Virus record (IMG/VR): IMGVR_UViG_3300045911_000130
Span: 39,464 to 103,463 of that record
DNA length: 64,000 nt
Strand: one strand, 5' to 3'
Source: a virus
Both the position numbers and the translations under genes were made by a program. Of this stretch, positions 1-64,000 are shown piece after piece; positions within the stretch are counted from its first letter, which is position 1, and the number at the start of each line of letters is the position of its first letter. The notes under the pieces were generated by a model. That model made no database searches. It saw nothing but the letters and a program-made list of their open reading frames with translations, and was not told the origin of the DNA.

Positions 1-427
1 GCCAAATAGTTCGATGGAGCGCTCTGCCCATTGGCGCAATTTCAGCATGACGGTCATCCCAGGCTCCCTGCACAGCGGCGCAAAGGATCGAGACAAGCAG
101 ACGGCGATGGCCCTGTACAAGATGCAGGCAATCAGCCGTAAGAAGCTTCTCGAAACGCTGGACATCAACGACGTTGAAGGCGTGGAGCGTGAGATTTACG
201 AGGAAGTTGCGCAGATGAAAGCTGCAATGGCTCCGCCGCCGCCGGAACAAGCGATGTCGGGCGCGGGCGCTATCCCGCCTGAAGTCGCTCAACTCCTGCA
301 AGCCATGCAAGCCGGAGGCGGTGCGCCGTCTCCGGGAGGCGGAGCGGGAGGGCCAGCGCCAGCCGGAGCGCCTCCGGGCGAAAGCGAGCGTATGACTCGC
401 GGACAGCGTAACGGGCGGCCGATCTAA
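1..427 (+). CDS. Probable portal protein, C-terminal part (5' truncated by window)
   Basis: Sequence 'VIPGSLH...ALYKMQAISRKKLLETLD' followed by a Pro/Gly/Gln-rich tail resembles podovirus portal C-termini; lies upstream of scaffold and capsid genes. Confidence 0.55.
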   Translation, partial: PNSSMERSAHWRNFSMTVIPGSLHSGAKDRDKQTAMALYKMQAISRKKLLETLDINDVEGVEREIYEEVAQMKAAMAPPPPEQAMSGAGAIPPEVAQLLQAMQAGGGAPSPGGGAGGPAPAGAPPGESERMTRGQRNGRPI

Positions 428-466
428 AGTCAATAGGCCAATTCACAATCAGTACTGTTTTGCATC

Positions 467-513
467 TTGACTTGTACTGATGGGTTGACAGATACTTGTG
501 ACGGAACTATATG
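467..513 (+). promoter_or_regulatory. Putative sigma70-type promoter(s) for the head operon
   Basis: TTGACT-N18-GATACT (467-496) and TTGACA-N17-TATATG (485-513); AGTACT at 451-456. Confidence 0.4.
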
Positions 514-560
514 GCGTACACCCATTACAGGGTAGAGCCGTAACGAAAGAAAGGCGAAGC

Positions 561-677
561 ATGAAACGGAATTCCAAACATGCCGATGCCGCTCAGGACC
601 GAAAGCTGATTCGGGAAATGATGAATGAGCGCGGAACCAAACGCCCCGCAAAGGGCAAGCGAGTTCCGAAGCGCTAA
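561..677 (+). CDS. Small basic protein, 38 aa (not in ORF track)
   Basis: MKRNSKHADAAQDRKLIREMMNERGTKRPAKGKRVPKR; upstream AAAGG; fills the gap before 705. Confidence 0.5.
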   Translation: MKRNSKHADAAQDRKLIREMMNERGTKRPAKGKRVPKR

Positions 678-704
678 TCATCGATCAAGACCAAGGAGGT
701 CCAT

Positions 705-983
705 GTGGCTGACAACAATATGCAAGTCATCGGTGACAAGGAAAAGTTGAAAAACGAACCGCGCACCGTAACCCCGACGCCGTTCAGCGGCGGCAAAATG
801 CAGGCGGTTGGTGACACGATCTCGCAGATGAAGGATACGCCGGTGAGTATGGCTCCAAAGGCGTTTGCCGGTGGGACCATTCAGAAGGTCGGCAGCGACG
901 TTGCGTTGAAAGACACTCCTCGTCACGGCTGGCAAAGCTTTGACACGCCAATGTCTCAGCGAGCAATCAAACAGAGCAAGTAA
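705..983 (+). CDS. Hypothetical head-region protein with three internal repeats
   Basis: SD AAGGAGG; repeats of MQ.VG....(L/M)K(N/D).P. Confidence 0.7.
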   Translation: MADNNMQVIGDKEKLKNEPRTVTPTPFSGGKMQAVGDTISQMKDTPVSMAPKAFAGGTIQKVGSDVALKDTPRHGWQSFDTPMSQRAIKQSK

Positions 984-999
984 GCCTCAGGGGTGATTT

Positions 1000-1389
1000 A
1001 TGGCGATGAATGATTTTGGCGCAACCGGCCCAAACCCTCCCCAGCCTCCGAATCTGCGTCAGGGCATGAGCGCAATGGGACAATTTGCGGCTGGGATGCC
1101 CGCCGCCGGTAGTGGCATTGCTGGAGCGGCCCCCGCAGAGACGCTGCAATTTGCAATGGCCTCCCTTGCCAATGTCGAAAGCGAACTAAGCAAGGTAGCT
1201 CAAATTTTGGTAGTAGAAAAACCGGAAGTAATTCCGTTGCTGAAGATGATGGCGCAAGCGGGCCAGCAGCTTAAGCAAGCGTTGGGTGGTCAACAAACAC
1301 AAGGCGGCATTGGGCAAGGCGCGTCGGCTCCGGCGGGATCTCCAGGTGAGGCTCCGGCGGGCGCGGCTTCTTCCATGCAAATGGCGTAG
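1000..1389 (+). CDS. Hypothetical Gly/Ala/Gln-rich protein (head assembly region)
   Basis: 129-aa ORF with SD-like GGGGTGA; collinear with the operon. Confidence 0.7.
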   Translation: MAMNDFGATGPNPPQPPNLRQGMSAMGQFAAGMPAAGSGIAGAAPAETLQFAMASLANVESELSKVAQILVVEKPEVIPLLKMMAQAGQQLKQALGGQQTQGGIGQGASAPAGSPGEAPAGAASSMQMA

Positions 1390-1425
1390 GCGCAAGAGCG
1401 TTTGCCTTAGCCGTGTCCGCCGGAG

Positions 1426-2283
1426 GTGGAGACGTTGGCAGGAAATGGATTCGCAGACATCCTAGGTTTGATTGCAGACGAAAGCGAAAGGGTTCAATTC
1501 GAGCAAATCGTAAGCAAGTATCCGCAGGTCAAGGAAGGTTTTCTACGGCAAGAAGATTACAGCCGTAAGTTGGCCGAAACCGAAGAGCAGCGGAAATACG
1601 CTGAGGCGTGGGACATCTGGAAGCAGAACAACTGGCTTGCAGATCATAACATGACAAAGCAGCAATACGAAGCATTGCTGGAGAATGAGGCCCTGAGGCA
1701 ACAATTACAGAAAGCGGGAGAACCAATGGATTTTGCACAACTTGACAAGTACCTTGGCGAGAAAGGGTACGTTGCGAAGAAAGACGTAGAAGAGTTACTG
1801 GCGACTAAGGAGCCTGAGGTGGAGCAACTGGTGGACGGTCGATATGCGGCGCTGAGCGCGGTCATGTCGAAAACGATGCCTCTCGTTGTGAAGCATTTGA
1901 AGGAATTCGACGAAGCGCTCGATGTGGACGCGATGTACGCAAATGCGGTGAAGCTGGGTATCAATGATCCTGACGCAGCCTACAATGCGTATGTGTCCGA
2001 CCGCCGTGCTGAACGCATGAAGCAGGATCACGAGAAAGCCGTCAACGAAGCATTTGAGCGCGGTAAGCAGACCGTGCAGCAGCAGATCGCAATGGGCGCG
2101 GAAGGCCGGATGCCTGTCGATCTCAATGGTCCCGAAATGGGCCACTTGCAGAACTCCTTAAGTCAGACCCCGACCGACGCTGAAAAAGCGGCGAACGTGG
2201 TTCCTGAGAACGTCGAGCTTGGCAAAGGCGTGTCGCGTTTTGTGGCCGCTCATTTCCGCCAAAAAGAAGCCGGAGCCAGCTAA
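1426..2283 (+). CDS. Capsid scaffolding protein
   Basis: Helical and charged, contains 'GFLRQEDYSRK', directly upstream of the capsid gene; SD GGAGG. Confidence 0.7.
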   Translation: METLAGNGFADILGLIADESERVQFEQIVSKYPQVKEGFLRQEDYSRKLAETEEQRKYAEAWDIWKQNNWLADHNMTKQQYEALLENEALRQQLQKAGEPMDFAQLDKYLGEKGYVAKKDVEELLATKEPEVEQLVDGRYAALSAVMSKTMPLVVKHLKEFDEALDVDAMYANAVKLGINDPDAAYNAYVSDRRAERMKQDHEKAVNEAFERGKQTVQQQIAMGAEGRMPVDLNGPEMGHLQNSLSQTPTDAEKAANVVPENVELGKGVSRFVAAHFRQKEAGAS

Positions 2284-2351
2284 GCTTACGCAAGGCGTAG
2301 CTTCGGTCTTCACCGCCGTAATTGGCGGAATTGAACAAATAGGAGAATACG

Positions 2352-3419
2352 ATGCCTCTGGCTATCACCGAAGTGAACGCCTTGACAAATCTGTATATTG
2401 TCCCCCGGACAACGGATTTGATTTTCAAGAACGATCCTCTCCTGACTCGCTTGATGAACCGCCGTATGGTGCGCTTCGATGGCGGTCAGTTGATCCAACG
2501 CCCACTGATCTACGCCGAACTCAACGGCGATTTCTTTCTCCGCGGCGACACCTTCAATATCGCCTACGTGCCCACCGACACGGCACTGCAAGTGCCGATG
2601 AAGTATGCGTATGTCAACATTACGCTGTACGGCACCGATGACGTGTTGAATCGTGGCCCCGAAGCGGTCTTTTCTCAGGTTGAGACGAAGATGCTCAATG
2701 CCTCCTTGCGGATGGCGAAGGTGCTCTCGACTAACCTGTACAAAGACGGTCAATCCGATGCTGCCGCTGTGACCGCCTCCGGCGGTGTGCTCAGCACCTC
2801 CAATGCCTTCGCCGGGCTCTTGGCCTGGGTCGATGACGGTAACTCCGGTTCGGGCTACCCGACCGCTACCGGCGTCACCAAGTCCTTCCCCTCTGTGGGT
2901 GGCATTACCCGCAACGACATTACGGCGACACCCTCATCCGGCACTGCCACTCCGAACGCCAACATTGGCGGTCTTAATGCATATACCAACCGTGCGTTTA
3001 CGACCTTCCAGCTTTCGGAAGTGCAAAACGCCTACGGGAAAGCATGGTTTGGCAACGACTTCCCCGACTTGCTGATCGGGCAGCAAAATGGTTGGGACAA
3101 GTTCTGGCAGAGCACTCAGCCACTCCAGCGCTACATGGACGACAAATCCGACGTGGCGAAGGTGGGTTTCCAGACGCTCCGATTCAACAGCAGCGAAGTG
3201 GTCATCTCCAAGTACGCTCCTGAGCAGGTCATGTTTGGCCTGAACACGAATTACCTGGAGTTTTACGTCACCACGAATCCGAAGTTCCAGTTCGGCTTCA
3301 CCGGCTTCAAGGAAGCGCAGAACTCGGTTGACGTGTCGGGCCAGTTCTTGTTCTCGGGCAACCTTGTTGTCCCCAACCCGCGCACCTGCTTCAAGCTAAT
3401 CGGGAGTGCGCTCGCCTAA
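2352..3419 (+). CDS. Major capsid protein (HK97-fold type)
   Basis: 355 aa; 'DLIFKNDPLL...GGQLIQRPLIY' N-terminus and 'GNLVVPNPRTCFKL' C-terminus typical of phage MCPs; strong SD AGGAG; follows scaffold. Confidence 0.85.
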   Translation: MPLAITEVNALTNLYIVPRTTDLIFKNDPLLTRLMNRRMVRFDGGQLIQRPLIYAELNGDFFLRGDTFNIAYVPTDTALQVPMKYAYVNITLYGTDDVLNRGPEAVFSQVETKMLNASLRMAKVLSTNLYKDGQSDAAAVTASGGVLSTSNAFAGLLAWVDDGNSGSGYPTATGVTKSFPSVGGITRNDITATPSSGTATPNANIGGLNAYTNRAFTTFQLSEVQNAYGKAWFGNDFPDLLIGQQNGWDKFWQSTQPLQRYMDDKSDVAKVGFQTLRFNSSEVVISKYAPEQVMFGLNTNYLEFYVTTNPKFQFGFTGFKEAQNSVDVSGQFLFSGNLVVPNPRTCFKLIGSALA

Positions 3420-3459
3420 GGGCGGCAGCTAACCAAGCAAGGAAAGAGAGAAAACAGAA

Positions 3460-3927
3460 ATGGCACTTCCCACCAATCCCCCACTCCCGGCAATCAACTA
3501 TGGCAGCGGCGTGCCGACAGAGGGTTACTGGGCGCAGGGGCAAATCATCATCAATGTTCAAGCCGAAGCGGGCGATGCAATTGGATGGGTCTGCACGGCA
3601 GCCGGTACTCCCGGCTCCTGGGTAGCTCTCGGATTTGCTCAGCCCACGACGCTCACTACGGTTTCCAGTTCGGGCTCGACGCTGGCGTCCGGTTCGCGCT
3701 ACAACTTGCTGACATCCACCACGGCATCTTCGTACACGCTCCCGGCGGCTGGCTCGCAGGGCGCAGGCACAGTGCTTACTGTGCTGAACGCCGGTGGCGC
3801 ATCGGCAGTCACGTTGGCGGCTCCATCCGGCAACACGATTGTTGGTGGCCCTGTGTTGACGACCGTTGCGAATGCTCGCTTGAGCGTTCTCAGTGACGGC
3901 AACACGACTTGGTACAACGTCAGCTAA
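3460..3927 (+). CDS. Putative capsid decoration/head fibre protein 1
   Basis: Directly after MCP; Ser/Thr/Gly-rich; motif 'GQIIIN...GDAIGWVCT'; paralog of 3987-4463. Confidence 0.6.
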   Translation: MALPTNPPLPAINYGSGVPTEGYWAQGQIIINVQAEAGDAIGWVCTAAGTPGSWVALGFAQPTTLTTVSSSGSTLASGSRYNLLTSTTASSYTLPAAGSQGAGTVLTVLNAGGASAVTLAAPSGNTIVGGPVLTTVANARLSVLSDGNTTWYNVS

Positions 3928-3942
3928 CAAAGGAGTTGAGCG

Positions 3943-3972
3943 CCTGAGGTGGGGCTTAGGCCCCGCCTCAGG
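3943..3972 (+). other. Intergenic stem-loop without U-tract
   Basis: CCTGAGGTGGGGC-ttag-GCCCCGCCTCAGG. Confidence 0.6.
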
Positions 3973-3986
3973 TCTCGCAAAGAAAC

Positions 3987-4463
3987 ATGGCACTCAACGT
4001 CTTTAATCTTCCACTCACTCCGAATCAGCCGACGCCGGTAATCCGGTTCGCTGATTCGACGCCAACCGAGACTGGGCTGAACCTTGGCGACATCATCATC
4101 AATACGGCTTGCGGTCCTGGTGAAGCAATCGGCTGGATTTGCACCGATCCCGCTTCCCCTAGTTTCACGCCTATCGCCGTAGGTGGACTTACCGGTCCAG
4201 TGCAAGCAAAAACGGCGGCGGGAACGATAACGGATTTTCCGGGCATCGTTACCGTGTCGGGTTTTGCGGGGAACCTAACCTTGGCTTCTCCGACTGTTTT
4301 TTCTGGTGGCTTTCAGCAGGCCATCTTGGCTTTAACGACGCATTCGGTTACGTTGGTGGCACCATCCGGCGCTTCTATTGTTGGCCTGAATGCGGCCATA
4401 ACAAGCAACACGGCTGCCGCAAAGGTTGTTCCGGTCGGCACCATTTGGTATCGGCTTCAGTAA
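3987..4463 (+). CDS. Putative capsid decoration/head fibre protein 2
   Basis: 'GDIIIN...GEAIGWICT' and 'VTLVAPSG..IVG' shared with 3460-3927. Confidence 0.6.
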   Translation: MALNVFNLPLTPNQPTPVIRFADSTPTETGLNLGDIIINTACGPGEAIGWICTDPASPSFTPIAVGGLTGPVQAKTAAGTITDFPGIVTVSGFAGNLTLASPTVFSGGFQQAILALTTHSVTLVAPSGASIVGLNAAITSNTAAAKVVPVGTIWYRLQ

Positions 4464-4490
4464 TCAGCAGTAAGGATATGGGAGGCGCAT

Positions 4491-5639
4491 TTGCAATACC
4501 AGGAAACATTGGCAAGCATGGTCGGACACGTCCGGCGTTTCAAGCCAAATGCGCCTCCTGATCTAACCCGCGATTGGCTAAATTACAGCCAGCGAACCAT
4601 TATCAACCGCCGCCCGCAATGGGCTGGTCTTTTCAAGCACGCAACAATTTACCTGCCAAACGTCTACGACACCGGGCAAGTCGAACTTATCACGAACTCG
4701 AACTTGATGCTCGGCACCAATACGGATTGGCCGGTAACAGACTACATTTCCACGTCTATTCCGGCTGGTGTAGCGCAGCCCGGCGGCCAGTGGGTGACAC
4801 CGGCTTCGATGGACAACATCGACGATAATTCATGCCTGTATGTTGGTGACGGCGAGACGTACCCGGAAATCGTTCCGGTCCGCAAAGTCAACCAAACTCA
4901 GTTCTACGCTGTTTTTAAGTATCCGAAAAATCAAAACACTCTTGTTTGGCAAAGCAGCTTGGTTCATCGCCAACTTCGCATGACTGAGCGCAATCCGATT
5001 TACAACATTATTGCGGTAACATCGGATTCTATCGCCGTTTTGGATAAGCCCTGGAGTGGCGCATCCGGTGCTGCAATGTCTTACCAAATCGTGAAAATGT
5101 ATATCACGATTGCGAGCGATTGCAAGTCGGTTATGTCTTGCATTGATCCCATTCGTGGTATCCAGATGGAAGTCAACGTCCCTCAGGCTCGCGTCAATGC
5201 GGCGGACCCTTGGCGGCAAAGCGTCAACACGCCTATCTGGCTGTGCAATAACTACCCCAATATCAACGGCAACGAAACCCAAGAAGTCTATCCTCCGCCG
5301 ACGACTTCACGCCAACTGAACATCATGTACCAGCAGGAATGGCCGGACATGAGGGCGCAGAGCGATATCCCGTTGCCTTTTGTCGCGCCAAATGTTTTGG
5401 TTTGGGGTGCACTTTCGCACGCCTTACGGCACAAGGCTGAAGTCAACGACCCCTACTATGATCCGCGCATGGCAGCGGAATATGAGCGCCAATTTGAAAA
5501 CGGCATCAAGGATGCCATGTACGCCGATGATTACAAGGCGCAAATGGCCTATTCCTGGCAGTATGAATCGCTGTATGGATTTGGAGGCGCTGATTGGTGG
5601 CGAGCCCATGATGCCGATGTCTATTACGGAAACGTCTAA
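4491..5639 (+). CDS. Head-tail adaptor / tail tubular A-like protein with inserted domains
   Basis: N-terminal helices 'DWLNYSQRTI', 'EVYPPP...LNIMY', C-terminal 'LVWGALSHAL...YERQF' adaptor pattern; TTG start with SD GGAGG. Confidence 0.6.
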   Translation: MQYQETLASMVGHVRRFKPNAPPDLTRDWLNYSQRTIINRRPQWAGLFKHATIYLPNVYDTGQVELITNSNLMLGTNTDWPVTDYISTSIPAGVAQPGGQWVTPASMDNIDDNSCLYVGDGETYPEIVPVRKVNQTQFYAVFKYPKNQNTLVWQSSLVHRQLRMTERNPIYNIIAVTSDSIAVLDKPWSGASGAAMSYQIVKMYITIASDCKSVMSCIDPIRGIQMEVNVPQARVNAADPWRQSVNTPIWLCNNYPNINGNETQEVYPPPTTSRQLNIMYQQEWPDMRAQSDIPLPFVAPNVLVWGALSHALRHKAEVNDPYYDPRMAAEYERQFENGIKDAMYADDYKAQMAYSWQYESLYGFGGADWWRAHDADVYYGNV

Positions 5640-5666
5640 GAGGTAACCAGAGGTAACGAGGTAACA

Positions 5667-5930
5667 ATGCGAAAAGCCGAAAAACCATGTCCTGATGATC
5701 TTCGCTCGAAGGCGATGACGCCGATTTTTACACCTGACAATGCGTTGAATGACGCGGCCAAGATTCCTCAGATGCGGGAGGCAAGGCGCAACGAAATGGA
5801 TTTGTGCGAGCCTATTCCCAATTCCATTTGGGAAAACCGGTGTGACTTCAATCGCCGATTTGGCGGGGATGGGGGGGGTATGACGTTGGCGAAAGACAAG
5901 GATGACCCGAATGACCCCGGCTGTTGGTAA
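5667..5930 (+). CDS. Hypothetical protein
   Basis: 87 aa; preceded by GAGGTAAC three times. Confidence 0.6.
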   Translation: MRKAEKPCPDDLRSKAMTPIFTPDNALNDAAKIPQMREARRNEMDLCEPIPNSIWENRCDFNRRFGGDGGGMTLAKDKDDPNDPGCW

Positions 5931-6246
5931 GCTGTTCGCAGCAATTATCGAGGAAGTTCTAAAAAACAATTACAAGCCAGAGGATCTTCGGGCTTGGTCG
6001 AAGGCATTGGCTTTTGCCATGCTGGGCGGTTTCATTTCTGCTTTCATCACTGGCTTGAGTGATTATTCTGCTATTATCATGGGCGATTCGCACGCTTGGC
6101 AGCGACTTTTCCATATCGGGGTGGGTGGCGCGGTTGGAAGCGGCTGGGCATACTTAAAGAATCCAGTGCCAAGGCAACCCATAAAGGAGCAGGACGAGCC
6201 CGAAGATAAGGACGCGCAATGCCCCAAGTTACCCTTGAAGAACTGA
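5902..6246 (+). CDS. Small two-TM membrane protein (holin-like)
   Basis: Two hydrophobic segments and a charged C-terminal tail. Confidence 0.45.
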   Translation: MTRMTPAVGKLFAAIIEEVLKNNYKPEDLRAWSKALAFAMLGGFISAFITGLSDYSAIIMGDSHAWQRLFHIGVGGAVGSGWAYLKNPVPRQPIKEQDEPEDKDAQCPKLPLKN

Positions 6247-6866
6247 TAGAAGAAGTATATGACCGCGTTGAAAATAATCGAATCTTTTATCCTCGCGATG
6301 AAGTTGTCGATGTTATCAATGAGGGCATTTGCATTTTCAATTTGTTCATCGGGTTTCTTCAGGCCACAGTCGATCTTCCAGGATTGACCGTCGCCGGTCG
6401 CGTCATCTACGACGTTCCGGCTCCCATCATCATTCCCATCCGCATCCAATACGAAGGGCGCATGTTGGAGCCATGGGCTACTGGCAATATCGGATATACC
6501 ATCCCGGACTGGATGCAAAAAACCTCGGCAATGGAAGGGTATCCGCCTCAGCATTGGGTTCCAATCGGCATCAATAAGTTTGGGTTGCATCCCGCAGATT
6601 CGGAGGGCGGGCGAGTAGTCAGCATTACTGGCATCATCGAGCCCACTCCGCTTGTCGATGATGATGACGTGATTCAGTTCCCGATAGAAGTAGGTAATAG
6701 CTTCTCGGACTATTGCGCTCATGTGCTGCAATTGGACGAAGGCGGAATGACATTCAAAACATCGGAGGCTATTTACGATTCTTTCCTGGCTGATGTTTCG
6801 GCGCAGAGCTATCTTGCGACTTTGCGGCAACCTTACAAGAATTCTGTGATAAGGAATCCTAAGTGA
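6219..6866 (+). CDS. Adaptor/tail-ring-like protein 2
   Basis: 'TLEELI..V...V......F....E..DVINEG', 'GYPPQHW', 'FGLHP' adaptor pattern. Confidence 0.6.
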   Translation: MPQVTLEELIEEVYDRVENNRIFYPRDEVVDVINEGICIFNLFIGFLQATVDLPGLTVAGRVIYDVPAPIIIPIRIQYEGRMLEPWATGNIGYTIPDWMQKTSAMEGYPPQHWVPIGINKFGLHPADSEGGRVVSITGIIEPTPLVDDDDVIQFPIEVGNSFSDYCAHVLQLDEGGMTFKTSEAIYDSFLADVSAQSYLATLRQPYKNSVIRNPK

Positions 6867-7681
6867 TGGCAACGCGAATTCGGTCTATCTATGTTTCAGT
6901 AATCCGGCCATTGCTTGAGCCCGATGGTTTGAATCTTGGCCTAATCTCCGAATCCAATATCATCAATCAAATTGGAATCGTTATCCAGGACTTTGTAGAA
7001 AAGGCTGGCCTCGTTAAGGGAATAGCGTGCCAGCAGGCGCGTTTGAATCAGGGGGTTTACACCGGTCCCAACAAGCTGAGTAACGTTGATGAAGTGTTCT
7101 ACGACCAAAGCCAGTTGTTTGAAGATAACACGTTCCAAATCAGCAATGCGGATTACGATTGGGACCAAATGCTACCATCCAATCCTGAAAAGTACAGGGA
7201 GGATGAATTACTTCCAAAGCGGTTCGGCATTTATCCAAAGCCGCAAATGACAGGCCCGCAGTTCGCCACGAATCTCGGCAATCCCTTCTATGGGACTGTT
7301 GCAAATTTTGTTGCGGGATCTGAATTAACCTTGACGCCGCCTACGTCTGGATATGGCGTTATATCTAGAATCGCCGGTCCTTGTTACTTCGACACGCTTG
7401 GCGGAGGGTTTGGCACGTTGAGCGGCCTCAGCCTCAATCGTCAAAACATCATGCAAGTTGGTACTGTGCAACCAACTTTTCAGGTGGCTCAACTTGAAGA
7501 CATCATCACACAGATACCGGATTCGTTTTTGAAATACATACGGTACGGTGTGCTCCAACGTATCTTTGAGAATGACGCGGAACTCAAGGATACGATGCGG
7601 GCGAAGTATTGCGCTCGCCGCTACCGCGAAGGGATTGCGATTGCCTCGGCGGTTAATCGCGAGATCGTTGGCAACCAATGA
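6863..7681 (+). CDS. Adaptor/tail-ring-like protein 3
   Basis: 'PEKYR...FGIYPKP' and 'IPDSF.KYIRYGVLQRIF...RAKYC..RY' adaptor pattern. Confidence 0.6.
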   Translation: MMATRIRSIYVSVIRPLLEPDGLNLGLISESNIINQIGIVIQDFVEKAGLVKGIACQQARLNQGVYTGPNKLSNVDEVFYDQSQLFEDNTFQISNADYDWDQMLPSNPEKYREDELLPKRFGIYPKPQMTGPQFATNLGNPFYGTVANFVAGSELTLTPPTSGYGVISRIAGPCYFDTLGGGFGTLSGLSLNRQNIMQVGTVQPTFQVAQLEDIITQIPDSFLKYIRYGVLQRIFENDAELKDTMRAKYCARRYREGIAIASAVNREIVGNQ

Positions 7682-10600
7682 AACCGCAAAGCACTGTAAC
7701 CAGTAAATTTCTTAATCGTGGTCTCATTCTGAGAAAGGACCAGGATTCCCTAGAGCCCGGAGAGTATTACGAACTGCTGAACATGCAGAGCGTGCAAGAG
7801 GGCGCAATGACTTTGCGTCTGGGCAATGCCGATCTTGCTCCGACGCTTGCTGCTTCTCTGTGGCCTAACACGTCTGGCAACCGCCTGCACACGATCACCA
7901 AGCTCACGCTTTCTCCTGACAATACGCAAAATCCAAGGTACATCGGATATGGGAACCTAATTTACAGAACCACGCCACAGGCAAATGGGGAATACACCAG
8001 CGCCACTTCTATTGCCCTAGACGGCTCTGAAGTGGCGGGTGCGCCCCCGGTCCCGAATCCGCAGCCGTACTTGCAGAAAAATGAGCGATGGGGAAGCGCT
8101 GTCTACAATACCGGAACGCAAGGACAGAGCAGCCAGTATTTTGCGACTTCCAAAGGATTGGCGCGGCATGACGGTGGCACCGGCAAGCTGCAATTGTGGG
8201 GTGTTCCGGCTCCACTTGCGCCCGCCGTAGCGGTCGTTGGCGCGGCATCCATCGTCAATGTCCTGACTCCAAATAGTGGTCCATTCCGCATCCAGATACA
8301 GATTACCGGATCGACGCCGATCAGCGTCATTGGCACGGCTGGATACTACCGCTACAGCTACAACGTTGTAAGCGGGCAGCCTCCGGCGGAGAACATGATT
8401 CTCTACAATGGCTCGGAAACGATCCAAGTAGCAGCAATCGATCCCGCAAGCAACTCATTCTTCGCTTACACCAACACAGCCAAAACCGGTGTCTGGTATG
8501 ATCGCGGAACGTCGCTGCAACCTTCGACGGCTGGCGTTGTGCAGGCAACCGTATCTTTTTTCGCGGCGAAAAATCTCAGCCTAAATGGAGATCCAAAAGA
8601 CCAATTTGATACGGTCGATCCGGTTTATATCTCGATCTATGTTGACCAGCCGCAGGTGATTCAGGATCTTCGTATACGGCTCGGAGTGGGAGAAACAGCA
8701 GATCCGGGGGGCAATCCGACTAATTTTTACGAAACGGTTGTTACTCCGTCTACCATTGCGCCGGTCGTCACGGCAGCGACGGACCCAGCCAATCAGGCGA
8801 ACGTTTACGACTATGCACGGCAACGCGCCGATTTGGTGAATCAGGGTATTGTAGGCGATTTCATCAATGAGAACGACTATCTCTTGCAGCAGACGCGCCC
8901 GCAGGAATTTCCTCCAACGATCTTTGGTGAACCAGTCTGGGTGCAAATCGGGCCGCAGAAGCGCGAATTTGTGACTGTGGGCAAAGCTGGACAGCCCGGT
9001 TTTGACTGGCGCTCAATTACGTCCGTCACGATCATCGCCCGGTCGCAGAATTCGGCCATAACAACGCCGTTCAATGTCGCCTTGGGCAACGTGGCGGCGG
9101 TCGGTGGCGGTGGCCCAGATGCCGCGCAGCCGGGCTATTTCCCGTACAACTACCTGTACCGTTATCGCAACGCCAAGTCGAATGCGCCGGGCAATCCATG
9201 CGTAGATCAGCCGGATAACAGCGGCGTGATCCCCAAGCGCCAGTCGGTTATTGTCCGGGTGCGCGGGACGGAAACCGCCGTGGCGGGGCAGCCGCAACGC
9301 GACGACTTGTATGGCGCTGGAACTCTCCAGGTGTTCCGGCGGGGAGGTCTATTTTCGGACGGCCTCTATCGATTGGTCAAGAACCATTTCAACCCTTTGA
9401 CCATCACCGGAACGATTTCGGGAACGACCCTGACGAAGACGAGCAACGCCAATTGGCAATTTGCATCGTTTTTGGTCGGCGCAAGCGTGACGTACACCAA
9501 CGGCAGCGTGCCGCGCTCGACCACGATTACGGCCATCTTGTCCGGCCAACAGGTGCAACTTGCAGACGCAGACGCCTTTACCGGTGTAATTCAGATTGGC
9601 ACCATTGTCATTGACAACACAGCCGACGAAGATATCCTTGGCGCTGAAGTCATGGAATTCGACAATGACCAGCCAGTCACCAGCACGCTCAAGCAAGCGG
9701 TGTCCGGCGTTATTGGTGCATTCCTATTCGGAGGCGGCGGCATTGGCATCAACCGGATTACGGTGGGCTCACAGCGTGGGGATGCTCCCGCTGTTAGAAT
9801 CGGCTCAATCATTAATATCGGAAGCGGCTCAAGTTATGAGCAAGCTCGAATTATTTTCATCTACGGCAACAATCCGCTCAACATCGAAGTGTACTTCCAG
9901 AAAACTCATACCGTGGGAGAGCAGATCGAAGTCAATGCGGCAGCCGGTCAACCTTGCACGCTTACGTGCGTAGTGGGCGATGCAGCTTTCATCGCGGGCG
10001 ACCCAAATAATGAAGGCCTGTTATACAAAAGCAAACAGGGCAATCCTGAAGCGTTCCCAGTCGTCAATCAGGTAACTCGCAACTTAAATATAGTGCAGGT
10101 TACCGCGCCGTCGCAAAGACTTGTCGAGATCACCGAATGGAATGGCGAGGTTTGCGCTCTTACGTCCGTCGGGATTAAAACCATTCGCATCTGGAATGGG
10201 GATCTTACTCCGCCACAAGAAACTCCAGCCAACCGTGGCTTGATGGATCGCAGATGTTACGCCAAGGGCGACAATCGCCTCTGGTATCTCTCTTATGATG
10301 GTATCTATGCGTGGACTGGCGGCCAAAGCCTAAAGATTTCTGAGGCAGTAAACTGGATCTTCCAAGGGCGAACAGTCAACGGGATTCCTCCTCTCGATTA
10401 CAATAATCTGACTTTTGCCTGCATGGAGTACGCGCAGAACACGCTGTATTTCAGTTATCTTGCACAGAATGGATTGTTCTACCGGCTGCGTTATGAAACG
10501 ATGTTCGACCGGTGGCATTTGGACATCACCAACAGCACGGCTGGGAATACGGATGTTGTCACTGCGTACTATCGAGAACTTGATACTGGACACTTGCTGG

Positions 10601-13600
10601 GCGCTCGATTAAATTCTGATGCGCCATCGCGATTTCAGTTCATTCAGGAACTCGCCTCCGGCACGGTGGGAAGTTCTGACACATTCCCGATCACCGATGC
10701 TACCGGCCTGGGTGGCAACGCGATTAAGTTCAGCATGGCGACTCCGGCATTTACTGGTGGCTCGCCGGAAACGCAGAAGCTCTTCACGCAAGTAATCCTA
10801 GAGCTTTCCAACCCGGATAGCGACGTTGCGGTTGTACCGTATTACGATTTCGCCAGTATCCCAGGCGGGGACAGCTTTATCATTCCGGCTCAGCGTGGGA
10901 CCTGTACGGTTACGGGGACGGCGTGTGCTCGTAATACTGGCGTGCTATTCACTGCCGACATGGTGGGATCAGCAATTCGGTTTTCCAATGGCACGCTGAA
11001 CGTCATAGCGGCTTTCGTCAATGCGAACGCAGTGACGCTACAAACTGCGCAAACTTTTAGCGGTACATTCTATCTTCTCAGGCGTCGGCGTGTTCCGTTG
11101 CCTTTGAATCAGACTCAAATAGTCGGACAAACCCTAGGGCGTGAAGCCTACGCGATATCTTACCAGATCAGCGGCGAAGGCCGCATCGCTCCGACTTTTA
11201 ACAGTCTCACGTTCGACTTTGCTCCGCTTGCTGAGATACAGCGCGGCAAGAATGTTGACTGGGATGATCTTGGATATCCCTATGATAAGTGGCTGAAAAC
11301 CTTAAGCATCGAATACAACATGAACGGGCAAGACGTTCTAATGTATCTCGACACGATCAGCGGGATTGAAGGCGAAACGCAGACGCTCGGAGTAATGCAG
11401 TTTTCTTTAGGAGGCACTGGAACTGGACGCTCCAAGGCGAATATCCCCGTTGTTTCGCAAGCCACGGATCGCGTTATCTGCAAGATGATGCGGCTTCGGC
11501 CAGCGGTTCAAGGTTCTAACATTCAGATTTTTGATTACAATTTAGACTTTGAGCAATACCCGGCTGATATTACGCGCTTCACCGACCCCAGCGACTACGG
11601 CAAGCCATGGGAAAAGTATTTCAATCAGTTGGTCATGGAGGTTGATACTGGCGGCGTGGCTGCGCAGGTTTTCATCTTCATTGACGGTTCGGGCACTCCA
11701 GCGCAAGGTCTGACGGTGACATCCACCAACACCGACCGAATGCGGCTTCTCACGTTGAGAAACGGAATTCGGGGCCGCATGGCGCGGCTTGCTGTGATTC
11801 CAGGTGTGGGCGGGAAGTTCCAGTTATTTAAGCACGACTTCGTGACGACTCCGGCTGACAAAGGGCCAGTTACTCATACCTACGATTGGAGCAATCTTGG
11901 GCATCCAGACGACAAGCGCATGTACCATATGTCGTTTGAGTACGAAGTAACCAATACGATGGAAGTGCAGTTGAGCGGAACTGTCGGTATTGGTAATTCG
12001 CAGGTTCCACAAAACATCACGACGTTTACGCTGACTCCTGGGGGCCGCAAAGAAGTAACGTATCAATTCCCGATTAATTCGGTGTACAAGCTGATCCGCT
12101 TGCAGCCGACGCTGACTAATCCACTTACGGACGCCAAGATCTACGTTCCTCAGTGGCAATTTGAAAAGTATCCACCGGACATTGTGCCTTACACGGAGCC
12201 TTCCAATTGGGGCTCACCATACCGGAAATACTTTCAGCAATTAAATTTGGATGTGGATACTGGCGGCGTCAATGCGACTGTGCAAATCGAAATTGACGGC
12301 AATATAGTGCAATCGCTTACCGTCAACACAACAGCGCTGAATCGTCTAGTCAATCTGACGTTGCTTGGTAACTTACTCGGGAGGCAAGCCCGCATTATCA
12401 ATACTGCGGGGCCGGGCGGCAAGTTCCAACTTTTTAACCACGAATTTATTACGCTTGCAGCCGACAAGGGGCCGGTTCTTCATACCTATGACTGGACCAA
12501 CAACGGCCATCCCTATGACAAACGGTTTTATGAAATAGCATTTGAATATGAAGTTCCAGTGCCGATGAATATGGTACTGGAGGGCCGTTCTGGAATCGGC
12601 GGGAACCAGACGACGACCGTGATTACAACGCTGGCTTTGACGCCGGGCGGTCGCAATATGCAGAATTACGCTTTCCCGAACAATAGCGTATACAAGCAAG
12701 TCCGTCTGAGGCCGGAAGCCGGAGTACCGCCGGAAGGCGCTCGCATCTATCAGCCGGTATTTCAGGCAGAGAACTATCCGCCTGATGTAGTGCCATTCAC
12801 CGAACCATTAGACTACGGCACTCCATACGACAAGTACTTTAATCAATTGGACTTGGACGTGGATACTGGCGGAGTGACCGCTACGGTCCAAGTGGAAATT
12901 GATGGCGCGGTTGTCCAAACCTTGCAGGTGACGACCACTCAATACGACCGTAAGCGTAACTTAACCCTATTGCCGCAGTTGAAAGGCAAGCTTGGCCGCA
13001 TTGTCAACACAGCAGGGCCGGGCGGCAAATTCCAACTATTCAATCAAACTTTTATTGTGGTCCCGGCTGATCCGGGGCCTGTGGTTCATAGTTTCGATTG
13101 GGACAATTTAGGACATCCTTACGATAAGCGCTTAAAGAGTGTAACTCTTGAGTACGACCCAGACGGTGTAAGCGGTGTCAACATGTTGATGGACACTATC
13201 ACCGGCAACGATGGGACCATCCTTACGTTGGACGCATTGACGTTCCCGCTCGCTGGGAGTGACCGCAGCCTACAGACATTTCCGATCCCAGATGGGACCG
13301 TAGTCAAGATGATTCGCTTTCATCCTCAGACTACTGGCGTCAATTGGAAGCATTGGAAGTATACCTTTGACTTTGAGCGGATGCCGCAAGATACGCTTCT
13401 GTTTACGGAGTTCGACGATCTTGGCTATCCATGCGAAAAGATACTTCGCAGCATTAACATTGATGCGGATACGGGCGGAGTGACAGCAGATTTGCACCTT
13501 GAGGTAGACGGACAAATCTCACACACTTTCCAGGTGCAGACGACTGAATTCGACCGAACCAGAGTTTTGACGCCTCCCAGCGACATCATCGGATTCCGGT

Positions 13601-14079
13601 TCCGCATGAAACTTGTACCAGGGCTGGGCGGGAAATTCCAGTTATTCAAGTACCAATACGACCGGCTCTTGGAACCGTGCCGGGTAAACCGATGGGACAG
13701 CTATGAGCAAAGTTTTGGCAGTAATGGGTACAAGTTCATGAAGCAAGTTTGGTTGGAATACACCAGTACTTGCTCATTGGCAATGTTCATCTATCGGGAT
13801 GACGGCGAATTGTTTCACGTGGAACCTCTTCCGGCGCATGACACGCGGTCCGTTTATCGCTTTTTCGTGCCCAAGGTTGGCGACCCTTCTGTCGTTGGTG
13901 CCGAAAAACGTTACAATAAGAGCAAAATTTATAGGTTTGTGATGGTGGCCGACAATACAGACGGCTGGTTTAAGTTCTACCGGGATGCGTCTCGCGTTGA
14001 GACGCTGAACACTGGACAGGATCAGCGGGCTGGATATCAGCAGCACTATCTGTTTACGCAAATGCCAATTCCGGTGTAA
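7678..14079 (+). CDS. Large tail nozzle / tubular-B-like protein (2133 aa) with tandem C-terminal domains
   Basis: N-terminal 'GL...D...L.PGE..EL.N....GAM..R.G' and beta-propeller-like 'LWYLSYDGIYAWTGG...KISEAV' as in P22 gp10/T7 gp12-like proteins; position after adaptors. Confidence 0.65.
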   Translation: MKPQSTVTSKFLNRGLILRKDQDSLEPGEYYELLNMQSVQEGAMTLRLGNADLAPTLAASLWPNTSGNRLHTITKLTLSPDNTQNPRYIGYGNLIYRTTPQANGEYTSATSIALDGSEVAGAPPVPNPQPYLQKNERWGSAVYNTGTQGQSSQYFATSKGLARHDGGTGKLQLWGVPAPLAPAVAVVGAASIVNVLTPNSGPFRIQIQITGSTPISVIGTAGYYRYSYNVVSGQPPAENMILYNGSETIQVAAIDPASNSFFAYTNTAKTGVWYDRGTSLQPSTAGVVQATVSFFAAKNLSLNGDPKDQFDTVDPVYISIYVDQPQVIQDLRIRLGVGETADPGGNPTNFYETVVTPSTIAPVVTAATDPANQANVYDYARQRADLVNQGIVGDFINENDYLLQQTRPQEFPPTIFGEPVWVQIGPQKREFVTVGKAGQPGFDWRSITSVTIIARSQNSAITTPFNVALGNVAAVGGGGPDAAQPGYFPYNYLYRYRNAKSNAPGNPCVDQPDNSGVIPKRQSVIVRVRGTETAVAGQPQRDDLYGAGTLQVFRRGGLFSDGLYRLVKNHFNPLTITGTISGTTLTKTSNANWQFASFLVGASVTYTNGSVPRSTTITAILSGQQVQLADADAFTGVIQIGTIVIDNTADEDILGAEVMEFDNDQPVTSTLKQAVSGVIGAFLFGGGGIGINRITVGSQRGDAPAVRIGSIINIGSGSSYEQARIIFIYGNNPLNIEVYFQKTHTVGEQIEVNAAAGQPCTLTCVVGDAAFIAGDPNNEGLLYKSKQGNPEAFPVVNQVTRNLNIVQVTAPSQRLVEITEWNGEVCALTSVGIKTIRIWNGDLTPPQETPANRGLMDRRCYAKGDNRLWYLSYDGIYAWTGGQSLKISEAVNWIFQGRTVNGIPPLDYNNLTFACMEYAQNTLYFSYLAQNGLFYRLRYETMFDRWHLDITNSTAGNTDVVTAYYRELDTGHLLGARLNSDAPSRFQFIQELASGTVGSSDTFPITDATGLGGNAIKFSMATPAFTGGSPETQKLFTQVILELSNPDSDVAVVPYYDFASIPGGDSFIIPAQRGTCTVTGTACARNTGVLFTADMVGSAIRFSNGTLNVIAAFVNANAVTLQTAQTFSGTFYLLRRRRVPLPLNQTQIVGQTLGREAYAISYQISGEGRIAPTFNSLTFDFAPLAEIQRGKNVDWDDLGYPYDKWLKTLSIEYNMNGQDVLMYLDTISGIEGETQTLGVMQFSLGGTGTGRSKANIPVVSQATDRVICKMMRLRPAVQGSNIQIFDYNLDFEQYPADITRFTDPSDYGKPWEKYFNQLVMEVDTGGVAAQVFIFIDGSGTPAQGLTVTSTNTDRMRLLTLRNGIRGRMARLAVIPGVGGKFQLFKHDFVTTPADKGPVTHTYDWSNLGHPDDKRMYHMSFEYEVTNTMEVQLSGTVGIGNSQVPQNITTFTLTPGGRKEVTYQFPINSVYKLIRLQPTLTNPLTDAKIYVPQWQFEKYPPDIVPYTEPSNWGSPYRKYFQQLNLDVDTGGVNATVQIEIDGNIVQSLTVNTTALNRLVNLTLLGNLLGRQARIINTAGPGGKFQLFNHEFITLAADKGPVLHTYDWTNNGHPYDKRFYEIAFEYEVPVPMNMVLEGRSGIGGNQTTTVITTLALTPGGRNMQNYAFPNNSVYKQVRLRPEAGVPPEGARIYQPVFQAENYPPDVVPFTEPLDYGTPYDKYFNQLDLDVDTGGVTATVQVEIDGAVVQTLQVTTTQYDRKRNLTLLPQLKGKLGRIVNTAGPGGKFQLFNQTFIVVPADPGPVVHSFDWDNLGHPYDKRLKSVTLEYDPDGVSGVNMLMDTITGNDGTILTLDALTFPLAGSDRSLQTFPIPDGTVVKMIRFHPQTTGVNWKHWKYTFDFERMPQDTLLFTEFDDLGYPCEKILRSINIDADTGGVTADLHLEVDGQISHTFQVQTTEFDRTRVLTPPSDIIGFRFRMKLVPGLGGKFQLFKYQYDRLLEPCRVNRWDSYEQSFGSNGYKFMKQVWLEYTSTCSLAMFIYRDDGELFHVEPLPAHDTRSVYRFFVPKVGDPSVVGAEKRYNKSKIYRFVMVADNTDGWFKFYRDASRVETLNTGQDQRAGYQQHYLFTQMPIPV
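10730..14000 (+). repeat. About 10 tandem ~100-aa domains alternating in two types (~203-aa period)
   Basis: Recurrent 'G(H/Y)P.DK(R/W)' and 'G.P..KYF.QL..DVDTGGV.A.V...IDG...GGKFQLF'. Confidence 0.85.
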
Positions 14080-14081
14080 GC

Positions 14082-17000
14082 ATGGCTAAAAACACCATAA
14101 GCGATTTGACGATTTCGGACCTGCAAGATCCAACACTGTTTCGTCTGAATTCGGTTTTGCGTTTTCTTGCGCAGCAAGTGACAGCCGTTCAAACTGGCAG
14201 TGGACCCTATCGCTTTGTAGACCGCATTACGGCTCCAGCTATGTTTCTGGATACGGATGCCATTCCAACCGATCCGTTGGCTGTGCTGACAAAGGGCGCG
14301 GCGGACAAGCTGTACAGCCCGGAAGCGCTCGGAGCGGCTCTGAGCACTGGTCGCTTTGAGGGCCAACCAATCGGAGGCGGCGGTGTTGGCGGCGGTAGTG
14401 GAACCGGCGGCGGAAGCGGCAGCACTACGCAAGTACAAGTTTCCTACGGCGTGTTTTACGCCAATTCCATACAGCGCCAACTCAATCAGAAGCTTGGCGA
14501 TCAGGTCTCGGTTCTCGACTTTGGCGCGGTCGGAGACGATACCACTGACAGCACAATGGCATTTCAGAATGCGCTGGACGCGGTGCAGGCCGCCGGGCGC
14601 TCGACGGAAATCTTGGTGCCAGCCGGAACGTATCGTCTGCGGCAAGTCAAGATCAATCCAAACACACCGCCGGTGCGCTTTGTGGGGCAGGGGGAAGGTT
14701 CAGTACTGAAGTTCTGGACACGCTACAATACGGCGTCGGAAACCTGGGATGTGCCAGCCGGGGAAGGGCGCATATTCATTCAAAGCTCTAATGTCGCATT
14801 CAAGGATCTTGTATTGGACGGCAATCAAACGGTGCCAGTGCAGTTTAGCTACGATGCTATCCCGAATAGAGACATGCTCTCCAATGTGGTGACGGATCGC
14901 TCGATGATCTGGGTAAAACCCACTTCTGGAAATCCAGTATCCGGTATCAACTTAAGCGGCGTTATCATGCGCCATGTGCTAGGGCATGGTTTGATTCTCG
15001 ATACCTCCTCTGCGGCTATCCGCGATGTATGCGTGGTCAATGTCAGGTGGGAGCAAACACGCTCTGGTCTGTTCGGCGTAACTACCGTCTCAGCGGTGGT
15101 GAATCGGACGGGCGCTTCCGTGGCGCGGGTGTCCGGTGGCGTATTCGTCGGCGGCATGGCTGGGCAGTACGTGGTCATTGGATCGCGAGCCTATCGCGTG
15201 CAGTCTGTTGTGGATGGCAACACGTTGACGCTCGCCAACGACGAGGCCGGGAATCCCCCATTTGGCTCAGAGACCGGGGTGAGCTTCTGGTGGGGCTCAG
15301 ACATGCAGTATGGTGGGCCGATGGCCTGCGTCTACTATCGCGGCAACGGGCAGGCGCAAGGCGACCCGATGCTAAGCAATCTGGTCATCGTGGGCAACAC
15401 TTTCCGGCGCTTCAACGGCGAGTGCGTGAAGGGAGACGCCTTGGGCATCGAGGCGCTTCATTCCGGGATCAGCATATCTGGCAACGTGTTCTGGGAAATC
15501 GGTTACGGAACGGCGTGTCCGGGCTTTAGCGATGGCGTGACGGTAAGCGGCAACGGTGGCCGCCGGATCGGTTACGTGACCACTTCGGACGCGGCGGCGG
15601 CAATTCCCAAGTATCTTGCCAACAACAATGCGTCCGTAATGCGAACTTACGGGCTGGTTCGCTCGTTCTCTGTCACCTGCAATTCTTTCTTGAATTTCAA
15701 CGGCAACGGCATCTGGCTTAGTGGCGCTTCCAATGGTTCTTGCACAGGCAACGCGCTTGCGATTGCCAATCCAGGCACGTCGCTGTTCAATGAAGATAGC
15801 GTCGGAGGATACGGCACCGTTGGAAATAACCTCAGCACTGGAATCTATGTTGATAACTACTTTCAGGAACAAGGCGCGGACCGTGTGGTAGTAGCGGCCA
15901 ACTCTATCACGAATACGGGATTGGGGGGCATACTTCTCCGAAATGCACGTCGGTGCGCAATCAAGACTAATAGCATTTCGTTGAATTCGACTGCCTTGGA
16001 AATTCCTATATTCATCACTAACTTTAAGGGGATTGTCGGCGGCGCACTGCAAACCTATGCGCAGTGGCAAGCGAGCAGCAATCATCGAAGCTACGACAAT
16101 GACATCTGCGACAACGTTCTTTACATGGAAAATGGCGTCAAGGTGGGAATTCAAGAAGTTACGCTAAATGATCCTACAACTAACAATCCTTTTCTGTGGC
16201 AATCGACTGATGTAAACCGCATCTTCGACAACCGGATGCTGGGCACCAACAGGGGAGAGTTTATCAAGGCTGCGCAATCCGGCAGTTATGTTGGCGCAAG
16301 TTGGTCTTCCCCGGACCCGGCGGCTACCGGCATCAGCCGTCTGGATCTCATTCGGGATGGGTTTGCCAGCACAGCGCGAACCACATGGCGCGTCAATGAA
16401 AGTGGCACGGTAAGCGAGATCATGCGGCTGTTGGATGCCAAGCCGCAATTGCAGATAGGTGCGGATACGGCGGCCAAAGGCATGGTGCTGACAGGCAACC
16501 GATCCGGGCTGCAATTCAACGATCTTGTCGGCACCGGCAAAGTGTACCTGGACGGATTTTTGTGGGTGCGGGCAGACACGTATAGCGCCGCTGAAGCCGA
16601 CAGCCTTGACGACACGCAAGGTCTCATTGCATGGGATGCCGCGAACAAAAAGCTTGTGGCAAGCGAAACGACCAACAGCGGCGCTCGCGTTTGGCAGAAT
16701 CTCTTGGGCCAGGATACGGACCCCGGTGGCCCGGATCAGGCGATTCAGTTCAATAACTCTGGAAGCTTTGCGGGCTCTGCAAATTTGCTTTTCGACTCAG
16801 CGACACGCCTAGTTTCTCTCCTGGGGACTATGCACATCGTGGCAGACGCGGCAAACAACGCCGACATCGTGTTAATAGTCCGGGCAGCGGCTGGTCAGAC
16901 TGGCAACTTGCAGGAATGGCGCGATGGCAATGGCAATTCTCTTGTGGCTATCGCTCCGAACGGTGGCTTGTATTTTAGGACGGCGGCGCTTGTTCCAGCC

Positions 17001-17636
17001 GGTGGCGTAGGAGTTATTGGTTATAACACGGCTACCGGGAAAATGCAGGTTTCTAATAATGGGGGTGCCTTTGAAGATATTGTGATCGGACCGGTCATTA
17101 AAAGCATTAACGGCCTGACCAATTCGGCTATCAGCATTGTTCAGGGAGACGGTATCATTGTCAGCAATTCTCCGCCCGGCACAATCTCCATCGCAAACAA
17201 CGGCGTATTATCTTTCAATGGTTCTGTCGGCCCAATTTCGTTAGCGTCGGCTGGACTTCCAAATGGGATAGTTATAAGTCCGGTTGGACCATCTAGTTTT
17301 GTAATATCGTTGCCTCAGCCTCTTGGGACGACCGCTGGGCCTCAATTCGATACACTCCTGCTTGTGAATCAATCCCAATCCATACAGGCGTTTGGTAGTA
17401 TCGTAATCCTTCCATTTGACCCAAATGTAGGGTATTTTATGGGAGGCACCAAAGTCATCGACAACGCAGGAAGATTTGTTGGTAGCGCGATTCTGACGCC
17501 GGGGCAGGCGCAGGCCGGCTCGTTCGTAGCTCCTCAATACTTCAGCAGTGCATCCGGTACGCCGATTCCGGGAAGAACAGGCAACATTGTTATAAGTGGA
17601 ACGACTATTACTTGTTCCGGCGGCTTGATTATATGA
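14082..17636 (+). CDS. Tailspike / tail fibre with pectate-lyase-like beta-helix (putative depolymerase)
   Basis: 'VSVLDFGAVGDDTTDSTMAFQNALDA...ILVPAGTY'; Asn-ladder repeats; fibre motif 'PGGPDQAIQFNNSGSFAG'. Confidence 0.85.
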   Translation: MAKNTISDLTISDLQDPTLFRLNSVLRFLAQQVTAVQTGSGPYRFVDRITAPAMFLDTDAIPTDPLAVLTKGAADKLYSPEALGAALSTGRFEGQPIGGGGVGGGSGTGGGSGSTTQVQVSYGVFYANSIQRQLNQKLGDQVSVLDFGAVGDDTTDSTMAFQNALDAVQAAGRSTEILVPAGTYRLRQVKINPNTPPVRFVGQGEGSVLKFWTRYNTASETWDVPAGEGRIFIQSSNVAFKDLVLDGNQTVPVQFSYDAIPNRDMLSNVVTDRSMIWVKPTSGNPVSGINLSGVIMRHVLGHGLILDTSSAAIRDVCVVNVRWEQTRSGLFGVTTVSAVVNRTGASVARVSGGVFVGGMAGQYVVIGSRAYRVQSVVDGNTLTLANDEAGNPPFGSETGVSFWWGSDMQYGGPMACVYYRGNGQAQGDPMLSNLVIVGNTFRRFNGECVKGDALGIEALHSGISISGNVFWEIGYGTACPGFSDGVTVSGNGGRRIGYVTTSDAAAAIPKYLANNNASVMRTYGLVRSFSVTCNSFLNFNGNGIWLSGASNGSCTGNALAIANPGTSLFNEDSVGGYGTVGNNLSTGIYVDNYFQEQGADRVVVAANSITNTGLGGILLRNARRCAIKTNSISLNSTALEIPIFITNFKGIVGGALQTYAQWQASSNHRSYDNDICDNVLYMENGVKVGIQEVTLNDPTTNNPFLWQSTDVNRIFDNRMLGTNRGEFIKAAQSGSYVGASWSSPDPAATGISRLDLIRDGFASTARTTWRVNESGTVSEIMRLLDAKPQLQIGADTAAKGMVLTGNRSGLQFNDLVGTGKVYLDGFLWVRADTYSAAEADSLDDTQGLIAWDAANKKLVASETTNSGARVWQNLLGQDTDPGGPDQAIQFNNSGSFAGSANLLFDSATRLVSLLGTMHIVADAANNADIVLIVRAAAGQTGNLQEWRDGNGNSLVAIAPNGGLYFRTAALVPAGGVGVIGYNTATGKMQVSNNGGAFEDIVIGPVIKSINGLTNSAISIVQGDGIIVSNSPPGTISIANNGVLSFNGSVGPISLASAGLPNGIVISPVGPSSFVISLPQPLGTTAGPQFDTLLLVNQSQSIQAFGSIVILPFDPNVGYFMGGTKVIDNAGRFVGSAILTPGQAQAGSFVAPQYFSSASGTPIPGRTGNIVISGTTITCSGGLII

Positions 17637-17959
17637 AACTACAACTATTCATGAACACGCGAATATCCTTGCATTACATGCTGAGGATGGCAAGCGGAAC
17701 GCTCGCAGAAATGTTAGTTTTGGGGGACATCAATAATAAGATTGCTCCATCCAAGGAAGAGATATCGCAGTACAGCGCGATCACGAACGACGGTCGAATA
17801 GTTATCAAGAATTCCGCCAAAGAATGCGAGCCTCTGATTGTCGAATTGGCCGCAGAGGAAGGCAGGCGATTGGTTAAATTTTTGCAGAACTATCCAACTT
17901 ACAGCATGGAGGATGCCGTATGGGCAAACGAAATAATTCGATTACTCGACCGCCAGTAA
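17633..17959 (+). CDS. Hypothetical protein (possible fibre-associated protein)
   Basis: ATGA overlap with the tailspike stop codon. Confidence 0.55.
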   Translation: MKLQLFMNTRISLHYMLRMASGTLAEMLVLGDINNKIAPSKEEISQYSAITNDGRIVIKNSAKECEPLIVELAAEEGRRLVKFLQNYPTYSMEDAVWANEIIRLLDRQ

Positions 17960-18594
17960 TTCAATACGAACGGATGAGCAAGGATGAATTTGCTTATGCG
18001 TATCGTTACAACGATCTGTATTGTGTTGGTTGCATACCGGATAATGTTGCCCAATATCTTGCTGACAACTTTCATGCGCAGATGGCCGAAAAGCTTTATC
18101 CGGCAACGCAAGATTGGGCTGATTGGGTAAAGCAGCGAACGGCCGATTCATTGATGCGTCCGGCGGTGATGTTTGTGATAAATGGGGCGGATGGGAAAGC
18201 CGAAATAGCCGGTGCATCCTGGATCGAAGATTCCAGAATGATCTCGGATGACAAGTGGGCTGGAGAAATGGCGTTTGCAATTCTACCTGGCTACCGCGAG
18301 TATTCATTCTTGTTCGCACGCATGGCGATTGAATGGGCGTTTCGGGAAACGATTGGCTTGAGCACGCTGTATTCGTTCATCCACGTCGATAATCGCCGGA
18401 GCGTGTGGTTTGCGGGTCAACTCGGCTTTGAAGTGAGCGCACCGATGCCCGGCTTCTTTGGGCGGCGTGGCAGCAGCCATCGGGGTCATTTGGTGAGTCT
18501 CACGCAGAGACATTGGAATCGGCTTGGGACCATTGAAGAGAAAGTGGAACAAGTTGCAGATATGGTGCAGAATGTAAAAGTGGCAGGTGAATAA
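17920..18594 (+). CDS. GNAT-family acetyltransferase-like protein (T7 gp13-like position)
   Basis: 'FAILPGYRE...AIEWAF...GLSTLYSFIHVDNRRSVWFAGQLGF' RimJ/RimL-type motifs; precedes ejection genes. Confidence 0.7.
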   Translation: MGKRNNSITRPPVIQYERMSKDEFAYAYRYNDLYCVGCIPDNVAQYLADNFHAQMAEKLYPATQDWADWVKQRTADSLMRPAVMFVINGADGKAEIAGASWIEDSRMISDDKWAGEMAFAILPGYREYSFLFARMAIEWAFRETIGLSTLYSFIHVDNRRSVWFAGQLGFEVSAPMPGFFGRRGSSHRGHLVSLTQRHWNRLGTIEEKVEQVADMVQNVKVAGE

Positions 18595-19154
18595 TGAGCG
18601 GCAAGAGCAATCGTCAAAAGCAACTCGAACAGCAACAAGACAAAACAACGTCGGACCTTTTGAGCATTGCGAAAACCCAGCAAACACAGGGCACACAAGA
18701 ACTGGCTCAGCGCAACGAACTTCGCCAGCCGTTCATCGATCAGCAAAAGGCGCTCGCCAGTGGTAACATGAACGCCATCCGAACCGCCGCTTCGCCAGTG
18801 TTCGGCCAAATCGAAGCCGAAGCTCAGGCGCAGGCCAACCAAGTTCGCAATACGCTTACGGGCGCGAGTCGCGACTTTGCACTGGCCGAAGTCAATCGTG
18901 GCAAGACGAGTTCCATTTACGATTTCATTCGCAAAGCGTATCTTCAGGCTCCTGCTAACTTGGCGGCCTTGGGGACTGAAAATGCTGGAGTTGGACAGGG
19001 TTTGTTACAAGGCGCAACCGGCGCGTTGTCCGGCGGCATAAATGCGATGAGCAATCAGCAGCAATTAGAGGCGCAACGCCGCGCTCAATCGCTTGGTTTG
19101 GTTAGCAACTTATTCAACTTTGCCGGAATGGCGGCAGGAGGGTTTGGTAAATAA
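18594..19154 (+). CDS. Internal virion / DNA ejection protein 1
   Basis: Gln/Ala/Gly-rich helical protein with hydrophobic C-terminus; TAATG coupling. Confidence 0.65.
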   Translation: MSGKSNRQKQLEQQQDKTTSDLLSIAKTQQTQGTQELAQRNELRQPFIDQQKALASGNMNAIRTAASPVFGQIEAEAQAQANQVRNTLTGASRDFALAEVNRGKTSSIYDFIRKAYLQAPANLAALGTENAGVGQGLLQGATGALSGGINAMSNQQQLEAQRRAQSLGLVSNLFNFAGMAAGGFGK

Positions 19155-21343
19155 TGGGAAACATGTTCACACCCCCACGCAGCCAAGATATTCTTGGCCC
19201 TTTTGCATCGCCGTATGAACAGCCTACCGTTCAACGCCTTCAACCGACCGGCAATGAAGGCGAAGGGACGGCCCTGGGGATGTTTGCTACGTCATTTCTG
19301 GAGGGATTCCGGCAGTCCAAATTGCAAAAGATGCAGCAGCAGGAAAACGCACTGATCCGCAATGTCAAACTGGCGGAAGCGGACCTGAATGCCATCATGG
19401 CAGACGAGAACATTGCTCCCGAAGCGAAGGAGCAAGCTCGTCGCGCTTATCAGCAGTACATCGGCAATGCGCTTGCGACAAACACAGCTAAAGGCGCAAA
19501 GAAGAATCCCATTGTGGGATTTATCAATCAATTTGCTCAGGGCCTCACTGGCGGCCAAGTACAAGACAAGGCCGCGCAGAGCGATCCGAATGAATTTTTC
19601 CGGCTAACTTCAGAGCTTCGTACAAATCCCGAATACAGCATCAAGAATCGTCGCGAAATGGCGCGTAAGCAACTTGGCGATGCTTACAGCCAGATCATGA
19701 AGATGGGCGAGGCGGGCCCCTACACCACGCTCAACGATGCGCTGCAAGACGCAAATTTCCGGCAAGCCTACGAGGCCGCGCAAAATGCCGGGCTCGATCC
19801 CACGCAAGACGCTCGATTGGTGTTCGCCGGGCAGCCTCGCACGACAGAAGAGCAAATTCTTCGGCTTCGCGCCATCGACAACTTCAAGCAGATGCGCCAG
19901 TCTCAGCAGCAGGCCGAGCAGCAAGCGCAGCAGCAGCAATTCCAGCAGGGGATGGCGCAGTTGGACCCAGTATCTGCTTCGGCGACTATGATCGGGGCTG
20001 GACCCATGATTGCCGCTGCGCGGGCGGCTACGCAACCGCCTCCGACTCCGCCAAGCATGGCAGCGACTACTCCACCGTCTCCGGCAGCCGGACAGCTGTT
20101 TCGTTCCGGTGGCGTAACACTTCGACCGCTGGCGGCTCCGCAGCCCACCAAACAACAGCTTGAGCAGGCGAAAATGACGGGCCGCTCAACGTTTGAAACC
20201 TTCTATGACCCGACTACCAAGCAGCCGGTTACGCTCATGGTGGTGCAAGACAAACTGGGCCAGTGGGACGGCATCTACGACCCGCAGTCCGGGCAGCGTG
20301 TTGATCCGTCCAATCTCAGCAAGGACGTGCCTAAGGGCGGCGGTCCCCCCGACCCGGAAGATATCGCGTCCAACAAGCAACTTGTGCGAACCATTTTGCA
20401 GGGGGCTCGTGACGCAGGCGTCATTAAGCAATTGGATGCCGACCGCTTGCTGGGGACGGCGGACTCGCAGATTGATCGCGGGCAATTCGACAAGGCTCTT
20501 GGGTTTATCAATCAATTCATCTCGATGCAAGAGGCCGCCGCAAGCCGGAAGGCCGACCGTGAAAGCGCAGCATCGAACGCCAACGCCATGCGTCAATTTG
20601 GACAGCAGATGCAGAGGCTCAATTTTGGCCTTAGCCTAGACAAGGCGTTCGATTCTTCGCCAACGGGCAAAGGCTTCATTGCGGTTGCCGATTCGCTCGG
20701 GCGGGCGAAAAATATGATTGAAATGGCGCTAACGAATCCTAGCCAATATGATACGGCTCAAGTCCATTCGGCCATTTTGACAGCGTTTGCCAAAATGCAA
20801 GACCCTAACTCGGTTGTTCGTCCATCGGAATTCGATGAAGCAGCAAAGACTCTAGGCTACGTCAACTATAACTTTAACCGTCTGAAAGGGGAGCTTGCGG
20901 GGCGTGGGAATACGCGCATGACCCCTCAGGATATGCAGAAGTTTTTGCATGTTATGGAAGTCGCCGCCAAGATCGGTTATAAGAACGCCGAGAAGAAAGC
21001 CGAATCCTACGTCAAGATGGGCCAAGCCGCTGGTTTGCCTACTACACTGGACAGTTTCCCGGCCATTCAAGTTTTCCGTGAGCAGTTCCCTGAAGTTGTG
21101 CAGCAGGTTGAGGCGGAACGTCGCGTCAAATCCGCAACGCCGCCGTCGAGGCCAAACCCGCGCCCGGCTCCAGCAAACAACGCAACTCCGCCAATAGATC
21201 CGAATTCGCCTCAGGCCAAGCAGCGCGTCAATCCTTGGGTGATTCGCGTTCCGCAGCCCACCCCTGACGGTGCAGGCGCGGCTCCGGCTCAACCCACGGC
21301 TCCAGCGCCCGCTCAGCCTGGGAGACAGTTGAGGGCCTTCTAA
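19154..21343 (+). CDS. Internal virion / DNA ejection protein 2
   Basis: 729 aa helical; 'FAKMQDPNSVVRPSEF' motif seen in podovirus ejection proteins. Confidence 0.65.
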   Translation: MGNMFTPPRSQDILGPFASPYEQPTVQRLQPTGNEGEGTALGMFATSFLEGFRQSKLQKMQQQENALIRNVKLAEADLNAIMADENIAPEAKEQARRAYQQYIGNALATNTAKGAKKNPIVGFINQFAQGLTGGQVQDKAAQSDPNEFFRLTSELRTNPEYSIKNRREMARKQLGDAYSQIMKMGEAGPYTTLNDALQDANFRQAYEAAQNAGLDPTQDARLVFAGQPRTTEEQILRLRAIDNFKQMRQSQQQAEQQAQQQQFQQGMAQLDPVSASATMIGAGPMIAAARAATQPPPTPPSMAATTPPSPAAGQLFRSGGVTLRPLAAPQPTKQQLEQAKMTGRSTFETFYDPTTKQPVTLMVVQDKLGQWDGIYDPQSGQRVDPSNLSKDVPKGGGPPDPEDIASNKQLVRTILQGARDAGVIKQLDADRLLGTADSQIDRGQFDKALGFINQFISMQEAAASRKADRESAASNANAMRQFGQQMQRLNFGLSLDKAFDSSPTGKGFIAVADSLGRAKNMIEMALTNPSQYDTAQVHSAILTAFAKMQDPNSVVRPSEFDEAAKTLGYVNYNFNRLKGELAGRGNTRMTPQDMQKFLHVMEVAAKIGYKNAEKKAESYVKMGQAAGLPTTLDSFPAIQVFREQFPEVVQQVEAERRVKSATPPSRPNPRPAPANNATPPIDPNSPQAKQRVNPWVIRVPQPTPDGAGAAPAQPTAPAPAQPGRQLRAF

Positions 21344-23220
21344 TGCCCAAAGTCAAAAGCCTCACGACTGGCAATGTATTGACTGAATTTGAAGCGGCAA
21401 AGAAGTTCCGCGAATCTCCAGATTTGCCGGATACTTACAAGGCGATGTCGAACGCCAATATGCTGCGTGCGATTACTAGGGATTATGGCGACCAATATGA
21501 GATGGTCCCAGATGATCCTCCGGCGCGGCAGACGAATCCGGCGGCATTTACGCGGGAAAGTATTGGTCAAGACATTGCCGAAGGCGGCTGGGGCTATCTT
21601 CGAGCGCCCGCCAAACTTGGCGCAAACATCGTTTCCAGTGTGGGCAATCAGGTGTATCAGGTCGTAAGCGCACTGCCCGATCTTGCCAAATTGCCCATCG
21701 ACAAGAGCCAAGCCCGGATGCGGCATCAATTCCTTACGCAAACGCGCCAAGGTTTGGACCGCAACGATCCGAACTATCAAGCTGTTTTAGCCGAAGAGGC
21801 GCAAGCTCGCAAGGATGCGGCGTTCCCGACCATCGGCGAAATTTGGGATGCACTCTCCGCTGACTACAAGCAAAGATACGGTAGCCTGGATGGCTTCAGC
21901 CGGGCAATCATCGAAGATCCAGCCTCTGTGGCGGCAGACATCGCGACTGTAGCGACCGGCGTGGGCGCGGCAGCCCGAGGCGTGCAATTGGCATCGAAGG
22001 GCGCTGCTGGAATGAAAGCGGCGCAAGTCGCAACTCAGGCCAACCGTATGGCAAGCGCCGTTGATCCGTTCAATGCCGTAGCGGCGGCGGGGAAGTCAGT
22101 GATTCCGTTTCGCAAAGACATAGCGCGTGCTGCGTACAAAACGGCGCTTGACGTTGGATTCCGCGATCCTAGCCGACTCGCTTCGGTGGCCGATACCGGC
22201 CTGGAGCACGGCATTGTCGTCGCCAAACAGGATGAAAGCACGAAGATGAATCCGTTGCGCAGGCTGGTAGGAGATGCTGAAGTGGTTCCGAGCCGGGCAC
22301 GCGCCGAAGGGCGAATCAAAGAACTCACTAAGCAAGTTGACGACATCGTGGCGAACGCTCAACAGGGCGGCGCGTCTATCAATACGCAAGATATGGTTAA
22401 TCGCATCGAAAACGAGCTTGTATCTATGCGTAGAACAATGTCTGGGAGGCAGCAAAGTGATGTTATTTTCAAAAATATCGATAGGTGGCTAGAGGATAAC
22501 AATCTTGTTGGCAGGGATGCGGCTGGAAATGTTGTTCGGGATGCTCAAGGCAGGCCCTTGCAGTATCTTCCTATGTCGCCAGAGCAAGCACTTGATTTGC
22601 GCAGGGCATTGACGGCTGATTTACAGCAGCCCTTGAATCGCGTGGCGCAGAGCAGCCCGATGTCTCCATATGAGATTCGTAGTACGCTTCGCGGCGACGA
22701 AATGGCCCGCCGCGAACTTGTAGGAGAATTGAATAAGATCGATCCGTCTTTGGCTGAAATCGGCATGGAGCAGCGCGATCTTATCGACATCATGAATTCC
22801 ATCGATACGCTGCGTGGCAAGAAGTCGGGCGTCGTAGACTCGCGTGACGTGTATGCCGCTCGTGGTGCGGTTAGTGGTGCCAACACGGTCTACAACACGA
22901 TCACACTGGCAACACGTCTATTACAGCTTCCTGGGGTGCTTAGCACGCTGGCGATTAAGCTGCATCAACGTGGGATTAAGCCAAATACGCGCTTGCAGAA
23001 TATCGTCCGGCAGGCTGGCTTTAACTTGGCGCGATTTAATCAGGCGGCGGAGACGGGTGAAGCAAAGAACCTGGAAGCACTGGAATCCGGGCAAACTTTG
23101 CCTGCCGGTAAAGTCAAAATCGACCTTCTGAAAGCCCGCGAAAATCCGTATGGGGCAGTTACTCAAGTGCCTCCTACGCAAGCGCCTCCAGAAAAACCAG
23201 AGAGGAATCCGTATCGGTAA
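21343..23220 (+). CDS. Internal virion / DNA ejection protein 3
   Basis: 625 aa, Ala-rich helical; 'YKQRYGS..GF.RAI.EDP..VAAD'; TAATG coupling. Confidence 0.6.
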   Translation: MPKVKSLTTGNVLTEFEAAKKFRESPDLPDTYKAMSNANMLRAITRDYGDQYEMVPDDPPARQTNPAAFTRESIGQDIAEGGWGYLRAPAKLGANIVSSVGNQVYQVVSALPDLAKLPIDKSQARMRHQFLTQTRQGLDRNDPNYQAVLAEEAQARKDAAFPTIGEIWDALSADYKQRYGSLDGFSRAIIEDPASVAADIATVATGVGAAARGVQLASKGAAGMKAAQVATQANRMASAVDPFNAVAAAGKSVIPFRKDIARAAYKTALDVGFRDPSRLASVADTGLEHGIVVAKQDESTKMNPLRRLVGDAEVVPSRARAEGRIKELTKQVDDIVANAQQGGASINTQDMVNRIENELVSMRRTMSGRQQSDVIFKNIDRWLEDNNLVGRDAAGNVVRDAQGRPLQYLPMSPEQALDLRRALTADLQQPLNRVAQSSPMSPYEIRSTLRGDEMARRELVGELNKIDPSLAEIGMEQRDLIDIMNSIDTLRGKKSGVVDSRDVYAARGAVSGANTVYNTITLATRLLQLPGVLSTLAIKLHQRGIKPNTRLQNIVRQAGFNLARFNQAAETGEAKNLEALESGQTLPAGKVKIDLLKARENPYGAVTQVPPTQAPPEKPERNPYR

Positions 23221-26200
23221 TGGCTGACACTACTGCACTGATAAAGGGAACGCCTCTCGATGATACAGGCAAAGCAACCTTATACGATAAGTTCTATGCG
23301 TCTAAAAGTTCGCAGGAATTGACATCGTATCTGGATAGCACGCCTCTGCCCAAAGAGGTTAAGGCACAGCTATGGGATCAATGGAATACGGAAGTCAAGC
23401 CGTATTATGCCAAGCAGTCTGCCGGTGGTGCGGCTCCTGTAGCTCCAGTAAATCCGCCTGAAAAGCCGGGCGTATTGTCTTCATTGGCGCGTGGCGCGGT
23501 GTCCGGTGTCGTTCAGGGCACGATGGGCACTATTGGCGGTCTTGCGCAACTTGCGGGCGATGTTACCGGCATCGAAGGCTTGCAGAAGCTTGGGCAAGAA
23601 TATACCGGAACGGCGGAAACCCTGGGGCGTGAAATCTACGGCCAGCAGGGGGAAAACCGCGTCGGCGGATTTGCCCAGCGTGGCGCGGAAGTGTTCACCG
23701 ATCCTTCCTGGTGGGCTCAGACCGCCGGGGAAGGCATGGGCAACTTGCTGACTATGATCGCCTCCGGTGGCGTCACAAAAGCCGCTATCGATCAGGCCAT
23801 CAAGCGCGGTTTGGTGACAGGGACCGCCGCCAAATTCGCTCAGAGCAATGCGCCTGCCATCGTTGCCGGTGGCGTGGGCGGCGTGCAGGCGGCGGCCAAC
23901 ACGTATGCGCAAGCCAAGGCGTCTGGTGCCGATGATGCAACGGCGCTTAAGGCCGCCGGGATGGACTTTGTGCAGAATGCCGCTTTGGGTGCAGCCGGGG
24001 CGAAAATGGGCATGTTCGGCGGCGGATCGCGTGGAGCCACGGTTGCTCGTACCGCTGTGGCGGAGCCCGCTACCAACGTGGCGCAGGCTGGCTTGTCCAA
24101 TTTGATTGCACAGCAGACGTTCGACCCAAATCGCAGCCTTCAGGAAGGCGTGGTCGAAGGTGTCGTCCAAGGCGCGGCGGCGGCTGTGCCTGGAGGGGTG
24201 GCGGGATCGAAGATTCAAGCCCGCAGGCCGCAGGCGGACGCAATAGTCCAAGAGCTTGCGCCAATTGTCCAGAACGCGGCGACGATGGATGTCGCGGCGG
24301 CTGAAGGTGTCATTGCCAAGGCAATCGACACGCTCGATACACTCGTTCCGGGAACGCCGGAATATCAGGCCGTGGTCGATGCCGCGACTCAGGCTGAGAC
24401 GGCGCTGACCCAACGTGTCCAGACTGAAACCCGCCGGGCGGATCAAGACCGGCTGAAGCAAAGCCTGCAAGCTCGACAGGCGCTTCGCAATGCGAAAGTA
24501 CCCGATGCGCCGCCGGAGCGACCTTCGACCGCATTGGAATCAGCAAGCGTGTTGATGGGAGTGCCGGAAGGCGACCTGCAACGCATGGCAGCCCCTCCGC
24601 CGCCGGAGACGCCGGGGCCGTTGCCGGATAGCGTTCCTCCGATGGCCGGGGCCGTTGGCCCAGCGCCCGCACGTCCAGCGCCGGGCATCCGGGCGACCGG
24701 CGCAGAGGCGATTCCCGTCCGGCCAGAGGCGCAGATTCAGGGCGGACGCATCCCATTGCCGGAGCCCGCGCCGCCGCCGGAGCCTGTCACTTTGCCGCAA
24801 AACGTCCCGCCGATGGCTACGGAAGTCATCATGCCTCGACCGGCCACGCCGGAAGCACGTCTACTGCAAGGCACCGTCGAACCCATCGCGCCGCGCCGCG
24901 CAACGTTTCAAGGTCGGGAAATTGCTGTGCCAGAGCCACCGCCGAGAAGACCAGCGCCTGAGCCGTTGCCGGATAGCGTTCCTCCGATGGCGGGCGTAGT
25001 TATGCCAAAGCCTAAGGCGGCACAAACCGGCATGAAAGCGCCGGAGCCCAAACCTATGGAGTCGGGCCAATCCGCTCGCCTCAAGGGACAAGAGATCCCA
25101 ATACCCAAGCAAGTAAAGAAGACGCCGGAAGATGTTGGGCCGCCTTCCGAAATTGCGCCGCCGCTGGCGCGTGCGATATTGCCCGAGCCGATGAAGGGTA
25201 GCGCGAAGATGAAAGTCACGGAGCCGACTCCGATGGAGACGGCGGCCAAACCAAAAATACCGGATGCTGGTGGCAAACTCGCCAAGCTTACTCCAGCCAA
25301 AGAGGTCAAGCCTTCCGGGGATGATTCCAAGGTCGAAGAGCCTGGGACGGTGAAGCTGAAATCAGAGCCAGTGGAAAAGCCTGTGGGAATTGCGGAAAAA
25401 ACTGACGGCGAGCAACCATTGCGCGACGACCGGACCATGAGCATGTTCGGCGAAGACGAACGAAGCGATGCTGAATTGCAGGCGCAGGATATCGCGCGTA
25501 ACCGGGGCGAAGAACTTAAAGCAGTCCGGGCCGAGGCCGCTGAAAATGTAGCGGGCGTCGGCGGCGTGCCAGGCAGCAAAAGCACGCCATATGCAGAGCC
25601 TTACAAGGCGGCCAGGGTTCCGGTCGCCGATATTGCAGTTCACCCAGAAGACTTCCAGTACAAAGCGATCACCGATATGGAATCGGGGACGGGCGAAGCG
25701 CTGAAAGGCGTGAAGCAATGGGATGAAGACAAGGCCGGTGTCATTTCATTGTGGTATGACCCGGTGCGCAAAGAAAACGTAGTCATTAATGGGCATCATC
25801 GTTTGGCACTTGCCAAGCGTGTCGGGCAAAAAGACGTGCTGGTCAAATACATCCGTGCCGACAGCCCTGCGGAGGCTCGTATCATTGGGGCTCTCATTAA
25901 CATTGCCGACGACAAAGGAACCGCGATGGACGCGGCGCGTATCATGCGCGAGGTCAAGATGGACCCCAAGCTATTTGACATGAATCGCTTGGACATCGAA
26001 GGCCGCGTGGCGAGCGATGGCTTGGGGCTTGCCAATTTGACCGATAGTATGTGGCGGCGCGTAGAGACTGGCGAGATCCCGCCGGACGCTGGCGCTGTGA
26101 TCGGGAAGTACCTGGACGCAGGGAGGCAGGCCGACTTCTGGAACTTTTTACGCAAAGAGAATGAAACGGCGCGTGATATGATTCTCAATAACAGGCGGCG

Positions 26201-27254
26201 GTTGAAGTCGCTTGTAGACCGCGCAAACGCCGCAACCGAGAAGGAGGTAGTAAGCGATCAAGGCAATCTGTTCGGCATGGGCGAGATTCGGAGTTCGTTT
26301 AAGGAAGAAGCCGACCTTGTTGATTATGTCAGTGAACGTTTAAGCACGGACAAAAAGCTATTTTCGATGGTGTCCAATTCGCGCAACGCTCAACAGTTGA
26401 TGGAGAGCGGGAACGTATTGGATATGTCGCAGAATGAGCGCAAGAAGGCGCTGGAAGCTGCAATCAAACGCGGGTTCAATAAGCTTTCTAACTTGTCCGG
26501 GCCGTTAAATCGAATGATCCAACAGAACGCGGTAAAACTGATGGATGAAACGTTGACTCAGAAGCAGGCAGCCGAGATCCGAGAACGCAGTTATGAAGAA
26601 GCCAGACGAATCCTCGTCAAAGAACTTGGCCTCGAACGCGATTCGGGGACTGAGGGAGCACCTGCAATTCAACGACCGGCTGGGGATCAAGGGCAGACCG
26701 GGCGCGGAAATCCGCCTGAGGAAAGACGATCCGAAAGACGATCCGCCGAAGAGCCAGAAGAAATCGTGGAAGGAAGAAGAGTAAAGGGGCCGCCGGTAGA
26801 AGTGGCTCAGCCTGAGATCGAGAAGATCGAAAAAAATATCGACGCCAGACAGCTTGATAGGTCGATGAAGAAGGCGGAGGATGAATTCTCTGAACTTACT
26901 GCATCTGGTCAGGCTGAGTACTTAAAGAAAAAGCTGGAACCGATCTACAAAGACGCGCAGAATCGCATTAAGCTTTATAAGGTTGATACCGCGCTTAGGG
27001 ATAGGGGCTTGCAGTATCTATTAGGCGGCAAGAAGCTTAACGCCAACGAAGTGGCAAAACTGGAACGCGATGCTTTGGTCATGCTTCAGGATTTGACAGA
27101 AGTATATCGGTACAAGCTGTTGGTCGAAAATAAGCAGCCAAGCGATATTATTGCCGAGATGGGTAAGGAAATCGGCAGAAGCTTGAATAAGATAGCCAAG
27201 CAAATCGAAGATTGGGAGCAAACGACTTACCGCAACGTAGTTTTCGGGGGATGA
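23220..27254 (+). CDS. Large ejection / polyvalent protein with Pro-rich repeats and a ParB/Srx-like domain
   Basis: Gly/Ala-rich N-terminus, 'LPDSVPPMAG'-like repeats, 'VVINGHHRLALAKR' ParB motif. Confidence 0.65.
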   Translation: MADTTALIKGTPLDDTGKATLYDKFYASKSSQELTSYLDSTPLPKEVKAQLWDQWNTEVKPYYAKQSAGGAAPVAPVNPPEKPGVLSSLARGAVSGVVQGTMGTIGGLAQLAGDVTGIEGLQKLGQEYTGTAETLGREIYGQQGENRVGGFAQRGAEVFTDPSWWAQTAGEGMGNLLTMIASGGVTKAAIDQAIKRGLVTGTAAKFAQSNAPAIVAGGVGGVQAAANTYAQAKASGADDATALKAAGMDFVQNAALGAAGAKMGMFGGGSRGATVARTAVAEPATNVAQAGLSNLIAQQTFDPNRSLQEGVVEGVVQGAAAAVPGGVAGSKIQARRPQADAIVQELAPIVQNAATMDVAAAEGVIAKAIDTLDTLVPGTPEYQAVVDAATQAETALTQRVQTETRRADQDRLKQSLQARQALRNAKVPDAPPERPSTALESASVLMGVPEGDLQRMAAPPPPETPGPLPDSVPPMAGAVGPAPARPAPGIRATGAEAIPVRPEAQIQGGRIPLPEPAPPPEPVTLPQNVPPMATEVIMPRPATPEARLLQGTVEPIAPRRATFQGREIAVPEPPPRRPAPEPLPDSVPPMAGVVMPKPKAAQTGMKAPEPKPMESGQSARLKGQEIPIPKQVKKTPEDVGPPSEIAPPLARAILPEPMKGSAKMKVTEPTPMETAAKPKIPDAGGKLAKLTPAKEVKPSGDDSKVEEPGTVKLKSEPVEKPVGIAEKTDGEQPLRDDRTMSMFGEDERSDAELQAQDIARNRGEELKAVRAEAAENVAGVGGVPGSKSTPYAEPYKAARVPVADIAVHPEDFQYKAITDMESGTGEALKGVKQWDEDKAGVISLWYDPVRKENVVINGHHRLALAKRVGQKDVLVKYIRADSPAEARIIGALINIADDKGTAMDAARIMREVKMDPKLFDMNRLDIEGRVASDGLGLANLTDSMWRRVETGEIPPDAGAVIGKYLDAGRQADFWNFLRKENETARDMILNNRRRLKSLVDRANAATEKEVVSDQGNLFGMGEIRSSFKEEADLVDYVSERLSTDKKLFSMVSNSRNAQQLMESGNVLDMSQNERKKALEAAIKRGFNKLSNLSGPLNRMIQQNAVKLMDETLTQKQAAEIRERSYEEARRILVKELGLERDSGTEGAPAIQRPAGDQGQTGRGNPPEERRSERRSAEEPEEIVEGRRVKGPPVEVAQPEIEKIEKNIDARQLDRSMKKAEDEFSELTASGQAEYLKKKLEPIYKDAQNRIKLYKVDTALRDRGLQYLLGGKKLNANEVAKLERDALVMLQDLTEVYRYKLLVENKQPSDIIAEMGKEIGRSLNKIAKQIEDWEQTTYRNVVFGG

Positions 27255-27255
27255 T

Positions 27256-27411
27256 ATGCCACTTGGAAGAAAACGCATCCTAAAACCAACCGGCCAACTC
27301 AGCAGCAGCGAATCTGCCAAAGTGCAGGCCATCTTGCAGTATACGCGCAAGATGGGTAAGATCATTTTGCAGACACCGCCGGTAATGCGAAAGACGAAAG
27401 GCAGCCGATGA
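27256..27411 (+). CDS. Small basic protein, 51 aa (not in ORF track)
   Basis: MPLGRKRILKPTGQ...KTKGSR; starts 1 nt after the previous stop, ATGA overlap with the next gene. Confidence 0.55.
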   Translation: MPLGRKRILKPTGQLSSSESAKVQAILQYTRKMGKIILQTPPVMRKTKGSR

Positions 27412-27776
27412 CCTTCCAGGACATTATGGGCATGACCGCAAGTGGCCCAGCGAGCGTGCCCATGTACAAAGCGACCATCGTGCCAACACAGCAGGCGGCG
27501 AATCCACAAGTTGATACGATGCAGGTGTCCAATGACGGTGGTTTGGGCCAGTTCGCGCAATCGGCGGTCGGGCTGGGAAGTAGCGTGGCAAACATTATCC
27601 GGCAGAAGTCGGGGATGAAGAACACGCAATCACAGATGGGAAAATTTGCTTTTGACGCGGCGCAGAAGCGCTCGCAGAAGATCAACAAGGGATGGCAGTA
27701 TGGTGGCGACTTGACCGCATCACAGCCATCGCAGAGCCCCACTAGGCAAACAGGAGGAACTTCCAATGGGTTTTGA
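27408..27776 (+). CDS. Hypothetical Gln-rich protein
   Basis: 122 aa; N-terminus similar to the next gene. Confidence 0.6.
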   Translation: MTFQDIMGMTASGPASVPMYKATIVPTQQAANPQVDTMQVSNDGGLGQFAQSAVGLGSSVANIIRQKSGMKNTQSQMGKFAFDAAQKRSQKINKGWQYGGDLTASQPSQSPTRQTGGTSNGF

Positions 27777-28194
27777 GGACATCATTAAAATGACCGGCGC
27801 GGGGCCGGTAAACCCGCCAAGTCCGATGGCGCAATTTACGCAGCGAGCCGTCCCGCAGCGTCCAGTGTCTCAGGTCGTCGATCCGTCGATTCCGCCGCAG
27901 CAGCCGCAGCAGCCGCAGCAGGTAGCCGATGCCAGTTTGCTTGATCGGGCGAAGCAAGTATTTCAGGATTTTTTGTTCGGCCAGAAGGCGCTGCGAAAAG
28001 CGTCCGGCCAACCTGAACCCTACAAAACGACGCCACAGCCAGATTTTGCTCCTGGTCAATATGAGCAAAGTGTGCGACAATACCAACAGGACGCGGATCG
28101 AGCGCTTGGAAAGAAGCGAACTCCCAGTCCGGCGGCCAGCCCGAAGCCGAGCGCCGCGCCGAAGAAAACCGTTACGGCGCGACCTACAAAATAG
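27766..28194 (+). CDS. Hypothetical Pro/Gln-rich protein
   Basis: SD AGGAGG; 142 aa; last gene before the terminator. Confidence 0.65.
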   Translation: MGFEDIIKMTGAGPVNPPSPMAQFTQRAVPQRPVSQVVDPSIPPQQPQQPQQVADASLLDRAKQVFQDFLFGQKALRKASGQPEPYKTTPQPDFAPGQYEQSVRQYQQDADRALGKKRTPSPAASPKPSAAPKKTVTARPTK

Positions 28195-28233
28195 GCACAC
28201 ACAAAACAAGCAGCACTCTGTACTCAACCCCAA

Positions 28234-28277
28234 ACACCAAAAGGCCCACAATCGAAAGACTGTGGGCCTTTTGGTGT
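28234..28277. terminator. Probable bidirectional intrinsic terminator
   Basis: 17-bp perfect inverted repeat ACACCAAAAGGCCCACA/TGTGGGCCTTTTGGTGT between convergent genes. Confidence 0.75.
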
Positions 28278-28291
28278 GCGCTAGTGGAGAC

Positions 28292-28450
28292 CTAGCGGCG
28301 AGGCTTGCGTTTGACCTTTTCCGGTAACCGCTTGGTTTTACCCCGGCTGGCTTCAATGAACTCGCGTCCAACGGATCGTTTGATGCCTGGAACACGGCCC
28401 TCAGAGGCGGCGGCCATAAGGCGGAATTGGGCTTTACTTTTGGCGGGCAT
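28292..28450 (-). CDS. Small basic phage protein (MPAKSKAQ type), leaderless
   Basis: MPAKSKAQFRLMAAASEG...; promoter TTGCCG-N17-TACAGT ends 6 nt before the ATG. Confidence 0.65.
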   Translation of the reverse strand: MPAKSKAQFRLMAAASEGRVPGIKRSVGREFIEASRGKTKRLPEKVKRKPRR

Positions 28451-28524
28451 GGGTTCACTGTAGCCGAAAAGCAAACCGGCGGCAAGCCAAAGCCTGCCGC
28501 CGGTGAAAATTATGCGGAATTGAG

Positions 28525-28854
28525 TTAAATTGAGGGCGACGGCGCGGATTTGGGGCGCGGAGCGCTGATCGTGATAACCAAGCCGACAGGGGTTTCATCG
28601 ACCGTTACATCCACTTCGATGTGTTCGGAGAGGGAGCCAGAGGCGACGACCAAGCTCGTTTTCCCGGCGCGGATCGCGCGGAGAGTGGCCTTCGCGGTGT
28701 TGTCGGGATCGATGATGAGATCGGCAACCGAAGAATTCAGCAGCGTGAAACTGACGGGGCCGGGCAGTTGAACGGGAGCGCCGGATTGAGAGCGAGCGCC
28801 TTCCACAAGCACATCGATTTCCTCGGTATCCTTGAATGCGGCGATATAAACCAT
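28525..28854 (-). CDS. Single Ig-like (Big_2-like) domain protein
   Basis: 'VSFTLLNSSVA.L......ATLRAIRAGKTSLVVASG...IEVDVTV'; SD AAGGAG before ATG 28854. Confidence 0.6.
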   Translation of the reverse strand: MVYIAAFKDTEEIDVLVEGARSQSGAPVQLPGPVSFTLLNSSVADLIIDPDNTAKATLRAIRAGKTSLVVASGSLSEHIEVDVTVDETPVGLVITISAPRPKSAPSPSI

Positions 28855-28856
28855 AG

Positions 28857-28985
28857 TTACTTCTCCTTGATTGGTCTGGGTTGCCCGATACTGATAATCA
28901 GCCGGGCCGGTTTGCGGTGCCATCTCCAAAGCCCCACGATGGCGGCTATGGCGACGGCGATTGCAATGCTCTTCAAGTATGACAT
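28857..28985 (-). CDS. 42-aa single-TM peptide (not in ORF track)
   Basis: MSYLKSIAIAVAIAAIVGLWRWHRKPARLIISIGQPRPIKEK; stop 2 nt before the Ig gene start. Confidence 0.55.
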   Translation of the reverse strand: MSYLKSIAIAVAIAAIVGLWRWHRKPARLIISIGQPRPIKEK

Positions 28986-29017
28986 GAGCTACCTATATTC
29001 TATGACGAGACAAAACG

Positions 29018-29052
29018 AAAAGCCGATGAAAATTGCGTTTCACCGGCTTTTT
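29018..29052 (-). terminator. Intrinsic terminator after the PEP-CTERM gene
   Basis: Minus strand AAAAGCCGGTGAAA-loop-TTTCATCGGCTTTT. Confidence 0.6.
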
Positions 29053-29085
29053 GGGGACGATTTGGGACGAGAAAAATCAGAACTA

Positions 29086-29874
29086 CTAGCGCTTGCGCCG
29101 CAAGTAGACAAGGCCGACAAGGCCAGCGCCCATCAAAGCATACGTGGACGGTTCGGGGATTTCGCCGCCGGAGTCTTCCGCTTCCGTGTTTTTGATGCGC
29201 AATATAAGGTCGTTTGCGTCGCGGTCGCCTTCCAATGTATCTTCAATCCCGACGTAGTACAGTTGATTAACAAAATCGCGATTGATGACAAACTGCGAAG
29301 CGCCAGAGCCGTTCTGGAAAAATCCGCTGGCTAGTACTTGCGCCCATGTCGGAGTATTAGTGCTGTGGAAATTAGGCATGAAGACCATTGCCCAATCTCC
29401 ATTTACTGTGAAGTTGGCCGTAAGTGGCGTACTTGTGAAGTTTCCATTGGACGGATTAGCCTGTGCTGCGCCATTGAAGATCGTGTAAAGTGTTCCAGGA
29501 TTGTCCACTTCGTAATAGCCAAGCCAGTTGATGTTGCGCCAGCCCGCAATTTCAATCAGCATTGTCGCTTGTCCCTGATTGGGAAAACTATTTTCTGTAA
29601 AATAGCTTCCGTCGCTATCGGGCTTGAAATCGCCACTGGATGTTCCCCAAAAATCAAGCTGTTGGCCGGGAGATTGCGGATGTCCAGTAAAAACACCAGT
29701 TCCCTCAAGAAAATGTCGATATGAACGGCCCGCGCCGTCCGCCGAAGAAAGAAGCGAGTAAATGTTGGAATATGGTTGCCAGCCGTTGTTGACCGAATCG
29801 CTGGTCAGGATGGATGCCATGCCAGAATTCATGAACATGAAAAACATGAACATGATAGAAAAGATGGTTTTCAT
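29086..29874 (-). CDS. PEP-CTERM sorting-domain protein with DUF4114-like domain
   Basis: Signal peptide; 'VGIEDTLEGDRDANDLILRI'; C-terminus IPEPSTYALMGAGLVGLVYLRRKR. Confidence 0.9.
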   Translation of the reverse strand: MKTIFSIMFMFFMFMNSGMASILTSDSVNNGWQPYSNIYSLLSSADGAGRSYRHFLEGTGVFTGHPQSPGQQLDFWGTSSGDFKPDSDGSYFTENSFPNQGQATMLIEIAGWRNINWLGYYEVDNPGTLYTIFNGAAQANPSNGNFTSTPLTANFTVNGDWAMVFMPNFHSTNTPTWAQVLASGFFQNGSGASQFVINRDFVNQLYYVGIEDTLEGDRDANDLILRIKNTEAEDSGGEIPEPSTYALMGAGLVGLVYLRRKR

Positions 29875-30389
29875 TTTAGTGTCCTCGTATTTTTGAATTG
29901 TTGATGAAGTTCAAGGGCCGCAACTTCATAAGCTGCCGCAGCCTCAGAGAGCGTAGTAAATCGACCAAGAAATTGTCTGCGCCTATTTTTCATGATGTGA
30001 ACTTCGTACTTGCGGCGAGACCGTGAGTAACTAACCCCCTTAAAGCCAGAAGTGTTGTTTTTTGGAGGCACACGATTAGCCATGTTTTCGCTTTTGTTTG
30101 CAAGCCGTAAATTATTCCAGGAATTGTTTAGACGATCACCGTCGATGTGGTCAACAAGAGCAGGCGGATCTTCGCCTGTCATAATTTTCCAAATCAATCG
30201 ATGTGTAAGCCACGGTCGATTATTGTAGCTTGTAAGCCTGTAGCCTTGCGCCGAAATTGCTGTATCCGCAAACCTTCCAGGAATGGTGTTCCGATGGGTT
30301 TTTGCGATGCGAATCAATCTTCCAGATTCGATCTCGTATTTGAAAAATTGAACAAGTTCGGATTGCGGCGGTAATGGCCTAGCAAGCAT
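29871..30389 (-). CDS. HNH-AP2 homing endonuclease
   Basis: 'HRLIW...VDHIDGDRLNNSWNNLRLA..SEN..N...NNTSGFKGVS...LGRF...EAAAAY'. Confidence 0.9.
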   Translation of the reverse strand: MLARPLPPQSELVQFFKYEIESGRLIRIAKTHRNTIPGRFADTAISAQGYRLTSYNNRPWLTHRLIWKIMTGEDPPALVDHIDGDRLNNSWNNLRLANKSENMANRVPPKNNTSGFKGVSYSRSRRKYEVHIMKNRRRQFLGRFTTLSEAAAAYEVAALELHQQFKNTRTLK

Positions 30390-30396
30390 TGTGGTG

Positions 30397-30774
30397 TTAG
30401 TTGAGCGGAGTGGATTCGTTAAGATTCCACTTGTCGCCGATGATCTTGTACGACCGGCTGTGCAATACGGCATTACCTGAGCGAATAGTCAGGTTATACG
30501 CGCTCGACCGTGACGGCGGGTTGCCGCATTTGATCTTGTCATTGCCCAACACGAAACCAGAGATGTTCCCCTGGGAGTCAGTTGCCAGTCGGAAGTACAA
30601 GCGAACAGCGCGGCCATTAACTTCAGAGACGCGCGGAGAGGGGCAGGCCAACAGATTCAATTCGACATAAGCGCCGGACGGAACGTGTTGGCCGACCAAC
30701 TTGTCGATGTTGCCAGTGATGTCGGTTGCCAAACAGGTGATGGACGCCACCAGAAACAGCATGAGGGTTTTCAT
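30397..30774 (-). CDS. Secreted hypothetical protein, leaderless
   Basis: Signal peptide MKTLMLFLVASITCLA; -10 TATCAT 6 nt before the ATG. Confidence 0.65.
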   Translation of the reverse strand: MKTLMLFLVASITCLATDITGNIDKLVGQHVPSGAYVELNLLACPSPRVSEVNGRAVRLYFRLATDSQGNISGFVLGNDKIKCGNPPSRSSAYNLTIRSGNAVLHSRSYKIIGDKWNLNESTPLN

Positions 30775-30781
30775 GTTTAGA

Positions 30782-30876
30782 TGATACCGCAAACCATTGC
30801 ATAGACAAGGTTAATTTGTGGTGGGAATGTACTAGTACGGCTTGACGATGGTTAATTCGGATTGCGATGATATGCT
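30782..30876 (+). repeat. 95-bp direct repeat A (promoter region), copy 1; copy 2 at 33232-33326
   Basis: Shared core GGAATGTACTAGTACGGCTTGACGATGGTTAATTCGGATTGCGATGATATGCT. Confidence 0.9.
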
Positions 30877-31177
30877 ATGAAGTATTTGCGGATGCAGCAA
30901 CTATTGTTTGAGATGAGTGCATAAACATGCGATTCTCAATTGCCGATTGCATTGCCCTGCGTGCATGTTGGCCGGGTCAACACTTGGAAGCGCTGGAACC
31001 AATGTGAGCGAATGGGAGCGGAGAGCGTTGACGGTACAGGCTGGACACTAGGCGACCAGAGGCAGTGGAACGATTTGAAAGCATTCCTTGCTGGAGAGCG
31101 TATCCTGCAACTAGAATTCGAGATGACGACATGACCCTGAAATCGCCCATAAGCCAAGATATTGTTGGAGGTGAGAA

Positions 31178-31477
31178 GTGAAACCCCGTGACCCCCAGGG
31201 CAAGTTTATTGATCGCGCCGCAATGCTCCAATCCTGGCTCCCGAAAATGCTCGATTGGGTGTATCGCGAGCCCATTGAAACCATGCTCCAATCCGCTGCC
31301 AACTGGTGCCTTTACCGTAGCCGCCGCGAAAGCCAAGAGATGCTGCGTACCGAATCCGATACTAATGACGCCGAGTGGATTCGCTTTAAGCACGCTCGCT
31401 CCCTTAAGTGGCTCGACCGGCGAGACATCCTCTTGCGTGCACTCAACGAATATATAGAAAAGACGCAATTGCCATGA
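31178..31477 (+). CDS. Hypothetical protein
   Basis: GTG start with SD GGAGGT; ATGA overlap with the next gene. Confidence 0.6.
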   Translation: MKPRDPQGKFIDRAAMLQSWLPKMLDWVYREPIETMLQSAANWCLYRSRRESQEMLRTESDTNDAEWIRFKHARSLKWLDRRDILLRALNEYIEKTQLP

Positions 31478-31713
31478 CCCAACCCACCAACAAAGTCACC
31501 ATCACCGCCTGCCACCTCCGCCAATACCAAGCCGCTGAAAATGTCGCCCGCTCCTTCCGCCGACTAATTACCTCACCCGCTTGCGACCTCCACCAAATCG
31601 CCACCCACCAAAACTCAGCCATCCAATGGCTCCTCCACTGGCTCACTTTCTCTCAACGCGAATTCAGCAAACCTCCCATCGTCCCACCAGTCCCAAAAGG
31701 AAAAGGCAGATGA
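31474..31713 (+). CDS. Hypothetical protein
   Basis: MTQPTNKV...; coupled to both neighbours by ATGA overlaps. Confidence 0.5.
   Translation: MTQPTNKVTITACHLRQYQAAENVARSFRRLITSPACDLHQIATHQNSAIQWLLHWLTFSQREFSKPPIVPPVPKGKGR
31515..31560 (+). repeat. 46-bp direct repeat B, copy 1; copy 2 at 33158-33203
   Basis: CCTCCGCCAATACCAAGCCGCTGAAAATGT...CCGCTCCTTCCGC with 2 mismatches. Confidence 0.9.
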
Positions 31714-31766
31714 AATACATATCATTTTGCAGCGGAATCGAAGCTACGAAAGTCGAGGCGAAATAG
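31710..31766 (+). pseudogene. N-terminal remnant of a second C5 DNA methyltransferase
   Basis: MKYISFCSGIEA matches motif I of phage C5 MTases, then stops after 18 codons. Confidence 0.55.
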
Positions 31767-33035
31767 GTGTGGCTCTACGTACCCTCAGCTTGTTTACCGG
31801 AGTCGGCGGGCTCGACACCGGACTTAGAATCGCTTGCCCGGACGCTCGCACCGTCTGCTATGTGGAGAGCGGAATCGAAAACGCCAGCGTTCTGGCGGCG
31901 CGTATTGCGGAAGGAAGCATCGACGACGCGCCTATCTGGGCTGACGTGCGAACCTTCGACGGTAGGGCTTGGCGTGGAGCGGTGGATTGCATCGTGGGCG
32001 GATTTCCCTGTCAGGACATCAGTATTGCCGGCCGAGGCGAAGGAATCGTCGAAGGAAACCGCAGCGGCCTCTGGTTTCAGTTCGCGCAAATCATTCGCGA
32101 GGTGGGACCAAGCTTCGTCTTCGTGGAGAACGTCGCAGCTCTCCTTATTCGAGGACTCGATACCGTACTCGCGGACTTGGCCGCGCTCGGGTTCGATGCG
32201 CAATGGATTAGTGTTCGAGCATCCGATTGCGGCGCCAGCCATCGGCGGGAGCGGGTTTTCATTCTGGCCTACCGCAAACACGAGGGATCACCACTCGCAA
32301 GGGCCACGCTTACATCATTCACAGCGGCAGACCACGTTAGTGGATGTGGTGCAGGCATGGGCGAGTCCGCGCGGCGAGGATGCCGAGTCAGCGGGGAATC
32401 ATCCGCGAGCGACGGATTCTTTGACGGGAGCCGCAAGGCTTTGGGCGACACCGAAATCGATTACGGGAGGCGCGAACAGCAAGAGGGAGGAACGCCGAAC
32501 CGGTGGAGCGGATTTACAGGAGATGGCGCACATGTGGCAGACCCCGGCAACGGACAGCTTCAGGAGCCGAGGCGGCGATCGCAAGGAGGAAATGGGCTTG
32601 GACCAGCAGGCGAGGCTGATGTGGCAGACTCCGCACGGCATGGGCAACCGGGATGCGGCGGGGAAGATCGGCAGCGGGCCGGGCGGGGAATTTGCGAAGC
32701 AGGTGAACCACTGGGCGACGCCGACCGCTCGCGACTGGAAGAGCGAAGAATCGCGCCCGGAGAACGGCCACACGGACAACCTGAGTGGGCAAGTCTACCG
32801 CCTTTCCCGCCCGGACCGGGAGACTCAGCAGCTTGGCGAGAAATCCTCGACGTCTGGCCCTACCTCGCTCCAGCCATCTCAGCGGAAGAAACTAAATCCG
32901 CTTTTCACGGCGTGGCTCATGGGTTGGCCGATTTGGTGGTGCTCGAAAGAACCGACGCCCTACGGCAATGCGGCAACGGCGTCGTACCTATCCAGGCAGC
33001 GCTGGCTTTTGCGGCGCTTGCTGAGCGGGCAATGA
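31767..33035 (+). CDS. C5 methyltransferase beta polypeptide in the overlapping frame (TRD repeats and motif IX)
   Basis: 422-aa open frame with six W-x-(T/S)-P-type units and 'KLNPLFTAWLMGWP'. Confidence 0.75.
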   Translation: MWLYVPSACLPESAGSTPDLESLARTLAPSAMWRAESKTPAFWRRVLRKEASTTRLSGLTCEPSTVGLGVERWIASWADFPVRTSVLPAEAKESSKETAAASGFSSRKSFARWDQASSSWRTSQLSLFEDSIPYSRTWPRSGSMRNGLVFEHPIAAPAIGGSGFSFWPTANTRDHHSQGPRLHHSQRQTTLVDVVQAWASPRGEDAESAGNHPRATDSLTGAARLWATPKSITGGANSKREERRTGGADLQEMAHMWQTPATDSFRSRGGDRKEEMGLDQQARLMWQTPHGMGNRDAAGKIGSGPGGEFAKQVNHWATPTARDWKSEESRPENGHTDNLSGQVYRLSRPDRETQQLGEKSSTSGPTSLQPSQRKKLNPLFTAWLMGWPIWWCSKEPTPYGNAATASYLSRQRWLLRRLLSGQ

Positions 33036-33100
33036 TCGGTCAACGCATCAAACTAGTTTCCACCAGCCCACTCCCCATCCCACATGCCAAAAAAACGTAA
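31769..33100 (+). CDS. DNA (cytosine-5) methyltransferase, alpha (catalytic) polypeptide
   Basis: Motif I SLFTGVGG, IV GGFPCQDIS, VI ENV, VIII HRRERVF, X LRQCGNGVVP; GTG at 31769. Confidence 0.9.
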   Translation: MALRTLSLFTGVGGLDTGLRIACPDARTVCYVESGIENASVLAARIAEGSIDDAPIWADVRTFDGRAWRGAVDCIVGGFPCQDISIAGRGEGIVEGNRSGLWFQFAQIIREVGPSFVFVENVAALLIRGLDTVLADLAALGFDAQWISVRASDCGASHRRERVFILAYRKHEGSPLARATLTSFTAADHVSGCGAGMGESARRGCRVSGESSASDGFFDGSRKALGDTEIDYGRREQQEGGTPNRWSGFTGDGAHVADPGNGQLQEPRRRSQGGNGLGPAGEADVADSARHGQPGCGGEDRQRAGRGICEAGEPLGDADRSRLEERRIAPGERPHGQPEWASLPPFPPGPGDSAAWREILDVWPYLAPAISAEETKSAFHGVAHGLADLVVLERTDALRQCGNGVVPIQAALAFAALAERAMIGQRIKLVSTSPLPIPHAKKT

Positions 33101-33332
33101 AGCCTGCACCCAAAAACTCTACCTCACAAAAGACGCCGCTTTCGCGGCTGCTCGCCGCCTCCGCCAATACCAAGCCGCTGAAAATGTTGGCCGCTCCTTC
33201 CGCTCAATGATTACCCCCCCCGCTTTTTAGCTGATACCGCAAACTATTGTATAGCCAAGGTTTATTTCTAGTTGGAATGTACTAGTACGGCTTGACGATG
33301 GTTAATTCGGATTGCGATGATATGCTTATAAC

Positions 33333-34070
33333 ATGGTTCCCGCAGAAAGTCGGCGTAGAAATGTTTTGAAGCTACTGAAGCAGGCCGCGTATAATCACAA
33401 CCAATATGAAGTATTTGCGGATTGGATTGCGTGCTCAGCTTTAGCCATTAGTAACGCCGTTGATTGGTCTCAGAAGGAAGAGCGGGAAAAGGAATACGCG
33501 CAAATTCAGGCCAAGTATCGTGCTGAAGATTTTGAGCTATTTCCGCAAATGTTTGCGGAGCTTACTTATGCGCTGGAGGAACGGGAACACGACGCGCTTG
33601 GCGCTATCTTCGGCCAATTAGAGATCCACAATAAGGACGCTGGGCAGTTTTTTACGCCCGCTGGCGTAACCGATTTAATGGCATCCTTGATAAGTGATTT
33701 CGACACGCTTGTCGATGCTATTCACGCAAAGGGATATGTCACCATACAAGAACCGGCGGTCGGGGCTGGCGCTCACGTTATTTCCATGGCGAAGAACATG
33801 AGGAAGTTGGGCTTCAACTATCAACGGCAGATGCACTGTGTTGCAATCGACATTGATAGCCGCTGCGTTCACATGGCTTACTTGCAGTTTTCTTTATTGG
33901 GGATTCCGGCGGTCATTTACCAGGGGAACACGTTGAGTATGAAAATGCGGAATGTTTGGTACACACCGCAGCATATTTTGGGAGGATGGGGATACAAGCT
34001 GAACAAATCGCAAGAATCTCAAACTGAGACTATTTCGCCGGAGTTGGCCGCAGAAATTCTTCAAATTTGA
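33333..34070 (+). CDS. N-6 DNA methylase-like protein lacking the catalytic NPP(Y/F) motif; leaderless
   Basis: 'GQFFTP', 'EPAVGAG', 'AIDID', 'GNTLS'; extended -10 TGaTATGCT 6 nt before the ATG. Confidence 0.75.
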   Translation: MVPAESRRRNVLKLLKQAAYNHNQYEVFADWIACSALAISNAVDWSQKEEREKEYAQIQAKYRAEDFELFPQMFAELTYALEEREHDALGAIFGQLEIHNKDAGQFFTPAGVTDLMASLISDFDTLVDAIHAKGYVTIQEPAVGAGAHVISMAKNMRKLGFNYQRQMHCVAIDIDSRCVHMAYLQFSLLGIPAVIYQGNTLSMKMRNVWYTPQHILGGWGYKLNKSQESQTETISPELAAEILQI

Positions 34071-34965
34071 TGTCAAGAGCCGTTGCGGGCATGAAGGTTT
34101 CGATACCGTTTTCAACGGCGTAGCATTTGCCATCCTTGACAATAGCCTCCGCAAATCCTTGAAGTTGCAATGGCCGGTCTGGATGATAGCAGATCATATT
34201 CTGCGTGCAAGCCGGGCTTCCCCAAGGATTTGTAGGATTCTCGAAGTAATTGTTCTCAGTGTAGAGAAACGGCAGGTGCCAAAAGCATTTGTAGCCCAAG
34301 CCGATTATGTATTCCAAAAGCGGAACTTGCTTCCCCTCCTGGTTGTTTTCGACGTAGAGAACCGGGCGGCTTTCGATGAACTGCTTACAGTTCGCCAAGT
34401 CCGCCAAAACCTCTTGTTCCATGCCTTCGATATCAAGCTTGATGAGATCCATCCGGCTCAAGCCCAATTCACTGAGTCGCACCCGGCGCACCGGCATTCC
34501 GCTAAGCTTCTTGCGGCCTTCTCCCCACATTGATACGGCATAACCGCCAAAGTTTTGCGGCTGGGACGGGTCCAGCATGGGAATCCATTCCGGGCTGGAG
34601 GTATCCGCGTCCGGGCCGACGGCAACGGCGTGAACAGCGCGAACGTTGTGCAGTTCATTGAGGACGGTATTGGCGCAGAGCGTGTAGAAGGCGTGCGGCT
34701 GTGGCTCAATGGCGACGACGTAGCCGGACGGCCCGACGTGCTTTGCGAGGGGCACCGTGAGCGCTCCAAGGTTGGCTCCCACGTCGATGACGCAAGCTCC
34801 CGGTTGTAGCATTTGGGTCATCAATTCAAGTTCACCAGGGCAGTATTCGCCCAATTGATCGATGGAACGTCCAACGTAGATGTCGTTGGGGTTGAAGGCC
34901 ATCAGCCCGTATTTGGTCGGCTTCATGGCAATCGTCGGTTTCTTGTAAATCGTGGGATGTATCAT
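34030..34965 (-). CDS. FkbM-family methyltransferase
   Basis: 'VIDVGANLG...AIEPQ', 'LIKLDIEGME..VL', 'RPVLYVEN'. Confidence 0.9.
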   Translation of the reverse strand: MIHPTIYKKPTIAMKPTKYGLMAFNPNDIYVGRSIDQLGEYCPGELELMTQMLQPGACVIDVGANLGALTVPLAKHVGPSGYVVAIEPQPHAFYTLCANTVLNELHNVRAVHAVAVGPDADTSSPEWIPMLDPSQPQNFGGYAVSMWGEGRKKLSGMPVRRVRLSELGLSRMDLIKLDIEGMEQEVLADLANCKQFIESRPVLYVENNQEGKQVPLLEYIIGLGYKCFWHLPFLYTENNYFENPTNPWGSPACTQNMICYHPDRPLQLQGFAEAIVKDGKCYAVENGIETFMPATALDIKFEEFLRPTPAK

Positions 34966-34982
34966 AAGTCCTCATAAAGTAA

Positions 34983-35047
34983 AACCCGGCAGACACCACT
35001 CTGCCGGGTTATGTTATCTCGCCAGACACCACTCTGGCGAGCACCAC
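34983..35047 (-). other. Twin stem-loops with identical 6-nt loops; the distal one is terminator-like on the minus strand
   Basis: AACCCGGCAGA-CACCAC-TCTGCCGGGTT and CTCGCCAGA-CACCAC-TCTGGCGAG, then a third CACCAC. Confidence 0.75.
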
Positions 35048-35051
35048 AGGA

Positions 35052-35258
35052 TCAGAGGCCGTTCTGTTTGCGCCACGCCTCTATTAATAGCAGCGTTTCG
35101 TCATTGACAGCAACGGCCTCTTGCGCCATTTCTCGGATTTCGACGCGATAGTCGTTACCCTGCTCTAAGAGTAACTTGATCTTCAGGGCCGCGTCAATAG
35201 CCAAAGGTACTAGTGTTCCTATTAGCTGGGCACCTTGGTAGATCATTACTGCGTTCAT
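35052..35258 (-). CDS. Small protein coupled to the lipoprotein (possible lysis accessory)
   Basis: 68 aa; SD GAGGT; ATGA overlap. Confidence 0.6.
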   Translation of the reverse strand: MNAVMIYQGAQLIGTLVPLAIDAALKIKLLLEQGNDYRVEIREMAQEAVAVNDETLLLIEAWRKQNGL

Positions 35259-35734
35259 TTGCTTACCTCGATCTTCAGCAACGTCACGGCGGATTCCAGG
35301 GCGCTGACTGCGCTTTCAAGCTCGGCAAGCTTGGCATCGGTGAGGGTCAAGTACTTGGAGTAGAAAGAGCGCGGCGTAATGGCCTTCAGGATCTCCAAGA
35401 TCATGCCTTTCTGCTCGGCAAGCGGGCGATCCTTGGTTTGGATCATGGCGATGCCTCGGCTGGCGCGGGCGATCCGCTCGTTATAGACCAGGACTTCGGC
35501 GGTGACAGTGCCGCTGATAAGCTTGGCCTGGGCAAGCTTGATTGTGACCTTGGCGGCGGAGTTGTTGGCTTGGGCGAGAATGCCGTTGGCGACCGCGATG
35601 CGCCGGGCCGGATCTTCCGGCAATTTGACCTTCGCGCCGGTACGGCAACCGGCCAGAAGCAAGACGACAGCGATTAAGGAATAAGCTGCGCGGCGCGAAG
35701 CTCTTTGATGATGGTGCGGCATGTGTTCTCCCAT
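35255..35734 (-). CDS. Helical lipoprotein (possible spanin-like lysis component); exact start uncertain
   Basis: Lipobox LLLAG-C after a basic N-region; amphipathic helices. Confidence 0.6.
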   Translation of the reverse strand: MGEHMPHHHQRASRRAAYSLIAVVLLLAGCRTGAKVKLPEDPARRIAVANGILAQANNSAAKVTIKLAQAKLISGTVTAEVLVYNERIARASRGIAMIQTKDRPLAEQKGMILEILKAITPRSFYSKYLTLTDAKLAELESAVSALESAVTLLKIEVSK

Positions 35735-36816
35735 GTGAATCGTTCACGAAACTCTTTGGCGGCCTTCAATGCTCTTTCCTGGCGATTGGGATAATCAGAA
35801 GCAACGGTACGAATCATTGATGCAAGCGTGTGAGGATTTTGGTCACACAACGCTACGGCGTAATCGATAAGATCGCTTTGGCCGGTTGCTGGATTCAAGA
35901 TAGTCGGAACGCCACTAGCAATGCACTCCATTGCCACCAAGTTAGTTCCTCCCTCGGATCGATTCGGGAACACGGCGATATCCGCGTACTGGCGAATAAA
36001 CGTGCTTTGCTTGACTTGTGAGCTAGCGGGAACGGGCGTGGCTTTCAGCATTGATATCCCGTTGGGCTCAAAGATGTCGTAAAGAGCGTGCAGATGGGAG
36101 TCGCTGTACTTGAATTGAATCAAGTTAGATTGCTCCATCGTCTTCAGGGATTCCGGCCACGCATTCTTCCATGCGTACAGCAAATGGGCGTTAGGATACT
36201 TTTCTCGATACAGCTTGAAAGCAGCCATAACGATATCTTGTCCCTTGCGGTACTCGAACTTTCCGCCACTAAAGATATAGGGGTCGGTCAATGGCCCATC
36301 AATGACGCGCCGGGTAGACGGGTTGCGCAATTGGAACAAATCCGTATCGACGCCTTGAAAGACGCATGGGCAGTTTCGCCCTAACACTTCAGAGGCAATC
36401 TTGGAATTCCAGGTGCTTCCACCAAACAAGATATCCCACCTGCCAAGCTTGGCGTGTTCGCGGCAAGCTTGCTCGTCTTCAAAAAAGAAGTAACCCGCAT
36501 TGATGTCGCCATGCGCCATAGCCAATCGTTGCATGGTGGGATTGCCAGCCGGGGCGAGTAACACGCCGTCAACTAGAATGGTTTCCCCAGCCCAAGGGGG
36601 CCGTGCAAACGCATTGCAGTAATCGATGTCGATGTTGAAGCGCTCGATGTCGCTGAGCGTGAGGCTCCCTTTGATCTCATGCCAATTAGTCGGCAGGATA
36701 AATGTCTCGCCGCCGGTATTTTCCTTCCAGATGGCAGGCATGACGCGGCTTATGTTACTGCCGCAAATTCCCCAGCCGTAGTTGAGTCCGATGGGAAGGG
36801 CGATGGTTAGACGCAT
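35674..36816 (-). CDS. Glycosyltransferase, GT-B / GT4-like
   Basis: 'GVDTDLF', 'GKFEYRKGQDI', 'FPNRSEGGTNLVAMECIASGVP'. Confidence 0.85.
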   Translation of the reverse strand: MRLTIALPIGLNYGWGICGSNISRVMPAIWKENTGGETFILPTNWHEIKGSLTLSDIERFNIDIDYCNAFARPPWAGETILVDGVLLAPAGNPTMQRLAMAHGDINAGYFFFEDEQACREHAKLGRWDILFGGSTWNSKIASEVLGRNCPCVFQGVDTDLFQLRNPSTRRVIDGPLTDPYIFSGGKFEYRKGQDIVMAAFKLYREKYPNAHLLYAWKNAWPESLKTMEQSNLIQFKYSDSHLHALYDIFEPNGISMLKATPVPASSQVKQSTFIRQYADIAVFPNRSEGGTNLVAMECIASGVPTILNPATGQSDLIDYAVALCDQNPHTLASMIRTVASDYPNRQERALKAAKEFRERFTWENTCRTIIKELRAAQLIP

Positions 36817-38204
36817 AGATCCACAATCGCTTGGATTTCCTCAGGCGTCCAAACTCCGACTTTCTTTTGTCGAACGACTTGGAAATTCTGCATGAGGTAG
36901 GCCACGTCCTTGACGGTATCATTGAGGCCCCAGCGGAAGTCTGGATTCGCTGCGCTCATCATGATCGTTTTCGTATTGACGCCTGCCGCGACATGGGCGC
37001 AAAGCGTGTCCACGGTGATGATGCAATCCATTTGATGAGCAATCGACGATAGGCATACCAGATCCGGGATATCCGGCGTTTCGAGCCCGGCGGCCACAAT
37101 TGCCGGATCGGCGGGGCGATTGTCCATCAGGAACACGCGACACCCTTTGGCCTTCAATGCCTGCACAAGAGCCAAAGCTTGAGGCGGGGTCAAGGAACGA
37201 AAGCGGTCGTTCAAGTGACTCGGATTGCCGTTGAAGCAGACGCCGACGTAAAGTTCCGGCCTGTCAAGTTTGTGGTGTAAATCAGGCCAGAAGTTCAAAT
37301 TCAATTCGTCCAGGAAATTCACTTCACTAACGCCTTGCGGTACAGCGTAGAAGACCGGCATTTTGTTCTTCAGCCGGAACTTGAAGAGACTCATGAGCGG
37401 CAGGTGGAAGGTGTGCGGATCAATTTGCTCGCCCGGCGTGGCTATCTTCAGAAACGCATTGTCTTTCCTGACGACGTTCTGCACGCGGAAGAGCGCCGCC
37501 AAGCGCGGATCAGTGACGAGAGTGACCTGCTTGATTTGTGGGTACTTGCTCCAGAAGGACTCGTCACGCAGGAAAGAAAACATCCAAACGCCGTCACCCA
37601 AACCCTGCTCATGATAGAGCACCAGATGCTCGGTCGCCTCACCCTGCCAAAGCTTCGTGCCGTTGCGCGGCAAAGCGCAATCATGGAGCATCCGGCATTC
37701 GTAGTTCTCCAGGCCGATATGCACTTGCCGGACGGTCAATTGAGCGAGAGCAAGCCACGTCCGGGTCCGAATGTTCATCGGCTCTTCTTCGACGGCAACC
37801 GTGTAACAGGAAATTGCTTGCTTGTATTTGCCGCGTATTTGGTTCAGGTATGCAAGATTGAGCAAAGGCGCGGTAAAAGGCTTCATCGTCTGCCGAAGAC
37901 CTTCCTGGCGCGATTGGGCGATGTAACGCTCGGCGGCTGGGAAGTGCTGAAGCTCGGTTTCGATGACCGCCATCCGGTTCAAGGAAATGTAGTCCTTGGG
38001 GTTCATCTTCAGGCTGGCAAGCTGCAATTTCTTGGCCTTCTGGTACTGCTTCAAGGCGATGCAGCATTCGGCCATCAAACCAAGGTCGTTGGCTTGTAAG
38101 TCCTTCTTCGGGATGGCCGAAAAGAGTTCGTAGGCAGACGCGGGATCGGGCAGGCGCAAAGCCGCCACGCCGCCGGTACGGAGAGCATTAGCCGAAATGG
38201 GCAC
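36807..38204 (-). CDS. TPR-containing GT9-like glycosyltransferase
   Basis: N-terminal TPRs, 'YECR...WQGE...EQGLGD', 'IITVDT..AHVAAG', 'DFRWG'. Confidence 0.85.
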   Translation of the reverse strand: MPISANALRTGGVAALRLPDPASAYELFSAIPKKDLQANDLGLMAECCIALKQYQKAKKLQLASLKMNPKDYISLNRMAVIETELQHFPAAERYIAQSRQEGLRQTMKPFTAPLLNLAYLNQIRGKYKQAISCYTVAVEEEPMNIRTRTWLALAQLTVRQVHIGLENYECRMLHDCALPRNGTKLWQGEATEHLVLYHEQGLGDGVWMFSFLRDESFWSKYPQIKQVTLVTDPRLAALFRVQNVVRKDNAFLKIATPGEQIDPHTFHLPLMSLFKFRLKNKMPVFYAVPQGVSEVNFLDELNLNFWPDLHHKLDRPELYVGVCFNGNPSHLNDRFRSLTPPQALALVQALKAKGCRVFLMDNRPADPAIVAAGLETPDIPDLVCLSSIAHQMDCIITVDTLCAHVAAGVNTKTIMMSAANPDFRWGLNDTVKDVAYLMQNFQVVRQKKVGVWTPEEIQAIVDLCV

Positions 38205-38848
38205 TAGAGAAGGTTTTCCTTGAAAATTTGATAGGGGAAGGCCGGGCCAACGTCAAACTTGTCGGATCGGAAATTGTGATGAGCGGCAATGCCAGTGAAC
38301 GTGTTGCGCCAACCTTGGTTAAGAGGCTCAAGCGACTCCCAAACCTCGTTCACAATTCCAAAACGATTCATCAGGTACTTGCATAACTTAGCAGTTGCAA
38401 CCACTTGCTCTTTTGAGAATTGATGCCAGTACCGATAACCTCGATATGGACTTGGTTGATGCAAAGAATCGAAAACTTCGTCGGGTTGAATCTTCACGCG
38501 GCTGTAGTTTTCGGGCCAAGCAAAATGAAAGCCGCCCGGTTGTGGTTCCGAAAGCGGCCCCCAATTGACAAGCTCGATGCCAATGCTGCGATAGTCGTTG
38601 GCTTGAGTATCTTTGAGCCCAAGGTGAAAAGCGCTGTACTTGGGATCAAAGACCTCAAACACAATCCCGCCACGATCAACGATGTATGCCGTTGCTATTC
38701 GTTCCGGCGTTGCCTGCCACCAATCAAAAGCGCCCTTGACGGAGCCTCCGGCGGTGCTGTGCAACACAATCAAGTCTTTCCGATCAGCTTCTTTCTGGAT
38801 AAACTGGTTCGGGGATAGACGCAAAGAGCGGTCGATTTGCAACGGCAT
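38204..38848 (-). CDS. Endolysin, N-acetylmuramoyl-L-alanine amidase (Amidase_2)
   Basis: 'IVLHSTAG', 'AFHLG', 'SIGIELVN', 'AHH...KFDVGPAF'. Confidence 0.9.
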   Translation of the reverse strand: MPLQIDRSLRLSPNQFIQKEADRKDLIVLHSTAGGSVKGAFDWWQATPERIATAYIVDRGGIVFEVFDPKYSAFHLGLKDTQANDYRSIGIELVNWGPLSEPQPGGFHFAWPENYSRVKIQPDEVFDSLHQPSPYRGYRYWHQFSKEQVVATAKLCKYLMNRFGIVNEVWESLEPLNQGWRNTFTGIAAHHNFRSDKFDVGPAFPYQIFKENLL

Positions 38849-38874
38849 AAAATCTCCTTCGACGATTCTACAGC

Positions 38875-39435
38875 TTACTGCTGCGGAGTGGTATCGAGAG
38901 CGGTCCCGGAAACCAGGCCGTCAAACTCGCGCGTGAACGCATCGTCTTGGGGTGGAGCCACAATTCCGTCAATCGGTTCGGGAGCCTGGGCGGCGGGGGG
39001 AGCCTCAGCAACCGGAGTCGCAGCGCTTTTGGCGGCGCGGGGCTTCCGGGCGGGTGCTTCCTTACCGGCCTTGGCATCCTTGCGATACTTGGCCCAACGA
39101 CGCTTCTGAGCTTCCGCAATGCGTTCTCGCGCTTCATCGCTGATATTGCGAGTGCGCTTGCCGGTCGCGGGGGCGGCAGGCTTGGCAGCTTTGGCCGCCT
39201 TGGCTTCCTTGGTTGACTTTTCCTTGGACTCAACAGCCCGGATGGGCTTCGATTCGCGTTGTGCCGATTGAACCGGGCCGCCATAACTAGGGTCGATGGC
39301 AGCAAAGCCGAACGCGCCAAGCGTAACGTCAATTCCAACCTTGATCGAGTCCAGCGTGTGACTGACGGCGATAAATCCGTATGTCATGCAAAGCGCCTCG
39401 ACGGATTGGCGGAGGCGCGTTTCGTTCGTTTCCAT
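38875..39435 (-). CDS. Histone-like / nucleoid-associated basic protein
   Basis: Lys/Ala/Pro-rich, motif 'KRTRNISDEARERIAEAQKRRWAKYRK'. Confidence 0.65.
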   Translation of the reverse strand: METNETRLRQSVEALCMTYGFIAVSHTLDSIKVGIDVTLGAFGFAAIDPSYGGPVQSAQRESKPIRAVESKEKSTKEAKAAKAAKPAAPATGKRTRNISDEARERIAEAQKRRWAKYRKDAKAGKEAPARKPRAAKSAATPVAEAPPAAQAPEPIDGIVAPPQDDAFTREFDGLVSGTALDTTPQQ

Positions 39436-39455
39436 AATAGTTCCTATCTTTGGGA

Positions 39456-39863
39456 TCATTCCCAATTTGGCACTATCATAGCCCAAGTATCTGCAAGATG
39501 TCCATAGACCTTTTTATCTATGACCTTAATTTCGATATCAGGATAGTACTTTGCCATGCGTTTTAGAGCCGTCTTGCTCTTAGGGTCCATGTATCCCTTC
39601 ACTTCGATGTGATAGAATTTTCCGCCTTCTTTTTCCCAGACGGTGAAGTCGGGCTTGTAAAATCGGGTGCCTCGTTTCACCGGGAACTGATACTCGCGCT
39701 CTTCGTAGGCAAACGCAAATACCTCTTGTAAGGTCTTTCTCCACAACAACATGCGATAAATATTGGCTTCCCAAGCGCTGCGCACATAGATGTCAATATC
39801 GGGGCGCTTACCGGAATCGGCGGCCTTCGGGGGCAGGAATGACTTTCGCTTGTTATCCGCCAT
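39456..39863 (-). CDS. PD-(D/E)XK endonuclease (T7 endo I / DUF1064-like resolvase)
   Basis: 'RSAWE...YE...YKPDF...IEVKG'. Confidence 0.75.
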   Translation of the reverse strand: MADNKRKSFLPPKAADSGKRPDIDIYVRSAWEANIYRMLLWRKTLQEVFAFAYEEREYQFPVKRGTRFYKPDFTVWEKEGGKFYHIEVKGYMDPKSKTALKRMAKYYPDIEIKVIDKKVYGHLADTWAMIVPNWE

Positions 39864-40254
39864 GTTCCCTAGCATGGCATTCGTTGCAGAGGGTTTCAAG
39901 ATTGCTGACTCGATCATCGCGCCAACCGCCACCCATGCCTCGATGCACTTTATGATGACATTGGAGATTCGACCGGCTGGAGCAATTCACGCATTGGTAG
40001 CGGTCGCGCTGCATCGCCAGTTGCCGATTGCGGTCATACACCCAATCGACAATTTCTTTCTTGGGCTTGCGCGTGGATGCGGGAAACACTTGCAAGGGTG
40101 TTTCCCCTTCTACTACCAAGAAATTGCCGGACTTGTCAGTGTAGACCTTGCAGCCGTTGATGCGCTCAACGGCGTCCGAAAATGGGGCGAGTGCCAACCG
40201 GGCCTTCCTTTCCAACGGGTCGGGGAAAACTGTACCGAATGGATCGAACGACAT
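39853..40254 (-). CDS. HNH endonuclease-domain protein
   Basis: 'RDRYQCVNC...CHHKVHRGMGG...NLETLCNECHAREH'. Confidence 0.85.
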   Translation of the reverse strand: MSFDPFGTVFPDPLERKARLALAPFSDAVERINGCKVYTDKSGNFLVVEGETPLQVFPASTRKPKKEIVDWVYDRNRQLAMQRDRYQCVNCSSRSNLQCHHKVHRGMGGGWRDDRVSNLETLCNECHAREHGG

Positions 40255-40322
40255 CTACTTCAAGATGCCGCAATAATTATGGTTTTATGCTGTTTCTATG
40301 AAAAACAGTAATACCAGTACGG

Positions 40323-41189
40323 CTAATCCCGCATGAAGGCTTCCATGTCAATTGGAGGAATATCGGAAGCTCCGGTCGGATTTTTGCGCTGTTCTACGAT
40401 CTGACGCACCCATTCTCCCTCACATTCGTCAATCATGCGCTTGAGGATATATCCCGGTATCTCCGTTTCGCAATATACCTGGATATCGGGGTCCTCTATG
40501 AAGCGCTTCCACATCCCAGCGATTTCCGGCGTGGTGCGGATAATCAAAACGGGGTCGCCCTTCTCGGTGGTGCCATCATCGACGCGGAAAACCTCGCGGA
40601 ATTGGGCGCGGAATTCCTCTTCGGGCATTGACCGGCTGTTCTCGATAAGCTCTTTGGCCGCCGGGTTCTCTTCGTTTCCGAACACTTTGCTCATGACGTA
40701 GACGTTCGCGGTGCCGATCCGGCCAACGTCGGCAGGCGTCAAGCTGGGGAAGTTATTGACCATTTGCATGGCGCGATAGGCGGTTGCCCGGCTCATCCCC
40801 AAGGATTCCTGAATGCCTTTGTCGATAAATTCTCGAAAGGATTCGTAGCCCATCTCCTTGAAGACGATGGGGTTATTTTGAATCCATAGGAAAATTCGTC
40901 CCAAGATGGGGTAAAGCTTGCCTTGGGCGCGGGTGAGGCCGTTCATTGCTCCTGACAGAATCTCGATCTGCCGCCAAACTCCATTCGGCGTTCTGTAGAT
41001 CGCATCCATGTCGATCTGGATGTCCATGTCGCGGGCGAGCGCGGCGCGAAGCACTTGGCGCACGCCATCATTGAGGCTGTCCAGGGTGAGCGTCGATTCC
41101 ATGTCGAAGATTTGGACCGGCGGCGGCGCGGCGGGAATCTCAGGCAATTCGGGGGCGTATTGCGGTTCTGGTGGGTATTCTGGGGACAT
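40323..41189 (-). CDS. Hypothetical protein with HTH-like segment
   Basis: 'GYESFREFI...LGMSRATAYRAM'; SD AGGAG. Confidence 0.6.
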   Translation of the reverse strand: MSPEYPPEPQYAPELPEIPAAPPPVQIFDMESTLTLDSLNDGVRQVLRAALARDMDIQIDMDAIYRTPNGVWRQIEILSGAMNGLTRAQGKLYPILGRIFLWIQNNPIVFKEMGYESFREFIDKGIQESLGMSRATAYRAMQMVNNFPSLTPADVGRIGTANVYVMSKVFGNEENPAAKELIENSRSMPEEEFRAQFREVFRVDDGTTEKGDPVLIIRTTPEIAGMWKRFIEDPDIQVYCETEIPGYILKRMIDECEGEWVRQIVEQRKNPTGASDIPPIDMEAFMRD

Positions 41190-41198
41190 AGTAGGCTC

Positions 41199-42761
41199 CT
41201 AAACGATATCTGCCATCTCTGGCGGTTCATTCTCTCTGGTTGCGCTCGGGTCGCGGCGGACGGCATCAAGGTCGCTGAGCGGGCGCGGGATCAAAAGCGA
41301 GTCGCCGCCGCGTAGCGGGTCCTCGAAGCGGGCGAAGTTGCGATTCCAGCGGATTGTTTCCATGCCTGGGGCACCGTCGCGATTCTTCTCGACCAGGAAT
41401 TCCGCCACGCCTTTCACGTCATCCGGCGTCATCTCTGAGCCTTTCCAGTAATACTCGGGGCGGTGGATCATGATGATGCTGTCGGCGTCCTGTTCGAGCG
41501 ATCCTGACTCGCGTAAGTCGGATTGGACGGGGCGCTTAATTTTCTTCGGGTCTTCGTCTTGGGGGCGTCTCAATTGAGACAAGGCAAGTACACAGCATTT
41601 GCGGTCGATGCTCAAGCGCTTGAGGCCGCCGGATATCTCCGTCAATTCAGATAGGCGGTTATTGCGGTGGTCCTTGTCGGCTTTCATCAATTGCATGTGG
41701 TCGATTACGACAAGTCCTATTTGTCCCATGCGTTGCTCAAGCACGTCCATGTAGCGGCTGATCTGGTTGACCGTCTCGACTTTCTTCAGGCGTCCGTCGC
41801 AGATTTCCAGGTAGCCAACGGTGGGACGTAAAAACCCGTTGATGTATTCTTCCAGGAAAGAATCATAGTCTGAAAGATCGGGCTGCGCAAGTTGGGATAG
41901 CCGGATCTCGACCGACTGAGAGATATGGCGGCGCATTAGTTGGCGCTCGGGCATTTCCAGGGTTACAAGCAACGTGGGAAGCTTCCGGCTGGCCGCATAG
42001 AAGCATTGATCGACGACAAAGCTTGTCTTGCCCATGCCGGGCCGGGCTCCCACGATGATGAGTTGTTCCCGCATAAATGGGCAACGGCTTTGGATGGTTG
42101 GGAAGGGCGACGGTATCAGGTAGTTGGCCGGAATGGTAATTGTGCTCTTCAGGTTCTCAACGTCGCCAGTCAGCTTGTCGCTGTAGATTTCATCGCTGCG
42201 AACCAACAGGGAAGTCGCCTTCTCGTAATCCTTGGCCGCTCCCATGATGATGCCAAGGGTGTCCAGCATGTTGGGCGCTTCGGCGTTCTTGTAGAACGTA
42301 ACTTCGTTGACGATCTTGGCCGTGGCTTCACGCATGGCGGCCTTGCGGCGCAATTCATACATGATGCTGATAACATCGACCGTTTCGTCTGCGCTGAAAC
42401 TCAGGATTTCGCGAACGTTGTCCGGGCCGCCTGCGGCGTCGATGAGGTTGCGTTCGGAGAGGAAGTTCGCGACAAGAAACCAGTTGACCATTGAAGGCGA
42501 ATAGCCTTCCTTCTGGATCATGGCGCTCACAGCGGAATAGATCACGCGGTATTGTGGCACTGTGAAGTCGCCGGGCTCCAGAAAATCCAGTAGCTTGGAT
42601 TTCTCGAAGTCCGCACGGCCAAGCCATGACATGACCTGCCGTTCTCCAAGCTCGTCGAAGAGTTGCTGGCGAAGGTCGGCAAGGCGCTCGTCGCTAGTGC
42701 CTACCAGGGCACGCATTGCCGCGTTGAGGTCGCTGCGCTGGCCGGATGCGCGTTTCTTCAT
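41199..42761 (-). CDS. dnaB: Replicative DNA helicase, DnaB family
   Basis: 'GARPGMGKT', 'LEM', 'VIDHMQLM', 'ALSQLRR', 'SDLRESGSLEQDAD', 'KNRDG'. Confidence 0.95.
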   Translation of the reverse strand: MKKRASGQRSDLNAAMRALVGTSDERLADLRQQLFDELGERQVMSWLGRADFEKSKLLDFLEPGDFTVPQYRVIYSAVSAMIQKEGYSPSMVNWFLVANFLSERNLIDAAGGPDNVREILSFSADETVDVISIMYELRRKAAMREATAKIVNEVTFYKNAEAPNMLDTLGIIMGAAKDYEKATSLLVRSDEIYSDKLTGDVENLKSTITIPANYLIPSPFPTIQSRCPFMREQLIIVGARPGMGKTSFVVDQCFYAASRKLPTLLVTLEMPERQLMRRHISQSVEIRLSQLAQPDLSDYDSFLEEYINGFLRPTVGYLEICDGRLKKVETVNQISRYMDVLEQRMGQIGLVVIDHMQLMKADKDHRNNRLSELTEISGGLKRLSIDRKCCVLALSQLRRPQDEDPKKIKRPVQSDLRESGSLEQDADSIIMIHRPEYYWKGSEMTPDDVKGVAEFLVEKNRDGAPGMETIRWNRNFARFEDPLRGGDSLLIPRPLSDLDAVRRDPSATRENEPPEMADIV

Positions 42762-43555
42762 AGTTGCTCCTTGGAGACAAGGATTTCAAACTCATCTGGA
42801 TCGGTCATAGTCCGTAGATCCTCTATCAAAGCATGAACCTTTCCAAGCTGGGCGAAGGCGCTTGAGAGATCGCGAGCGTCAAGGGCGGATTGGCGTAGGC
42901 GGCGAAGGCGCTCCCAAACCGGTTGCCACGGATGCGGCTTCCAGTTGTTTCGGGCCTCTTTCCACAATTCAGCAAACCGCTCCAGGGGGGTTCGCTCAAA
43001 TTGTTCCAGGGCCTCTTCGATAACAGGAAGCCGCATCGCAACACCCATCGCGGTATCTACCGCACGAGACCAGCGTTTCTCTTGCTCGGACGAACTAAAC
43101 GGCGGGCGCGTCTCAAGCTCGATTTTTGTACAGCAACGGTCCAATTTTATGAGACGGTTGCGCTGGGCAAGTAATGCAAGCTTCAGGCTGTCCCTCCACC
43201 ACAAGAAATGCAGGCGCTCTTTCAGGGCGCGTTCGCGGGCCGCCTTCATGCGCGGTGTCTCACGCTGAGTATCTAGGCGAACTCCGTAGCGTTCCGCCAG
43301 TGCCTTTATCGCTTCCTTGAATGGCAAGCCACCAATTTCTTGCTCGAACTTAATCACGTCGCCGGATGCACCGCACCCAAAGCACTTGAAGAAACCGCGA
43401 TCCTTATGGACAACGAAGCTAGGTGTCTTCTCATGGTGGAAGGGGCACAGCCCAAGATAGTCCTGTGTGCCGCCTTTGCGCTTCAGTTGCACCACGTCTC
43501 CGATAACCTGCACGATATCGACGGATCGCTTGATGAGGTCGGCGTGGTCGGTCAT
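42758..43555 (-). CDS. CHC2 zinc-finger protein (primase N-terminal domain, no TOPRIM)
   Basis: 'GLCPFHHEKTPSF...FKCFGCGASGDVI'; remainder helical. Confidence 0.85.
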   Translation of the reverse strand: MTDHADLIKRSVDIVQVIGDVVQLKRKGGTQDYLGLCPFHHEKTPSFVVHKDRGFFKCFGCGASGDVIKFEQEIGGLPFKEAIKALAERYGVRLDTQRETPRMKAARERALKERLHFLWWRDSLKLALLAQRNRLIKLDRCCTKIELETRPPFSSSEQEKRWSRAVDTAMGVAMRLPVIEEALEQFERTPLERFAELWKEARNNWKPHPWQPVWERLRRLRQSALDARDLSSAFAQLGKVHALIEDLRTMTDPDEFEILVSKEQL

Positions 43556-45267
43556 ACGAATAGGCTTCCGAACTCGCCGAACTTGCCTGCCTTCAGGTCG
43601 CGCTCAACAGGTTCCCATTTGTCGCTCCACAGCTTACCGGATACGCGGGGGTCGGTTTCGCCGTTCATGTAGCTCCAGTAGCGCTCGCGCAAGAATTCCG
43701 CTGAGCATCCAAGATAGGTGAGAGTTTGGGAAGCTCGCTCGGCGCTCAATTCTGGCTGCTGCGAAAACGACTTCAGAACTTCCATCTCGATTGCCAGCCA
43801 AGCATCCAGGTTGCCCATCCGGGCGGCGGCGCGGCGGGAATCCCAGCGAAAGAACGTGTGAACCACGATGGCGCGGTGGATGGGCTTCATGGTGCTCCAA
43901 TCACGATCCTCGTACAGATAGGGCTTTTCTGGCTCGATATTCGGCGCGATCTGCTCTTCCTCTTCGGGAACGTCGTTGAGCCATGAGTTGTATTTGCCGT
44001 TGAGGATGTCGGCGTAACGGTCTTCCTTCAGTAGCCAATCCAGGCTCACATTGCCGCCAAACTTCGGATGCCGGGCAAGCCGGGCGCATTTGCCAAGGAT
44101 GTCGTCACGGTGCTCGCGGAAAACCGGGTTCGCGTCCAGGGCGGCGCAAGCTTGGCGCAATTTGGCGGTGGGCACGATGATCCGGGCGGAGTCCGGCATG
44201 ATGCGATTCCAGGCGTCTATGACGGCTTCGGGGCGGCTCCGGGGGATCTCCTGATCGACGATCACCTTGTCGAACACGATGGCCGGGCGCGGGTCCTCTG
44301 GGTCGGTCGAAGGAACGATCTTCAAGTCGAAGTCGATGGCCTTCTCGACGAAGGGCTCGCCTTTGACGGACGGGTCGTAATCAATGATCCACTTTTTGAA
44401 GTAGCCAAGTCCGTAGGGGCCGCCGGAGCGGGCCATCATGGCATCGCCAAACGCTTCCACGGCTGCGACTGCCTCATCCTCCCCGTACTTGTCCAGGATC
44501 TCTTGGATGTCGGCCAAAACTGGCTTGCTGGTGCCAAGCTTCTGAAGGTTAGAGCGGCGCGGCTGCGCGTTCCATCGGGAACGAAATAGGCGGTCTGGAC
44601 TCATATCGTTTGATTCTCCGTGTGATTCATGTGGGGCGGGGGGCGCGGCGCAATTGGGGGGCGGGGTTTCCGGTTGTCTGGGACTGTCAGAAAAAGCACA
44701 ATCACCAAACATTTCGGCCTTCGAGGGGTGGATTTCAAGGGGGAGAGGCGAAGGGCCTTCTTGCCTTCCTTCTCTACTTCTCTTTATTACCGTCGTCGAT
44801 CTAAGGCGACGTAAATGGGCCATCTGAGGCGACGGATAACGCGCCAAACAACGGCGAACGCGCTCGATTACGGCGTCCAAGTCTCCGTCTACCCAGCGCT
44901 CGTTTGGGGTGCCGTGTCCCTTGGAAACGCGATGCACCAAGCCCCAAAGCTCCATTTTCTCGCCGATGCGCTGGAACTGCCGGAGACTCACAGCCGGGCG
45001 CTTGCAGGTAGGCGATACTTCAAGCACTTTCTTTGGGAATGCCTTGAGAAGCGTATCAACGCGGGCCATGCACGTCCCTTGGCGGAAAGAGTACTCCAGG
45101 ATCAGCAATAGATATGCCTTCTCTTTCGGCTTGAGTAATGGCAGCTTGCAGATAGCATTGATGCGTTCCCGGCGGGGGACTGCTGATAGTGTATGTTGCG
45201 GGAGTAGGGTAGCGGAGGGAAAAAGTGCTACAGGAAATGACGACTCAGTAACGGTACTCGATAACAC
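43552..45267 (-). CDS. Putative replication initiator protein
   Basis: N-terminal wHTH-like region; 'VIDAWN...SLDWLLK...ILNGKY' seen in phage initiator C-termini; directly upstream of primase ZBD and dnaB. Confidence 0.6.
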   Translation of the reverse strand: MLSSTVTESSFPVALFPSATLLPQHTLSAVPRRERINAICKLPLLKPKEKAYLLLILEYSFRQGTCMARVDTLLKAFPKKVLEVSPTCKRPAVSLRQFQRIGEKMELWGLVHRVSKGHGTPNERWVDGDLDAVIERVRRCLARYPSPQMAHLRRLRSTTVIKRSREGRQEGPSPLPLEIHPSKAEMFGDCAFSDSPRQPETPPPNCAAPPAPHESHGESNDMSPDRLFRSRWNAQPRRSNLQKLGTSKPVLADIQEILDKYGEDEAVAAVEAFGDAMMARSGGPYGLGYFKKWIIDYDPSVKGEPFVEKAIDFDLKIVPSTDPEDPRPAIVFDKVIVDQEIPRSRPEAVIDAWNRIMPDSARIIVPTAKLRQACAALDANPVFREHRDDILGKCARLARHPKFGGNVSLDWLLKEDRYADILNGKYNSWLNDVPEEEEQIAPNIEPEKPYLYEDRDWSTMKPIHRAIVVHTFFRWDSRRAAARMGNLDAWLAIEMEVLKSFSQQPELSAERASQTLTYLGCSAEFLRERYWSYMNGETDPRVSGKLWSDKWEPVERDLKAGKFGEFGSLFV

Positions 45268-45529
45268 TAAAAAAACTCGTCTTTCTTGAACGCGAGTCGA
45301 TCTTGTGTTATTCTTGACTCACGTTCTGCTATCGGTCTATCCCGTTGGAAGCGGGTGGGCCAAAACTTCAGCCCGTATGACCGTGAGAACATCATAGTCA
45401 TACGGGCTAAAATTTTGCAAGAGTGAAAATCTTGCGCAATTCGACCGCATAGCCACAACATCTTGGGGTTTTGTTGAAGAAAAGCCGGAAAATCTAGACT
45501 CATGGGCTATTCCGGTGTAGCATTGGGGC

Positions 45530-45949
45530 ATGAACGCTCAACAGCAACCCAAGTTCGATCCCCGCGATGGCACGGTCTATCGCTTCAATCAGACGATTCA
45601 GGACTACGAGGCCGCTCCGTACCGCTACCTGGACACTGACTATCTCATGTGGCCGAAGCATGTTCATCCGCTCAGCTTCCCCGCGTTTAAGGCTCGCATC
45701 ACTGCCTTCCTTGAACGCTACAAGCAGCAAAGCGGCCTGCCCTTTCAGTACCGCTTCGCTGAGACCGGCCAGGGCGCGAATGATCGCGGCGTGGTCATCC
45801 TGATTTCGTTGGGGTCGTCCCAGCCGCGCGAACTGCATTGCGGCTACTTGGCGAACCTCTACAACACGGAGACGGCGACGGAAGGGCCGACCGGCGGCGT
45901 GTATTCGGCGGTTGACCAAGCCGTCAAAGGTGTGCAACAATCGTTTTAA
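45530..45949 (+). CDS. Hypothetical protein, leaderless
   Basis: TAGACT-N17-TAGCAT ends 6 nt before the ATG. Confidence 0.65.
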   Translation: MNAQQQPKFDPRDGTVYRFNQTIQDYEAAPYRYLDTDYLMWPKHVHPLSFPAFKARITAFLERYKQQSGLPFQYRFAETGQGANDRGVVILISLGSSQPRELHCGYLANLYNTETATEGPTGGVYSAVDQAVKGVQQSF

Positions 45950-46022
45950 GCCACCGCGTCTCCCTCAGCAAGTGCGCGGAAGTCAACGATTAGGTATCAA
46001 GGACATTCTTCATGCGGCGGCG

Positions 46023-46059
46023 GTAAGGCCCCGGCGGTTAGAACCCGCTGGGGCCTTAC
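46023..46059. terminator. Stem-loop between convergent genes
   Basis: GTAAGGCCCCGGCGG...CCGCTGGGGCCTTAC. Confidence 0.55.
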
Positions 46060-46338
46060 TCATTTGGAGGGTGCTTTGATGGGGGCCAACACGTTGGGGA
46101 TGATCTCAGCGCCGATCATGTTGCGGGCTCGGAGGCGTTCGGCGACGTTGGCCGGAATCGAGACAAGGCACATCTGGCTTTCGTGCGCCTGCATGGCCTT
46201 CAGCCAAGTGACAATGCCGGTGCGAACAAGCTCGCTGCGACTGATACCGTATCGCATGGCGATTTCCTCGATAGCTGCATGAACGTCGTCTGTGAGATAG
46301 ACGGCAAACTGCTTACCTGCTGGAACGTTTTTTGGCAT
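46060..46338 (-). CDS. Ribbon-helix-helix (CopG-like) DNA-binding protein
   Basis: 'FAVYLTDDVHAAIEEIAMRYGISRSELVR'. Confidence 0.75.
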   Translation of the reverse strand: MPKNVPAGKQFAVYLTDDVHAAIEEIAMRYGISRSELVRTGIVTWLKAMQAHESQMCLVSIPANVAERLRARNMIGAEIIPNVLAPIKAPSK

Positions 46339-48205
46339 CGGTCCTCCTTTTGATGGCGTTCATAACCTTGGGCGAACGGCGCTTGATGCGCTGCGATATC
46401 AAGGTGCTAACGTCTCCCTTGGTGTACTTAGAGCGCATGAATTCTCTGAAGGCATCGAAGTCCTTAAAGGCTCTGCGCTCATCCGGGTAAAGCTGTCCGA
46501 ATAACTTCAATTGGGCATCGCTGATTTCGCCAGTGCGCCATTCGGAATTCATGGCTCCCACCAACTTCTCGGCGGGAGTCATGTAGCTCTCGGCGATCTT
46601 GAATGTTTCGCCTAAATTGCGTCCCATCTGTAACGGTGATCGGATGCCCTTGATGGATCGAAAGACCTGCCAAACTCCTGCCGTATTCTTGGCGACGATG
46701 TAACTCTTGAAGTCCGGCAAGGAAAGCTCAAAGCCTCCGCCGGGCGCGGCCAGCCAAGCCATATTGCTGAATGCTCGAACTTCCGTAGGTGTGGATTGCT
46801 TGGCGAATAAGTCGATGCGCTCGGAAATGGCTTGAAGATCAAACATGCTTTTGGCGTCTGAAAGATCAAGCTTCGGTTGCTTCGCCTGTAATCGCGCAAC
46901 CTCAGCCACAACTTCTGTCATGCGCTTGCCGCGTGTGTCGAACTTGGGGTTAAGACCGAATAAGCTGGGAACCGATGTTAGATTGTGGCGTGTGCTCACG
47001 TCCACAAAATCCAGAACGATGGCGGCTTTTTTGACGTAGCCGATCTCTAATTGTTGCGCCTGCCGATAGGCGACTTCCTCAGGGCTCGGATGGGGCCGGA
47101 GAACGCGGCCAAACATCTGGCGGTACAGCGTCTCGCTCTTGGTCGGCCTGCCCATGAGGGCGACCGTCGCGATAGTGGCGTCAAACCCTTCCGTGAGAAG
47201 CGTGGCGCTGCATAGGACGGGGATCTTGCCAGCCTTGAACTCGGCGATGATGCGTTCGCGCTCATCTTCTGGGGTCTTGTAGTTCAGGGCGACCGCTTGG
47301 ATGCCGCGCTCCTGGAACTTGGCGGCAAGATCCACGCCATGCTGGATATCGACGCAGAATGCCAGTGCGGGGAGACCTGCGCCGTGTTCGAGATACTTGC
47401 GGACGATCAAATCGTTGCGCTCGGGGGTGTTGACCGTCTTTTCAAGTTGGGCGATGTTAAAGTCGCCTGCGGTGGTTTTGACGGAATCAAGCTCAATGGT
47501 CGTATTGATGCGATAGCTTTCCACGTCGGCAAGATAGTTGTTCTGGATGTACCAAAGCAAGTCTCGCTGTGAGACAATCTCATCGAAATACAAGTCCAAG
47601 CCTTTGTTGTCGGCTCGCTTGGGCGTGGCGGTGAATCCTATCAGAAGCTTTTCAGGGTTGTTATACCTGGGGTCGTTCTTGAATACGTCGAAGTAGCGGC
47701 ATACATTGGCGTAAGTCTCGCCGTGAATGTGGTGCGCCTCGTCGATGATGATAATAGGGAAGTCTGCGGGATTGAATCGCTTGATGCGGTCATTCCACTG
47801 GTCGGCAAGCTCGTCGCTAAAGTCGAATACTTCAGGATCAAACAAGCTGCTCTGCTTGTCTTCTTCCTCAGGTGCGCTCTTGAGTCTGCCGATAGATGGG
47901 ATGCTGGCGACAATGATATCCGCGAATTGAGTAGCGCGTTCCTCGGCGCGTTCTACCTGCACGTTCAGTTGTGGGTTGTAACGTGCAAGCCGGGCGGCCA
48001 AGTCCTCAACAAGCTCTTTCCTGTGAACCAGGACAAGAACCTTCTTTCCGGGTCCAAGTAGCTTTTTGTAAACCTTGGGTATGTATGCAATCACGTTGCC
48101 TTTGCCGGTGCCAGTTGGCATGACAATAAGTTGCCGTTTCACTCCCGCTTCAAAGCGATTGAGCGAATTGACAAAGACTTCGCGTTGATACTCCCGAAGT
48201 GGCAT
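46313..48205 (-). CDS. SF2 DEAD/DEAH-box helicase (ResIII/Irc3-like)
   Basis: 'MPTGTGK', 'DEAHH', 'GFTATP', 'LTEGFD', 'QMFGRVLR'. Confidence 0.9.
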   Translation of the reverse strand: MPLREYQREVFVNSLNRFEAGVKRQLIVMPTGTGKGNVIAYIPKVYKKLLGPGKKVLVLVHRKELVEDLAARLARYNPQLNVQVERAEERATQFADIIVASIPSIGRLKSAPEEEDKQSSLFDPEVFDFSDELADQWNDRIKRFNPADFPIIIIDEAHHIHGETYANVCRYFDVFKNDPRYNNPEKLLIGFTATPKRADNKGLDLYFDEIVSQRDLLWYIQNNYLADVESYRINTTIELDSVKTTAGDFNIAQLEKTVNTPERNDLIVRKYLEHGAGLPALAFCVDIQHGVDLAAKFQERGIQAVALNYKTPEDERERIIAEFKAGKIPVLCSATLLTEGFDATIATVALMGRPTKSETLYRQMFGRVLRPHPSPEEVAYRQAQQLEIGYVKKAAIVLDFVDVSTRHNLTSVPSLFGLNPKFDTRGKRMTEVVAEVARLQAKQPKLDLSDAKSMFDLQAISERIDLFAKQSTPTEVRAFSNMAWLAAPGGGFELSLPDFKSYIVAKNTAGVWQVFRSIKGIRSPLQMGRNLGETFKIAESYMTPAEKLVGAMNSEWRTGEISDAQLKLFGQLYPDERRAFKDFDAFREFMRSKYTKGDVSTLISQRIKRRSPKVMNAIKRRTDAKKRSSR

Positions 48206-49008
48206 TAGGTGCGGAACACTACGCGATCATGAGGGACGGCTGTGATGCCGGGGTACATATCGCCAACCTTGTCGCCATACGTGGTTACGGCTCCACGGCA
48301 AGCTTGGTCGTTGGCTATCAAGAATGGGACCATCGACTTGTCGCCGCGCTCCAGGCGCTTGGCGCATTCGATGATAAGCTTTTCCAAGTCCACTTGCGGA
48401 ACAAGCCTATCGGTTACAGAAGCTTTTGCGCCGCTGATAGATTGCTTGGCGACCGCCTCATTGCTCACCATAGGCATTGGGATGTTCATGCCGGACGGGG
48501 GCGCGTCGTCCAGGCTGAAAGAGTTAAGCGCTTCGGCTTCCTGAAGGGCCTTGCGCTGCTTCTCTTCGGCCTCGCGCACTTGCGCGACATAGCCGCGTAT
48601 CTCATCGGCTGCATGTTTCTTGACGGCTTCGGCTTCCTTGACATAGGAAGCTTCGGCGTTGGTCCAAGTCTTCCATACCTCATGCCAGCGAGTCTTGCCT
48701 GCTTCAAACGTAGACTTGGCAAGCTTGATGAGTTTCTGGGCCGCGACTCCGGCAATCTCCGCCTGTGCCTTAGTATTCAGGTCAGTCACCTTGAGCGACT
48801 TGTACCCAACTACTTCGGCTAGTAGCATGTTAAGGGCATCGCGTTCGGCCTTGTCAATGCCGGTGCTGGGGTCCATCGTGGCAACGATGGCGGCAAGCCG
48901 GGCGGCGTCTATTGATTCAACCTGCGTCCCATCATCAAACATCATTGGTCTTTCGGGCATTAGCGGCGGCCTTTCTTCGCATGGTTCAGGGTTAGGGCTG
49001 CTCTCCAT
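48205..49008 (-). CDS. Hypothetical coiled-coil protein of the recombination cluster
   Basis: 267 aa helical; coupled to the helicase gene. Confidence 0.6.
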   Translation of the reverse strand: MESSPNPEPCEERPPLMPERPMMFDDGTQVESIDAARLAAIVATMDPSTGIDKAERDALNMLLAEVVGYKSLKVTDLNTKAQAEIAGVAAQKLIKLAKSTFEAGKTRWHEVWKTWTNAEASYVKEAEAVKKHAADEIRGYVAQVREAEEKQRKALQEAEALNSFSLDDAPPSGMNIPMPMVSNEAVAKQSISGAKASVTDRLVPQVDLEKLIIECAKRLERGDKSMVPFLIANDQACRGAVTTYGDKVGDMYPGITAVPHDRVVFRT

Positions 49009-49622
49009 ACGTTGTAATCGTGATCGCTGTTATATGGAGTCAGCTTGTAACATATATCATAGCCTTGGTCGTCGGGCCAAAGCAATAACCCAAAGCGTTT
49101 AACTTTGGGTAATATTAAGTCAATTGGGGGAAGATTTGCAAACTCTCCTATCTTCTGATACTTCATCATGGCGGCCATGAGTGCATAGGCTGCGGTCTGA
49201 TAGGCGGTGCTCTTGGCGGGGGCGTTGGCGGTATCGCTGGACTTGGCATCGACGATTGCCAAAGAACCATCGCGCCATTCGGTAACTTGGTCTATCGTTC
49301 CGGCATACCAGCCGGGCTCGTGGTATCCCGCCTTTTCCACTACCAGCATCTTTGGCATTTCCGTCTCAAGATACTGGACAATGCCGCGATGGAATCTGCG
49401 AACGGCGGGGGCCGTCGCATCGAAATCGAATTGACCAGCGATAGTCAATTGCAGCATCTTATGAATAGCGCTGCCTCGTCGCCGGTGAAAATCGTTCTTC
49501 TGGTGGTATGCCGGGGTCAAGCCTTCCTCTGTGAGAACGGTGGTAACGCTCGGCATTTGCGCCATTCCTAGGAAATACTGGTGCTGCCTTTCCAGGAATC
49601 GGAATTCGCGATTGTTGGTCAT
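48960..49622 (-). CDS. PD-(D/E)XK exonuclease (RecB/Cas4-like)
   Basis: 'PSVTTVL', 'RGSAIH', 'YAGTID...IVDAKS...YQTAAY'. Confidence 0.85.
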   Translation of the reverse strand: MTNNREFRFLERQHQYFLGMAQMPSVTTVLTEEGLTPAYHQKNDFHRRRGSAIHKMLQLTIAGQFDFDATAPAVRRFHRGIVQYLETEMPKMLVVEKAGYHEPGWYAGTIDQVTEWRDGSLAIVDAKSSDTANAPAKSTAYQTAAYALMAAMMKYQKIGEFANLPPIDLILPKVKRFGLLLWPDDQGYDICYKLTPYNSDHDYNVWRAALTLNHAKKGRR

Positions 49623-49849
49623 TACTCGTCGGGCGTCACCTTGACCGATGGATATTTGTTTTTGATGTGGGCGTGAAAATGCTTTCCGGGGCTTGAAGCC
49701 TCCATGAACTCTTTCGCATCCTGGGGCGTGATTGTGCTGTAATCGAACACTGCGCCATTACTGAATTCAATGCGTAGCGTGTTGCTTTTTTCGTCGTAGC
49801 CTGCCTTGCTCGTAAAGCTGCTACTGAGGTCTTTCATGCTAAAGCTCAT
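49622..49849 (-). CDS. KTSC-domain protein, leaderless
   Basis: 'SSS...GYD....TLRIEF.NG..FDY...EFMEASSPGKHFHAHIK'; TGcTATGTT 6 nt before the ATG. Confidence 0.85.
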   Translation of the reverse strand: MSFSMKDLSSSFTSKAGYDEKSNTLRIEFSNGAVFDYSTITPQDAKEFMEASSPGKHFHAHIKNKYPSVKVTPDE

Positions 49850-49952
49850 GGCAATAACATAGCATGATGAAGGGGTAAAAACAAGGCCCAAACGTTGCGG
49901 TTTGGGCCTTTTGAGTTGAGGATTGAAAAAGATAGGGGCGTCTAGCGCTAAG

Positions 49953-51851
49953 TTAAACCAAGTCGAATTCGCTCGTACCCTGGGGCTGCTCGGCGACGAT
50001 CTGCGCGATAGTCGCATCCACGTTTTCGTCGGAGATTTGAGCGATGGGTAAATTACCGTTTCGCTTGCTGATCTCCGCTTCCAGTACGGGGAGCGGCGTG
50101 CCGGTGGCCTTGGAATTCTCGATCAACTTGTATGCGCTATCGCTCTTGATGGCGACTCGCAAGTAAGACTGCATCGATTCGGCCTCATTCGCATTGATTC
50201 CGGTCTTTGCCAGGAATTTGACCGTATCTAGGCTGTTCATGCCTTTTACGGTGCCGAACTCTGCGGCAAGCGTGGCGGTTGCCTCGGTGAACATGGGGAG
50301 TAAGCCACGGATTTCCACGGCGTCCGCCATTGAGTTGGCAAGGGGTGGCAACGCCTTGAGGCGGTCGGCCAGGAATCGGCCAAGCGCCAAAGCGTCTTCT
50401 TTGAAGTAGCGATAGAGATAGGCGCGTCGATCCGGGGGAGTCAGGGCTATCTCAAACTTGTCTAGGCATGTTGCGTACAAGTCGGCGCGTGCGCTGCTGG
50501 ATGGGATTTCGCGGGCGCTTTGGAGGCCCAAGAAACCCATCATGAGATACGCAACGTTGTTCTTGTCTGTGCCGCTGCGGGCGAAGTGCTTCTGCCAACG
50601 TTCGCCAATCGTGCCGCTCGTGGCGACCTGTGGATCGACTACGGCGGATTGAGTTTGAGGATTGGAAAAAGTAGGGGCGTCTAGCGCTAATGGCTGGGCC
50701 GGTGGGGGCGGCGGCGCTGGGGCCGGGGCGGGACTCGGCGCGGGCGGCGGCTGGGCGGCGGTCGGTTGCGGCGCGGCGTTTTCCTGCGTCGATTTCGGCG
50801 GTACGGGGTCGGGTAGGATGGGCGTTACCGGGGCGGGCGGCGCTGGGGCTGCTGCGGGCGCGGGCGCGGGTTCTGCTGGTGGCGGGGCCGGGGCCGGGGG
50901 CGGTGCTGGGGCTGCTGCTGGGGCGGCGCTGGGCGGTTCCTCCGGGGGTGGCGGCGCAAGTGGCGGCGGTTCGCTCGGGGCGGCGGCGTTGGCTGCTGGC
51001 TTGCGGCCTCGCTTGGTTGCCGGGGGCGCGGCCTCTTCTGTGGGGGCCGGGGCCGGTGCTGGCGCGGGTTGGGCCGGTGCTGCGGTTGCCGGTGCTGGCT
51101 GCGTGACGGGGGCGGCCTGGGCGGGCGCGGGCATGGTTACAACTTTCGACTCTGGGGCCGGGCCGGGCGCTGGCTTGCTTCCCACTTTGAAAGCGTCATC
51201 GGGTGGGGCATCGGCGGGGGCGTTGGCGTCTTCGGCGCTGTATGCAAGCTCGTCGGCGGTGATGGTTCCCACTAAGATTCCAGCTTTGCGCCATGCTAAA
51301 GCCTCGGAACATTTCCCGGTCATGAAATACTGACCTTGAAACCATATCGGGCTGTTCCCTCGGTACTCTTCATAGTAAGCGCGGGCGGTGGTCGGGTGGT
51401 CGTCTCCTTTGATATAGAGCGTGGTATCGACATAGTAACCGTGGTCGTCGATGCCGGGCGTTTGCAAGGGCATACCGTTGTAAAGCCCATTCTTCCGGGC
51501 TGCGCTCCTGTATGCGTCTATGTGGACAACATACGCGGCCTTCTGGCGGTTGGCGAACTTATCGAATCTGAATTCGATATGCACTTCGTTCGTCAACGGG
51601 TCCAACTTGCGGCGGTGACAGAACACGATAAACTTGGCGAATTCTGAGCGGCTAGTATGCTTGGGCGGGCAATCCCGGTGCAATAATAGTAGCTCTTCTG
51701 GCTTCCAGGTGTTCTCCGTGAGTCTGGATAGGTTGTTAAGGAATTCGCTGTAAGGAATTCCCTGGCTTTGTTGTTCGGCCTCGCTGGGCGGCGTTGGCTG
51801 CTCGGGCTGGCCTGGGGTTGGCTTTTGGTCGTTGGTCTCATCCTGAGACAT
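49953..51851 (-). CDS. RecT/Red-beta family ssDNA annealing protein with a long Pro/Ala linker and an extra C-terminal domain
   Basis: 'F..FC....LDPLTNEVH...VVHIDAYRSAA...Y.G...EY...SPIW....FMTGKCSEALAWRKA'. Confidence 0.8.
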   Translation of the reverse strand: MSQDETNDQKPTPGQPEQPTPPSEAEQQSQGIPYSEFLNNLSRLTENTWKPEELLLLHRDCPPKHTSRSEFAKFIVFCHRRKLDPLTNEVHIEFRFDKFANRQKAAYVVHIDAYRSAARKNGLYNGMPLQTPGIDDHGYYVDTTLYIKGDDHPTTARAYYEEYRGNSPIWFQGQYFMTGKCSEALAWRKAGILVGTITADELAYSAEDANAPADAPPDDAFKVGSKPAPGPAPESKVVTMPAPAQAAPVTQPAPATAAPAQPAPAPAPAPTEEAAPPATKRGRKPAANAAAPSEPPPLAPPPPEEPPSAAPAAAPAPPPAPAPPPAEPAPAPAAAPAPPAPVTPILPDPVPPKSTQENAAPQPTAAQPPPAPSPAPAPAPPPPPAQPLALDAPTFSNPQTQSAVVDPQVATSGTIGERWQKHFARSGTDKNNVAYLMMGFLGLQSAREIPSSSARADLYATCLDKFEIALTPPDRRAYLYRYFKEDALALGRFLADRLKALPPLANSMADAVEIRGLLPMFTEATATLAAEFGTVKGMNSLDTVKFLAKTGINANEAESMQSYLRVAIKSDSAYKLIENSKATGTPLPVLEAEISKRNGNLPIAQISDENVDATIAQIVAEQPQGTSEFDLV

Positions 51852-51914
51852 AGTTAGGCTCCTTTGAAAATAGAAACGCGGCGGCCTTGCGGCTGCCGCG
51901 TGGGTGTGCGCTTG

Positions 51915-52166
51915 TTAGGCGCGGATACGAAACGCTAGTCCTTCGGCGGGCTGCTCGCCTGTTACTGCCCAATAGGCGCGGCGCGTGATGGTCAAGGCGG
52001 CGACATACCAGAAGGGAATCGCTAATAGCTCTGGGTGGAATACCAGAACGATTAGGGCAACGGCAATAAAGGCGCATCCTGTCAAGAGAACACGGATAAG
52101 ATCCCATATCCCGTATTGGAAAAGCAAGTAGAGAAGTAGGGCGGCGGCGCAAGCGGCGACAATCAA
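51915..52166 (-). CDS. Small membrane protein
   Basis: Three hydrophobic segments; TTG start with SD AGGAGG. Confidence 0.55.
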   Translation of the reverse strand: MIVAACAAALLLYLLFQYGIWDLIRVLLTGCAFIAVALIVLVFHPELLAIPFWYVAALTITRRAYWAVTGEQPAEGLAFRIRA

Positions 52167-52462
52167 AGCGGCCTCCTGTATACAAGATTCGTGCGCGTGC
52201 TTGCCATGTAGCGGAGTAGTTTACAGGTGTCCAGCCTCATCAGGCTATAGCCTGTTTCTGGGTCTCGTTCGTCCATGCGGCGCATCATGGCGTTAATGGC
52301 GGCGTCTTGGTCCTGTATCGGCCATTGGCTAAACGTGCGTTCCAGGTGGGCGGCGTTGTCGCATCCTAAAGCCTGGGCGGCGGCGTCGGGGCTGAGTGCG
52401 GCGATATCGATGCTGGCGATATCGGGCCGGGCGGCGGTGGTCTGGGCGGTGGTCTGGGTCAT
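52163..52462 (-). CDS. Hypothetical protein
   Basis: MTQTTAQTT..., SD AGGAGG. Confidence 0.6.
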   Translation of the reverse strand: MTQTTAQTTAARPDIASIDIAALSPDAAAQALGCDNAAHLERTFSQWPIQDQDAAINAMMRRMDERDPETGYSLMRLDTCKLLRYMASTRTNLVYRRPL

Positions 52463-52531
52463 GTGGGCGGGCCTCCTGGGCGCTGGCGGGCGGTAGCGGC
52501 TGGGGGCCACTACCGCCGGGCCGGGCGGCTG

Positions 52532-53572
52532 CTATTCCTCGAAGTTGAATGCGCGGGTGGGCGCGTCCTGGGTCATGGTCTCCAGCGTGGCGGAGATTTG
52601 CGCCATCTGGCGGGCGACTACTTCGCGCAAGGGTTCCTGTTTGCGCAAGTCCTCCGGGGTGACTCCCTTGAGGATGTCGCGGGCCTGGGCTGCAATCTTT
52701 TCGAGTTCCACGTCGTTGCAGAGATTCCGGGCGCTGAATGCGTCAAGGAAGTCTGTAATGTTGGTGATGGCGGAATCCCTGAAAATTTTGGGTTTGCCGT
52801 TCTCGCGTTCGCCTGTCAGGCGTTCGGCCAAATTGCTGACAAGTTGCTTTAGGCTTTCACGTAGGGCGAAAGTGATCTCTTCGGCGGCGGTGTTGAGTTT
52901 GGCGTTAAGCTTGGCCGATTCACGCTTCAGTAACTCGGGGTTGACGTTCTCGGCGTCGTTGGGGGTGCTGATTCGCACGAATTCCCAATCGAAGTAAAAC
53001 GTCCTGCGGGCGTCGGCGGTGTTGGGGTAGTCGGCATCGGCGAACACTCCGCGCAAGCGAAGTGCGGCGTCCTCGCGGGCGGCGGCATAGGTTGCCATGA
53101 ATGCGTTAACAAGTTCCTCGCGGCGGCGCTGGTATGCCTGTAATTGCTCGTCGATGGCTTCCACGCTCACGATGGGCGCAAGATACATTCCGTCCTTAAG
53201 CCATGACGTGCGCAAGGTCTGGGAGTAAAGCCACTGGCGGATTTCTCCGTCTAGCTTGGCGATGGCGTCGTATTCCTTGCTGTCGATCAACTTTTTGCTG
53301 GCGGCGATAAGTTCCTTATCGGCGTCAACGTCAATCTGGTCTTTGCGCAAGGTGCGGCGAATTCCAAGCTTGCCGCTTGAAACGGACAATACCCAAGCTT
53401 TAGCTAGGATATCTTCGCTGGTCTTCTTGCTGACAACGGGGCGCGGCGTGGCGGCCTCGCCTGGGAGAATGATATCCTCCAGGGCGGGTATGTCGCGGGG
53501 GGCGGTTGCGATGGTGATGTCGTCGAAGTTGAATTCTTCGGCGGCGGCGGGTGCTTCTAATGTGGTGTTCAT
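52532..53572 (-). CDS. DUF3150-like protein
   Basis: 'SKKLID...DGEIRQWL...GMYLAP...DYP...KPKIFRDS...FLDAF...NL.ND.EL'; next to the AAA module. Confidence 0.6.
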   Translation of the reverse strand: MNTTLEAPAAAEEFNFDDITIATAPRDIPALEDIILPGEAATPRPVVSKKTSEDILAKAWVLSVSSGKLGIRRTLRKDQIDVDADKELIAASKKLIDSKEYDAIAKLDGEIRQWLYSQTLRTSWLKDGMYLAPIVSVEAIDEQLQAYQRRREELVNAFMATYAAAREDAALRLRGVFADADYPNTADARRTFYFDWEFVRISTPNDAENVNPELLKRESAKLNAKLNTAAEEITFALRESLKQLVSNLAERLTGERENGKPKIFRDSAITNITDFLDAFSARNLCNDVELEKIAAQARDILKGVTPEDLRKQEPLREVVARQMAQISATLETMTQDAPTRAFNFEE

Positions 53573-53595
53573 GGTGGTGTTAACTCCTGTGATCT

Positions 53596-53638
53596 AGTTT
53601 ATGTGGTGTTGGTGTTGGGTGCAAGTATCTTTAGTACT
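53596..53638 (-). promoter_or_regulatory. GTAC-box promoter
   Basis: AGTACTAAAGATAC-TTGCAC-N17-TAAACT. Confidence 0.7.
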
Positions 53639-53666
53639 AGCACCCTGAAATATTGCGGCGGCGGTG

Positions 53667-53867
53667 TTAGTGGCGCTGTTCGACCTTGGCGGCCTGTGTT
53701 AATGGGCGGGATTGCTTCCGGGTGATCTTCTCAGTACCTCCAGCTAAGCGGGACATTGCCGTAATGAATTCGGCGGCGTTCTGGTGGTTAGCGGCGCTAA
53801 CCTTATCGGTTTCGGTCTTGATGGTGCCATCTTCCAGGATTGTGATTTTGAACGTATCGCGGGCCAT
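53667..53867 (-). CDS. DUF2997-like small protein
   Basis: 'FKITILEDGTIKTET...A.EF...LAG'; TAATG coupling to the upstream gene. Confidence 0.55.
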   Translation of the reverse strand: MARDTFKITILEDGTIKTETDKVSAANHQNAAEFITAMSRLAGGTEKITRKQSRPLTQAAKVEQRH

Positions 53868-54226
53868 TACTTCGTTACCTCGTATTGGGTGAGTCCCTGT
53901 TTCGTTGTGCTCTTCTTTAGGCTCCATCCGAACTTCTTAGCCTGGGTCAAAACTACTCCATTGGAGTAGGCGCGTTTGATGCGCTTGGCGACTTCCTGCG
54001 CTTCCTCGTCTTCCTGATCGTTGGTGAGACTCGCTTTGTATGTGCGGGTCGTGGTGTTGAATGCGCCAAGATAGCGGCGCGTTTGCTGGTCGTAAAGTTT
54101 CAGCGTATCGGGCTGATAGCTGAGCGCGTTGGCTGTGATCTGGGCATCGGCTAATCCTACTTTCAGGGTTGCCGGGTCCATCTTGTCAAGTACGATTGAT
54201 ACTTCGCGTATCGAGTCACATGGCAT
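53867..54226 (-). CDS. Protein in the DUF1257/Ycf35 position of the module
   Basis: 'MPCDSIREVSI...D...L..GL...IKRAYS..VV..QAKKFGW'; SD AGGAGG; lies between the AAA and DUF2997-like genes. Confidence 0.5.
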   Translation of the reverse strand: MPCDSIREVSIVLDKMDPATLKVGLADAQITANALSYQPDTLKLYDQQTRRYLGAFNTTTRTYKASLTNDQEDEEAQEVAKRIKRAYSNGVVLTQAKKFGWSLKKSTTKQGLTQYEVTK

Positions 54227-54299
54227 AGGTTTTTCCTCCTGTTTGAAATTATATAAGATACAGGGCATAGAATCCTATACCCTGTATCATTTTTAGGTG

Positions 54300-55964
54300 T
54301 TACTCGTCGCGGTCGATGGCGCGGGTGCCGCTGGGGTCATCGCCGATACTTGGGCGCGTGCTGGTCGTGCGGTGGTGGTACGTTCCAGCATAGCTTGCGC
54401 TTACATACTTCCCGCTGCATTCCTGGCGTAGCTTCTCGATCTTGTTCCCGCTGCTCTGGGTGACGTTAACAACGAATTCGGCGGCCTCCATCAGCGTGAA
54501 TCCCATGATGGCGGCGTTCTCGGCGCATTTCTGAATGTCGCGGCCTGCCCATCCTTCGCTATCGGGGATTTGTTGGTCTGGGTCAAGCTTGTACTTGCGA
54601 ATGTACAGGTCCCAAATTACGGCGCGTTCGTCGGCGTTGGGTAGGTCAAAAAAGAACGTGGGCAAGCGAAAGCGGCCTAACAGTTCTGGCGGCATACCTG
54701 CGATCTGGTTGCACGTCGCGATAGCAAGGATCTTGCCTTTCTTTCCGGCGATGGCTGAGACGGTCTTGAGCGCGGCGGCTAGTTGCTGATTGCTCTGGCC
54801 TACAATTCCGGCCTTCATGTCGGCAATGTTGCACGCTACGGTGGGAACTTGGGCCTGGTTTCCGGCGGCCTTCGCCATCATGCTCTTGCCTGATCCGGGC
54901 GGGCCGATTAGGATGCTGCCCGTAACTTCCTCGTCCTGCATCCAGGTTAGGATTTTCCCTAACATTTCCTGCGTTACTCCGCTGCTGTCTCCGGTCGATC
55001 CTCCGAACATCTTTTCGATTTCGTCAAGCCACAATACTACGCGGGTTTCGTTGCGTTCCAGGTAGCGGGCCATGAAGCGCTTGCAGTTGTCGCTGCCTCC
55101 AATGCTGGCGAAGTCCTCGCCACCTCTCCAAACACTCAAGCCGGGTACTTGCTCAATGGTGCGGCGTTTGCGTTCCCATACTGCCTGCACGTCGATGCTG
55201 GTTTGCTTCGTGGCGGCGTCCTGGCTCACGCTCATCGCGATAACTTGCTCGGCGCTGAATGCGGATAAACCCGTCGTGGCGCTGATAATCGCCTTCGTGA
55301 TTTCGGGCGTGGGCGTGATGCCTCCAGAATTCAGGATGCTGTTAGCAATTGCGCCTAGCTCGTCTTCGTTGGGTAGCGGTTCATCGATGACTAGCAAGTC
55401 TTGGGACAATGAGGCGGGCGGCGTGAGACTCGGCGCAAGTAACACTAGGGTCCTCCAAGGGATTTGCGCACCCTTGTATAGATCGCGCAAGTTCCATGCG
55501 GCCTGTTGAACGTCGGGCGCGTCGGGGCTGAGATACAGGTGCGCGTTCATCACAATAACAATGGTCTGCTGGGGCGCATAGCGGGCTACGTGCATAGCCT
55601 CGGCGGGGTTGGTCTTCATGCTGCCTACCTCGATAATCGCGGCGGCGCGTTTCTCCGGCTCCTTCGGGAGATTCTTCGCCTCTTCCTCGGTCATGCACAT
55701 GGCGACAATGGCCTCGTATCCCTTGGGCGTGATGGGCCGAATACCTTGCATGATATCCCAGCAAACAATGGGCGGTACTCCGAATTTCTTGGTAGTCGCG
55801 GCGGCTCGGATGTTCTGAATCGTCGCGGTAGGGTCGGGCGTGGTGATCGCGATTAGCGGCGTTGATACTTGCCGGGCGGCGCGAAATTGTTTCATGCAAG
55901 CGCTAAGCTGCTCTATTGGGGTAACTTGCGCTTCGTTCTTGGGTGCTTCTGTGGTGGCGGTCAT
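54300..55964 (-). CDS. Ycf46-like AAA+ ATPase with permuted Walker motif order
   Basis: Degenerate N-terminal AAA domain; 'F.SIGG.DN.K', 'WLDEIEK', then 'GPPGSGKS', 'IATCN...PPELLGRF...FFFDLP'. Confidence 0.85.
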   Translation of the reverse strand: MTATTEAPKNEAQVTPIEQLSACMKQFRAARQVSTPLIAITTPDPTATIQNIRAAATTKKFGVPPIVCWDIMQGIRPITPKGYEAIVAMCMTEEEAKNLPKEPEKRAAAIIEVGSMKTNPAEAMHVARYAPQQTIVIVMNAHLYLSPDAPDVQQAAWNLRDLYKGAQIPWRTLVLLAPSLTPPASLSQDLLVIDEPLPNEDELGAIANSILNSGGITPTPEITKAIISATTGLSAFSAEQVIAMSVSQDAATKQTSIDVQAVWERKRRTIEQVPGLSVWRGGEDFASIGGSDNCKRFMARYLERNETRVVLWLDEIEKMFGGSTGDSSGVTQEMLGKILTWMQDEEVTGSILIGPPGSGKSMMAKAAGNQAQVPTVACNIADMKAGIVGQSNQQLAAALKTVSAIAGKKGKILAIATCNQIAGMPPELLGRFRLPTFFFDLPNADERAVIWDLYIRKYKLDPDQQIPDSEGWAGRDIQKCAENAAIMGFTLMEAAEFVVNVTQSSGNKIEKLRQECSGKYVSASYAGTYHHRTTSTRPSIGDDPSGTRAIDRDE

Positions 55965-56078
55965 TAGGTGATCTCCTGTCTAGTATCATAGCATGATAAA
56001 GGGTATCGTTTGCAATAGGGGAATGCAAATAATAGGTGATTTTTTGCCGGGCTGGGTACTTCGTGGTACGCTGGCGGC

Positions 56079-56540
56079 ATGACATTAAAGGCGCGGCGCG
56101 GCGAGATACTGCGCCTATTGGCTTCTGGCCTATCGCCTCATGATACAGCTTTGCGGGTGTTCGGTGCTCCGTCTCAAGGTGAGATAGAGTATTGCGTTAG
56201 GGCATCGCATGATGCTAGGGGCATAGCGCGGGCGCGGGTTGTGCTGGGTGTGGCGTCGCCTGAGGCGGTTCCTAAACCTGAGCGGCCTAAGCTGATCGAT
56301 CCTGAGGCGGCGGGCGATGGGCGCAAGGTTGCCGGGCTGAGTAGGCGGCTAGATGCGGCGCTGGCGCGTGTCGATCAATTAGAGCGGCTGGTTGCTGCCT
56401 TGGTCGGCATCAGGGCGGATAGTCCAGCATTGCGGGCGGCCTCGCTGGCGGCGCGGCTGCGTGAGTTTGAGCGCGGTGTTACTGATTCCCTTGCGCGGCG
56501 TGCGGGGCCGGGGTCTCGGGTTGGTTCGGGCGGTCGATAG
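56079..56540 (+). CDS. Putative HTH-like regulator, leaderless, opposite strand to the early genes
   Basis: 'RGEILRLLASGLSPHDTALRV' plus coiled coil; TTGCCG-N17-TACGCT ends 6 nt before the ATG. Confidence 0.55.
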   Translation: MTLKARRGEILRLLASGLSPHDTALRVFGAPSQGEIEYCVRASHDARGIARARVVLGVASPEAVPKPERPKLIDPEAAGDGRKVAGLSRRLDAALARVDQLERLVAALVGIRADSPALRAASLAARLREFERGVTDSLARRAGPGSRVGSGGR

Positions 56541-56763
56541 CTAGCATGATATACGCGGCGGATAGATAGGGCTCCATCTGGCGGGCGGCGGTATCTGCTA
56601 TGTTGATTTTCTTTTGCATGTCTTCCAGGTTCGTAACGGCGGCCATGTTGGGCCAATCTTTGAGCGTGTCTCGTAGCTCGGTTTTCATGGCGTCGATTTC
56701 GGCCAATAGGTGCGCGTGCTGGTGGTTGATGCGGTTAAGGCGTTCGGTGATGGTCGGTTTCAT
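56479..56763 (-). CDS. Hypothetical early protein
   Basis: SD GGAG; ATGA overlap with the upstream gene. Confidence 0.55.
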   Translation of the reverse strand: MKPTITERLNRINHQHAHLLAEIDAMKTELRDTLKDWPNMAAVTNLEDMQKKINIADTAARQMEPYLSAAYIMLAIDRPNQPETPAPHAAQGNQ

Positions 56764-57074
56764 GCGGCAATTCTCCGGGGTTGGGGGTTGTTGGTTCGCA
56801 CATAGTACGGCTGGGCCGGGATGCGCGTATTGACGGCGGGCAAGTCCAGGTAGAGCGCATAAAGTCCATCGCGCATCTTGAGCGGGCGCGGGCGCTGGTC
56901 TGGGCGGTGTTGCCGGGCGGCGGCATAGATCCGGGCGGCGCTGGCGCGGGTCAAGGCTTCAAGCTCTCCAGCTTGGACGGCGGCGGCGATGATGGGGGCG
57001 GGGCCTGCGATGATAGTCAAGCCGTCGAAGCGGTCGCGTTTCGTTGCGCCATAGGCGCGGGCGGTGGTGTTCAT
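56760..57074 (-). CDS. Hypothetical early protein
   Basis: Start motif GGAGACACCCCAATG; begins MNTT. Confidence 0.6.
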   Translation of the reverse strand: MNTTARAYGATKRDRFDGLTIIAGPAPIIAAAVQAGELEALTRASAARIYAAARQHRPDQRPRPLKMRDGLYALYLDLPAVNTRIPAQPYYVRTNNPQPRRIAA

Positions 57075-57421
57075 TGGGGTGTCTCCTGGGGTTTGATCTG
57101 TTCAACACAATAGCGTATATTGGCGGCGGTGATCTTTGCTACAGTGTCGGCGTAGGTGGGTAAATCGGTGATGGCAAGCTCGGCGGCTGAAAGCTCTGTC
57201 CAGGTGCGGGACAAATAGCGCCATTTCTTGCCGGGGGTATCGATGATGGCTTCGACCTCGATGTAATGATCCTGGGCCGGGCGGTCGAATACTTCCACGC
57301 GGGCCATAATCCACGCTTCGGGCGTGAATGGGTGGGGGACGTGGGCGCGGTATACGGCGGCGCTGGTGGCGTCGGCGGGGCGGTGGGCCGGGGGCGGTTC
57401 GTGTGGCTTGAATGGGGCCAT
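57071..57421 (-). CDS. Hypothetical early protein
   Basis: MAPFKPHEPP...; ATGA overlap with the downstream gene. Confidence 0.55.
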   Translation of the reverse strand: MAPFKPHEPPPAHRPADATSAAVYRAHVPHPFTPEAWIMARVEVFDRPAQDHYIEVEAIIDTPGKKWRYLSRTWTELSAAELAITDLPTYADTVAKITAANIRYCVEQIKPQETPQ

Positions 57422-57426
57422 ATGCG

Positions 57427-57627
57427 TTACTTCTGGGCGAATAGCTCGGGCTGGGCCTCGCCAAACAAGGGGCCGAAAATTTCGCCTTGGCGGCGGCGTG
57501 AGTACTTCCAATCGAGTGTCAGGGCGGCGGCCACGTCGGCGGCGCGGGTAGCGCGGGCCTCTTCCTCGGCGCGGTTGATTTCGTCTTCGATGGGTGCAAG
57601 CAAGCTTGTCTGGTAGGGGCGGCGCAT
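57427..57627 (-). CDS. Hypothetical early protein
   Basis: SD AGGAG; contains QTSLL and QPELF. Confidence 0.55.
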   Translation of the reverse strand: MRRPYQTSLLAPIEDEINRAEEEARATRAADVAAALTLDWKYSRRRQGEIFGPLFGEAQPELFAQK

Positions 57628-57636
57628 TGGTGACTC

Positions 57637-57996
57637 CTAGGCGATGATGGCGGCGCGGGTGGCGTCTTGTTTGGCAAGTACCAGGGCGGCCACGTTGGCA
57701 TAGGTGGCGCGGGCGGCGTCGATGGCGTAAGCGATATGCTTAGCGGCGGCGGCGGGGTCTTCGCTGACCATGAGGGCGGCGCGGGTGATGGCGGCGCGGG
57801 TATCGGCCAAAGCGATATAACGGGCGTGCTGGCCTTCAGTGTAGGCGGCCTGGGCCTGGGTCTCGAATTGGAGCGCGGCGTGCTGTAACGTGACGGCGGC
57901 GCGGTGCTTCAGTTGGCTGGCTTCGATGATAGCGGCGCGGTGGGCGGCGGCGCGTTCGGTTTGCGTGGTGTGGTGTGTGGTGTGCATGGCTTGCAT
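57637..57996 (-). CDS. Ala-rich helical early protein, leaderless
   Basis: -10 GATAAT 6 nt before the ATG. Confidence 0.6.
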   Translation of the reverse strand: MQAMHTTHHTTQTERAAAHRAAIIEASQLKHRAAVTLQHAALQFETQAQAAYTEGQHARYIALADTRAAITRAALMVSEDPAAAAKHIAYAIDAARATYANVAALVLAKQDATRAAIIA

Positions 57997-58002
57997 ACTT
58001 GT

Positions 58003-58045
58003 ATTATCGGCGTGGTGTGTGTTGGTGAATAGTGACTTTAGTACT
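58003..58045 (-). promoter_or_regulatory. GTAC-box promoter
   Basis: AGTACTAAAGTCAC-TATTCA-N17-GATAAT. Confidence 0.65.
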
Positions 58046-58065
58046 GTTTTGAGGGGGAAAATACC

Positions 58066-58290
58066 TTAGGGGGTGTTTCGTGCTTTCTTGGCGGCTAGCT
58101 TCTCGGCGCGGGCGGCCTGGGCGGCCTGTTTGCAAGCTAGGCTATAGATAGCGGCGGCATCGACGGTTAGGCGCTGGCGCGTTCCCTTTAGCCTCACGCT
58201 AACATAGCTTGCGTGAATGGTTAGCACTATCGGGCGGCCTCGATAGGTGCTGTAAGTTTCGCGCGTGGTGGGTTTGTCGGCCTTGGTCAT
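58066..58290 (-). CDS. Small basic early protein
   Basis: MTKADKPTTRET...; SD GGAGG; ATGA overlap. Confidence 0.6.
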   Translation of the reverse strand: MTKADKPTTRETYSTYRGRPIVLTIHASYVSVRLKGTRQRLTVDAAAIYSLACKQAAQAARAEKLAAKKARNTP

Positions 58291-58817
58291 ACTGGCCTCC
58301 GGGCCGGGCGTTCGGTTGCCAGTTGTGCTCCTGTGGCGGTGGCGTTGATGGCGATGAGAAGCGCAAGGGCGGCATAACTGAGGTAGTTGTTCCAGGTGGC
58401 TAGCATGGTTCCCTCGGTCAAGATACAGAACGCGGCGGCCTTGGCGGCGCTGCCGAATGCGCGGCGGGTCCAATCGAATACACTCAAGGCGGAGAATACC
58501 AGGGCGGCGGCGACAAGTAGCCAAAGCATCGGGCGGGCCTGGGTTTCGTGGTGCGCGATGATATAGGCGGCCACTGGCACAAATGCGCCTAGGATAATTC
58601 CCACAATGAGGGCGGCGGGGCGGCGGGCGGCGGCGCTGATTTGCGCCATTACGCTCATGTCTTGGGCCGGGCGTGCGGGCCGGGCGGCGCGGGCCTTCTT
58701 TGCCTTGGGCGCTGGGGTGTTGGGGGCCTCGCCTTTGGGGTAGCGGCGGCGGCTGGCTCCTGTGTGCGCGTCACGCTCGATGATGGCGGGCGCGGTGGTG
58801 TATTCGGTGGCGTTCAT
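58287..58817 (-). CDS. Multi-TM membrane protein
   Basis: About four hydrophobic helices; exact GGAGACACCACCATG start. Confidence 0.7.
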   Translation of the reverse strand: MNATEYTTAPAIIERDAHTGASRRRYPKGEAPNTPAPKAKKARAARPARPAQDMSVMAQISAAARRPAALIVGIILGAFVPVAAYIIAHHETQARPMLWLLVAAALVFSALSVFDWTRRAFGSAAKAAAFCILTEGTMLATWNNYLSYAALALLIAINATATGAQLATERPARRPV

Positions 58818-58832
58818 GGTGGTGTCTCCAGG

Positions 58833-59087
58833 TTAGATTAGTTCGACGGTGCCATTGATGGCGCTGGCTATGCGCTGGGCGATAACTTCCGTCATCTTCT
58901 CGGCATAGGTGGCGCTGGTGGTGTAAATGCTATCGCCAATAGCGCGGAACGTGCCGATGGGTTCGCGGCGAATGTACTCGATAGTCTTGGCGTGTATCTG
59001 AGCGTAGTACATGGGGCCATAATAGAAGAGTCCATCGCGGGATACCCAATAGAGTTTGGTGCGTTCGGGTTGCTGTTGGCGGCGCAT
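58833..59087 (-). CDS. Hypothetical early protein
   Basis: ATG 8 nt after -10 GATAAT. Confidence 0.6.
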   Translation of the reverse strand: MRRQQQPERTKLYWVSRDGLFYYGPMYYAQIHAKTIEYIRREPIGTFRAIGDSIYTTSATYAEKMTEVIAQRIASAINGTVELI

Positions 59088-59095
59088 CTTTATCT

Positions 59096-59138
59096 ATTAT
59101 CGGCGTGTGCTGTGATGATGGGAAGTTATTTTGGTACT
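59096..59138 (-). promoter_or_regulatory. GTAC-box promoter
   Basis: AGTACCAAAATAAC-TTCCCA-N17-GATAAT. Confidence 0.65.
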
Positions 59139-59159
59139 GATTTCTCTAGGGTGAGTACC

Positions 59160-59456
59160 CTAGATGGGCAATATGGGGGCAAGTCTGAGGCAAGCAATAA
59201 GTTTTTGCTTGATGCGTGCCTGAGTCATGGCGGCGGTGATCTGCTCGGCGGTGGCAAGCTCGAAACCTTCGGGGGCGTCGTCTGCCTCGGCGACTAATAC
59301 GGCGGCGCTGGGCTGGCCTGGGGCTGAGCGGCGAATGTACAGATAGCTTACGCGGCTATACGGTTCCTTCGCATAGGCTTTGGTGAGTTGGTCGGCTAGT
59401 AACTCGACTAGGGCGGCTGGCGTGGTCTGGGCGTTGGGGAAGTCGATAGGGGCCAT
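59160..59456 (-). CDS. Hypothetical early protein
   Basis: SD GGAG; 98 aa. Confidence 0.6.
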   Translation of the reverse strand: MAPIDFPNAQTTPAALVELLADQLTKAYAKEPYSRVSYLYIRRSAPGQPSAAVLVAEADDAPEGFELATAEQITAAMTQARIKQKLIACLRLAPILPI

Positions 59457-59472
59457 GTGATATTCTCCAGGT

Positions 59473-59503
59473 GCTCAAGGCAAGCGGGGTGCTTGCCTTG
59501 AGC
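59473..59503. other. 13-bp perfect intergenic hairpin without U-tract
   Basis: GCTCAAGGCAAGC-ggggt-GCTTGCCTTGAGC. Confidence 0.7.
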
Positions 59504-59513
59504 GGTCGAAGTG

Positions 59514-59690
59514 CTAGCTAGTGAATACGTTCACTCCGATTTTGACTTCCGGGTTTCCAGGTACGGGGACGTTTCCGGCGGTGCTGGCGACAATGGTTGT
59601 CTTACCGGACTTGGAACGCTCAAGGCGTTGTTTCGGGTCAATGCGGATAACTAAGATTCCGTCTTCGATGGTCATTTTCACATTCTTCAT
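59514..59690 (-). CDS. Small all-beta protein, 58 aa (not in ORF track)
   Basis: MKNVKMTIEDGILVIRID...SKSGKTTIVASTAGN...IGVNVF resembles a widespread uncharacterised family; exact start motif. Confidence 0.75.
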   Translation of the reverse strand: MKNVKMTIEDGILVIRIDPKQRLERSKSGKTTIVASTAGNVPVPGNPEVKIGVNVFTS

Positions 59691-59751
59691 GGTGGTGTCT
59701 CCTATGGTTTGCGGTTGTTATTTGCCGTTGTTACGCGGCGGGGTTGATTTC

Positions 59752-59794
59752 AGTATGAGGCCGGGCGTGTGGCGTTGCAAGTAACTTTAGTACT
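59752..59794 (-). promoter_or_regulatory. GTAC-box promoter
   Basis: AGTACTAAAGTTAC-TTGCAA-N17-CATACT. Confidence 0.7.
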
Positions 59795-59808
59795 GTTCTG
59801 GTCTGGTC

Positions 59809-60321
59809 TCACACTGAGACGGGCGCGGCCTGGGCGGTCTTCCTGTCGGCGCGGAATTCAAGTATGTCACTCCACCACGTTGGGCGGTAGTAAGCTTTGG
59901 TCTGAATTGGCGGGTTGTCTCGCTTGGGGCGGAATATCAGTTTTCCGTCAAGGCTGGCAAGCTTCCAGTCTGGGCCGGGGCTGACAACGTAGTAGCTTCG
60001 GCCTTTGTAGTCGGCGCGGCCATATAGGCGGGTGTTCGGTTGCAGTCCTTCAGCGTCGGCGGCGCGTTCGGCCTCGCGTTCGCGTGTGATGCGGTCGGCG
60101 GCGCTAATGATGCGCTGGGCGATGGCGGCGGCGCTGGCCTCAAAGCATACATACCATTGCTTGCGCTGGGCGTCCCATCTGTCGTTGCAGTCCTTGATGG
60201 TCTCCCTGTACGGGTAGGTGTTCCCGGTGATGTAATAGCGCGTTCCTGCCGTGGTGGTGACGGGTTCTATGTCGATGGGCGGCGCGGCTGGGCGTGGCGT
60301 GGTGGGTGCTGTGGTGTTCAT
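59809..60321 (-). CDS. Hypothetical early protein
   Basis: 'GNTYPYRETIK....RWD...KQWY' motif common in phage proteins; begins MNTT. Confidence 0.65.
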   Translation of the reverse strand: MNTTAPTTPRPAAPPIDIEPVTTTAGTRYYITGNTYPYRETIKDCNDRWDAQRKQWYVCFEASAAAIAQRIISAADRITREREAERAADAEGLQPNTRLYGRADYKGRSYYVVSPGPDWKLASLDGKLIFRPKRDNPPIQTKAYYRPTWWSDILEFRADRKTAQAAPVSV

Positions 60322-60326
60322 GGTGG

Positions 60327-60641
60327 TTAGGCTCTCTCGGTGACAATGTGGACGGGTTTTCCCTTGAATTCGATTCCAGGGATTTGTGGATCTTCGGGTA
60401 AGTACGGCGCAAGCGCAAGCTTCAATGTGTCCAGGTCCGATTTAATCCGTTCGGTTTTTTCGTTGTACTTGAGTCCTGCGCCTTTGGCGACAATGGGGGT
60501 TAGCCAATGGGGCGGGGTGCTTTGGTCGGCGTCGATGCCATAGACGGCGATTTCTTTGCCGAACTTAAACAGGATGATGCTTTGACAGTAGCTCAAAAGC
60601 TTCTTTAAGTGATCCTGATAGCTTTTCTGGGTGCGGTTCAT
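60327..60641 (-). CDS. Hypothetical early protein
   Basis: Exact GGAGACACCACCATG start. Confidence 0.65.
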   Translation of the reverse strand: MNRTQKSYQDHLKKLLSYCQSIILFKFGKEIAVYGIDADQSTPPHWLTPIVAKGAGLKYNEKTERIKSDLDTLKLALAPYLPEDPQIPGIEFKGKPVHIVTERA

Positions 60642-60659
60642 GGTGGTGTCTCCTGGGTG

Positions 60660-60896
60660 TTAGGCTAGGTTGGTGGAATACCGTACAAACGCGGCGAAGT
60701 TGCGGGCCTTGCGTGGGCTGAAACCTTTCGCAATTGACCAACCTAATGTCAGGCTGTGCCAGTCCTCCTCTTCGTTCGGGTCGATTCGCTTCTGGTGCTG
60801 CGAAACATTCCGGGCAAAGTCTTACAATAGCGCCATAGGGTACGGTGCTTTCTTCCCGGTGTTAATGGTGATGGTAAATTCAGTTTTGCGTTTCAT
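60660..60896 (-). pseudogene. Small gene interrupted by one in-frame TAA (60822-60824)
   Basis: SD AGGAG; MKRKTEF...MALL*DFARN...FVRYSTNLA* fills the intergenic gap. Confidence 0.55.
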
Positions 60897-60901
60897 GGGT
60901 G

Positions 60902-61213
60902 TTAGCTCCTGGGCGATTTGAGAAGTTCGGGCGCGGGCGCGAATTCGCTAACGGGCCGGGCGCGTTCCCGTACAGCGATGATTGGGAGTGTGTTGTTTTC
61001 CTGCCATACGAGAATGGGGCGGCCATACGGGGCGGCGTGGATGGGCTGGAACTGGCGGTGCTGGAATTCGGCTAACAGGGCGGCGGCCATGTCCGCATAC
61101 TTGGCTTTGCCCCATTCCTGTACTCGGTCCCATTCCAGGGCGAAGTCTCCAGACTCATGAAGGATTTGCGCGTATGGCTTGGCGGCGGGCTGGGGGTCGG
61201 CGTGGGTGCTCAT
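60902..61213 (-). CDS. Hypothetical early protein
   Basis: Contains 'FQPIHAAPYGRPILVW' (DUF551-like WQPI..AP motif). Confidence 0.55.
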   Translation of the reverse strand: MSTHADPQPAAKPYAQILHESGDFALEWDRVQEWGKAKYADMAAALLAEFQHRQFQPIHAAPYGRPILVWQENNTLPIIAVRERARPVSEFAPAPELLKSPRS

Positions 61214-61215
61214 GG

Positions 61216-61488
61216 CTAATTGGTCCCTTCGCTGGGTCGGTTGGCGCGGGGGCTAAGCGGGTTAGTATTCACCCAAACGATTCCAGCGTCGGTATGACCG
61301 CCGATAAGTTCGTCGGTCCATCCTAGGGCGGCTGCAAGCTTTTCGGCGGCGGCGCGGTGGCCTTCGTGCATGGTCATGAAGGCGTCGGCGCTAACGATAA
61401 CCTGCTTGGCTTGGCCTGAGTGGGTAGCCTTGATGCGCGTGGGCTTCGTGGCGGTGGTCGGTAGAATCTTGGTGGTGATGGTCTGCAT
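61216..61488 (-). CDS. Hypothetical early protein
   Basis: 'MQTITTK.LP.T.T...RIKAT...H..AA..LA..LGW' recurrent phage family; start CAGGAAACCACTATG. Confidence 0.65.
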   Translation of the reverse strand: MQTITTKILPTTATKPTRIKATHSGQAKQVIVSADAFMTMHEGHRAAAEKLAAALGWTDELIGGHTDAGIVWVNTNPLSPRANRPSEGTN

Positions 61489-61562
61489 AGTGGTTTCCTG
61501 TGGTTTGAATCGGTGGGTGTTGCGTGGTGGGGGTGAGTCCACCACGCGGGCCGGGCGATGGG

Positions 61563-61916
61563 TTAGGCTCCGATGGCTGCCCATTCGGTCATGGCGCGGG
61601 TAGCGTCTTCGACCTGTGCGGCGGGGGTGCGTACCTCGAACTTGGGCGGGGGCAAGCGGCGGTTAGTCCATGCGGGTTGATAGACCTGGGCGGGGACTTG
61701 GGCGCGGGTCAAGTAGTCCAGTAGGCTATGGGCGCGAATGGCGGTTGCGAACTTGGCGATGGTGACAGGCTGGGCGGCGTTGGTGGGGTCGGCGAGAATT
61801 TGCCGGGCGTTGTCGAGTTCCTGGCGTTCGGCGGTCGAAAGCATGTGCTCGCCTCCCTGGCGGCCTGCAAGCGCTTCTAATTGAGTTTTGACGTATTGGG
61901 CGGTTGATGCGGTCAT
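61563..61916 (-). CDS. Hypothetical early protein
   Basis: Exact GGAGACACCACCATG start. Confidence 0.6.
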   Translation of the reverse strand: MTASTAQYVKTQLEALAGRQGGEHMLSTAERQELDNARQILADPTNAAQPVTIAKFATAIRAHSLLDYLTRAQVPAQVYQPAWTNRRLPPPKFEVRTPAAQVEDATRAMTEWAAIGA

Positions 61917-61958
61917 GGTGGTGTCTCCTGTGGTTTGCTTCGTGGTGTGGTGGGCGGC

Positions 61959-62216
61959 CTAGGCGTGCTGGCTGCAAAGATCCATCATGGCGGCCTCGGC
62001 GGCGGGGTCGGCCATGACTTCGGCGGGGATTTCCACTGCCCAACCTTCCGGGGTGCGCATAGACATTAACAGATAAGCTATTGCCGGGCGGTGGCGTTGA
62101 ATCCATCGGGAGCAATCCAGGGCGGCGGCGCGGGCGGCGTTGCGCTTGCCAATCACATATAGGTAGCTCTCGGCGTTGTTGGTTTCGCTGTTGGTGTTAT
62201 TAGCGGTGGTGTTCAT
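61959..62216 (-). CDS. Hypothetical early protein
   Basis: Start AAGGAGTTAGACACCATG; begins MNTT. Confidence 0.65.
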   Translation of the reverse strand: MNTTANNTNSETNNAESYLYVIGKRNAARAAALDCSRWIQRHRPAIAYLLMSMRTPEGWAVEIPAEVMADPAAEAAMMDLCSQHA

Positions 62217-62283
62217 GGTGTCTAACTCCTTGCTTGCTGAGTGGCTTAGCGGCCATATGCGGCGCGTGTCACTCTCTATAGAT

Positions 62284-62371
62284 AGAATAATGCGTCATCT
62301 TGCATTCTGAACTATACGAAAGTACCAATTTCGGTAGGGCTGATAACCTAGTACTCGCAATACGTGGTACT
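62284..62371 (-). promoter_or_regulatory. GTAC-box promoter with two extra upstream GTAC boxes
   Basis: GGTACTTTCGTATA-GTTCAG-N17-TATTCT; additional boxes at 62350-62355 and 62366-62371. Confidence 0.5.
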
Positions 62372-62773
62372 GTGCGCGTGGTGTGAAAGATGCGGCGCAT
62401 ATGCGCGTTGTCGCAAGGTGAGACGGCGGGCGGCCTGGGGCGCAAGTCGGCGCGGGTCGGTCCTCGGGCCGTGGCTGCTTTGTCGCTGGGTGGCGATGAT
62501 GCCGGGGGAACGGGACGGGCCGGGCGACAAGGTTGGCGGCGTAGGTGGGAAGCAAATAGAGAGACAAGAGAAGAGACTATAGAAGCAAGCCCAGGGAATC
62601 CAGGTGCATAGTAGGCTTCCAGGTGGCGCGGCGTGGCGCGGGCCTAAGTCCATTCGTTGCAGTGCTTCGCCTTCCCTATCCCCTCCTCTCGCATCCTTCG
62701 CCATGCGGCGGAATCCAGGGGGGAAGTTTAACTTTCTCCGTCTAGCGCTAAGGGGCGGCGCTTCCCGGCGTGG

Positions 62774-62881
62774 TTAATACCAGTTGCGTCTTTCTTCGTC
62801 GGTGGTGGGCGGTATCGGGTCGGCGGGCCTGAGGGCGGCGATAATCCAGGTGATGAGGGCGGCGGCGATGAGTAGGTACAT
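62774..62881 (-). CDS. 35-aa single-TM peptide, leaderless (not in ORF track)
   Basis: MYLLIAAALITWIIAALRPADPIPPTTDEERRNWY; TTCCAA-N17-TACAAT ends 6 nt before the ATG. Confidence 0.5.
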   Translation of the reverse strand: MYLLIAAALITWIIAALRPADPIPPTTDEERRNWY

Positions 62882-62961
62882 GGCTCGATTGTAGGGGAGT
62901 TGGCGGCGGGTTGGAATCGGGTTAATACCCTAGATTGACTCTAGGTGTGTTTTTGTGCTTC

Positions 62962-62989
62962 TGGCGACATAATACGGGTTATCAGAAGC
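62962..62989 (-). other. dif-like XerCD recombination site
   Basis: GCTTCTGATAA-CCCGTA-TTATGTCGCCA, 11-6-11 layout, in non-coding DNA. Confidence 0.5.
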
Positions 62990-63398
62990 ATTTTTTCTGA
63001 GGCACATCCGGCGGCGGAAGTCAAGCGATTTCAGTACTTTGGCGCGGTTTCTGGTACTCGGGGGCGGGTTTCGGGTTGCGGGGGCCTATGTTGGGGGTGT
63101 TGCGGGTGTTTGCTGTATACGTGATGGGGCGGGGCGGTGTATTGCTGTTCATGGGGTCGGCGGTAGCCTGGGGCGGGGCGGCGGCGGTAGTGCTGCGGCG
63201 GCGCGGCGGGCTAGCTGGGACGTTCGGAATCGCGGGCCGGGCCAGGCTAACTCGCACAGCGGGGCCGCCTCTGCGCCGCGCCGAAGCTGCGGCTTGGGCT
63301 TAACTTCACCCATCTCTCCAAAAAAAATGTAAACCAAAGAAAACAAAGGGTCACAACACGTATAAACACAAACTAAAAATAAAAAAAACAAATCAGGC

Positions 63399-63508
63399 GT
63401 GAATAAAAATGCAGAGAAGGCGGGTCTCAAGCCGGGGAAACGGCTATCAGGACGGGTTGGAGTGAATAAATATGCAAGAAAAGAGGGGTGGGAGTGAATA
63501 AGTATGCA
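63399..63508 (+). repeat. Three ARG-box-like repeats GTGAATAA(A/G)(A/T)ATGCA
   Basis: Copies at 63399-63413, 63462-63476 and 63494-63508. Confidence 0.65.
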
Positions 63509-63654
63509 GGATTGCTGGGAGAGGGAGAATTTGGGGGAAGCTGGTAGGATGGGGGAGCCTGGAGAGGCAGCACAGGGCCTCCGAGGCAGAGAAAATCGAG
63601 AATGAGAGGACAGCCGCAATGAATCAAGAGACGAGAGCGAGGATCGAGAGCATC

Positions 63655-64000
63655 ATGGAGTACTTGAGAAAAACGAGTGTATGTGTGTTCCTGGGAGTAG
63701 CAATATGGGTGTTTGTGGAGCTTGCATTATGCGTGAGGCAGATTAGGAGAGAAGTGAGAGGGGTAGCAGGGCTTGGCGAGAGAGTCGAGAGGCAAGTGGG
63801 GGTAGCGAGTAAGGATGTGCAGTTTGAAGTACAGGAAGTTGCGCGAGAGTTAAAGGATACCCTACGGCAAGCAGGGGGATTAGCAAAGACGGGCCGGTTG
63901 GTGGTGGCGGGGGCGGGGCGGAGTATGAAGAGGCAGGAAGAGTATTGGGAGAGGTTGAGCCGGGAGAGCAGTCAGGTGGCTGGGGACATGAGGGTATTGG
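63655..64000 (+). CDS. Membrane-anchored coiled-coil protein, 3' truncated
   Basis: MEYLRKTSVCVFLGVAIWVFVELALCVRQIRREV...; open to the window end. Confidence 0.55.
   Translation, partial: MEYLRKTSVCVFLGVAIWVFVELALCVRQIRREVRGVAGLGERVERQVGVASKDVQFEVQEVARELKDTLRQAGGLAKTGRLVVAGAGRSMKRQEEYWERLSRESSQVAGDMRVL

Follow-up and report, generated by a model that had tools for sequence, protein, structure and literature searches.

The C-terminal domain of P0001, a phage-encoded AAA ATPase, carries its Walker B motif ahead of its Walker A motif, and this raises the question of whether the order is genuine and whether such a protein may still hydrolyse ATP. In AAA+ and other ASCE ATPases, Walker A, Walker B and sensor 1 are taken to follow one another in an unvarying order, which domain models, annotation pipelines and mechanistic schemes all take for granted. 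The gene (54300..55964, minus strand, as are all features below; 554 aa, stop codon included in the coordinates; PF00004) lies in the window, the whole 64,000-nucleotide stretch of viral DNA analysed here, and its product is a real protein, from a tailed phage with a complete genome of 103 kb.

P0001 consists of a degenerate AAA-like N-terminal domain followed by what is, judged from its sequence, a catalytic classical-clade AAA domain. The D1-like, P-loop-less N-terminal domain (residues ~30-260, 55185..55877) was delimited by structure alignment to D1-D2 tandems and by positions 19-247 of a profile of normal-order relatives. GxxxxGK[ST] was not found in these residues, and in the AF2 model the domain has its own full strand set and lid at residues 37-244. 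Next, a stretch comprising a linker, the IGG motif and helix alpha0 (residues 262-306, 55047..55181; FASIGG 285-290, model helix H292-304) runs directly into the Walker B strand, not beta1. This strand, beta3, belongs to the moved block (residues 309-346, 54927..55040), which comprises Walker B (VVLWLDEIEK 309-318, window ~55040-55011; VVLWLDE 309-315 and DEIEK 314-318, with D314/E315), the GDSSG loop and alpha3, the segment GDSSGV...ILTWMQD ending at residue 344. The following block (residues 348-406, 54747..54923) contains beta1, Walker A (GSILIGPPGSGKS at 349-361, window ~54920-54882; GPPGSGKS 354-361, K360), alpha1, beta2, pore loop 1 (KAGIVGQS; GIVGQS 386-391) and alpha2, and can be aligned with the stretch of VCP, Cdc48 and FtsH that holds Walker A. 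Finally, residues 410-535 (54360..54737) provide beta4 with sensor 1 N419 (IATCN 415-419), alpha4 with the arginine finger R431 (PPELLGRF 425-432), beta5 and the helical lid.

Along the chain, Walker B is followed by Walker A, then pore loop 1 and sensor 1, which departs from the classical AAA order, and the elements of the domain run alpha0, [beta3-Walker B-alpha3], [beta1-Walker A-alpha1-beta2-pore loop 1-alpha2], beta4, alpha4, beta5, lid. We mapped the blocks with a profile built from 16 normal-order relatives. As a result, P0001 gave four matches, in which profile positions 19-247 fell on residues 38-306 (6.6e-28), 315-354 on 309-346 (8.7e-11), 255-313 on 348-406 (2.3e-16) and 355-481 on 410-535 (4.4e-32), whereas the normal-order phage protein L067 gave a single collinear match. 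Similarly, phrog_8638 matched P0001 in four stretches (E 3.9e-49) and L067 in one (1e-82). A phmmer search against the PDB aligned residues 349-403 with the Walker A part of a VCP-like ATPase (chain 322-376), residues 309-355 with its Walker B part (chain 381-429) and residues 413-487 with the region from sensor 1 to the lid (chain 425-504). The swap is thus an exact exchange of two adjacent blocks, 309-346 and 348-406, relative to every other AAA protein, and the swapped order of P0001 is far beyond chance. These data confirm the initial annotation, which had read Walker B as N-terminal to Walker A and proposed that two internal blocks had changed places with the frame and the catalytic residues kept: DEIEK precedes GPPGSGKS, the frame is open, the catalytic residues are near-invariant, and the local matches to both PDB sequences and the normal-order profile appear in swapped order. 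A second Walker B after the P-loop, which the initial annotation had considered, is absent from P0001, in which alpha2 (390-406) is followed by a five-residue link and the sensor 1 strand (412-418).

The swapped order also explains the fragmentary profile matches and generic annotation ('AAA family ATPase', 'hypothetical protein') of these proteins. P0001 scored 60.5 bits against PF00004 (cut-off 21.2) in two stretches, the best of which spans only profile positions 2-54. In NCBIfam and PADLOC, only the Walker A block was matched, and P0001 was therefore assigned to no named family and no defence system.

We then examined where the moved block lies in three dimensions. The AF2 monomer model was confident (pLDDT 94.1, pTM 0.88), with the strand (309-313) and helix (330-344) of the moved block at pLDDT 96-98. 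It superposed on p97 D2 (3cf0_A; Z 16.7, rmsd 2.5 Å, 205 aligned residues, 21% identity) and on Vps4 (6bmf_B; Z 17.1, 212 residues aligned within model residues 272-524), and the superposition covers every element but the 38-residue moved block. Mean-field DCA (Meff 295, about 36,000 pairs ranked) gave as its top pair V309 (beta3)-A406 (end of alpha2), followed at rank 3 by L335 (alpha3)-P425 (alpha4), at ranks 7 and 8 by E333-N392 (alpha2) and W341-S403, at rank 17 by W341-A414 (beta4) and at rank 21 by I316-A416 (beta4); the expected alpha0-alpha1 and beta2-alpha2 contacts were recovered in the same analysis. Coevolution thus appears to pack the moved block against its usual partners alpha2, beta4 and alpha4, and would set the DEIEK strand by beta4 and alpha2; the initial annotation had also considered a DEIEK lying away from the nucleotide pocket, which does not agree with these pairs. 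The evidence for the position of the block consists of superposition counts, strand assignments by DSSP and coevolution, of which the AF2 and DCA results are not fully independent because both draw on the same sequence signal.

The established sheet order of AAA domains is 5-1-4-3-2. In P0001, alpha3 would lead to beta1 where it usually leads to beta4, alpha2 to beta4 where beta3 is usual, and alpha0 to beta3 where beta1 is usual. Each rewired connection would reach a strand adjoining the usual target, with all crossovers right-handed, so that the Walker B strand would still lie between beta2 and beta4, beside the P-loop. We infer that the three-dimensional fold and the active site are canonical. 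With such a site, and with Walker B beside the P-loop, ATP would probably be hydrolysed in a ring, R431 acting on the neighbouring subunit.

The enzyme looks active from the conservation of its residues. Among 385 sequences, the Walker B aspartate is present in 381 (the other four have E), the Walker B glutamate and the equivalent of K360 in all 385, and sensor 1 N419 and the arginine finger R431 in 384 each, a pattern indicating strong purifying selection on all catalytic residues. The arginine motif is reduced in P0001, which reads ELLGRF against the family motif ELRRRF: the arginines at 429 and 430, present in most members, are missing, and of the three only R431 is kept, as in near relatives.

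Since the window derives from a metagenome-derived virus record, we considered whether a chimeric contig, a local mis-join or faulty gene calling in one record could have produced the odd order. Contigs bridging all three junctions indeed come mostly from the probable source sample. However, contigs from other samples bridge junctions 2 and 3 (X9 record 18, X10 record 3), so that the order across these two junctions, part of what the initial annotation had wished to see verified, is also present in other runs, in contigs rather than reads. Furthermore, the order is common to hundreds of proteins (35-56% identity) from independent assemblies, an isolated phage, Tunturi_3 (gp103), and the complete genome of Nitrospira moscoviensis. 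The collected sequences comprised 251 of swapped order, 88 of normal order and no intermediate; 150 further cluster representatives (50% clustering level) aligned collinearly with the swapped form (E 1e-215 to 1e-172), and DEIEK lies ~40-45 residues before the P-loop in all 120 of 120 database homologues at 40-56% identity. The independent homologues called for in the initial annotation are thus abundant, with at least 175 relatives on viral contigs and a further 365 or more in genomes of species of Acidobacteriota, Armatimonadota, Nitrospirota, Myxococcota, Planctomycetota and others. Such divergence excludes one shared pipeline error, the frame is open and the catalytic residues are invariant. 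An assembly artefact is thus refuted for practical purposes, its probability being negligible.

Two further explanations accept the order and question the activity, and we regard both as improbable. The DEIEK segment might structurally be part of the degenerate domain before it, or of some separate element, leaving the C-terminal domain as a Walker-B-less nucleotide binder or switch and not a hydrolysing motor. The N-terminal domain is AAA-like, so that a tandem ancestor could conceivably have left a Walker B behind, and the reduced arginine motif would agree with this. However, the N-terminal domain already has its full strand set and lid, the block corresponds to profile positions that directly follow 255-313 in normal-order sisters, the top coevolving pairs link it to alpha2, beta4 and alpha4 of the C-terminal domain, and D/E, K, N and R are near-invariant together; this possibility is accordingly a slim one. 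Alternatively, the swap could be real and inactivating, with a pseudo-ATPase scaffold kept to bind module partners and not for catalysis, as might be suggested by the alanine that replaces the glycine before the Walker A lysine (GPPGAAKS) in 55% of members and by a pore loop 1 (GIVG) without the usual aromatic residue. Pseudo-enzymes normally lose their catalytic residues, whereas 381-385 of the 385 sequences here retain the K/S of Walker A, the D/E of Walker B, the N of sensor 1 and the arginine finger, across more than 150 clusters at 50% identity. In addition, inteins target the P-loop and sensor 1 in two family members, and normal-order sisters occupy the same module, which makes an inactive scaffold equally hard to credit.

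We consider it probable that P0001 is a classical AAA protein with swapped blocks, which arose once, has a predicted canonical fold and is likely to act as a ring ATPase in a phage module. The sequence data and the model also support the first reading in the initial annotation, a rewired but possibly active P-loop fold. Hundreds of relatives share the order and keep the catalytic residues; nature has thus rewired the fold on one occasion, apparently without loss of function. We further lean towards regarding this as the first natural AAA+ (ASCE P-loop) core reordered by an exchange of adjacent segments, with a canonical active site and catalysis retained, fixed once and kept across a very large phage lineage. 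In the full-text literature searched, which extended to Ycf46 and the DUF families but left most subscription journals outside, we found no account of a permuted, reversed or swapped Walker order in AAA+ proteins. If this reading is correct, the AAA+ fold is independent of its universal beta1-to-beta5 chain order, and a large selected clade that breaks the order shows that the fold tolerates rewiring.

Working P-loop NTPases with a non-standard motif order are known among the circularly permuted GTPases (YjeQ/RsgA, YlqF/RbgA), which are true circular permutations of the TRAFAC GTPase domain (G4-G5-G1-G2-G3). P0001 differs from them in that an ASCE-type AAA+ core has exchanged two neighbouring segments of its interior, with both domain ends in place. 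It also resembles the Type II classical AAAs (p97/VCP, Cdc48, NVL/Rix7, DRG1/Afg2), on whose D1-D2 tandems the whole model superposes with Z 18-19.8 over ~405-416 residues (7lmz_C: Z 19.8, 405 residues, rmsd 3.8 Å). Unlike these proteins, it has a D1 without a P-loop, lacks a p97-type N-terminal domain for substrates or adaptors, and has a D2 of permuted chain order, of which ~40 residues are not alignable sequentially.

Another close comparison is with the normal-order Ycf46-like phage AAAs of phrog_8638, such as L338C_050 of Rhizobium phage vB_RleS_L338C (AHC30467.1) and those of contigs L067-L082 and L163-L239. These share with P0001 (23-28% identity over residues ~120-530) the two-domain architecture, DEIEK, the GDSG loop, TW(M/L)Q/ND, the WTGAEI..CC-type lid motif and the DUF1257, DUF2997 and DUF3150-like neighbours, and P0001 indeed combines a degenerate N-terminal domain with a C-terminal AAA domain that bears the lid signatures of the phrog_8638 family. 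They differ in the order Walker A, Walker B, sensor 1 and in matching the profile in one collinear stretch, whereas in the swapped clade the arginine motif is shorter and the Walker A lysine is often preceded by Ala. To trace the origin of the swap, an IQ-TREE tree was built from 402 columns outside the two blocks, with 55 swapped and 20 normal-order rows. One branch (SH-aLRT 100) parts the two groups, which indicates a single origin of the swap, within a Ycf46-like phage lineage that already existed. The likeliest origin would be a tandem duplication of the beta1-to-alpha3 segment, after which one copy may have lost its first half and the other its second. This is only a model, since no duplication intermediate (Walker A, B, A, B) was found among 355 classified sequences. 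One candidate, L049, was rejected as an intermediate, its first 'Walker A' being a chance GxxGxxKT in alpha0.

We next turned to the neighbouring genes. First downstream on the same strand lies a DUF1257-like 133-aa ORF (53867..54268, likely start M15 = 54226), from which jackhmmer reached a family with 20 of 26 members matching Pfam DUF1257 (best 1.7e-15). The start of the second gene, a DUF2997-like 86-aa ORF (53667..53927, likely start M21 = 53867), overlaps the stop of the first, and by hhalign its family matched the true DUF2997 family of related loci with a probability of 93.3% (E 2.6e-7). In direct Pfam scans, neither the two ORFs nor any of 42 close homologues matched DUF1257 or DUF2997, the links for the window genes being made only by iterative and profile-profile searches. 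The third gene (52532..53572, 346 aa) is DUF3150-like (PF11348, 28.1 bits, cut-off 24.9). Its AF2 model (pLDDT 85.9) gave no Foldseek match at E <= 0.001 and only generic helical bundles by VIA-align wide (Z <= 9), and in the protein atlas the protein matched only viral hypothetical clusters. A homologue of this gene is found downstream, in the same orientation, in 54 of 55 swapped viral, 61 of 77 swapped genome and 75 of 87 normal-order viral loci, and DUF3150-like, DUF2997 and DUF1257 neighbours occur in both clades. Swapped and normal-order proteins thus occupy the same four-gene module (Ycf46-like AAA, DUF1257, DUF2997, DUF3150), in which the AAA protein is likely to remodel or unfold some partner or substrate protein with the three neighbouring products.

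The two kinds of sisters in one module form a natural matched pair for tests of connectivity, bearing on the folding pathway, inter-subunit communication, pore-loop mechanics and the way in which pore loop 1, alpha2 and Walker B are linked. They also draw attention to a four-gene module widespread in phages of Acidobacteriota, Nitrospirota, Armatimonadota and others. Finally, gp103 of the Tunturiibacter phage Tunturi_3 (XOB77284.1) is a member of the swapped clade, with 36% identity to P0001 over 84% of the protein and a four-piece swapped profile match; its record is annotated only as 'ATPase' and leaves the permutation unmentioned. Tunturi_3 differs from the window phage in its host and gene neighbours, and offers one cultured phage-host pair open to genetics.

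The initial annotation had placed Walker B N-terminal to Walker A in the 554-residue AAA-type ATPase P0001 (54300-55964, minus strand), and all of the motif strings that it quoted were indeed present, in the order DEIEK (residues 314-318), GPPGSGKS (354-361), GIVGQS (386-391), IATCN (415-419), and PPELLGRF (425-432). The unusual order was confirmed by a phmmer search against PDB sequences, in which residues 309-355 matched the later Walker B region of a VCP-like ATPase, residues 349-403, further along the chain, its Walker A region, and residues 413-487 sensor 1 through the lid. P0001 also matched Pfam PF00004 above threshold, split in two stretches, and the public phage family phrog_8638, in four. 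Furthermore, a profile of 16 relatives from viral contigs with the normal order (Walker A, then Walker B, then sensor 1) matched P0001 in four pieces, with profile positions 19-247 on residues 38-306 (E 6.6e-28), 315-354 on 309-346 (E 8.7e-11), 255-313 on 348-406 (E 2.3e-16), and 355-481 on 410-535 (E 4.4e-32). From Rhizobium phage L338C, an AAA+ protein of normal order gave one collinear match to the same profile. The four-piece match, with its blocks out of order, shows that β1-Walker A-α1-β2-pore loop 1-α2 and the adjacent β3-Walker B-α3 have been exchanged exactly, with the rest undisturbed. No second Walker B follows the P-loop of P0001, since α2 joins the sensor 1 strand via five residues.

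We then examined the predicted fold. The AlphaFold2 model of P0001, from an alignment of 101 sequences, was confident (mean pLDDT 94.1, pTM 0.88; pLDDT 93-98 throughout the elements from β3 to β4), with the element order β3 (309-313), α3 (330-344), β1 (348-353), α1, β2, α2 (390-406), and β4 (412-418). The whole model resembles D1-D2 tandem AAA proteins (p97, Z 19.8, 405 residues), and within residues 272-524 the C-terminal domain superposed on p97 D2 (Z 16.7, rmsd 2.5 Å, 205 residues) and Vps4 (Z 17.1, 212 residues). These counts of aligned residues correspond to α0, the Walker A block, and β4 to the lid; only the moved block (residues 309-346) is absent, its placement being beyond a sequential aligner. 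The predicted monomer is thus consistent with an AAA fold outside that block.

The position of the moved block was addressed by direct-coupling analysis of 385 sequences (Meff 295; about 36,000 ranked pairs), which works here because it recovered the known contacts of the α0-α1 ladder (294/298/302 with 363/367/371) and of β2-α2. The top-ranked pair, V309-A406, links the start of β3 to the end of α2, which are chain neighbours in normal AAA proteins. Since α3 was coupled to α4 (L335-P425, rank 3), α2 (E333-N392, rank 7; W341-S403, rank 8), pore loop 1 (T331-K384, rank 9), and β4 (W341-A414, rank 17), and the residue just after Walker B to β4 (I316-A416, rank 21), the moved block appears to keep its normal neighbours. 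Given the established AAA sheet topology 5-1-4-3-2, the rewired links would each reach only an adjacent strand, and all crossovers would still be right-handed.

The swapped order is a family trait rather than an artefact. DEIEK lay about 40-45 residues ahead of the P-loop in 120 of the 120 listed database homologues (40-56% identity, >90% coverage), and when 355 sequences, drawn from the protein database, from IMG/VR contigs, and from species genomes, were classified by profile-hit order, 251 were swapped, 88 normal, and 16 partial, with no intermediate chains. The many independent homologues include gp103 of the cultured Tunturiibacter phage Tunturi_3 and a prophage-region member in the complete chromosome of Nitrospira moscoviensis NSP M-1 (Nitrospirota); other prophage regions with swapped members belong to Acidobacteriota, Armatimonadota, Myxococcota, Planctomycetota, and others. 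The junctions were also bridged by contigs from other runs. Moreover, a profile search of 1.84 billion cluster representatives matched at least 150 proteins (E between 1e-215 and 1e-172), almost every one of them collinearly in a single stretch, and at 50% identity the clade therefore spans considerably more than 150 clusters.

In a maximum-likelihood tree of 402 alignment columns outside both blocks, one branch (SH-aLRT 100) divided 55 swapped from 20 normal-order proteins, and one change therefore suffices for the trait. The swapped state is derived, because all other AAA+ proteins, to our knowledge, have the normal order. It could have arisen by tandem duplication of the β1-to-α3 segment, followed by reciprocal losses; the junction residues, Pro before β3 as in normal-order '...AP-CVLFVDE' and an invariant Gly before β1 as in 'PKG-VLLLGPPG', fit this origin, and no duplication intermediate was found among the 355 classified sequences. 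Family proteins are recorded as 'hypothetical protein' or 'AAA family ATPase', and NCBIfam models extend over no more of P0001 than its Walker A block. Searching the available full-text literature for Ycf46, and for AAA+ proteins whose Walker motifs are permuted or reversed, gave no description. Circularly permuted GTPases are a precedent, but of a different kind of rearrangement; the swapped clade is a variant of an already known enzyme kind.

Among the 385 swapped sequences, Walker A Lys and Walker B Glu were invariant, sensor 1 Asn and Arg431 were each kept in 384, and Walker B Asp in 381 (Glu in the other four). The earlier reading of a block swap with frame and catalytic residues kept, giving a rewired but possibly active fold, is supported. 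Two members carry intein-like insertions exactly in the P-loop and sensor 1 motif, and inteins typically occupy conserved sites of needed proteins. In these proteins, P0188 and P0126 (810 and 896 aa), the insertions read GPPG / C...HN / CAKS and FIAT / C...HN / CN; P0238, P0251, and P0266 are likewise long, with matches in two stretches. GPPGAAKS, with Ala before the Walker A Lys, occurs in 136 of 247 swapped-family members; normal-order sisters keep GxGKS, and P0001 has the standard Gly (54882-54905). P0001 (426-432; 54669-54689) and its nearest relatives have ELLGRF versus ELRRRF in most of the family, leaving one of three arginines (R431) in this sub-lineage.

The ATPase gene heads a conserved module of Ycf46-like AAA, DUF1257, DUF2997, and DUF3150 genes, because these families recur at ATPase loci. 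Immediately after the ATPase gene, on its strand, come a 133-aa ORF, an 86-aa ORF, and a DUF3150-like gene, the last following the ATPase in 54/55 swapped viral, 61/77 swapped genome, and 75/87 normal-order viral loci. Searches started from the 133-aa ORF led to a family in which 20 of 26 members matched DUF1257. In many loci the ATPase is accompanied by a true DUF2997 gene (1.1e-15), and the family of the 86-aa protein matched DUF2997 when profiles were compared (93.3%, E 2.6e-7). At 53867, the probable start of the 86-aa ORF (M21) coincides with the stop of the preceding 133-aa ORF, suggesting translational coupling. Structural comparison of the DUF3150-like model gave no informative match. 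Since swapped and normal-order proteins share one module, the swapped enzyme arguably does the same job as its relatives. Our best guess is a ring-forming remodeller, in which the inactive, P-loop-less D1-like domain and small partners would supply substrate or adaptor binding. An 89-aa ORF (e.g. L205:9896-10165), situated past the DUF3150-like gene some 3.6 kb downstream from the ATPase, had no Pfam or PHROG match. It is present in 57 loci, which include both swapped and normal-order ones, and the module may thus have a fifth member. A 201-aa radical-SAM, anaerobic-RNR-activase-like gene (e.g. L152:4334-4939) is found close to the ATPase in 36 loci of the swapped clade, probably because the prophages are related and not because it belongs to the module.

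The window forms the final 64 kb of a virus record (103,463 bp; direct terminal repeats; completeness rating 100%) whose DNA was found in metagenomes of hot springs and microbial mats. Its genes encode a major head protein as well as tail proteins and methyltransferases; those of a leftward block specify a DnaB-like and an SF2 helicase, together with a PD-(D/E)XK exonuclease and a RecT-like protein. In a 632-aa protein (49953-51851, minus strand), the RecT/Bet-like annealing match is confined to residues about 45-218, the other 400 residues being without a family match. The structural region contains very long ORFs at 7678-14079 (2133 aa) and 23220-27254 (1344 aa), both on the plus strand.
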